Virus record (IMG/VR): IMGVR_UViG_2778261693_000004 | Coordinates: 1-16,397 of that record | DNA from: a virus | Taxonomy: Duplodnaviria; Heunggongvirae; Uroviricota; Caudoviricetes | Strand: one strand, 5' to 3' | Length of the DNA stretch: 16,397 nucleotides | Shown here: positions 1 through 16,397 of the stretch, piece after piece | How the letters are laid out: every line of letters starts with the position of its first letter | Numbering within the stretch: position 1 is the first letter of the stretch | Translations under genes and position numbers: made by a program | The notes under the pieces: model-generated | What the model was told of the DNA's origin: nothing | What the model saw: the letters and a program-made list of their open reading frames with translations, nothing else | Databases searched by the model: none

Positions 1-1
1 G

Positions 2-166
2 GCATCCAACGCCATTCATGGCCATATCAATGATTTTCTGGTGCGTACCGGGTTGAGAAGCGGTGTAAGTGAACTGCAGTTGCCATGTTTTACGGCAGTG
101 AGAGCAGAGATAGCGCTGATGTCCGGCGGTGCTTTTGCCGTTACGCACCACCCCGTCAGTAGCTGA
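2..166 (+). CDS. 3' end of a plus-strand CDS running off the left edge; by P1 synteny possibly the C-terminus of the type III restriction subunit Res
   Basis: Frame 2 is open from the window edge to TGA at 164-166 (…[31 protein letters not shown]). It converges on the mat-position gene as res does in P1. I do not recognise the residues themselves. Confidence 0.3.
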
Positions 167-501
167 ACAGGAGGGACAGCTGATAGAAACAGAAGCCACT
201 GGAGCACCTCAAAAACACCATCATACACTAAATCAGTAAGTTGGCAGCATCACCAGCCTCATTTTGATGTCATTATTAGCAATTTAAAAAAGTTATGTCC
301 GAATATCATCGCTGAAGGCGTCGAAAACATTGATTGTCATAAGTTATCAAAAGGGATAGGGCTATGGGGCACTCAGGGATATTTTTTCCCATCAATTCCG
401 CTGACGGAGATTGAGTCCATAGATAGTAAGTGGCTATCAGATTTATGAGATGCAGAGAGTTAGGATATTGATATGAACATCTAAGCACCTCATTACTGTG
501 C

Positions 502-954
502 TTAAAAGATGTTATCCTTACCTGTTAATTTACCTTGAGGAACTTTAGTGAGCTCCATCCGATAAAATGCTTTTATCATATTTACAAATGGCTCATATGG
601 TGAATATTCGTTGTCTTGTTTAGTAACGGTGTCTGTCATTGTCCTGATGTAGTCTGCGCTTACCACGTTGTTGTTTGCTTCAATTAGTACCGGCCTGCCG
701 TTCATGAAGGGATCACGCAACCTTACACGCTGGCCAACTCGACCGGTAATAAAGCTGTTTTCCTCTTCCACCAGCACGATAAAACCCTTTTCCTCTTTTT
801 CTCGCAATTCGCGCAGCAGCTGGAGTTCCATATCGCGGCGGCGTTCAGGGTAGCTGGTCCGCTCAGCCATTATCAGCTCATTGTTGATCCATGCAGCAGT
901 CATTGACGCCGGTTTGCCGACGCTCATTGAAACAACGCATATTTTCTTATCCAT
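502..954 (-). CDS. Hypothetical protein at the position P1 gives to mat (between ref and res)
   Basis: ORF 502-981; I place the start at the internal ATG 952-954 (MDKKICVV…), which has an AGGGG Shine-Dalgarno 5 nt upstream. Assignment is by synteny only. Confidence 0.5.
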   Translation of the reverse strand: MDKKICVVSMSVGKPASMTAAWINNELIMAERTSYPERRRDMELQLLRELREKEEKGFIVLVEEENSFITGRVGQRVRLRDPFMNGRPVLIEANNNVVSADYIRTMTDTVTKQDNEYSPYEPFVNMIKAFYRMELTKVPQGKLTGKDNIF

Positions 955-1142
955 AGCGCCCCTACAAAAAAGAAAAGCCACCAGCGGCGGCTTAGCAATA
1001 CAACTGAAGGTAGCGCCCGGTACTCAGACTGTGCCGTCCATGGAATATTTGAAAGGGGATCCATCCGTACCGGGCATGTGATGATTCTGACTGAAGTCAC
1101 TTGTCAGTTGTCAATCATTTATCATTAAAAATAATATATTTA

Positions 1143-1703
1143 TTAGTGCATGATGTTTGCCATCTCATAGGCGTCAGCCAGTAACTCCATCTCTGACTTG
1201 TTCAGCAGGGTGAATTCTTTCTTGCCTCCAACCACACCATCGGCATGAACAGGGACCAGCCAGGGGTATTTTGCTCTTACTTCAGCCGGAGCTGCATGCT
1301 GGTGGTGCCATCTACAAAGAGGCAATTGCTTTTTATGACAACCCGGCGCGGTACGACCGGCGATATGGTGCAGAGACATCTCATTAGATATTACTCCATG
1401 CATATAGCAGGCAATGCAGGGGAGAGTGCCAAGAGCATTGGCGATGCGCCGTTCCTCCGCCGTTGGTGTTCTCCCCTTCAAGCCACGAGATTTTATTTTT
1501 ACCGCGCTTTTCCGCGTTTTGCTGGCTGGTAGGCGCTCTTTCTGTTTAGCGATACGGCGGTCGAGAGTATCCCGCATTTTCTGATATTGAGATTCTCGCC
1601 AGACCGGATCAGCCAACTTCTCCCGTTGCCGAGCGATCGCTCGTTCTCTGGCTGCCTTCTGCCACTTGCGGCACTGTTCAATTTTTTGTTCGATTGTTTT
1701 CAT
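1143..1703 (-). CDS. ref: Ref, HNH-family endonuclease that stimulates RecA-dependent recombination
   Basis: 186 aa, matching P1 Ref length. Cys/His HNH-like cluster (CIACYMHGV…HHIAGRTAPGCHKKQLPLCRWHH). C1 operator and TATAAT upstream; position after cra as in P1. Confidence 0.75.
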   Translation of the reverse strand: MKTIEQKIEQCRKWQKAARERAIARQREKLADPVWRESQYQKMRDTLDRRIAKQKERLPASKTRKSAVKIKSRGLKGRTPTAEERRIANALGTLPCIACYMHGVISNEMSLHHIAGRTAPGCHKKQLPLCRWHHQHAAPAEVRAKYPWLVPVHADGVVGGKKEFTLLNKSEMELLADAYEMANIMH

Positions 1704-1708
1704 ATGGC

Positions 1709-1736
1709 AAAAAAAAAAGGCGGCCTAATGGCCGCC
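1709..1736 (-). terminator. Intrinsic-terminator-like hairpin plus U10 on the minus strand, ending 5 nt before the ref ATG
   Basis: GGCGGCC-TAAT-GGCCGCC (1719-1736) with an A10 run at 1709-1718 on the plus strand, which is U10 after the hairpin on the minus-strand RNA. Confidence 0.5.
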
Positions 1737-1803
1737 AATGATGTCAAGGAGTGAAGTAATGGCAACGTCTTCGTAGTTGACAAAAACTGCGGCTCAATTA
1801 TAG

Positions 1804-1820
1804 CGATCTATTAGAGCAAT
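1804..1820 (-). promoter_or_regulatory. C1 repressor operator (Op2-like) in the ref promoter
   Basis: cgatctATTAGAGCAAT on the plus strand matches the reverse complement of ATTGCTCTAATAAATTT at 13/17. A perfect TATAAT lies on the minus strand at 1797-1802. Confidence 0.65.
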
Positions 1821-1926
1821 GATAGATATTTTGTTTATCGCTAATCACATTTTTTCACTTCAGTACCTGTGTGCTATACTCCTTCTTGATTGATTGGATG
1901 CGGAATACAAACCCGCTCTTTTGTGC

Positions 1927-1954
1927 AGCCTGGCTCCTTGCCAGGCTTTTTTTT
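1927..1954 (+). terminator. Plus-strand rho-independent terminator with no annotated plus-strand gene upstream
   Basis: AGCCTGGC-tcctt-GCCAGGCT hairpin followed by T8 (1947-1954). Candidate extended -10 (TGcTATACT, about 1873-1881) lies 50 nt upstream on the same strand. Confidence 0.45.
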
Positions 1955-2264
1955 ATTTCATCATGGAAGTTGTTAACGCTTTGGACCTTGCTGAACTGAT
2001 TGAGAGGGCTTTGTCAACGTGCCCCAAAAATTCGCCAAACTCAGACATCACTTTAGCAAAACCGCGCCGTGCTTCTTCCTCGGTGGCATTCATCACGAAA
2101 TGTTCAGCACCACGCATACTTTTGACAGGGAACGCAACGGATATTGAATCAATATCAGGCATTCTATCGCTCAGCTTTACAGTGACAATGACGGCTGGCG
2201 ACTGAATATTAGTGCTTACAGACAGCACTACATATTTTCCGTCGATGTTGAAATCCTTTCTCAT
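1953..2264 (-). CDS. cra: Cra (cre-associated) small protein
   Basis: 103-aa ORF with GGTGA Shine-Dalgarno 3 nt before the ATG. Its offset from cre/loxP matches where I recall P1 cra. The equal-length mirror ORF on the plus strand has no Shine-Dalgarno. Confidence 0.5.
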   Translation of the reverse strand: MRKDFNIDGKYVVLSVSTNIQSPAVIVTVKLSDRMPDIDSISVAFPVKSMRGAEHFVMNATEEEARRGFAKVMSEFGEFLGHVDKALSISSARSKALTTSMMK

Positions 2265-2280
2265 ATGTCACCATAAATAT

Positions 2281-2297
2281 CAAAGAATTAGAGCAAT
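2281..2297 (-). promoter_or_regulatory. C1 operator-like site between cre and cra
   Basis: caaagaATTAGAGCAAT, 13/17 to the reverse-complement consensus. Confidence 0.4.
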
Positions 2298-2314
2298 CAT
2301 TTACGCGTTAATGG

Positions 2315-3346
2315 CTAATCGCCATCTTCCAGAAGGCGCACCATTGCCCCTGTTTCACTATCCAGGTTACGGATATAGTTCATGACAATATTTACGTTGG
2401 TCCAGCCACCAGCTTGCATGATCTCCGGTATTGAAACTCCGGCACGGGCCATATCTCGCGCGGCTCCGACACGGGCACTGTGTCCAGACCAGGCCAGGTA
2501 CCTCTGGCCAGAGTCATCCTTAGCCCCGTAAATCAATCGGTGAGTTGCTTCAAAAATCCCTTCCAGGGCGCGAGTTGATAGCTGGCTGGTGGGTGATGGC
2601 GAGGCAACACCATTTTTTCTGACCCGGCAAAACAAGTAGTTATTCGGATCATCAGCCACACCAGAGACAGAAATCCATCGTTCGACCAGTTTAGTTACCC
2701 CCAGGCTAAGTGCCTTCTCTACACCCGCGGTACTAACCAGAGTTTTCGTTCTGCCAATATGGATTAGCATTCTCCCACCGTCTGTACGTGAGATATCTTT
2801 AACCCTGATCCTGGCAATTTCGGCTATACGTAACAGGGTGTTATAAGCGATCCCCAGAAATGCCAGATTACGTATATCCTGGCAGCGATCGCTATTTTCC
2901 ATGAGTGAACGAACCTGGTCGAAATCAGTGCGTTCGAACGCCAATGCCTGTTTTGCACGTTCACCGGCATCAACGTTTTCTTTTCGAATCCGCCGCATGA
3001 CCAGTGAAACAGCATTGCTGTCACTTGGTCGTGGCAGCCCGGACCGACGATGAAGCATGTTTAGCTGGCCCAAATGTTGCTGGATAGTTTTTACTGCCAG
3101 ACCGCGCGCCTGAAGATATAGAAGATAATCGCGAACATCTTCAGGTTCTGCGGGAAACCACTTCCGGTTATTCAACTTGCACCATGCCGCCCACGACCGG
3201 CAAACGGACAGAAGCATTTTCCAGGTATGCTCAGAAAACGCCTGGCGATCCCTGAACATGTCCATCAGGTTCTTGCGAACCTCATCACTCGTTGCATCGA
3301 CCGGTAATGCAGGCAAATTTTGGTGTACGGTCAGTAAATTGGACAT
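2315..3346 (-). CDS. cre: Cre site-specific tyrosine recombinase
   Basis: 343-aa translation (MSNLLTVHQNLPALPVDATSDEVRKNLMDMFRDRQAFSEHTWK…MVRLLEDGD) is recognisable along its full length as P1 Cre. loxP lies about 420 bp upstream. Confidence 0.97.
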   Translation of the reverse strand: MSNLLTVHQNLPALPVDATSDEVRKNLMDMFRDRQAFSEHTWKMLLSVCRSWAAWCKLNNRKWFPAEPEDVRDYLLYLQARGLAVKTIQQHLGQLNMLHRRSGLPRPSDSNAVSLVMRRIRKENVDAGERAKQALAFERTDFDQVRSLMENSDRCQDIRNLAFLGIAYNTLLRIAEIARIRVKDISRTDGGRMLIHIGRTKTLVSTAGVEKALSLGVTKLVERWISVSGVADDPNNYLFCRVRKNGVASPSPTSQLSTRALEGIFEATHRLIYGAKDDSGQRYLAWSGHSARVGAARDMARAGVSIPEIMQAGGWTNVNIVMNYIRNLDSETGAMVRLLEDGD

Positions 3347-3353
3347 TTAACAC

Positions 3354-3575
3354 TCAGACAATAGTTTTAAGTAAAGTGTACAGGATTGGCTCTGCCTTTA
3401 CCTGTTTATGGTTCTCGTCATAGAAACGCCAGCGACCGCGCGTGCGTTCTATTTTCTCTTCACCGCGCGATAATGACAGTTGGCAACTATCACGATCAAA
3501 CCCTTTTGCCCGCCAGTAACCACGGTTTTTCTCAAGCTCAAGATGAGTGGACACTTTAGCAGCTGAATATCCCAT
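3354..3575 (-). CDS. Small ORF (73 aa) immediately upstream of cre and translationally coupled to it
   Basis: ATG at 3573-3575 preceded by GAGGTG 4-5 nt upstream. Stop lies 7 nt before the cre ATG. Basic protein (MGYSAAKVSTHLELEKNRGYWRAKGFDRD…). Confidence 0.35.
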   Translation of the reverse strand: MGYSAAKVSTHLELEKNRGYWRAKGFDRDSCQLSLSRGEEKIERTRGRWRFYDENHKQVKAEPILYTLLKTIV

Positions 3576-3671
3576 TTTTCACCTCTGATTGATTGGTGGT
3601 GCTAAGTGCGCTACGCGAAATCTGGAGCACTAACACTGCCAACATTTCGCAGATTTTACGTAGCGCAACCT

Positions 3672-3693
3672 TGATCAAATGATCAAGTGATCA
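3672..3693. promoter_or_regulatory. Cluster of three TGATCA (Dam GATC) sites in the cre upstream region
   Basis: TGATCA at 3672-3677, 3680-3685 and 3688-3693, with a fourth at 3741-3746. Consistent with the reported Dam-sensitive cre promoter region. Confidence 0.5.
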
Positions 3694-3764
3694 CTATTTG
3701 ACCTGATAAGGTATTGAACTGTATGGATTTACAGGTAAATTGATCATGTTCAATAACCCTTAAG

Positions 3765-3798
3765 ATAACTTCGTATAATGTATGCTATACGAAGTTAT
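3765..3798 (+). other. loxP: loxP recombination site
   Basis: Exact ATAACTTCGTATA-ATGTATGC-TATACGAAGTTAT. Confidence 0.98.
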
Positions 3799-3841
3799 CA
3801 GGTCCGAAGAGGAGTTTACGTCCAGCTGCGCACAAAAATCA

Positions 3842-3858
3842 AGAATTATTAGAGCAAT
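3842..3858 (-). promoter_or_regulatory. C1 operator (Op99-like) upstream of coi
   Basis: agaattATTAGAGCAAT, 15/17 to the reverse-complement consensus. Confidence 0.7.
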
Positions 3859-3924
3859 AAATTTTGAGAGAAAAATCCCACTCCACCAGCTAAAAACTGG
3901 ATTGTTTTTCATAGTTGTTTGACA

Positions 3925-3941
3925 ATTGCTCTAATAAATTA
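3925..3941 (+). promoter_or_regulatory. C1 operator (Op99-like) upstream of coi, opposite orientation to the previous site
   Basis: ATTGCTCTAATAAATTa, 16/17 to consensus. Confidence 0.75.
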
Positions 3942-4179
3942 TAGTTTTGCCGCCGTTACGTAATACGACTTTGGATTCACTATTTAATGTGTCTTCAGCG
4001 TTGTAGAGCGGCTCAGAAGGAAATGAGCAAACAGGGAAACCTTATACAACGGCATTACAGCTATGCATTGCTCATCTTACACACAGCGCAATGTTGTTAG
4101 ATTACCCCAGCATGGATCATGGGTGAAACAGTAGGTCAGAGCTTCAGGCTCTGTGTTGTCAATACAGTGAGGCATAATT

Positions 4180-4389
4180 ATGGCTTTCATTCAACCAACC
4201 ATCGACGACGTTAGACATTGCTCTAACGCTTTATCTGTAGACCCTGCCGAAACCGACGCTGCCCGCACCATTGCTGAACACTACTCAAAGATATCCAATC
4301 AGGACTACCGCATCACCCAAGACGACCTGGATGACCTCACTGACACAATCGAATATCTCATGGCAACTAACCAGTTAGCCTCACAATAA
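4180..4389 (+). CDS. coi: Coi, C1 inactivator
   Basis: 69 aa, the length I recall for P1 Coi. Sits directly upstream of c1 with flanking C1 operators. GAGG Shine-Dalgarno. Confidence 0.75.
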   Translation: MAFIQPTIDDVRHCSNALSVDPAETDAARTIAEHYSKISNQDYRITQDDLDDLTDTIEYLMATNQLASQ

Positions 4390-4405
4390 ATGCACTAATA
4401 AATCT
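4389..4405 (+). promoter_or_regulatory. C1 operator-like site between coi and c1
   Basis: aATGCaCTAATAAATcT, 14/17 to consensus. Confidence 0.5.
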
Positions 4406-4499
4406 ATTATTTTTGTTTGATCCCTCTATAATATAGGTCAGTAATGACCGGTTTTCTCAGCCGGGCGTTATTGACCATGTCAATTCTGGAGGAGGATCA

Positions 4500-5351
4500 A
4501 TGATAAATTATGTCTACGGCGAACAACTGTACCAGGAGTTCGTCAGCTTCAGGGATCTCTTTCTAAAAAAAGCTGTTGCACGCGCCCAACACGTTGATGC
4601 CGCCAGCGACGGTCGTCCTGTTCGCCCGGTTGTCGTTCTGCCGTTCAAAGAAACGGACAGCATTCAGGCTGAAATTGATAAATGGACTTTAATGGCGCGG
4701 GAACTGGAACAGTACCCAGACCTCAATATCCCAAAGACTATTTTATATCCAGTGCCTAACATCCTTCGCGGTGTACGTAAGGTTACAACTTATCAGACAG
4801 AAGCTGTGAACAGCGTCAACATGACCGCTGGCCGCATTATTCATCTGATTGATAAGGATATTCGCATCCAAAAAAGCGCGGGGTTCAATGAGCACAGTGC
4901 GAAATACATAGAGAACCTGGAAGCAACAAAAGAGCTAATGAAGCAGTACCCGGAGGATGAAAAATTCCGTATGCGCGTACACGGCTTTAGCGAAACAATG
5001 CTGCGCGTCCACTACATTTCCAGTAGCCCTAACTACAATGATGGTAAATCAGTTAGTTACCATGTGCCACTGTGTGGCGTGTTTATCTGCGATGAAACCC
5101 TCCGTGATGGAATCATCATCAACGGTGAATTCGAGAAAGCAAAATTTAGCCTTTATGACTCCATAGAACCGATCATCTGCGACCGCTGGCCGCAGGCAAA
5201 AATATATCGCCTGGCAGATATTGAAAATGTAAAAAAACAAATTGCCATCACTCGCGAAGAGAAAAAGGTCAAATCAGCCGCATCAGTTACGCGCAGTCGT
5301 AAAACTAAGAAGGGGCAGCCAGTAAACGACAACCCCGAAAGCGCGCAATAA
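4500..5351 (+). CDS. c1: C1 prophage repressor
   Basis: 283 aa, the length I recall for P1 C1. GGAGGAGG Shine-Dalgarno. Follows coi, about 0.7 kb from loxP. Window carries nine copies of its operator motif. Confidence 0.85.
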   Translation: MINYVYGEQLYQEFVSFRDLFLKKAVARAQHVDAASDGRPVRPVVVLPFKETDSIQAEIDKWTLMARELEQYPDLNIPKTILYPVPNILRGVRKVTTYQTEAVNSVNMTAGRIIHLIDKDIRIQKSAGFNEHSAKYIENLEATKELMKQYPEDEKFRMRVHGFSETMLRVHYISSSPNYNDGKSVSYHVPLCGVFICDETLRDGIIINGEFEKAKFSLYDSIEPIICDRWPQAKIYRLADIENVKKQIAITREEKKVKSAASVTRSRKTKKGQPVNDNPESAQ

Positions 5352-5354
5352 ATT

Positions 5355-5376
5355 ATGCCCGGCATCAACCGGGCAT
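5355..5376. terminator. Hairpin between convergent c1 and antirepressor genes, possible bidirectional terminator
   Basis: ATGCCCGG-catcaa-CCGGGCAT, 8-bp stem, with A/T-rich flanks. Confidence 0.4.
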
Positions 5377-5383
5377 TCTTCCA

Positions 5384-6529
5384 TTATTCAGCCGCCACCG
5401 GTTTTAACAAGCCAGCATCGAGCAGTTTACGCGTCAACCACTGTTGTCCTTTCCCCGTTAATTGGGGCGTCAGCCGTATCTGGTAGCCATCTTCATCATC
5501 CAGCACCACTTCTTTCACTGTGAAATATCCGGCGTTTATGTACTGCTGGAACGGCACATTTTTACGCCCGCCGGACGCTATCAGAATGCCGTTCTCCCGT
5601 AACCAGGCAAACAGCGCGTTTTGCTTCAGCCCAACAACCTTTGCAAAATTACCAATCAGGATCCCCTTAGCCACTGATACACGGTCGGCAAAATCGACCT
5701 TGGGGGCTGCGGCCACCAGTTGTTGATTTAGCTGGTGGGCCTTCTGTTCCAGTAGCTGCTTTTGTTCAGCCAGCTCGGCAGCCAGGCGCAAGGCTTCAGG
5801 TAGTGTTTGGGGGATTGCGACCGGTTGCTGTTCTTTTTGCCGGAAGTAGCTGTCTTCCAGTTTTTCAAAGAATGCCCATGCTTCATCTGTGTTTACGATC
5901 TTAGACATGCGTGCCGCTCCGCGTTCGGCCCAAAGAATTACCTGGCTTGTATATTTGCTAACCAGGTGACTAGTAGTCACCAGCCTTTTAAATTCCTTTA
6001 ATTTTTAACCAGTTAAGAGATAGTAATGCTTACCTTCTTCAAAGCGATCGGAGTTGCGAGACAAATTTTTACGAATATTAGCTTCATCGGTTCCATACCC
6101 CTTAGCAAGAGTTTCGGTCGTTACTACACGCACTCCCAGCCATTCCAGAACGGGAATTTCATCAGACTGATTCTGAACAACCACCAGCTCTGATTCCTGA
6201 ACTGAAGTTGCATGAATTTTTTCTGATTTAACGTTAGTTGCTTTCATTCTGTGTGCCTCCTTGCGTGCTTCGGCTGCGACGGTTGCGTAATTCAGATGAC
6301 CCTGTTCGAGCAGGTATTCACGGATATCGGTCACAGCGATAGCCTTTAAGCGCAGATAAACATCGCGCTTATCGACATCCAGATGCGGGTATTCCTTTTC
6401 AAGAATTGCTGCGAGTTCTTTCGCTGATAGAAGAGATTTAGTGCGGATCATGTAATCCGCAATCTCGTACGATGTTATTCGTGAGTGATTTATTTCCATG
6501 AAGTGGCGTCCCTGCCAGTTAAGTAACAT
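5384..6529 (-). pseudogene. Antirepressor-like gene (ORF6N/Rha-type N-terminal domain plus KilA-C/ANT C-terminal domain) split by an in-frame TAA at 6005-6007
   Basis: ORFs 6005-6529 and 5384-5980 are in the same frame. The upstream ORF stops mid-domain (…SDRFEEGKHYYLLTG*) and the domain continues after the stop (KLKEFKRLVTTSHLV…TDEAWAFFEKLEDSYF). The downstream part carries a KilA-C-like motif (GNFAKVVGLKQNALFAWLRENGIL…PFQQYINAGYF) and begins only at a GTG. Confidence 0.6.
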
Positions 6530-6599
6530 CCTGTCACCTACTGATTAGCCCATGTCAACTAATCAACGTCGAATATAATACCATCGATTAAAGAAATAG

Positions 6600-6616
6600 C
6601 AATACATTAGAGCAAT
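6600..6616 (-). promoter_or_regulatory. C1 operator-like site upstream of the antirepressor-like gene
   Basis: caatacATTAGAGCAAT, 14/17 to the reverse-complement consensus, 71 bp upstream of the ATG at 6529. Confidence 0.55.
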
Positions 6617-6617
6617 T

Positions 6618-7664
6618 TTATCTAACGCTCGACGAATGACTTGTGATAGCGCCGACTCCAAGCGCGTAATCAAAGAACAATCGTTGATGCATCGCCAGCC
6701 TACCGTGCGTCTTCTCCCAATTATCGCGGTCACGCTCAATATCACGCTGGCATGACTGGCACAGAGGAATAGCATAAATGTCATGCGCGCATAATCGACT
6801 ATAACGAACGATATAAGGCGTAATGTGAGCGCCAGCTCCCGCCGCTCCACACCCACAGCATGGACGGGAAGCAACAAAGTCCATGTACTCAGGTAATTTT
6901 AGCGATTGCAGTTTTGGTATTTTGAAATGCGCCATACCTGGGTCGGAGTCAACATCCACAGGGCATACTTTTGCACGCATCGGCGCGGCGCGTTCTTCCA
7001 TCATCTGAACATATGCTGTAGCGCGATCGTCATACGGGCGAATATCCGCCTCTTTCAGTGGTCCGCTATCCTGCGGAGTAGCCTTCATCTTATTTATTAT
7101 TGATATGCGGCAGACTTCTTCCGGCATCAGGTGCATCATGTTGCGCATGAAAGCCCACCAGCACAGCTCCTGAATACTTAAATCATGGCTATTTGAAAGG
7201 CCCATTTCCTGACGGGCGACATCCAGTATCCAGTTAACGCGATTATTGTGCAGCGTTTCTTTCAGCTCATTAAAACCACGCATCCGGTAATGGTTATCGT
7301 GATGCCAGCACAACAACACCGCGCTATTGTCTCGTTCAGCGTGGACAATATGGTTGTCACACCAACTACGATCTGCGGCCTGGCATTGACCCTCTTTCCT
7401 ACGCAACCACGCCACCAGCGCGTCAATTCCACCAATACGGCGAAACAGTTCATCGCTGTTAAAAAACGGCTGCAACGCCTCATTTGTTGCCATGGTTTGC
7501 TCGGTAACAACGAGGCCGTCTTCCATGTGCTCGATTAACTCACGCGGCACCGGCTCCATAATAAATTTACGGCCAGCCTCCACCAGCTTTCTGACCTCCT
7601 GATCCACTTTGAACGTGGCGAGGCCAAGCTCTTTCTGTACAAAGGGAGTAATTACGGCTTTCAC
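6618..7664 (-). CDS. Hypothetical 348-aa protein with a C-terminal Cys/His cluster resembling the Ref HNH-like motif
   Basis: GTG start with AAGGTG Shine-Dalgarno 4 nt upstream. C-terminus …[42 protein letters not shown]. At the position I recall for P1 pdcB, but I do not recognise the sequence. Confidence 0.6.
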
Positions 7665-7691
7665 ATCACACCTTTAATCACTGATTGGGCT

Positions 7692-7871
7692 TTATCTGCT
7701 GCCCGACATTATCTGTTTAAGCACAACCATTTCCTGACGGCATAACACAGCAATAGCGGTCCTGGCACCAATTTGCTTACTAACCAGGTATTGCTTTATC
7801 TTGCGGCGACTCACGCCATCAAGAAGCATCTTTAACGCTTCACGGGACAATTTGTTGTATTTGCGTGCCAT
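7692..7871 (-). CDS. Small basic protein (59 aa) immediately downstream of doc
   Basis: ATG at 7869-7871, 4 nt after the doc stop (MARKYNKLSREALKMLLDGVSRRKIKQYL…). At the position I recall for P1 pdcA. Confidence 0.45.
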   Translation of the reverse strand: MARKYNKLSREALKMLLDGVSRRKIKQYLVSKQIGARTAIAVLCRQEMVVLKQIMSGSR

Positions 7872-7875
7872 TAAT

Positions 7876-8256
7876 CTACTCCGCAGAACCATACAATCTA
7901 CGTAACGTGGCGGCGACAGAAGATACAGATATCTCGCCAGTCGCAGCGCCTACAGTAAGGTCTGCCAGTTCAGGTGAATCAAATACCTGCACCCCATTAC
8001 GGCGTAGAAATAGCAGCGCACTGTTTAGCGCGGTACGCTTATTGGCATCATTGAATATATGCCCTCTCGCTGTAGCCACCAGGTAGGTGGCGGAGACTTC
8101 GAAAAGGTCGGTGATCTCTTCGTAGGCAACTCTGGCCTGAACTCTCCCGATAATGGCCTCTGCCCTACCCGGATCTGACATTCCCGGCAGGCCGCCGTAG
8201 CGGTTTATATTCGCATCATGAAGCGCAATAAGTTCTTCCGGTGATATATGCCTCAT
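7876..8256 (-). CDS. doc: Doc toxin (Fic-fold kinase) of the phd-doc addiction module
   Basis: 126 aa ([22 protein letters not shown]…[23 protein letters not shown]…), recognised as P1 Doc. Its start overlaps the phd stop. Confidence 0.95.
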
Positions 8257-8477
8257 TATCGGTTAACCAGTTCCTTGTTGGTGGAGTCCAGGGTGTCAAA
8301 CAGGGATGCAAATTCAGCATCCAGCGCCGCTTTTTTGTAGGCTTCGAAAGTAGCCTTGCTGACAATTACTGCTGGCTCACGGCCTCTGCGGGTGATTTCA
8401 ACCTCTTCCCCGGCTTCAACATTGTTGAGCACTTCAGAAAGGTTGCCGCGCGCGGTACGGAAGTTAATGGATTGCAT
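8256..8477 (-). CDS. phd: Phd antitoxin
   Basis: 73 aa from the ATG at 8475-8477 ([49 protein letters not shown]…), recognised as P1 Phd. GAGGTG Shine-Dalgarno. Confidence 0.93.
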
Positions 8478-8484
8478 AAACACC

Positions 8485-8510
8485 TCGTGTACTCGTTATG
8501 TGTACACAAT
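8485..8510. promoter_or_regulatory. Phd/Doc autoregulatory operator with palindromic GTGTACAC sites
   Basis: Perfect palindrome GTGTACAC at 8501-8508 and a one-mismatch copy at 8487-8494, between a -10-like TATAAT on the minus strand and the phd Shine-Dalgarno. Confidence 0.55.
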
Positions 8511-8549
8511 TATAAACTTCACAGGCATAAAGCACCAGCACTTTGCAGC

Positions 8550-8939
8550 TTAAATCACCGGACAATCATCAAATTCCCCACTTCGGGCATCATTAATGAC
8601 ATGAGTGATCACACCAAACACAGCATTACTCCCCGTGCATCCATCGTCATCCACTGGTAACGCCTCTTTCTTCCCGGTGCTTAAATCCTCCAGGTGCTGG
8701 CGCGGATACTTTCGGTATCTCTTTATGCGATATTCACCCTCCATAGCGCACACAAGCAGCGAACCATCAACTGGAGTAAGCGAAGAATCAACCACCAGCA
8801 AAGCACCCTGCAATATTCCCTCACGGTGATGGCTATCAGCTGCCCGCATGAAGTAGGTTGCTGATGGATGTCTAATTATCTGCTGATCAAGAGAAATTCG
8901 GCTTTCAACATAATCCGCCGCAGGAGAAGGGAAACCCAT
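8550..8939 (-). CDS. humD: HumD, UmuD'-like SOS mutagenesis protein
   Basis: 129 aa starting [30 protein letters not shown]…, which aligns with the processed form of E. coli UmuD ([30 protein letters not shown]…); C-terminal [12 protein letters not shown] matches FGVVIHVVKAMR. Confidence 0.9.
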   Translation of the reverse strand: [129 protein letters not shown]

Positions 8940-8958
8940 AGCGTTTTACCTCAAAAAT

Positions 8959-8974
8959 ACTGTTTATCTATACA
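8959..8974. promoter_or_regulatory. LexA box (CTGT-N8-ACAG) in the humD promoter
   Basis: taCTGTttatctatACAGca, about 20 bp upstream of the humD Shine-Dalgarno and ATG, overlapping a plausible TTGCAC/TAATGT promoter on the minus strand. Confidence 0.65.
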
Positions 8975-9113
8975 GCATACATTAAAGAAGCACCTTTGGT
9001 GCAAACGCGTTATGTACATCAACCACCGCTGATGATTTTTGTGCGCTTTGCTACTATTCATCACCGCGGGATCAGCGTAACCTCGTTGCCAATCAGTTAA
9101 TAAGGAATTAGCT

Positions 9114-9698
9114 ATGCCTAATCGCATTCCTCTCGATCCTGTATTGCCCAAAAATTTTGACTGCACTCCTAACGAGAAACGCTCTAAAGCTCAGCTGGAC
9201 GCCTAGTGGGACCATCCATATGGGGTTACACAACCTGACGGGAAAATTGTAGTTTATTGTCTGAATGGTGGGGCGTGGGACCGTCCATCCATGCTTTGTT
9301 TGGCAGATAACTATGATGAAGCCTGTGAACTTGCCGAAAGACAGCAGGCAAGCTGGGTAAAAACACGGTCTGAACCGACATTCATGTTTTCAAAAGAACC
9401 GCCATTTATACTGGCGAGGATGCCGCAGCGACCGGATCATCAACAAGAAATTGTTGCTGAATTTTCCTCAAGGGATGAGATGAATCTCTTCTCATTAAAG
9501 CAGGAAGAAAGGGATCGCGTCGAAGTGTCTCCAACTCTCGACCACAACCGGATGAACCTGGCCCAGCTCGCCTGGTACAGCAAAGAATTAGAGATGTCTA
9601 TTGCCCGGCTTGAAAACGAAAAAGCCGCTATCCAAGTCCAGCACGAAGTAGTTCTGAACCGGATTAGAGAAATGCAAAACGATAACAGGGGATTTTGA
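9114..9698 (+). CDS. Hypothetical protein; reading frame from a well-positioned ATG is interrupted by an in-frame TAG at 9204-9206 (uninterrupted ORF starts at 9291)
   Basis: AAGGAA Shine-Dalgarno 8 nt before the ATG at 9114. Frame is open for 30 codons, then TAG, then continuously to 9698. The ATGs at 9291 and 9314 have no Shine-Dalgarno. The stop abuts the next gene's ATG. Confidence 0.45.
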
Positions 9699-10055
9699 AT
9701 GGCTAAAATCGAGTACCATCGCGATCGCGGTAATTACCTGGAAATATACGATCATGAATCTCTTAACGATATCAACGATGCGTTATATGAATACTGTGAA
9801 AAAACGAGCATCACAGATGCACCTGATGCATTTGTCGAGCTGCCGGTATATCTCCGCGACATCTATGCAATACGAACACCGCCCGTATCGGTGATTCACA
9901 TTGGCTATGTCCGCCTGTCCATCGAAGAAGATGAAGATCGTTATATCGTGCGCCACTATACATTGGACAGAAAAGAACTTCCTAATGAATGGAACATGAG
10001 TAATTTCTACAACGGTGAATATGGCTTAAAATCCGCTAATAATTTACGGTCATAA
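9699..10055 (+). CDS. Hypothetical 118-aa protein, translationally coupled to the upstream gene
   Basis: ATG at 9699 directly follows TGA at 9696-9698. AGGGGA Shine-Dalgarno. Sequence not recognised. Confidence 0.55.
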   Translation: MAKIEYHRDRGNYLEIYDHESLNDINDALYEYCEKTSITDAPDAFVELPVYLRDIYAIRTPPVSVIHIGYVRLSIEEDEDRYIVRHYTLDRKELPNEWNMSNFYNGEYGLKSANNLRS

Positions 10056-10900
10056 TCTATACAGGCATGTATAACAACAACGAGCCTATTAGCTGTCAAC
10101 AACGTTATTTCCTCAAATAAGAAAAAGCAGAAAACAAATTGTTTAAGGTCACAAATTGTGGCCTTGATGGAGGAGGGAGGCTTATTGGCTATGGCTAAAA
10201 ATCAAATTAGACACTTCATGTTGCTGTAGCTCATCAAGATCCGAGGCCACAAAACCTTTTCCGAAAAACTTCACAAGTAACTCACTAGCCGCATCATTGT
10301 CACCTATTACACGAAAGTCATACGGCAACGTCGCAAGTTGACGATGTAATCCTGCTGAGAAAGTCGAATCTAACAGCGCCCAGAATTCCCACCGCAGGAT
10401 AATACTCGCCTCTTAATACTGTATATATGTTGTTACGATATGTTTTTCTGTCTCTAAAAAAAGATGTTTGAAGGGGATAAAAATATACAATTCCAACAAA
10501 CGTTATTTTTAACAATTTTTTTCTTTGCGTTGACTTTCCCGGACACCTTGTCTGACCTAAGGTGCGCGAAAGCCACTTTTTCCTTCCTGAGTTATCCACA
10601 AAGTTATGCACTTGCAAGAGGGCCATTTTCTACATATTGTGGTGGCTAACAGATGAAATGAATGTAGATTAATTGAAGATAAGGAGAAAATTTGAGATGC
10701 AATCATGACGTTAATAGATAGGGTCTGCATTACAGACCCCACCCGCATCAAGGAATTAGCCGTTCCCTGATGTTTTTCCGAAAACATGTGCCGTAAGCTC
10801 ACGTTAACGACTTTCATTCACCGAATCCAACTATATAGGGGTTGGGTTTCTACGTCAACGTGAGCAAGTGCACCTTTACATTTGACAAGGAACCACCTGA

Positions 10901-11038
10901 ATGAACGCTTTTTTTCAGTTCCTGAGTGCATTTTTAGATGCGCCTATTATTAGCCAGATTCTGGCTATTATCCTCATCATCGTTTTGATTTTGCTTTTAA
11001 GGTCAGTAAAAAATGGAATTATGCACTGGCTTACTTAA
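10901..11038 (+). CDS. Small hydrophobic peptide (45 aa), single predicted transmembrane helix
   Basis: MNAFFQFLSAFLDAPIISQILAIILIIVLILLLRSVKNGIMHWLT with AAGGAA 8 nt upstream. Sits in an otherwise ORF-poor AT-rich region. Confidence 0.3.
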   Translation: MNAFFQFLSAFLDAPIISQILAIILIIVLILLLRSVKNGIMHWLT

Positions 11039-11113
11039 TGTTTCAGTGAAACATTAAAATCTCCTTGATGTGGAAACAATCATTTTCTGTATGTGCTGGT
11101 GGGCACCTGTAGT

Positions 11114-11476
11114 TCAGCTTTCGTTGGCATTTAACTTCGTCTTTGCTTTCTCCACCAGCAACTTCCAGATGCCTATTTCATTAGCAGCCGCCTTGATGGC
11201 GGCATAAAAAGCATCTTGCTGATCGTAACGCTGGATCTGTTTTTTCAGTTTTGCCTCCACCAATTTAATTTCATTACGTGCTTTCTGAAGCCGCATCACC
11301 GCCCGGTTACGTCTGTTCTTGTATAGCGTGTTAATCTCTGACAATTGCTTTAATTTACCAGCCTGACTGCGGATTATCGCCTCCCTGGCTTCTGCCGTGC
11401 GTCTCATCTGATCTCTTAAGAGTTCACCGTTTTCGATAATTCTTTCAAGGTGTTTGATGTGATCTGCAACTCTCAT
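11114..11476 (-). CDS. Hypothetical 120-aa basic, probably coiled-coil protein; last gene of a five- or six-gene minus-strand operon
   Basis: Start overlaps the stop of the upstream 293-aa gene. Lys/Arg/Glu-rich heptad-like sequence. Confidence 0.6.
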   Translation of the reverse strand: MRVADHIKHLERIIENGELLRDQMRRTAEAREAIIRSQAGKLKQLSEINTLYKNRRNRAVMRLQKARNEIKLVEAKLKKQIQRYDQQDAFYAAIKAAANEIGIWKLLVEKAKTKLNANES

Positions 11477-12354
11477 ACTTCACCCTCGCTTGTATCACCA
11501 GCGTCCACCAACGACAATAAAGCCCTGGCCATCTTATGAACCAACAGTGCATCAATAATGCCAAGCGTATGCCCCGGCTTAATGTTTAATGCTGCCTCAA
11601 GATGACACCTTTCCAGACCGCTTTTCTCGGCTTGTTTATGATGATATGGCGTAATAACGTCGCCCAAAACACGGCTAATTCTTTCTCGTAATTGCTGGGT
11701 GCCAGCACACTTGATCGCTGTATCGTGGAGACGGTTAACCAGTTCGCGATAAACATGCGGCTTAATGCGGATACGTTCACCGGTGACGCCCTTTCCTGGC
11801 GTAGGCACCGAACTATCCGGAATATCCGGATAGTTGCCAGCCAGTCTACGCAAAACAGCCTTAATTGCATCAATACGGTCATCATCAACTTTTTCTACAA
11901 TATTGGAATTTAAATACTTCGAAGCCTTGCTATGCCAATCGCTGGTTTTAGGGTCTTGTCCATCCATCAAACGCCAAGCTTCAGCGATTAACTCATAGCC
12001 AGTAACAGTGGCTTCCTGCGCATCACCAATCAGTTGTGTGATCTCTCTTTCAAGCATGCTTAGAGCGTTAGGCATTGGTTTTTCTTCCGGTACTACTGGA
12101 ACGGGGGGAGCGGCGTAGACCTCAATAATTCCATTATCAATAGGCCATTCTCCATCCTTGAGGTAGTCACTTGTGCCGTCAACTTGCTGTTCTGCAATGT
12201 GGAATGCACCTATTGGTTTTGCTTCCAGTGATGCCAGAGCAATTCGTGCCAGTTCTTCCGCTTCTTCTGCTGGCAGTACAACGTTGCTACCAGGTCCGTA
12301 TGTTTCGCGCCACTGCTTGATTGTCAGTAGTCGCTCTTTGGTAATAGTGGTCAT
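11473..12354 (-). CDS. Hypothetical 293-aa protein
   Basis: Long ORF overlapping both neighbours by 4 nt (operon coupling). Sequence not recognised. Confidence 0.65.
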   Translation of the reverse strand: MTTITKERLLTIKQWRETYGPGSNVVLPAEEAEELARIALASLEAKPIGAFHIAEQQVDGTSDYLKDGEWPIDNGIIEVYAAPPVPVVPEEKPMPNALSMLEREITQLIGDAQEATVTGYELIAEAWRLMDGQDPKTSDWHSKASKYLNSNIVEKVDDDRIDAIKAVLRRLAGNYPDIPDSSVPTPGKGVTGERIRIKPHVYRELVNRLHDTAIKCAGTQQLRERISRVLGDVITPYHHKQAEKSGLERCHLEAALNIKPGHTLGIIDALLVHKMARALLSLVDAGDTSEGEV

Positions 12355-12866
12355 GCCGCGTTTCCTTCTTTCTTATTAACAATTACACCGTCATATATTT
12401 CATTAAGGTGCCCTCTCAACTCCATGCGCCTTAATGCAGATAACATGTAATCGCATTCAACCTGCTTATTTCCAGTAAATGGCTTATCGTCAGGATTACC
12501 CCAACAGCAATTACCCTTGGGCCACCCATGTACTTTCCGTACTCTTCCGTTAACAACGTGAAGTAATCCCCAGCCAGGTGGTAAATCCTCAATTGAAATA
12601 ATTCCCGGCTCACTAATAAAGAATCGCCAGTCGCCCATTCCAAGAGACGGATTTTTACGAAAACGCTTTTTTCTATCTGCCAACAAGTCAGCACGAGAAC
12701 ACTTCGCCTCTATCAGGCATGATGCTGAATTTCTGAATCCCATAGCATCTGGCTGTTCTCCGGTACTGGTTACAGCTATAAAGCGGTCATGAAAACAAAC
12801 CTTGAACCCGTTGCGCTTAAGGAACTTGTACGCAATCTGACAGAGTTCGCGGTGTGTTAACGCCAT
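12351..12866 (-). CDS. Putative PD-(D/E)xK-fold nuclease (MmcB-like)
   Basis: 171 aa with a D…E-x-K signature (…GEQPDAMGFRNSASCLIEAKCSRADLLAD…). ATG overlaps the stop of the upstream PP-loop ORF. Confidence 0.55.
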   Translation of the reverse strand: MALTHRELCQIAYKFLKRNGFKVCFHDRFIAVTSTGEQPDAMGFRNSASCLIEAKCSRADLLADRKKRFRKNPSLGMGDWRFFISEPGIISIEDLPPGWGLLHVVNGRVRKVHGWPKGNCCWGNPDDKPFTGNKQVECDYMLSALRRMELRGHLNEIYDGVIVNKKEGNAA

Positions 12867-12867
12867 A

Positions 12868-13234
12868 TCACTCTCCTTTGATGCGAATGCCAGCGTCAGA
12901 CATCATATGCAGATACTCAACTGCATCCTGAACCCATTGACCGCCAATCCCGTAATAGCGATGCGTAATGATGTCGATAGTTACTAACGGGTCTTGTTCG
13001 ATTAACTTCCGCAGAAACTCTTCCAGGTCACCAGTGCAGTGCTTGATGACAGGAGTTTTCCCAGGATGGCGAACAACAAGAAACTGATTTCCGACTTCAC
13101 GGACTTCGTTGCTTTCCAGTTCTGCTATCCATAAAAATGAAATGGACGCTAACGCCAGCTTTTCGCTGTGCTTCCATCAGATGAACGAGATAAGCCGATG
13201 TTCGTCCACCTGAAAAGCTGACGACTTGATGCAT
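12868..13234 (-). pseudogene. PP-loop (SGGxxS) ATP-pyrophosphatase-like gene, apparently frameshifted
   Basis: ATG at 13232-13234 gives MHQVVSFSGGRTSAYLVHLMEAQRKAGVSVHFIFMDSRTGKQRSP*. A second frame overlapping it by about 80 nt continues to 12868 (…NQFLVVRHPGKTPVIKHCTGDLEEFLRKLIEQDPLVTIDII…). The switch lies near a T5 run / GGAAAG around 13100-13135. Confidence 0.45.
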
Positions 13235-13243
13235 ACTCACGGT

Positions 13244-13822
13244 TTATTCCTGAATGCGCTTAAACTCGATTACCCATACCAACGGGTTAGATAGCCAGTT
13301 ATCCTGCCCGTAAATACTGCGCCAGATATCACCAAAACCAACGCGATAAACAGCTTCAGATGGCGTAATCTTGTACGTCGCCGGAGTTGCGCCTTCTGCT
13401 TTAGCATCTTCCTCGCTCATGTCATGCAGCCGTTCCACACGCACGTCGGTAATTTCCAAAAGAATGCGCGATGCCCAGCGCGGCATGTGAATTGATGGCG
13501 TCCACTTTTCTGATACTGGTTTATTACAAACCTCGACCGGAACCCGGTGCGTTTGTTCTGTCCAGGAGTTACGCACGCTTGCGCGATAAACCAGCGTTGC
13601 GACGTCCGTCGCTTTGCCATGTACCCGGTAGGTTTCGCGAACCCAAATACGATCGCCCGGTTGACCATATGGACAATGCTTGGCAAGCAACTCTGCGGCC
13701 ACTGCCCGTCCATAGAATTTTTCTTCAACAATCCTGCGAGTCTGTGTTTTATTCCCGCCAAGAATTGCCCGGACCATCTCATCGTTAAAAATCATGCCGC
13801 GCTCTTTCACTTCGCCTTTCAT
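13244..13822 (-). CDS. ASCH-domain-like protein
   Basis: 192 aa. N-terminal MIFNDEMVRAILGGNKTQTRR fits the ASCH G-x-K-x-x-T-x-R signature. GGGGG Shine-Dalgarno. Confidence 0.6.
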   Translation of the reverse strand: MKGEVKERGMIFNDEMVRAILGGNKTQTRRIVEEKFYGRAVAAELLAKHCPYGQPGDRIWVRETYRVHGKATDVATLVYRASVRNSWTEQTHRVPVEVCNKPVSEKWTPSIHMPRWASRILLEITDVRVERLHDMSEEDAKAEGATPATYKITPSEAVYRVGFGDIWRSIYGQDNWLSNPLVWVIEFKRIQE

Positions 13823-13831
13823 GCATCCCCC

Positions 13832-13918
13832 TTACCCATGTGCGACGATGCCGCCAAAAGTGATAGAGAACAGCCAGAAATAGATCGCGGCCATAATGAT
13901 TTTGAATGCCGTGTTCAT
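13832..13918 (-). CDS. Small hydrophobic peptide (28 aa), first ORF of the operon
   Basis: MNTAFKIIMAAIYFWLFSITFGGIVAHG with AGGAG 9 nt upstream. Its stop lies 9 nt before the ASCH gene's ATG. Confidence 0.3.
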   Translation of the reverse strand: MNTAFKIIMAAIYFWLFSITFGGIVAHG

Positions 13919-13945
13919 ATTTTCAGCTCCTGTGATTGATTGGAT

Positions 13946-13977
13946 ACATGCCGCGCCTTGCGGCATGTTTTTATTTT
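13946..13977 (+). terminator. Plus-strand rho-independent terminator in the leader of a minus-strand operon
   Basis: ACATGCCGC-gcctt-GCGGCATGT (9-bp GC-rich stem) followed by TTTTTATTTT. No plus-strand gene upstream. Confidence 0.45.
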
Positions 13978-13991
13978 CACTTTCTCTGTTT

Positions 13992-14008
13992 TAAAAATCA
14001 TTATTTAT
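13992..14008 (-). promoter_or_regulatory. C1 operator in front of the ASCH/PP-loop/nuclease operon
   Basis: ttATTTATTAGAGCAAT, 15/17 to the reverse-complement consensus. Confidence 0.7.
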
Positions 14009-14016
14009 TAGAGCAA

Positions 14017-14523
14017 TTATTGTTGATGGAGAAGCGCGTTTTCATACTCCCTGACCATTAACGTAAGCACGCCGTGCCTCCTGAAAACACGCGCCACTTC
14101 AATCTTATCTTCCAGCGCGAACGCAATTTTGCTTAGACCAATTTTCTTAAGGAGATCAATCTTTGCTGGACCGTCATTTCTGTCATCGGTGGCGGGACGC
14201 ATAGATAGCAAAGGCTCTGCCCCATTTGTTACGTGCTTACGCAACCAGGCTCGTGTTTTATCCCTGGCTATCTCACAGCGCCCGGTTACAAACCAGAGCG
14301 TGTAAATGCTGGACAACTGGCGCACCATATCAATAACTGGAGTGATGGAAGCATCAGTGTCACAGGCAAGGTTAAACTCGTTCCAGTGCTCTGTTAATGC
14401 ACCGTTGCCAGGCGGTGGAAGTAAATGCAGCCTGTCTTCCGTTGCCTCCGATATCGTTCCATCAATATCTACTATGACAATGTACGGACGTTCCTGGTGT
14501 GCGTGTTTATTGAAAATACTCAA
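14017..14523 (-). CDS. HAD-superfamily phosphatase (polynucleotide 3'-phosphatase-like DxDGT motif)
   Basis: 168 aa with motif I VIVDIDGTIS. TTG start with GAGGAGG Shine-Dalgarno 4 nt upstream. Confidence 0.7.
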   Translation of the reverse strand: MSIFNKHAHQERPYIVIVDIDGTISEATEDRLHLLPPPGNGALTEHWNEFNLACDTDASITPVIDMVRQLSSIYTLWFVTGRCEIARDKTRAWLRKHVTNGAEPLLSMRPATDDRNDGPAKIDLLKKIGLSKIAFALEDKIEVARVFRRHGVLTLMVREYENALLHQQ

Positions 14524-14542
14524 ATGCCCTCCTCATTGGACG

Positions 14543-14576
14543 AAAAAAATGCTGGTGGGCGCACTCCACCAGCATT
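14543..14576 (-). terminator. Minus-strand rho-independent terminator after the 420-aa gene
   Basis: AATGCTGGTGG-gcgcact-CCACCAGCATT (11-bp stem) with A7 on the plus strand 5' of it, i.e. a U-run after the hairpin on minus-strand RNA. Confidence 0.55.
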
Positions 14577-14595
14577 AAAAGTGACACTGTAACTA

Positions 14596-15858
14596 TCAGC
14601 GAACGTAAATAGTGCCGCCGTTCACTTTTTCCCATGCATCGCTAAGTGCATAGCAAACATCAAGAAGTCTTCTTGCCGCTGTTTCCTCTAAACCCAATTC
14701 GACAACCAACTGCTCATGACGGCGGGTAACCACATCAAACAGGGTATGCAGCCCTTTAGCTGCCAGATCATCAATAAATTCCGGTTCGAACGGCAGCTCT
14801 GCATCTGCCAACATAACCTCTTGCGCCCACTCAACTCGACGGACCAGTTCCGGGCGGCGGCTTTCCATCTCTTTACAGATCAATTCATGGAAGAACTCTA
14901 CCCAACCTTCCGGCTGGAACTCGCGGAAAATTGCCAACGGCTGGAAGTTTGGCATCAACCATTCGTTGATTCGGATATCAATGGCATAGCCCATGTCGCA
15001 GCAGAACTGATAAGCAAAGTCCAGCTTAGAAACGATATAAGGACGCTCGTTATTGAACTCTTTAGGCGATGAGATCCCATAAGCCAGGAGGCGCGGGAAG
15101 AATGAGATTTGCCCTAACGTCGGATGGAGTTTGCTTGCAGGAAAACGGCGCTCAGTAATGCCATACATTTCCTTCTTGAGCGTCGCAAATTTAGCATTTT
15201 CATTAACCAGCGCGGTAACCTCTGCTTTTTTATTAGCAAATGCCACGCGCGCTTCGCTTGCATCTTTAATAGTTTTTTTGAGCTGTTGGTTAAGATCGGC
15301 GACCTGCTTACGCAGTTCCTGTCGCTCGCTTTTAGCTTTGTTATAGCGTTTCTCAAGGTTAAAAGGATCAAGTTTCATGATCTCTTTATATTGAGATTTT
15401 AGCGTTGAAATCTGTGAGTTCCGCAGTTCAACCATCGCGGTCATTTCATTGAGTTTTGTTTCCAGCTCAATGCTTATACGTTCGGCATTATCAGCACGCT
15501 GGTTGGCGTCATGCGTCGCATCGTCGATCGCGTCCTGTTGCTGGCGTTTCAAATGTTCAATTTGCAGCTGAAGCTCTTCAATTTCTTTACCCTTCAGACC
15601 GAGATCCAACTGCATATTTTCAGCTGCATCTACCAGGGAGTTATGGCTATCAGCTTCTGCGTTATAAACATCAATAAGCTGTGCGTGAAGCATCTCCGCT
15701 GACTGAACCGCATTATCAAAAAAACGCGCTGTGAGGTCATCACAACTAACGCGGCGTTGCGCGGCCCGGATGTTCTGGATAATGGCCGGGATACCGGCAT
15801 TCAGGACGTCAGGGATAGATACATTTTCGATTGATTGGTTTTGTGCTGAAGTGCTCAT
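14596..15858 (-). CDS. Hypothetical 420-aa protein, N-terminal coiled-coil plus a C-terminal globular domain
   Basis: Long ORF; residues about 80-220 are heptad-rich (…EIEELQLQIEHLKRQQQDAIDD…). Sequence not recognised. Confidence 0.65.
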   Translation of the reverse strand: MSTSAQNQSIENVSIPDVLNAGIPAIIQNIRAAQRRVSCDDLTARFFDNAVQSAEMLHAQLIDVYNAEADSHNSLVDAAENMQLDLGLKGKEIEELQLQIEHLKRQQQDAIDDATHDANQRADNAERISIELETKLNEMTAMVELRNSQISTLKSQYKEIMKLDPFNLEKRYNKAKSERQELRKQVADLNQQLKKTIKDASEARVAFANKKAEVTALVNENAKFATLKKEMYGITERRFPASKLHPTLGQISFFPRLLAYGISSPKEFNNERPYIVSKLDFAYQFCCDMGYAIDIRINEWLMPNFQPLAIFREFQPEGWVEFFHELICKEMESRRPELVRRVEWAQEVMLADAELPFEPEFIDDLAAKGLHTLFDVVTRRHEQLVVELGLEETAARRLLDVCYALSDAWEKVNGGTIYVR

Positions 15859-15859
15859 T

Positions 15860-16078
15860 TCAAAGTTCCGTATTAGCTTGTGCTTCGGTCATTTTTCCTA
15901 AGTATGAAGGAGGAAGGACTACGCAATTTGTATCCAGTCCCTCACCTATGGCAGCCTGTAAAATTCTGGCTAAGGTGAGTCTCTTGTTGCGATACCTGGT
16001 GATGACATGCCTGATACCGCCGGTCGGCGTAACAAAGGCGATCAGCCAGTAGTGATATTTCCGTCGGAATGGCCACAT
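15860..16078 (-). CDS. Hypothetical 72-aa protein, first gene of the operon
   Basis: ATG with AAGGTG 5 nt upstream. Stop is 1 nt from the 420-aa gene's ATG. C1 operator pair immediately upstream. Confidence 0.5.
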   Translation of the reverse strand: MWPFRRKYHYWLIAFVTPTGGIRHVITRYRNKRLTLARILQAAIGEGLDTNCVVLPPSYLGKMTEAQANTEL

Positions 16079-16092
16079 AGTGCACCTTGTAG

Positions 16093-16109
16093 ATTGCTCT
16101 AATAAAAAA
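16093..16109 (+). promoter_or_regulatory. C1 operator, proximal site of an inverted pair
   Basis: ATTGCTCTAATAAAaaa, 14/17 to consensus. Confidence 0.6.
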
Positions 16110-16141
16110 CGTTATGAGTGTACATCACGTTTTAAAAATAT

Positions 16142-16158
16142 GGAATTATTAGAGCAAT
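16142..16158 (-). promoter_or_regulatory. C1 operator, distal site of the inverted pair
   Basis: ggaattATTAGAGCAAT, 14/17 to the reverse-complement consensus. Confidence 0.6.
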
Positions 16159-16270
16159 ATTATTCTGATTCTCGCTCAAAAAACGCGCTAATGAGAGGAA
16201 GCCAATCCTCTGACACTTCACGCGGTCGCGGTTTGCCATGGAAGAAGATTATTCGGCAGTCTTTTGGTAA

Positions 16271-16397
16271 TGATCTTACCCAGCAATAGTGGACACGCGG
16301 CTAAGTGAGTAAACTCTCAGTCAGAGGTGACTCACATGACAAAAACAGTATCAACCAGTAAAAAACCCCGTAAACAGCATTCGCCTGAATTTCGCAG
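16271..16397 (+). mobile_element. Left end of an IS3-family insertion sequence (IS3-like), running off the window
   Basis: Terminal TGATCTTACCCAGCAATAGTGGACACGCGG… followed by an orfA start, both of which I recognise as the IS3 left end. Confidence 0.75.
16336..16397 (+). CDS. IS3-family transposase OrfA, N-terminal fragment
   Basis: ATG at 16336 with GAGGTG Shine-Dalgarno; translation MTKTVSTSKKPRKQHSPEFR…. Confidence 0.75.
   Translation, partial: MTKTVSTSKKPRKQHSPEFR

Follow-up and report, generated by a model that had tools for sequence, protein, structure and literature searches.

The locus at positions 12868–13234 of the window (the whole stretch of viral DNA analyzed here, 16,397 nucleotides) is, with a probability that we put at about 0.93, a deletion scar of a P1-like phage-plasmid, in which the remnants of two unrelated genes, one PAPS-reductase-like and the other ead/Ea22-like, are joined out of frame to form an ordinary pseudogene junction. 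The junction is already known, in that the public annotation of an identical sequence gives two partial pseudogenes, and it brings no new biology.

Reading frames at the locus

All features of the locus are carried by the minus strand. An open reading frame (ORF) starting with ATG at 13234 runs for 45 codons to a stop at 13097–13099 and specifies the product MHQVVSFSGGRTSAYLVHLMEAQRKAGVSVHFIFMDSRTGKQRSP*; an alternative GTG start is present at 13240, two codons 5′ of the ATG. Residues 8–13 of this product (13196–13213) constitute SGGRTS, a PP-loop-type motif. The +1 frame relative to the 45-codon ORF stays open from 13176 to 12871, a length of 102 codons, before a stop at 12868–12870, from which the ATG of the next gene (12866) is separated by one base. 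The two frames overlap by about 25 codons (13100–13176). The initial annotation had described an SGGxxS-containing frame that terminates after 45 codons and an overlapping frame that continues to the next ATG, both of which were confirmed, and it had placed the switch near a T5 homopolymer and GGAAAG. Indeed, the T5 run (13133–13137) and GGAAAG (13112–13117) flank the change of sequence identity at 13126–13128. It had also remarked that a fused product of about 120 aa would be short for a PAPS-reductase-like enzyme, which holds equally well; the notional fusion of both frames has about 122 aa against 290 aa for the intact protein, a shortfall that is explained by the deletion.

The locus lies between two intact genes on the same strand. 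The upstream neighbor in the ORF list (13244–13822), which marks the left boundary of the deletion context, encodes a 192-aa protein that is annotated by PGAP as an ASCH-domain protein and belongs to PHROG 874. The downstream neighbor (12351–12866) encodes a 171-aa protein of unknown function (PHROG 9263/631) and has its counterpart in pSE18-SA00377-0-P2, a P1-like plasmid of Salmonella Agona, where it comes after the intact Ea22-like gene. The genes for the ASCH-domain protein (192 aa), a HAD phosphatase of the PNKP type (168 aa; PF25109, E 3.5e-11), and a 420-aa coiled-coil protein together occupy 13244–15858 of the window on the minus strand; in many P1-like plasmids, this block is found upstream of the PAPS-reductase-like gene.

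The upstream frame is a remnant of a PAPS-reductase-like gene

The 5′ remnant (13126–13234, minus strand) corresponds to nucleotides 1–109 of an 873-nt ORF, that is, codons 1–36, with the native start codon and the upstream region kept. Its residues 1–36 are identical at 35 of 36 positions to intact 290-aa proteins encoded by the plasmids pMTY10828_p0111, pEcoUTI1e, and pSE18-SA00377-0-P2. In a megablast search of window positions 12300–13900 against complete E. coli genomes, the DNA from 13126 upward was 99.5% identical to plasmids with the intact gene; in pMTY10828_p0111 and pEcoUTI1e, this gene is annotated as 'phosphoadenosine phosphosulfate reductase domain-containing protein' and stands directly after the ASCH gene. 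PHROG 424 ('PAPS reductase') matched residues 1–36 of the window ORF with an E value of 3.6e-8 and the intact 290-aa protein over its full length with an E value of 4e-92. Moreover, the intact protein of pMTY10828_p0111 passed the Pfam profile PF01507 (PAPS_reduct) with 37.8 bits against a cut-off of 22.5; the 45-aa product of the window gave no Pfam match.

The window ORF shares with the PAPS reductase/PP-loop family (PF01507) the SGGxxS/T motif near the N-terminus, and its descent from the family is seen in both the sequence and the orthologous position after the ASCH gene. It differs from the family in keeping only 12% of the protein and in having no complete alpha/beta nucleotide-binding domain (the profile has 175 positions). 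The window ORF is a remnant of a PAPS-reductase family member and is unable to form the nucleotide-binding fold of about 175 residues. Regarding the lost gene, the intact PAPS-reductase-like protein showed weak similarity to SspD, DndC, and BrxP in PADLOC, and its scores against NCBIfam were far under the cut-offs; a role in defense or anti-defense was considered and set aside, these signals being too weak for assigning a function.

The downstream frame derives from an ead/Ea22-like gene

The 3′ remnant (12868–13128, minus strand) comprises the last 86 codons (12871–13128) and the stop codon of an ead/Ea22-like gene. The DNA at 12862–13128 of the window is 99–100% identical to the 3′ ends of many ead/Ea22-like genes of prophages and plasmids; for the corresponding end of lambda ea22, the identity to the remnant is 96.5%. 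At the protein level, it aligns to residues 105–191 of the 191-aa Ea22-like protein of pSE18-SA00377-0-P2, and the comparison with PDB 8DSX ('Protein ea22', the C-terminal domain (CTD) of lambda Ea22) gave an E value of 5.8e-50 (residues 5–85 on 8–88), the two sequences being nearly identical. The remnant is essentially the whole lambda-type Ea22 CTD. The lambda Ea22 or ead/Ea22-like family is represented by Pfam PF13935 and by the CTD structure 8DSX (PMC10834534, PMC7093339); the CTD is a separately folding, dimeric domain, and full-length Ea22 is a tetramer (PMC10834534).

The 85-aa remnant gave no Pfam match, the N-terminal Ead_Ea22 domain (PF13935) being absent; in an intact relative, this domain spans residues 2–109 (104.4 bits), and the remnant starts at about residue 105. 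The window sequence thus differs from members of the Ea22 family in three respects: the N-terminal, coiled-coil part that bears PF13935 is missing, no start codon is left, and the frame is +1 relative to that of the upstream ORF. A start-codon scan of the Ea22 frame found no ATG, GTG, or TTG before codon 91 of the 102, that is, 12 codons ahead of the stop.

The junction and its proposed history

The breakpoints obtained by independent BLAST searches agree with each other, the PAPS side beginning at 13126 and the Ea22 side ending at 13125–13128. A base-by-base comparison with pSE18-SA00377-0-P2 revealed that the junction at 13126–13128 coincides with a 3-bp microhomology, TAT on the plus strand and ATA on the coding strand, which is common to both parental sites; with the Ea22 allele of pEcoUTI1e, the shared identity is 2 bp (AT). 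The coding-strand sequence is ...ATG GAT A/CC GGC... in the PAPS gene (the slash marking the break) and ...CGC ATA GCA GAA... in the Ea22 gene, so that joining the two at ATA shifts the Ea22 codons by one base and results in nine nonsense codons, SRTGKQRSP, before a stop (TGA). These out-of-frame codons form the tail of the truncated ORF (13097–13125, minus strand, together with base 13126 as the first base of codon 37). The DNA of this tail is derived from Ea22 and, when read in its native frame, encodes (I)AELESNEVR, matching Ea22-like proteins.

The arrangement before the deletion is seen in pSE18-SA00377-0-P2, which matches the window at 12220–13128 with 99.45% identity and at 13126–15618 with 97.35% identity. 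The two flanks have the same order and orientation as in the window and lie 1,510 bp further apart, and the 171-aa downstream proteins are 100% identical. The intervening 1,510-bp stretch consists of codons 37–290 of the PAPS-reductase gene, genes for 67-aa and 79-aa proteins, and codons 1–104 of the Ea22-like gene, giving the same-strand order of phosphatase, ASCH/'phage-related', 290-aa PAPS-reductase-like, 67-aa, 79-aa, 191-aa Ea22-like, 171-aa, and DUF551. In pEcoUTI1e, the arrangement is the same with one more small gene, and 2,136 bp separate the flanks. The flanks are thus collinear with a relative that has no deletion, and the two breakpoints share a short identity, as expected for a microhomology-mediated deletion.

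Presumably, an ancestral minus-strand operon contained the genes for the ASCH-domain protein, the 290-aa PAPS-reductase-like protein, two or three small proteins, the ead/Ea22-like protein, and the 171-aa protein. Illegitimate recombination at the 3-bp microhomology ATA would have removed about 1.5 kb from this operon (or 2.1 kb in the case of a three-gene parent) and would have fused codon 36 of the PAPS-reductase-like gene to an Ea22-like gene broken at about codon 105, the rest of which was thereby placed in the +1 frame. A single intramolecular, microhomology-mediated deletion of 1.5–2.1 kb is the simplest history of the locus. No single exact parent record was found in the databases; the PAPS side is nearest to plasmids of the pMTY10828_p0111 type (99.5%) and the Ea22 side to pSE18-SA00377-0-P2 (99.45%). 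Since the two flanks have different closest relatives, the parent itself appears to have been a mosaic, and the deleted length may have been 1.5 or 2.1 kb.

Some P1-like plasmids have no PAPS-reductase gene, and in these the Ea22-like gene is intact and comes right after the ASCH gene. Their arrangement shows a natural modular variant and a region that is a recombination hotspot.

Occurrence of the junction in other records

The distribution of the junction was analyzed with a 156-nt query centered on it, an end-to-end match being counted as spanning. By this measure, the junction was spanned by one of 287 matching records among complete E. coli genomes, by one of 92 among the plasmids of PLSDB, and by none of 25 among phages. 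An exact 28-mer across the junction had no match in the GTDB species representatives or in the IMG/VR contigs, and one match in metagenome contigs (ERZ791801 NODE-447). Altogether, two other assemblies carry the junction at 100% identity.

One of them is plasmid pMTY9803_untypable1 of E. coli TUM9803 (NZ_CP135674.1), which is 100% identical to the window over 12700–13900. RefSeq/PGAP has annotated both parts of the locus on this plasmid as partial pseudogenes, the 5′ part as 'PAPS reductase domain-containing protein, missing C-terminus' and the 3′ part as 'ead/Ea22-like family protein, missing N-terminus'. The plasmid carries ISVsa5 (IS4-like) inside the 171-aa gene, flanked by a 9-bp target duplication of window positions 12700–12708 (CACTTCGCC), and the window represents the empty site. 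Because this insertion distinguishes the plasmid from the window, the two are independent records. The other assembly, ERZ791801 NODE-447, keeps the junction and is devoid of window positions 12411–13062 (652 bp) and 6098–6346 (249 bp); the 652-bp deletion leaves little of either the Ea22 remnant or the 171-aa gene. In addition, pMRE162 plasmids, which are 99.97% identical to the window flanks, have no counterpart of 12860–14451 (1,592 bp, with a microhomology of about 2 bp), a deletion that extends across the PAPS/Ea22 remnant and the ASCH gene into the phosphatase gene, most of which is lost. Relatives that are at least 99.9% identical to the window, namely pMRE162, the metagenome contig, and pMTY9803, have thus damaged the area further. 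The junction is a genuine and rare marker of one lineage, to which the area is dispensable. Positions 1–254 of the window are unmatched by the otherwise near-identical pMRE162 plasmids, the matches of which start at 255.

Alternative readings of the two frames

The initial annotation took the locus for a frameshift inside the PP-loop gene, possibly a pseudogene. The term pseudogene was correct in outcome, but the frameshift within one gene was not, as the downstream frame comes from another gene, the ead/Ea22-like one, of which it represents the 3′ end. A simple frameshift, brought about by mutation or by a sequencing indel at the T5 run (13133–13137), would have the attraction that the frame change adjoins a homopolymer, a typical spot for indel errors; nevertheless, we regard it as scarcely credible. 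The T5 run is unchanged in the intact genes, where ATTTTTATGGAT encodes I-F-M-D; the DNA downstream of 13126 is dissimilar to the PAPS-reductase gene and is 99–100% identical to ea22-like genes; the two frames align to different parents, PAPS-reductase residues 1–36 versus Ea22-like residues 105–191; the intact protein is far longer than the fusion would be; and the junction is repeated in two other assemblies. A sequencing indel, which had been proposed as one cause, is ruled out by the recurrence of the same junction in independent assemblies and by the different gene downstream, and no single-base correction restores either parental protein. Alignment to P1-like homologues had been expected to reveal one intact frame. 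It revealed instead two separate single-frame genes, encoding proteins of 290 aa and 186–191 aa and standing 1.5–2.1 kb apart; two small genes with the boundaries of the window frames, the other pattern that had been envisaged, were not what the comparison found.

Programmed +1 ribosomal frameshifting, which would join a PP-loop leader to the Ea22 CTD in a chimera of about 120 aa, had been named in the initial annotation as a lesser possibility, and its probability is now minimal. The geometry would be suitable, since the frames overlap by about 25 codons, a zero-frame stop (CCG-UGA-A) lies inside the overlap, and the shift needed is +1. The Ea22 CTD remnant is also complete, and the CTD folds and dimerizes alone (PMC10834534). 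Against this reading, the arrangement stems from a recent deletion and is found in a few assemblies that are at least 99.9% identical, so that nothing can be said to be conserved by selection, and relatives have deleted part or all of it. By inspection, the frame overlap contains no slippery motif of the prfB type (CUU-UGA) or the X-XXY-YYZ type and no P-site codon competent for re-pairing (CCG moves to CGU upon a +1 shift). The minus-strand RNA of 13020–13150 folded no better than shuffled sequences (z = −0.57), giving no sign of a stimulatory structure, and an Rfam scan had no match at the locus. Compared with programmed +1 frameshifting of the prfB type, the window is alike in having two overlapping frames, the second in +1, and a zero-frame stop codon; it differs in having no slippery or re-pairing site, no correctly spaced SD-like stimulator, and no conservation, and its two halves come from unrelated genes.

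Illegitimate recombination between two elements, for example between a P1-like plasmid and a lambdoid prophage with an ea22 module, is unlikely, albeit clearly less so than either kind of frameshift. Chromosomal lambdoid prophages likewise carry the two modules (of the 297 places that matched the junction query, 213 are chromosomal), the best-matching relatives differ between the two flanks, and frequent gene exchange has been reported for P1-like phage-plasmids (PMC10879196). However, pSE18-SA00377-0-P2 already has both genes together with the same 171-aa gene in the same order and orientation, and with such an arrangement a single intramolecular deletion is sufficient and more parsimonious than recombination between two elements.

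Predicted expression of the remnants

From the sequence, we infer that both remnants left by the deletion are non-functional. The retained ATG may give rise to at most a 45-aa peptide, consisting of a beta-strand/P-loop/helix fragment followed by the nine nonsense residues. Translation of the Ea22 CTD remnant is improbable, as it has no start codon. With its own ribosome-binding site in place, the 171-aa gene probably continues to be expressed as part of the operon transcript; its Shine-Dalgarno sequence, AAAGGAG, sits within the 3′ end of the Ea22 remnant. In a scan of 12300–14000, no promoter or terminator that the deletion might have created was seen on the coding strand close to the junction. 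A large assembly collection, queried for the exact products of the 45-aa and 47-aa ORFs, returned no gene call, ORFs this short being rarely called. It is extremely improbable that the deletion created an expressed product, either a stable 45-aa peptide or a chimera of the PP-loop leader and the Ea22 CTD made by low-level +1 slippage near CCG-UGA. If such a chimera did exist, it would supply the dimeric, self-folding Ea22 CTD without the coiled coil needed for tetramers, and its effect might be that of a dominant-negative or altered pro-lysogenic factor.

For annotation purposes, the two fragments are best labeled as partial pseudogenes, PAPS-reductase-like with the C-terminus missing and ead/Ea22-like with the N-terminus missing, and neither as a frameshifted PP-loop gene, nor as a recoding site, nor as two small genes.

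Phage-plasmid context

The window belongs to a P1-like phage-plasmid and has hallmark genes of P1, which at the corresponding positions of the near-identical pMRE162 are annotated as Ref, a Cre-type integrase, the C1 repressor, Phd/Doc, and an S24 (HumD-type) peptidase. P1-like phage-plasmids decay into plain plasmids via gene loss (PMC10879196), and, compared with the defective members described there, the scar in the window is one more small deletion and shows no difference in kind. Another loss is located at about 6332–6341 of the window, where, relative to the full-size pEC21Z048-103K (8378–12131), about 3.75 kb is absent between ant and lpa. The genes icd, ash, pacB, and pacA (terminase) are lost with this segment, together with a portion of lpa and the 5′ region of the gene for the KilAC antirepressor, so that the element is probably packaging-defective. 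Near-identical relatives have sizes of 61 and 77 kb, as compared with about 90–100 kb for typical members. The scar provides a handy lineage marker and, taken together with the loss of pacA/pacB, the further deletions, and the IS insertion, documents a stepwise decay of a phage-plasmid. The top phage match for part of the region was P7.

Follow-up and report, generated by a model that had tools for sequence, protein, structure and literature searches.

The window, i.e. the whole stretch of 16,397 nucleotides analysed here, belongs to a P1/P7-like punavirus, and its part between positions 13400 and 14600 shows 95-98% identity to P1, P7, JL22, RCS47 and SJ46. According to the P1 and P7 records, the minus strand of the window is the coding strand of the pmgR-pmgS-pap-pmgT block, and the hairpin considered here is situated in the pap-to-pmgT intergenic region, the home of the C1 operator Op88/OpmgT, which is near-identical among the window, P1 and P7 (Table 1). 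In the P1 record this gap carries a monovalent C1 operator, OpmgT (formerly Op88), and two predicted sigma-70 promoters, P1pmgT and P2pmgT; neither a terminator nor a small ORF is annotated in it. The operator has long been known, while the hairpin and the small ORF are described neither in the searchable literature nor in the P1 record, and our literature search on Op88, pmgT and the box sequence discussed below returned nothing relevant. The P1 record ascribes a putative morphogenetic function to pmgS and pap. On the plus strand, the genes nearest to the hairpin are those at 9291-10055, recognised by PHROG matches; no canonical terminator was seen after them, and no plus-strand gene is annotated in the window next to the hairpin on its upstream side.

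Table 1. Features of the pap-pmgT junction and of the c8-ref spacer (window coordinates)
Feature	Position	Strand	Basis or remark
Second cistron, 192 aa	13244..13822	-	phrog_874, P7 upf86.8-like; first gene of the variable cargo region
First cistron, 28-aa hydrophobic ORF MNTAFKIIMAAIYFWLFSITFGGIVAHG	13832..13918	-	GGAG Shine-Dalgarno
Shine-Dalgarno GGAG of the small ORF	13927..13930	-	Sequence; invariant in all lineages
C/A-rich leader box ATCCAATCAATCA	13933..13945	-	Between hairpin and Shine-Dalgarno
GC-rich stem-loop	13946..13968	.	Minus: hairpin at the predicted start of the OpmgT/Op88 transcript; plus: terminator stem
T-run TTTTATTTTC	13969..13978	+	Complement of -10 GAAAAT (13978-13973) and AAAA (13972-13969)
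-10 GAAAAT (predicted sigma-70, P1pmgT of the P1 record)	13973..13978	-	P1 annotation
-35 ATGATT (predicted)	13996..14001	-	TTGATT/TTGTTT in relatives; 17 bp upstream of -10; overlaps last operator base
C1 operator ATTGCTCTAATAAATAA (= P1 Op88/OpmgT)	14001..14017	-	2 mismatches to consensus; P1, P7 annotation
pap	14017..14523	-	3'-phosphatase, HAD_PNKP domain; upstream gene, stop codon abuts operator
c8-Oref terminator	1927-1947	+	Between c8 stop codon and Oref (1804-1820)

The operator at the pap-pmgT junction, ATTGCTCTAATAAATAA, is a 17-bp asymmetric site matching ATTGCTCTAATAAATTT and aligned with the annotated operators of P1 and P7; in total, eight operator-like sites were found in the window against 0.1 expected. 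The earlier note had put it at 13992-14008, which is 9 nt off the actual site. In the window, as in P1, the operator and the pap stop codon share one base; the stem follows the operator at 32 nt and the hairpin follows the pap stop codon at 49 nt. The -10 hexamer of P1pmgT reaches 7.5 bits with a position-weight matrix (99.6th percentile of the window), and the stem begins 4 nt past it; judging from the register of the P1pmgT hexamers, the predicted +1 falls on the first stem bases. As to the other promoter candidates of this gap, P2pmgT (TTGCTC-17-TAAAAC) scores 5.4 bits, and a pair upstream of the operator, ATGAAA-18-AATAAT, scores 8.9 bits, i.e. above P1pmgT. If either of these two served as the promoter, the hairpin would be located 15-45 nt inside the leader and not at its end.

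The hairpin does lie between the C1 operator and the first minus-strand ORF, as had been proposed from the sequence; this ORF, though, is not the 192-aa one that was taken for the first gene of the operon, being instead a 28-aa ORF (13918-13832) preceded by GGAG. It bears no annotation in the P1 and P7 records and is listed as 'membrane protein' or 'hypothetical protein' in SJ46, JL22 and phi456. The peptide has no match in Pfam, PHROG or NCBIfam, and tblastn with it returned matches in punaviruses only. Its diverged relatives are longer (53-65 aa) and have the same N-terminal transmembrane segment; M1, K6, A11 and W15 are invariant across the lineages. Thereby the true first cistron of the Op88 operon is defined as a conserved small membrane protein absent from the P1 and P7 annotation. 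The operator, the hairpin and the small ORF form a conserved backbone, and homology breaks by cargo type directly after the stop codon of the small ORF; in the window the homology to P1 ends at about 13767, within the region of the 192-aa cistron. The break past the small ORF marks a border of 'variable region 8', which extends from pmgT to humD in P1-like phage-plasmids (PMC9603915). There are eight variable cargo regions, and the pap-pmgT junction forms the fixed border of one of them.

Read on the plus strand, the hairpin is composed of ACATGCCGC-GCCTT-GCGGCATGT and is directly followed by TTTTATTTT, the first ten nucleotides past the stem being TTTTATTTTC. The stem consists of nine pairs (ten counting one G-T), six of them G-C, with a loop of 3-5 nt, which agrees with the 5-14 bp GC-rich stem and 3-8 nt loop of an intrinsic terminator, and the tract directly 3' of it contains 8 T in 10 nt. 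In the minus direction the stem is followed by AUCCAAUCAA, with 2 U in 10, and the terminator form exists in the plus direction only, just as the earlier note had it. The hairpin alone has a folding energy of -15.3 kcal/mol, and the 98-nt interval around it folds at -25.5 kcal/mol (z = -4.0), with none of 200 shuffled sequences being as stable. The description of the element as a terminator embedded in the leader is accordingly right as to the canonical plus-strand form and overstated as to its nature, the T-run being nothing else than the complement of the -10 hexamer and of four adjoining A. Weak terminator-like sites are common in the window, because 28 of them were found against 15.7 expected, and this might suggest a functionless chance inverted repeat. 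Such an explanation is, however, hardly credible in view of the z-score, of the scarcity of sites of this quality (a stringent scan retrieved just 12 strong terminators in the whole 88-kb genome of P1) and of the compensatory changes that preserve the helix across lineages, which are considered below. No Rfam family was found at gathering score, either in the permissive scan of 13000-14700 or in the gathering-threshold scan of the whole window. A late-promoter function was also considered and rejected: LPhot of P1 carries AAGTTACTT at -22, which is unrelated to the GC hairpin.

The conservation of the element was examined in seven diverged sequences representing six lineages (Cronobacter phage JK004 and L172, L174, L175, L176 and L178), supplemented later with L187-L189 and L199. 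Their Pap proteins are 71% identical in the case of JK004 and 72-79% in the case of the other diverged contigs. All six lineages keep, in a fixed register, the operator, the -35 and -10 hexamers separated by 17 bp, the GC stem-loop, the CCAATCAATCA box, GGAG and the small membrane ORF. In the diverged lineages, too, the operator overlaps the pap stop codon and the -35 hexamer, TTGATT or TTGTTT, occupies operator positions 17-22 ahead of a 17-bp spacer, while the -10 is found at positions 40-45 in all lineages and fits xAxxAT (GAAAAT, AAGAAT, CAGAAT, CATCAT, AATAAT). The stem-loop begins 2-7 nt past the -10 in six of the seven sequences and 12 nt past it in L175 with the fold chosen there; 3' of it come CCAATCA(ATCA)C, GGAG and the ATG of the small membrane protein, in this order. 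A scan with the leader pattern gave 33 metagenome matches, among which the operator was present only in L199, and five matches in viral contigs, four of them with the operator; the extra variants obtained from the viral and metagenome scans fit the leader pattern. Attempts to enlarge the set in other ways added little: a Pap search of GTDB species genomes yielded two loci only, and neither PLSDB nor IMG/VR contained JK004-like sequences beyond the P1-likes. JK004 itself harbors a second C1-controlled cassette of the same layout, at operator 70501.

The stems themselves differ by lineage (CATGCCGC, AAGGCCAC, TGGCGGTCGC, TAGGCAGTCGC, GGGCAC and GGCCGC), i.e. the structure is kept while the sequence changes. 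With five sequences aligned in register (A3), pairing holds in 84% of cells, and in 18-46% once the partners are slid; five of the ten stem pairs are changed on both sides, and the covariation score of these five sequences, 0.45 against 0.21 in shuffles, was reached by none of 500 shuffles. RNAalifold returns the same helix. Preservation by compensatory change is among the features expected of a 5' stabilising stem-loop, along with a start within about 0-4 nt of the RNA's 5' end. The folding z-scores are weak in L174, JK004 and L175 (-1.1 to -1.9). Covariation is blind to the strand, and the asymmetry of wobble changes, about 4-5 against 2, gives the sense strand no more than a slight advantage. 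The opposite-strand T-run shows a different history: 8 T in 10 nt follow the stem in the window, and only 2-5 in the six diverged lineages, all of which lack the run though the stem is kept, so that the signature of stem and U-tract has not been retained in them. Since the six lineages keep the register of the stem and none keeps the opposite-strand T-run, the ancestral element was probably a leader hairpin, located at the predicted 5' end of the mRNA. Of the two readings offered in the earlier note, the 5' hairpin is favoured as the conserved role by the compensatory stems and the fixed distance to the -10, while a block to antisense transcription is still plausible as an addition of the P1 clade.

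The diverged sequences also bear on the relation of the hairpin to pap. The hairpin could act on sense read-through from this gene, either as a terminator devoid of a U-tract or as a 3' stabiliser of the pmgR-pmgS-pap message; it is found 49 nt past the pap stop, and in a more distant relative, L173 (Pap identity 59%), the equivalent hairpin encloses the -10 and is followed, in the sense direction, by the T-run TTCTGCTTTT, which makes it look like a pap terminator. We regard this possibility as highly improbable: in the window and the six lineages only 1-4 of the 10 sense positions after the stem are T, a strong sense terminator, retrieved by the scan of the window, already exists between pmgS and pap (14576-14548), and the conserved spacing is that between the hairpin and the -10 and not that between the hairpin and pap.

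As for the terminator-like side of the element, one explanation is that there is only a leader hairpin, and that the likeness to a terminator is a by-product of the AT-rich -10/start region adjoining a GC stem, with no termination in vivo. The exact complementarity of the T-run to GAAAAT and AAAA, its disappearance in the diverged lineages and the lack of a plus-strand gene directly upstream in the window are all consistent with this view. Nevertheless, we think it unlikely for the following reasons. Among 49 unique sequences of the P1 clade the stem and the A-run AAAATAAAAAC are nearly invariant, while the neighbouring spacer between the operator and the -10 varies. Moreover, most of the 75 IMG/VR loci gathered via Pap have co-directional pmgT- or upf86.8-like genes downstream, but in 20 of them, as well as in the PLSDB plasmids L006 and L007, a convergent type I hsdM-hsdS-hsdR cassette is aimed at the hairpin. 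In these hsd-type loci the hsdR stop codon is found about 190 nt ahead of the hairpin, which is the sole canonical plus-strand terminator between hsdR and pap. A same-strand unit ending just upstream of the terminator is thus present in the hsd-type relatives; no such unit adjoins it in the window. Finally, the P1 terminators that face against their gene block are all located beside operators, a coincidence with a chance probability of about 7e-5 if one accepts a post hoc calculation.

This last point is based on the stringent scan of P1. Three of its 12 strong terminators face against the gene block, namely the Op88 hairpin, the c8-Oref site and the ant-kilA site, and all three are 32-107 nt from a C1 operator, while 4.2% of the genome lies within 120 nt of one; the statistic (0.042 cubed) was computed after the pattern had been noticed. 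The ant-kilA terminator is placed where the annotated PaskilA/P53as antisense RNA should end. The P53as promoter and its start site, 49915, are annotated in the P1 record; both were reportedly determined experimentally by Heinrich and colleagues in 1995, and the length of the RNA we take to be 180 nt. As to the c8-Oref site, the claim that the arrangement seen at Op88 recurs at ref holds in so far as a plus-oriented terminator exists there; this terminator precedes the ref promoters instead of forming part of the ref leader. P1 offers a documented precedent for an operator-adjacent terminator that faces against its operon, with a different geometry at Op88. Because it is the first terminator after convergent hsdR in 20 of 75 loci, and because the against-block terminators cluster at C1 operators, the plus-oriented terminator of Op88, an addition of the P1 clade as far as can be judged from sequence comparison, is plausibly used.

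The same precedent makes it conceivable that the element chiefly terminates a cis-antisense RNA of the P53as type, ending at 13972-13978 and damping the C1-controlled operon. In this case a constitutive plus-strand promoter within the 5' end of the operon would produce a short RNA able to pair with the leader, the ribosome-binding site and the small ORF. Along with Op53, PaskilA and its start at 49915, and with the P53as terminator being one of the three against-block terminators of P1, all beside C1 operators, two plus-strand promoter candidates located at suitable distances argue for such an RNA: TTGCCC-16-AAAAAT (13765/13787; 8.7 bits, 99.8th percentile), which would give an RNA of about 178 nt, and ATGATT-16-TATTTT (13896/13918; 7.6 bits, 99.65th percentile), which would give one of about 48 nt with the anti-Shine-Dalgarno CUCC. 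Besides, the plus strand has a weak GcvB-like match in Rfam, consisting of a GU-rich stretch followed by the terminator (20 bits, E = 0.087), but this is far under the gathering score of 42 bits. Both promoter candidates are moderate, being no stronger than the sense ones, and many background sites score as well; their sequence is altered in P1 (TGGCCC...GAAAAT), and they are absent in the hsd-type relatives and not conserved in the diverged lineages, which have neither the T-run nor a conserved antisense promoter despite the kept hairpin. The geometry differs as well: in the antisense direction the Op88 terminator precedes the -10, the -35 and the operator, so that the RNA would end before reaching them, whereas the P53as RNA crosses its promoter and operator. 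Taken with these points, a chiefly antisense function seems fairly improbable to us.

We therefore lean, with moderate confidence, towards a dual use of the hairpin, in which an ancestral 5' leader hairpin would serve, in the P1/P7 clade, also as a one-way terminator for plus-strand transcription. The sequence of events could be as follows. The C1-repressed promoter beside Op88/OpmgT would start the early transcript at the stem base or a few nucleotides from it, and the paired 5' end, like the known 5'-terminal hairpins such as that of ompA, would shield this mRNA against 5'-end-dependent decay (RppH/RNase E), while the ribosome-binding site and the C/A box would presumably stay unpaired. In the P1/P7 clade the -10 GAAAAT together with AAAA reads as T5AT4 after the stem on the other strand, which would turn the hairpin into a canonical one-way terminator. 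A polymerase leaving the cargo region would then be stopped short of the promoter, of the operator with its bound C1 and of pap/pmgS. Such a polymerase would come, in the relatives, from the convergent hsdM-hsdS-hsdR genes; in the virus under study it might have read through the genes at 9291-10055 or have started at a weak antisense promoter.

In general, the hairpin is a regulatory element of an ordinary sort with a modest peculiarity: it unites two known kinds, the 5' leader hairpin and the intrinsic terminator, and within the phage the P53as terminator is the element closest to it. P1 Op53/P53 with P53as (PaskilA), found in the same phage family, likewise has a C1-controlled early promoter and a terminator facing against the operon, and at both sites the terminator consists of a GC hairpin with an A-run ahead of it on the coding strand; the gap between operator and terminator is 41 nt at Op53 and 32 nt at Op88. 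On the other hand, the Op53 terminator is upstream of the promoter and operator, which the antisense RNA has to cross, while that of Op88 is downstream of the -10; and the antisense promoter and start are annotated at Op53 (49915), while no convincing one was found at Op88.

As to the leader side, Emory, Bouvet and Belasco are said to have described, in 1992, the hairpin of the ompA 5' UTR as a 5'-terminal stabilising stem-loop. With stem-loops of the ompA type the Op88 hairpin shares its stability, a presumably single-stranded ribosome-loading region, the conservation of structure rather than of sequence and, as far as the predicted start holds, a near absence of unpaired nucleotides at the 5' end; it differs from them in doubling as an opposite-strand terminator in one clade and in having a 5' end that is only predicted. 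Like terminators between convergent units, it has a canonical stem, loop and U-tract and, in the hsd-type relatives, is located between hsdR and the Op88 unit; unlike them, it is one-directional, overlaps the opposing -10 and start instead of occupying a neutral spacer, and is separated from hsdR by the small ORF. The resemblance to type I toxin-antitoxin modules is confined to a 28-aa hydrophobic ORF whose ribosome-binding site is covered by a terminator-ended antisense strand. In contrast to such modules, the Op88 ORF stands first in an operon under repressor control and its relatives have 53-65 aa with a hydrophilic tail; given the lack of a Pfam, PHROG or NCBIfam match for the peptide, of a convincing antisense promoter and of an Rfam family at gathering score, this assignment was rejected.

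As a tool of E. coli genetics P1 is in very wide use (Cre-lox, transduction, PAC vectors), and resistance as well as restriction cassettes travel on P1-like phage-plasmids. A one-way terminator within a C1-controlled promoter would explain how cargo, including constitutive hsd genes, can be swapped in either orientation; such swaps would then proceed without transcription entering the repressor-bound operator and pmgS/pap. About 280 other plasmids match just 84 nt of the small-ORF antisense, and in the two IncF plasmids examined this segment is located after hsdR and is then cut by an insertion sequence. The occurrence of the small-ORF antisense next to hsdR in plasmids accounts for the remark of the P1 annotators that the segment is similar to the DNA that follows the hsd loci of R124/3 and EcoDXXI.

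One more feature of the leader is the core of its C/A-rich box, CCAATCAATCA, which occurs in three exact copies in P1 and in five in phage JK004, against about 0.04 expected. The copies are all on the coding strand, and most of them are found after a hairpin and before a start codon; the sites are the cra leader, the c8-ref spacer and the Op88 leader in P1, and at least four sites in JK004. It is possible, although doubtful, that box-bearing leaders, with a hairpin at +1, a single-stranded CCAAUCAAUCA and a Shine-Dalgarno, constitute a post-transcriptional cassette repeated in the P1 family and accompanied by further P53as-like antisense RNAs. This supposition rests on the over-representation of CCAATCAATCA and on the strong plus-strand promoter that adjoins the c8-ref terminator. 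Should it be true, the leaders would be read as a regulon by some shared factor, be it a protein, a small RNA or the ribosome, and the Op88 and c8-ref sites of the P1 clade would also make or terminate unrecognised P53as-like antisense RNAs, which gives two further places in P1 where such RNAs may exist.

Several candidates for the partner or the origin of the box were rejected. The C4 antisense RNA was discarded as the partner, as nothing complementary to CCAATCAATCA occurs in the C4 and a1b1 sequences of P1. A trans-acting RNA conserved in JK004 was ruled out, the box sites of this phage being without an opposite-strand terminator. Homology between the Op88 and c8-ref sites past the shared 13-mer was likewise rejected, with a local score of 26 that is reached by 10 of 2000 shuffles and compares with 29 for other windows. 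At the c8-ref site itself, a candidate plus-strand RNA of about 70 nt (1887-1955) would begin with UUGAUUGAUUGGAU, and this 5' end is fully complementary to the Op88 leader box.

A C/A-rich stretch of the leader that begins the predicted early mRNA of the C1 operator Op88 (OpmgT) contains an 11-mer box, CCAATCAATCA, that recurs elsewhere in the window and in JK004, a diverged Cronobacter phage relative. Exact copies number three in P1 and five in JK004, against about 0.04 expected, and they are confined to the coding strand. Most have a hairpin just before them (as in the cra leader, the c8-ref spacer and the Op88 leader) and a Shine-Dalgarno sequence or start codon 0-15 nt after; one lies inside pmgS, at codons 8-11. 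No report of the box turned up in the literature search. As to a possible partner of the box, the P1 antisense RNA C4 was ruled out, since it has no complementarity to it.

The interval between c8 and ref may encode a small RNA. Its promoter-like site (TTTTCA-17-TGcTATACT, 1852-1880, plus strand) scores 12.1 bits, at the 99.98th percentile and among the top scores of the window. The roughly 70 nt after it are predicted to fold into two hairpins (z = -3.5), the second of which is a canonical terminator (1927-1947, then T8). The predicted 5' end of this RNA, UUGAUUGAUUGGAU, is complementary at every position to the Op88 leader box at 13933-13945. P1 has this region without a single difference and carries no annotated feature there.

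Coordinates of the features discussed
Feature	Location	Strand	Basis or remark
Candidate small-RNA gene, c8-ref interval	1852-1958	+	promoter-like site and predicted fold ending in terminator
Box CCAATCAATCA, window	1887-1899, 3586-3598, 13933-13945, 15828-15840	all -	sequence recurrence
Box CCAATCAATCA, JK004 (loci L180/L181)	70427, 66716, 64816, 47845, 42401		sequence recurrence
Small membrane protein ORF, first cistron of Op88 operon	13832-13918	-	conserved in relatives
Extended 44-aa reading of this ORF	13832-13966	-	upstream in-frame ATG
Strong sense-strand terminator before ref	1719-1736	-	GGCGGCCATTAGGCCGCC then T10
Strong sense-strand terminator separating pmgS from pap	14548-14576	-	
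Hairpin at pap junction, L173	2489-2600 (L173)		
c1	4500-5351	+	
Ant-like anti-repressor fragment	5384-5980		
HNH endonuclease	6618-7664		
84-nt match to the small-ORF antisense	3001-3084 (IncF plasmids L003 and L004)		

Sense-strand terminators were also found at ref and pap. The former, located 3' of the annotated ref promoters and directly before the start codon at 1703, might serve as an attenuator within the leader of ref. For pap, no promoter is annotated in the P1 record. Of the Pap-linked relatives, L173 is the most distant (59% identity). Because the loop of its junction hairpin holds the -10 hexamer GAAAAT and a sense-strand T-run follows, this hairpin resembles a terminator of pap that overlaps the promoter after it, a different solution from that of the window.

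The first Op88 cistron, without annotation in the P1 and P7 records, encodes a small membrane protein in which M1, K6, A11 and W15 are invariant; its length is 28 aa in the window, and diverged relatives have versions of 53-65 aa. An upstream in-frame ATG, missing in diverged lineages, falls within the leader hairpin, on its 5' arm (13966-13964, minus strand), and would extend the protein of the window to 44 aa; if transcription began at A13966, the mRNA would open with AUG, that is, be leaderless.

Between c1 and the humD-like gene (5384-7664), the window harbors the Ant-like fragment and the HNH endonuclease instead of the lpa-pacA-pacB genes of P1. As no pacB-sized ORF is present in the window, the packaging genes seem to be absent from this element or located elsewhere in it.

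In the relatives with a type I hsdM-hsdS-hsdR cassette convergent on the hairpin, the small membrane protein ORF is the sole sense-strand gene remaining 3' of the Op88 promoter. About 280 other plasmids share only 84 nt of P1 backbone, namely the antisense of this ORF. Two IncF plasmids were inspected, and in both the 84 nt lie 3' of type I hsdR and are ended by IS1 or IS66; this arrangement suggests that the hsd cassette of these plasmids came from a P1-like phage-plasmid.

Follow-up and report, generated by a model that had tools for sequence, protein, structure and literature searches.

Phage P1 carries pmgR, pmgS and pap in this order, together with the C1 operators Op86a/b and Op88 (AF234172), and phage P7 carries the corresponding genes as shtA-shtB-pap (AF503408). 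According to the P1 annotation (AF234172), Op86a 'controls expression of pmgR and pmgS'; pap is not named there. The pmgR gene is essential in P1, and its deletion leads to unjoined heads and tails (PMC9024508). It should be noted that the GenBank records of P1 and P7 have contained this operon, with its genes and operators, for about two decades, and that by itself it has little weight for biology at large.

Two other arrangements are comparable with regard to the terminator that precedes pap. The lambda N/nut and Q/qut systems have terminators between an early promoter and downstream genes, as does the DNA analyzed here. The E. coli rpsU-dnaG-rpoD operon contains, between rpsU and dnaG, the terminator T1, which is an internal attenuating terminator. 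Arrangements of the T1 type and that of pap would have in common that an intercistronic terminator and weak translation signals lower the distal gene without a dedicated factor.

The window (that is, the whole stretch of 16,397 nucleotides analyzed here) is a P1/P7-like plasmid prophage that is 97-98% identical to P1. The region of interest matched P1 (AF234172) with 100% coverage and 97.4% identity, and the gene coordinates agreed after a fixed offset (+10899). Genes, gene order, operator positions and the extent of pap (507 bp) were the same as in P1 and P7, with 97.3-97.4% nucleotide identity. The repressor-controlled pmgR-pmgS-pap block of this P1-like plasmid prophage is already known and annotated. 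The window differs from P1 and P7 in that an IS3 element interrupts pmgQ, 113 nt upstream of Op86a, and the genes after Op88 are P7-like, unlike pmgT-pmgU-pmgV of P1. Of the elements listed below, three (terminator, Chi pair and 13-nt motif) carry no annotation in the examined stretches of P1 and P7. Plasmid pMRE162 gave a 100% match to the window, but it lacks about 1.6 kb present here and contains pap only as a frameshifted remnant. The features considered are as follows (coordinates of the window).

16142-16158, minus strand: C1 operator Op86a (OpmgRa), ATTGCTCTAATAATTCC, from consensus match and P1 annotation; overlaps the predicted -35 of PpmgR
16129-16157, minus strand: PpmgR, predicted sigma-70 promoter, with -35 TTGCTC (16157-16152), a 17-nt spacer and -10 TAAAAC (16134-16129); coordinates transferred from the P1 annotation
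16093-16109, plus strand: C1 operator Op86b (OpmgRb), inverted, located downstream of the promoter and ahead of the pmgR start; from consensus match and P1 annotation
15860-16078, minus strand: pmgR (P7 name shtA), 72 aa; open reading frame, phrog_3177 at 4e-47, P1 and P7 annotation
14596-15858, minus strand: pmgS (P7 name shtB), 420 aa, non-essential; open reading frame, P1 and P7 annotation
14581-14593, minus strand: conserved 13-nt near-palindrome GTTACAGTGTCAC, 2 nt past the pmgS stop codon
14543-14576, minus strand: putative intrinsic terminator, with stem AATGCTGGTGG / CCACCAGCATT (14576-14548), loop AGTGCGC and T run (14549-14543)
14551-14573: inverted pair of Chi octamers GCTGGTGG (exact octamer match) forming both terminator stem arms, at 14566-14573 on the minus strand and 14551-14558 on the plus strand
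14528-14534, minus strand: Shine-Dalgarno sequence GAGGAGG of pap, 4 nt ahead of the TTG
14017-14523, minus strand: pap, 168 aa, TTG start, non-essential in P1; from Pfam, PDB profile, Foldseek and invariant residues
14001-14017, minus strand: C1 operator Op88 (named OpmgT in P1 and Op(hea) in P7); shares sequence with the pap stop codon, and the next repressor-controlled unit starts here

The initial annotation had proposed a C1-controlled operon in which an inverted pair of C1 operators precedes tightly coupled genes for a 72-aa and a 420-aa protein. Our results supported this description, but such control was already known. Both operator matches, with three mismatches each to the asymmetric 17-bp C1 operator consensus ATTGCTCTAATAAATTT, coincide with OpmgRa/OpmgRb (formerly Op86a/b) as annotated in P1, and a total of eight C1 operator matches could be found in the window compared with 0.10 expected from shuffled sequences. 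Relatives whose PmgS is as little as 53% identical still have an operator at about -300 with respect to the pmgS ATG, most relatives have a second one at about -250, and an Op88-like operator follows the pmgS region also in relatives without pap. PpmgR appeared to be a weak promoter, which agrees with the consensus at 7/12 positions and lies below the threshold of the window promoter scan. On the basis of operators and synteny, the Op86 unit would be the C1-repressed early operon of P1. Within this unit, a single base lies between the stop codon of pmgR and the ATG of pmgS (TGA A ATG), the two genes are translationally coupled, and a gene of 72-75 aa was located ahead of every pmgS homologue examined.

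The coiled coil that had been expected in the 420-aa protein was recovered as a helical hairpin (residues 41-160 and 166-232) in the AlphaFold2 model of PmgS, whose predicted architecture consists of this antiparallel coiled-coil hairpin, an alpha/beta domain and a C-terminal (HhH)2 domain. The last is of the type found in the C-terminal domain of the RNA polymerase alpha subunit and in the NusA acidic repeat, and, as modelled, points to nucleic-acid binding. No significant match was obtained when a viral structure library was searched with PmgS, and no fold match could be singled out for the alpha/beta domain. Defence-system and NCBIfam models run against the three proteins gave only generic coiled-coil matches, all for PmgS. 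Two residues, D288 and D294, were invariant in close relatives of PmgS, but not in the wider family alignment. Our data did not support either of the labels given to PmgS, 'head morphogenesis' and 'sheath contraction'.

The third gene had been read as a HAD phosphatase, and its product matched Pfam PF25109 with 43.8 bits (cutoff 27.6; 3.5e-11). A Pap profile searched against PDB retrieved Pnkp1 (3.2e-6) and T4 Pnkp (3.6e-6), and Foldseek with the AlphaFold2 model of Pap, which is of moderate confidence (mean pLDDT 64; residues 22-58 of low confidence), gave 5uj0_A as the top match (2.5e-6), followed by 4xrp_A (1.2e-5) and 1ltq (3.2e-5). The 3'-phosphatase domain of T4 Pnkp (1ltq, 5uj0) and bacterial Pnkp1 (4xrp) have in common with Pap a HAD fold with a DxDxT motif (D19, D21 and T23 in Pap). 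Residues D19-x-D21-x-T23, T80/R82, K121 and E138-D139 were invariant in 10 homologues and aligned with T4 Pnkp: R82 with the arginine of T4 VVSGR, D113/R115/D117/K121 with T4 GDTRKDDVVK, and E138-D139 with T4 DD. Compared with T4 Pnkp and Pnkp1, to which its identity is about 23%, Pap is the phosphatase domain alone, without the P-loop kinase domain. Judged from its sequence, Pap belongs to the HAD phosphatases of the T4 Pnkp type, stands alone and has intact predicted catalytic motifs; its probable activity is the removal of 3'-phosphates from nucleotides or from the ends of nucleic acids. Several phage records label this protein a bifunctional polynucleotide 5'-kinase/3'-phosphatase, which we rejected, as Pap has only 168 aa and every match covers the phosphatase domain only. 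A class B acid phosphatase, from which the name Pap originates, was likewise rejected (PF03767, 13.2 bits, below the cutoff of 27), and no signal-peptide-like N-terminus could be recognized by inspection (MSIFNKHAHQERPY). The terms 'acid phosphatase' and 'kinase' would describe Pap less well than stand-alone Pnkp-type 3'-phosphatase.

The GAGGAGG Shine-Dalgarno sequence and the unusual start codon noted before were both confirmed. The TTG is the sole canonical in-frame start between the upstream TGA and the DxDxT motif, and it was present in all of the 81 P1-clade loci; together with the Shine-Dalgarno sequence, it was retained in three further loci (L005, L175 and L176) and in nearly all P1-clade loci. 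GenBank and PGAP also give pap an extent of 507 bp, which implies the same start. In the P1 clade, 76 of 81 loci had an intact pap, whose codons differed by 1149 synonymous and 699 nonsynonymous changes, and the gene is under purifying selection.

A strong intrinsic terminator had been placed immediately upstream of the HAD gene, and several lines of evidence agreed with this placement. The hairpin has an 11-bp stem with 6 GC pairs, a 7-nt loop and seven T, and it ranked second in the window scan, in which 28 terminator-like sites were detected compared with 15.7 ± 3.6 in shuffled sequences. By its structure, it would act in one direction only, since the T tail is missing on the plus strand. 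A 66-nt region around it folds at -20.3 kcal/mol (z = -2.66). Across an alignment of six sequences from four lineages, which is a small sample, one of the 11 pairs was changed on both sides (G-C to A-U, in 3/6 sequences), three showed wobble changes and the GC core was unbroken; the two-sided change belongs to relatives with about 70% PmgS identity. Among P1-clade loci (n=80), changes were confined to the loop or yielded G-U pairs. With such a stem-loop, U run and preserved pairing, the hairpin is predicted to be an intrinsic terminator. It lies 19 nt past the pmgS stop codon, and another 19 nt separate the last T from the pap TTG. A ribosome terminating at the pmgS stop would be unable to mask the hairpin, because 19 nt is too far. 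An 11-bp stem with seven U looks efficient, and substantial leakage is an assumption.

The distribution of hairpin and gene was further compared among related loci. A scan of genome contigs and a first scan of viral contigs returned only near-identical P1-clade loci, and a scan with a 27%-identical homologue as query found nothing. Among the more distant loci, L096 has a terminator after pmgS although pap is absent, and L176 has pap without a clean terminator. In L006 and L174, a gene for a 101-aa protein precedes pap, either by itself or together with an exonuclease gene, and pap is absent from L092, L095 and L008. Terminators without pap, and pap without a clean terminator or behind extra genes, suggest that the hairpin closes the pmgR-pmgS unit rather than switching pap. 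The boundary after pmgS may be described as a conserved terminator, downstream of which lies a slot for variable cargo.

The time course of pap expression could be taken from published P1vir RNA-seq (PMC8201110 Table S1), in which the log fold change at 10 min was 7.05 for pmgQ, 9.02 for pmgR, 9.99 for pmgS, 8.45 for pap and 9.72 for pmgT, and that at 30 min was 11.70 for pmgS and 11.23 for pap. These values, which are per-gene log fold changes versus time 0 with no gene-length normalisation, suggest early expression of pap, with a drop between pmgS and pap and a recovery beyond Op88. This drop was an apparent 2.5-2.9-fold at 10 min, and may be partly or wholly a length effect (pmgS has 1263 nt and pap 507 nt). 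Both pap and ref were strongly induced by 10 min, pap alongside pmgR and pmgS, and at this time pap exceeded the upstream pmgL-pmgQ genes. Between 10 and 30 min, the pap:pmgS ratio rose 2.1-fold in the wild type and 2.8-fold in a dksA mutant (PMC8201110 data); such a rise is not predicted by a passive leak. The window scan called no promoter in the 19 nt between the T run and the pap TTG. A Lpa-dependent late promoter, modelled on P1 sites as a AAGTNACTT box, a gap of about 4 nt and a -10 hexamer, was also considered and rejected: no AAGTNACTT box with at most one mismatch was found in the pmgS-pap spacer, and the best local match, TAGTTACAG, differs at three positions and precedes a poor -10.

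Overall, we assign a probability of roughly 60% to the reading that this is the P1-family pmgR-pmgS-pap block with a leaky terminator that passively passes early, lower-level transcription of pap. In a lysogen, PpmgR would be kept shut by C1. After induction or infection, it would fire early and most transcripts would stop at the hairpin to give a pmgR-pmgS message, whereas a minority of polymerases would pass the hairpin and carry pap along, so that Pap would appear early and at a lower level. This level would be set passively by the leakiness of the terminator and the weak TTG start codon, with no dedicated antiterminator, and pap would be an accessory gene occupying the variable cargo slot that the pmgR-pmgS terminator and Op88 delimit. 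The hairpin before pap is most likely an ordinary leaky end-of-operon terminator and does not speak for a special antitermination system. Compared with rpsU-dnaG-rpoD, the distal gene is here dispensable and variable cargo, and we infer the read-through.

It is unlikely, in our estimate, that pap is instead driven by a weak promoter of its own whose start point lies inside the hairpin, so that the terminator could be efficient for pmgR-pmgS and pap would be independent of C1 at Op86. A sub-threshold candidate could be found (TTCGCT at 14603-14598, an 18-nt spacer and TTTAAT at 14579-14574; 8/12 positions), with a start at about 14567 in the 5' arm, and the P1 annotation offers a precedent, as the predicted -10 of P1ref (CATCAT) directly precedes the ref leader hairpin and the start falls within the stem. 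However, this candidate was not called by the scan, its -35 is not conserved in L005 and its -10 region varies between lineages (TTTAAT, ACTAAT, ATCAAT); the A residues kept in this region pair with the U tract, which is sufficient by itself to explain them. The kinetics of pap, early like those of pmgR and pmgS, are also not those of a constitutive gene. The same data argue against pap being effectively silent and decaying cargo behind an efficient terminator, with its reads representing pervasive background, since its log fold change at 10 min was above that of pmgL-pmgQ. Such decay might be suspected from the dispensability of pap, its absence from several related lineages and its frameshifted remnant in pMRE162, but the many intact P1-clade copies, the invariant TTG and catalytic residues, the preserved Shine-Dalgarno sequence and the excess of synonymous changes make it highly improbable.

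The initial annotation had noticed that terminators immediately before gene starts recur in the window, and three such cases could indeed be identified on the minus strand, before ref (1736-1719, ATG 1703), before the gene at the mat position (993-975, ATG 954) and before pap. Their distance to the start codon is 5-19 nt, and C1-controlled or late promoters lie upstream of them. That ref and the gene at the mat position likewise lie directly behind terminator-like hairpins stands as an observation counter to a simple leak. Regulated antitermination had been suggested from this recurrence, that is, a phage or host factor would modify RNA polymerase from C1-controlled promoters and thereby time or gate read-through before these three genes. 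This part of the proposal was not supported, and we now consider it very unlikely. The rise of the pap:pmgS ratio and the slightly later peak of ref compared with other C1-controlled genes (PMC4713147) would fit it, and the (HhH)2 domain of the early protein PmgS offers a lead only, but such domains are widespread, and the DNA binding of most of them is non-specific. Unlike lambda, the window has neither nut-, qut- or put-like elements nor a homologue of N or Q, its leaders have no common motif, and the genes behind its terminators are early, pap and ref being strongly up by 10 min. The ref, mat and pap leaders had no k-mer of at least 6 in common except T runs, with Chi present in two of the hairpins; no Rfam match was obtained in the window at the gathering threshold, nor in 14450-14700 at E up to 5, and our literature search found no paper joining bacteriophage P1, antitermination and the C1 repressor. 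The independent distribution of terminator and pap, together with the missing late box, pointed in the same direction. A device common to the P1 family, in which the terminators before ref, the mat-position gene and pap are passed more often in the lytic state owing to some factor, with PmgS as a candidate, appears a very long shot; were these terminators regulated together, early genes of P1 would be under a further level of control that has gone unrecognised. Finally, the palindrome might be kept mainly as a two-way Chi site for RecBCD arriving from either direction, with incidental terminator activity. Both stem arms are exact Chi octamers, Chi is strongly enriched in P1 (48 in 88 kb in our count; 50 in 94.8 kb and the most frequent octamer in PMC12315714) as well as in the window (16 versus 0.34 expected), and P1 gene 25 contains a near-copy of the palindrome within its sequence, where terminator action is impossible. 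However, relatives retain the hairpin and T run with the non-Chi stem GCTGATGGG / CCCATCRGC, which suggests that pairing is the older constraint. Moreover, the P1 genome has only two inverted Chi pairs, the terminator pair being one of them, and this is no clear excess over the approximately 0.5 pairs within 40 nt that we estimate by chance (30 and 18 sites, 88 kb). The two roles are also compatible, and a palindrome maintained mainly for Chi seems quite improbable. The leaky end-of-operon terminator remains our preferred reading.

A further element in the spacer is the near-palindrome GTTACAGTGTCAC just after the pmgS stop codon. Its anti-terminator pairing with the pap ribosome-binding region was predicted by RNAfold for the window but not for L005, and the motif is kept where pap is absent; such a role was rejected. 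The motif is present in one copy in the window and one in the P1 genome, and it was identical at 11-13 of 13 positions in lineages with about 70% PmgS identity, in which flanking bases and synonymous sites vary.

The 2.4-kb region carrying pmgR, pmgS and pap aligned over its full length with 19 P1-like phage genomes (P1, P7, SJ46, RCS47, JL22 and others) at 96.9–97.9% identity, in an orientation reverse to that of P1 AF234172, and E. coli P1-like plasmids matched the whole window, some of them at 100%. The P1 record lists, in transcription order, OpmgRa, OpmgRb, pmgR, pmgS, pap and OpmgT (the genes are named shtA, shtB and pap in P7), and one fixed offset (+10899) converted all P1 features to the window coordinates of the initial annotation. 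The operator pair, the coupled genes, the hairpin and the Shine-Dalgarno sequence with TTG start that it described were all found in place, and it is an accurate re-description of a P1 operon already known and annotated:

16142-16158, minus strand: OpmgRa (formerly Op86a), 17-bp match to the C1 consensus, overlapping the -35 of the predicted promoter PpmgR (P1 annotation)
16093-16109, plus strand: OpmgRb (Op86b), 17-bp match to the C1 consensus
15860-16078, minus strand: pmgR (72 aa), one base from pmgS
14596-15858, minus strand: pmgS (420 aa), one base from pmgR
14576-14548, minus strand: terminator hairpin with T run at 14549-14543, ranked second among the terminator-like sites of the window
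14017-14523, minus strand: pap (168 aa, HAD phosphatase)
On the pap stop codon: OpmgT (Op88), C1 operator (P1 annotation)

Eight matches to the C1 operator consensus were found in the window, compared with 0.10 expected, and the operator pair sits about 300 and 250 nt upstream of the pmgS ATG in every relative examined except L008.

Terminator-like sites were in excess in the window (28 versus 15.7 ± 3.6 in shuffles), and the 66-nt terminator region had a folding energy of -20.3 kcal/mol (z = -2.66). Relatives were collected at PmgS identities of about 70%, 53% and 27%, and the sequences 3' of pmgS were compared.

Sequence 3' of pmgS in related loci (PmgS identity in brackets)
L005 (71%) and L175: hairpin and T run; pap follows, with its Shine-Dalgarno sequence and TTG
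L096 (~70%): hairpin and T run, pap absent, Op88-like operator directly after
L092 and L095 (~70%): neither pap nor a clean terminator
L176: weak AT-rich stem without T run, then pap with TTG
L006 (53%): hairpin without T tail, 101-aa gene, pap with ATG coupled by TAATG
L174 (423-aa PmgS, close to L006): DEDD exonuclease-like gene (Pfam Rv2179c-like), 101-aa gene, pap
L091 (77% to the L006 PmgS): exonuclease-like gene directly 3' (ORF from 3772; only the adjoining gene read)
L008 (27%): GC-rich hairpin plus ATTTT, right ahead of an unrelated 74-aa gene

In an alignment of six sequences, all eight core pairs of the hairpin were kept, one by a two-sided G-C to A-U change and three by wobble, and substitutions in about 80 P1-clade loci fell in loop positions or gave G-U pairs. 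Because the hairpin occurs in a relative without pap (L096) and its pairing is kept by compensation, this comparison of sequences marks it as a selected feature of the pmgR-pmgS unit, at its 3' end, which fits the remark in the P1 annotation that Op86a 'controls expression of pmgR and pmgS'. On the same comparison, the slot ahead of Op88 takes alternative cargos, pap being one of several. The gene content of the 53%-identity lineage may point to a small module for nucleic-acid end processing around pap; the stretches concerned are 1635-2989 in L174 and 3860-4653 in L006, and the Rv2179c-like family, to which the L174 gene shows similarity, is a 3'-5' exoribonuclease family.

Each stem arm is an exact Chi octamer, one per strand (14551-14558, plus; 14566-14573, minus), and the compensated position coincides with the very base that decides, on either arm, whether the octamer is Chi. 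The stem of the 70%-identity lineages (GCTGATGGG) is not Chi, being one base off on each arm. Chi is abundant in the window (16 sites versus 0.34 expected), and P1 is already known to be rich in Chi, which at 50 sites is its most frequent octamer (PMC12315714). The only other inverted Chi pair of P1 nearly copies the terminator palindrome and lies within gene 25 (AATGCTGGTGGACTGCGCCACCAGC; OP279344 74002-74023). A 13-nt near-palindrome, GTTACAGTGTCAC (14581-14593, minus strand), begins 2 nt 3' of the pmgS stop codon and is present once in the P1 genome. The ~70%-identity lineages keep 11–13 of its 13 positions irrespective of the downstream sequence, against variable synonymous sites and flanks, and in L095 it is a perfect palindrome.

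How pap is expressed behind this hairpin was the one point on which the initial annotation offered a new idea, namely regulated read-through (antitermination). The promoter scan called no promoter between pmgS and pap, and the spacer contained no late-promoter box (architecture derived from P1 sites: AAGTNACTT, 4 nt, -10 hexamer). A sub-threshold sigma-70 candidate before pap (TTCGCT, 18 nt, TTTAAT) is unconserved, with its predicted start within the stem; a parallel is P1ref, an annotated promoter with its -10 right next to the hairpin of the ref leader. In P1vir RNA-seq (wild type, log fold changes at 10 and 30 min; PMC8201110, Table S1), the values were 7.05 and 11.66 for pmgQ, 9.02 and 10.81 for pmgR, 9.99 and 11.70 for pmgS, 8.45 and 11.23 for pap, and 9.72 and 11.66 for pmgT. 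Thus, pap is induced early like its C1-controlled neighbours, unlike the upstream pmgL-pmgQ. The profile steps down past the terminator and up past Op88, although the values are not length-normalised and the absolute step is uncertain (PMC8201110).

The best-supported account, favoured over antitermination, is that the early C1-repressed pmgR-pmgS unit would end at a conserved, probably leaky terminator, through which polymerases would leak into the accessory Pnkp-type phosphatase gene pap, giving it a reduced level of expression, perhaps supplemented late in infection. At 19 nt from the pmgS stop codon, the hairpin should not be masked by a terminating ribosome. The length-independent pap:pmgS ratio of ratios rose 2.1-fold in the wild type and 2.8-fold in dksA from 10 to 30 min (PMC8201110). 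A modest regulated component in the read-through is conceivable, but a dedicated antiterminator would give on/off behaviour, from which the pap pattern is far removed, and the antitermination idea was not supported. No Rfam family matched the terminator region or the window, the text library searched had no paper joining bacteriophage P1, antitermination and the C1 repressor, and the three leaders with pre-start hairpins (ref, mat position and pap) had nothing in common but T runs.

In the ref leader (1703-1820, minus strand), a strong hairpin with a tail of ten T (GGCGGCC-ATTA-GGCCGCC) separates the C1-controlled promoter/operator (1804-1820) from the ATG of ref (1703); the hairpin ends 5 nt ahead of the ATG, with no obvious Shine-Dalgarno sequence. 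P1ref, annotated in P1 as the second promoter, has its -10 directly ahead of this hairpin, and the Ref paper (PMC4713147) does not mention a terminator. At the mat position (954-1110, minus strand), the Omat operator and a late-promoter box (AAGTGACTT, 1094-1102) lie upstream of a terminator-like hairpin (993-975) with a T run and a Chi site, ending about 11 nt ahead of the ATG (954) of a 150-aa hypothetical protein that is not P1 mat. Downstream of Op88 (13832-13968, minus strand), the stem of a leader hairpin (13946-13968) varies in sequence by lineage with pairing always kept. Next come a conserved CAATCAATCA and a short hydrophobic ORF (28 aa from ATG 13918, MNTAFKIIMAAIYFWLFSITFGGIVAHG; 44 aa in PGAP), which is absent from the P1/P7 annotation in the stretches compared.

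The pap TTG (14523) lies 19 bases beyond the terminator T run, with GAGGAGG ahead at a 4-nt gap, and is the sole canonical in-frame start between the upstream TGA and the catalytic DxDxT. It was found in all 81 P1-clade loci and, with the Shine-Dalgarno sequence, in three more distant lineages; GenBank and PGAP both give 507 bp. Pap passed the Pfam model of the Pnkp-type HAD phosphatase domain (PF25109; 43.8 bits, threshold 27.6) and failed that of class B acid phosphatase (13.2 versus 27 bits). A 10-sequence profile matched Pnkp1 and T4 Pnkp in PDB (3e-6 to 2e-5), and these, T4 Pnkp by its phosphatase domain, were also the best structural matches of a moderate AlphaFold2 model (pLDDT 64). No variation was seen at D19, D21, T23, R82, K121 and E138-D139, which line up with the catalytic motifs of T4. 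Pap shares the phosphatase motifs of T4 Pnkp but has no kinase domain, and several records overstate it with the label '3'-phosphatase, 5'-polynucleotide kinase'. In plasmid pMRE162, a ~1.6-kb deletion relative to the window has reduced pap to a frameshifted remnant.

A pmgR-like gene and pmgS were paired in every related locus examined. In published knockouts, pmgR deletion was lethal, leaving heads and tails unjoined, and pmgS and pap were dispensable in P1 (PMC9024508, PMC10695390). PmgR matched nothing beyond a PHROG of unknown function, and PGAP leaves the 72-aa gene unannotated in the P1-like plasmids L177 and L178 (RefSeq NZ_CP119403, NZ_CP061751), though it is essential in P1. PmgS alone gave no informative family match; an exhaustive search placed its family in 119 clusters at 50% identity. 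A 36-member profile matched (HhH)2 domains (RAD51 N-terminal domain, 1.4e-7; RNA polymerase alpha C-terminal domain, 1.9e-7; NusA acidic repeat, ~5e-5), and 12 of the 36 members matched Pfam HHH_5 or RNA_pol_A_CTD. PmgS is an early-expressed, non-essential protein ending in this domain (residues ~350–410), and the evidence gathered gave no support to its database labels 'PmgS-like head morphogenesis' and 'sheath contraction'.

Between c1 and pdcB (5384-6529, minus strand), where P1 has pacB, pacA and lpa, the window has two ORFs only. In one, the N-terminal 70 residues of an Lpa-like activator are fused to an Ant/KilAC-like antirepressor; the second carries on the Ant-like protein. Because the terminase genes are absent from the window, the element is probably packaging-defective, and it may be without a working late activator. 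In the stretch 16160-16397, pmgQ is broken by an IS3 element with its left end at ~16272 and its transposase on the plus strand; only the last ~36 codons of pmgQ are left, and the exact junction was present in only 4 of 5426 complete E. coli genomes.

Follow-up and report, generated by a model that had tools for sequence, protein, structure and literature searches.

An IS3 end in the pmgQ gene as the probable edge of a deletion in a degraded P1-derived plasmid

A stretch of tailed-phage DNA of 16,397 nucleotides (IMG/VR record IMGVR_UViG_2778261693_000004; the whole stretch is called the window here) ends inside an insertion sequence, a short distance from a pair of C1 operators. The locus raises the question of which gene the element has cut, whether the operon beside it is affected, and whether the element is a simple insertion or the edge of a larger change. 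An earlier note on this DNA placed the left end of an IS3-family element at 16271, about 110 bp from the operator pair; this is confirmed, and the measured gap is 112 nt. Comparison with P1 and with complete plasmids makes it very probable that IS3 in pmgQ marks where P1 sequence has been deleted or replaced in a degraded plasmid of P1 origin.

The element at the right edge of the window comprises the following features.

16271..16397, plus strand: IS3 left end, bases 1-127 of a 1258-bp copy, 100% identical; also recognised from RefSeq annotation and inverted repeat alignment
16271-16309: left inverted repeat of IS3, about 39 bp; a leader comes next, and then the first 20 codons of orfA

The complete 1258-bp copy is found in the plasmid pMTY9803 (record L002), where the sequence from base 1 of IS3 onward aligns with window 16271-16397 at 100% identity. 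Only 127 bp of the element are inside the window, the end of which falls within it. The element begins with TGATCTTACCC... at 16271, while homology to P1 ends at 16272; the TG at this point represents two bases common to P1 and the IS3 end. The ATG of orfA is at 16336, and codons 1-20 of its translation, MTKTVSTSKKPRKQHSPEFR, are visible in the window.

At the other end, the L002 copy reads ...GGGTAGGATCA, and TG...CA termini are present. The terminal repeats are imperfect, with 29 matches over about 39 bp when the two ends are aligned directly; a repeat search with a 9-nt seed did not return them because they are too imperfect. The full copy in L002 contains orfA (99 aa; HTH_Tnp_1, PF01527) and orfB (288 aa; rve/DDE core, PF00665 and PF13333). 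The two frames overlap at 7233-7236, with the RefSeq remark 'programmed frameshift', and homologous copies carry the RefSeq label 'IS3-like element IS3 family transposase'. Over the 127 bp in the window, the terminal element is identified by sequence as IS3 itself. Matches to IS3 occur in 4363 of 5426 E. coli genomes, which makes it an abundant element there.

On the other side of the boundary, one piece of a P1 gene remains.

16160..16270, minus strand: 3' remnant of pmgQ; last 36 codons plus stop, corresponding to residues 198-233 of P1 PmgQ

Alignment to P1 places IS3 behind the equivalent of pmgQ codon 197 (of 233), so that codons 1-197 are missing and the remnant is without a start codon. 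The translation of the minus strand from 16270 to 16160, LPKDCRIIFFHGKPRPREVSEDWLPLISAFFERESE followed by the stop, is identical to P1 PmgQ at 35 of 36 residues and matches profile positions 195-230 of 230 in phrog_1962, a family annotated as glycosyltransferase (E 1.3e-13); full-length P1 PmgQ matches the same family with an E value of 2.2e-127. No Pfam family is found for PmgQ, PmgR or C1; PHROGs are informative instead. The pmgQ stop codon begins at 16160 and abuts Op86a, and pmgQ is located upstream of pmgR and its promoter, PpmgR, in the same direction. Further pmgQ sequence is found neither in the window nor in the fetched parts of related plasmids. pmgQ has been scored as non-essential for P1 lytic growth (PMC10695390).

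The earlier note proposed that the insertion truncates a divergent, C1-controlled gene. It was right that a P1 gene beside the operator pair is truncated; the gene, its strand and its regulation are different. The gene cut is pmgQ, which lies on the minus strand, is co-directional with PpmgR and is outside the control of the operator pair. When the flanks are compared with uninterrupted P1, they join coding and not non-coding sequence, but the coding strand is the opposite of the one proposed in the note.

Downstream of the remnant are the promoter, operators and genes of the pmgR-pmgS-pap operon. P1 features are mapped from GenBank AF234172 (record L001), the window coordinate being the L001 coordinate + 12399.

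16142-16158, minus strand: C1 operator OpmgRa (former Op86a), ATTGCTCTAATAATTCC; overlaps the -35 of PpmgR
16129..16157, minus strand: PpmgR, predicted sigma-70 promoter from P1 annotation; -10 TAAAAC at 16129-16134, -35 TTGCTC at 16152-16157
16093-16109, plus strand: C1 operator OpmgRb (former Op86b), ATTGCTCTAATAAAAAA; between the PpmgR -10 and the pmgR start
15860..16078, minus strand: pmgR, intact, 72 aa; phrog_3177 (E 4.3e-47, 72/72 positions) and P1 annotation
14596..15858, minus strand: pmgS, intact, 420 aa; phrog_1660 'PmgS-like head morphogenesis' (E 9.7e-195, full length) and P1 annotation
14017..14523, minus strand: pap, P1 phosphatase, 168 aa; last gene of the pmgR-pmgS-pap unit, collinear with P1
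1804-1820, 3842-3858, 3925-3941, 4389-4405, 6600-6616 and 14001-14017: six further C1-operator-like sites, with 1-3 mismatches to ATTGCTCTAATAAATTT

The gene that the earlier note called 'HAD' is pap; it matches Pfam HAD_PNKP (E 3.5e-11) and PHROG polynucleotide kinase/phosphatase families. pmgR has been reported to be essential by deletion analysis, though not by knock-down (PMC10695390).

The last 700 bases of the window up to 16272 share 98-99% identity with P1, P7 and many P1-like plasmids. PpmgR and the two operators show no base difference from P1; the single intergenic substitution, at 16113, is outside the annotated sites. OpmgRa and OpmgRb have the exact position and sequence of protein_bind features in the P1 record, and each matches the C1 consensus ATTGCTCTAATAAATTT, a 17-bp asymmetric site, at 14 of 17 positions. 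There are eight C1-operator-like sites in the window, where 0.10 would be expected by chance. According to the P1 record, OpmgRa 'controls expression of pmgR and pmgS'; this is annotation, and binding of C1 to the site in the window is predicted. The c1 gene is intact (4500-5351, 283 aa). One of the further C1 sites is at the position of P1 OpmgT/Op88, adjoining pap; others are near c1 and cre.

The junction, ...TTTTGGTAA followed directly by TGATCTTACCC..., recurs without a single base difference in six records of complete circular E. coli plasmids.

CP119403, CP119401 and CP119405 (pMRE162 substrains), CP135674 (pMTY9803_untypable1), CP061751, and JBRAVH010000003 (p22AR0118B): junction carriers

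Over 255-16397 the window matches pMRE162 at 100.0% identity; the exception is a 1594-bp segment which is absent in pMRE162. The right end of the element and its target duplication, which the earlier note suggested seeking beyond the window, can be sought in these relatives. In pMRE162 and pMTY9803, IS3 is complete and the right end is present; TAA precedes the element and CAG follows it, which means that the expected 3-bp duplication is absent. The right flank of the complete copies is a 3' fragment of another IS3-family transposase gene, followed by a TetR fragment and bcsC. Since the other transposase fragment directly follows IS3, this flank derives from an insertion into another IS and not from pmgQ. 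The fragment occupies L002 8130-8345 and L005 10635-10850 and encodes the C-terminal ~70 codons of a different IS3-family transposase (QNAFIERFNRTYRTEILDF...). In CP061751 and p22AR0118B, IS1 interrupts IS3 at base 1188, with metabolic genes beyond. The non-P1 cargo beyond IS3 in the carriers includes other IS, bcs genes and dcuC.

The 5' part of pmgQ, ppp and pmgP/O/N are found in none of the fetched parts of the carriers, which include ~68 of the 76.8 kb of pMRE162. The reciprocal junction, in which the remainder of pmgQ follows the IS3 right end, was looked for in 5,426 complete E. coli genomes and 72,556 plasmids and not found; no record covered both halves of a synthetic query that combined 300 nt from each side (IS3 right end and P1 pmgQ). 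An uninterrupted relative, CP085058, has the same nine pmgQ 3' alleles as the window together with an intact 233-aa pmgQ; its empty site reads ...TTTTGGTAATGCCCC....

Several other observations can be made on the carriers. The cargo of pMRE162 (record 24000-73999) includes bcsA, bcsB, bcsC, a partial bcsZ, dcuC, NAD-malic enzyme and a porin, as well as an autotransporter, hokD and a relE/phd pair; scattered among these genes are eight or more copies or fragments of IS1. Its replicon is assigned PLSDB type IncHI1B, yet the initiator is annotated as RepB family; the initiator adjoins partition genes annotated as AAA family ATPase and ParB family protein. Near the operators, pMTY9803 has a C-to-T change inside Op86b at the equivalent of window 16097 (ATTGCTCT to ATTGTTCT), and pMRE162 FRA has a G-to-T change two bases past Op86b, at the equivalent of window 16111.

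The phage functions of the window are also decayed elsewhere. A 174-aa ORF (6005-6529, minus strand) contains the first ~60 profile positions of Lpa, the P1 late-promoter activator, fused to an ORF6N domain; the adjoining 198-aa ORF (5384-5980, minus strand) contains a KilAC antirepressor domain. RefSeq treats the stretch homologous to 5384-6529 as a pseudogene with an internal stop. The packaging genes pacA and pacB, which in P1 are placed between lpa and c1, are absent from the window between c1 and pdcB. Because lpa is truncated and pacA and pacB are absent, the element looks incapable of late transcription or packaging. At its left end, the window begins within IS1; positions 1-254 are 99.2% identical to L004 8573-8826, a segment overlapping the annotated gene for an IS1B transposase. 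Insertion sequences at both ends are as expected for a repeat-limited contig or for an IS-bounded P1 block. The change of P1-like phage-plasmids into plasmids through gene loss is documented (PMC10879196).

A sequence of events can be proposed for this boundary. In an ancestral P1-like phage-plasmid, IS3 would first have inserted into pmgQ, which lytic growth does not require. Recombination at IS3, most simply homologous recombination with a second IS3 copy, would later have eliminated the adjoining phage genes together with the 5' part of pmgQ, leaving the P1 remnant linked to non-phage cargo rich in IS. In this way IS3 may have become the permanent border of the remaining P1 block (ref, cre, c1, pdcB, doc, phd, humD ... 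pap, pmgS, pmgR). We infer both the order of these events and the role of a second IS3 copy. As the window ends 127 nt into the IS, the deletion boundary for its own source rests on the near-identical relatives, from which we infer the same right-hand structure.

The main alternative is a simple, recent IS3 insertion in the pmgQ of an otherwise complete P1-like prophage-plasmid, with the rest of pmgQ and the 3-bp duplication just beyond the window. The window does stop inside the IS, the element is common in E. coli, and the window looks structurally ancestral to pMRE162 and pMTY9803; it differs in structure from each relative, so that it may conceivably represent an earlier state with a simple insertion. 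This is nevertheless unlikely. The reciprocal junction is in no public record of the collections searched, and wherever the left junction occurs, the DNA beyond IS3 is not from P1; no duplication accompanies the complete IS3 copies, and the other two are cut by IS1. In addition, the window is 100% identical to pMRE162 and shows signs of phage decay: what is left of lpa continues into an antirepressor pseudogene, neither pacA nor pacB is present, and IS1 is at the other end.

A second possibility, also raised in the earlier note, is that the left end of IS3 acts as a mobile promoter or otherwise alters expression of pmgR-pmgS-pap. IS elements can create outward or hybrid promoters. Here the IS is just 112 bp upstream of PpmgR, and it replaces an upstream operon that could have read through into pmgR. 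In IS3-family elements, however, the outward -35 of the junction promoter generally sits in the right end and not in the left. Neither the junction nor the full IS3 copy shows a minus-strand promoter-like site, in a scan that is weak and fails to pick up the annotated PpmgR. Across the full IS3 in L002, the scan returns plus-strand promoter-like sites only, and the transposase genes are directed away from pmgR-pmgS-pap. For 15800-16397, the generic sigma-70 and terminator scan gives no sites on either strand; PpmgR, with 8/12 matches, is below its threshold. PpmgR and both operators are the same as in P1, and a transcript from the IS would still meet C1-bound Op86a and Op86b, as c1 is intact. 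A promoter or other expression effect of the IS3 left end is accordingly given very little probability, and a regulatory effect of IS3 on the operon appears unlikely. With the promoter and operators untouched and c1 intact in the window, the operon should remain under ordinary C1 repression. The sole predictable change would be loss of any read-through from the upstream pmgN-pmgQ operon.

The divergent gene proposed in the earlier note can be considered at the level of the open frame itself.

16080..16289, plus strand: ORF judged non-coding; 69 aa from GTG, antisense to the pmgQ 3' end

The frame described there, with ATG at 16140 or 16191 and running into the IS, does exist: it contains both ATGs in frame, crosses the IS boundary and reaches its stop 19 nt inside IS3. 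In the window-versus-P1 comparison it has 7 synonymous and 2 non-synonymous changes, but the pmgQ frame scores alike; since the third codon positions of both frames coincide, these counts cannot tell the frames apart. A C1-controlled gene starting at 16140 or 16191 and truncated by the IS is nonetheless hardly tenable. The counterpart in uninterrupted P1 is 70 aa (L001 3681-3893) and reaches 21 nt past the insertion point, so the insertion hardly shortens it; IS3 merely exchanges the last 7 residues for 6. The frame is unannotated in P1, P7 and RefSeq relatives and has no PHROG family match. The ATG at 16191 reads ATA in P1, and the generic scan of 15800-16397 finds no plus-strand promoter-like site. 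The opposite strand, by contrast, codes for PmgQ, which in P1 is full-length and is conserved in its family (phrog_1962).

An assembly artefact, in which a contig end was falsely joined to a repeat, has a negligible chance: both window ends do lie in IS (IS1 at 1-254 and IS3 at 16271-16397), which is typical of repeat-limited contigs, but six records of complete circular plasmids, each deposited independently, have the junction base for base.

The boundary in pmgQ is thus best read as the edge of a deletion, and it is an ordinary finding: a known IS at a known P1 locus, with the identical junction already in public records. It allows the annotation of this stretch to be corrected to the pmgQ remnant, Op86a/b, PpmgR and IS3, and it indicates that the source of the window is a degraded plasmid derived from P1, whose lineage public databases already contain. 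The pmgQ::IS3 junction, being identical in these plasmids, could be used to mark their lineage. It is also one more concrete case of IS-bounded loss of phage modules in the change from phage-plasmid to plasmid, a process already described (PMC10879196).

The pmgR-pmgS-pap unit has full-length ORFs and an unaltered promoter and operators despite the loss of lpa and of packaging genes in this lineage; the complete relatives have also lost virion genes. One might speculate that pmgR-pmgS-pap serve the plasmid or its host outside virion assembly, and that IS3 is the edge of a selected block and not an arbitrary breakpoint; we regard this as a long shot.

Three known systems provide a comparison. 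The closest locus is that of P1 itself (AF234172, 81.4-84.3 kb), with which the window shares gene order, strands, the promoter and both operators, at 97% identity overall. It differs in that pmgQ is cut to its last 36 codons and the genes upstream of pmgQ (ppp, pmgP, pmgO, pmgN ...) are replaced by the IS.

Compared with IS3 of Escherichia coli (IS3 family, IS3 group), there is no difference within the element over the 127 bases compared. The usual 3-bp target duplication is absent around the related complete copies; this is read as pointing to rearrangement after insertion, and not to another element.

Related P1-derived plasmids have the identical junction and a P1 block which is 99.9-100% identical to the window. 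They keep P1 replication, partition and immunity, and have lost virion genes and gained IS-rich cargo. The window retains the 1594-bp segment (12860-14451) that is deleted in pMRE162; this segment holds a 192-aa ORF (13244-13822), the Op88 site and the 3' part of pap. pMTY9803 contains a 1329-bp ISVsa5 (IS10-like) with a 9-bp duplication of window 12700-12708; the window is without ISVsa5. Relative to these plasmids, the arrangement in the window predates both the deletion in pMRE162 and the insertion of ISVsa5 in pMTY9803.
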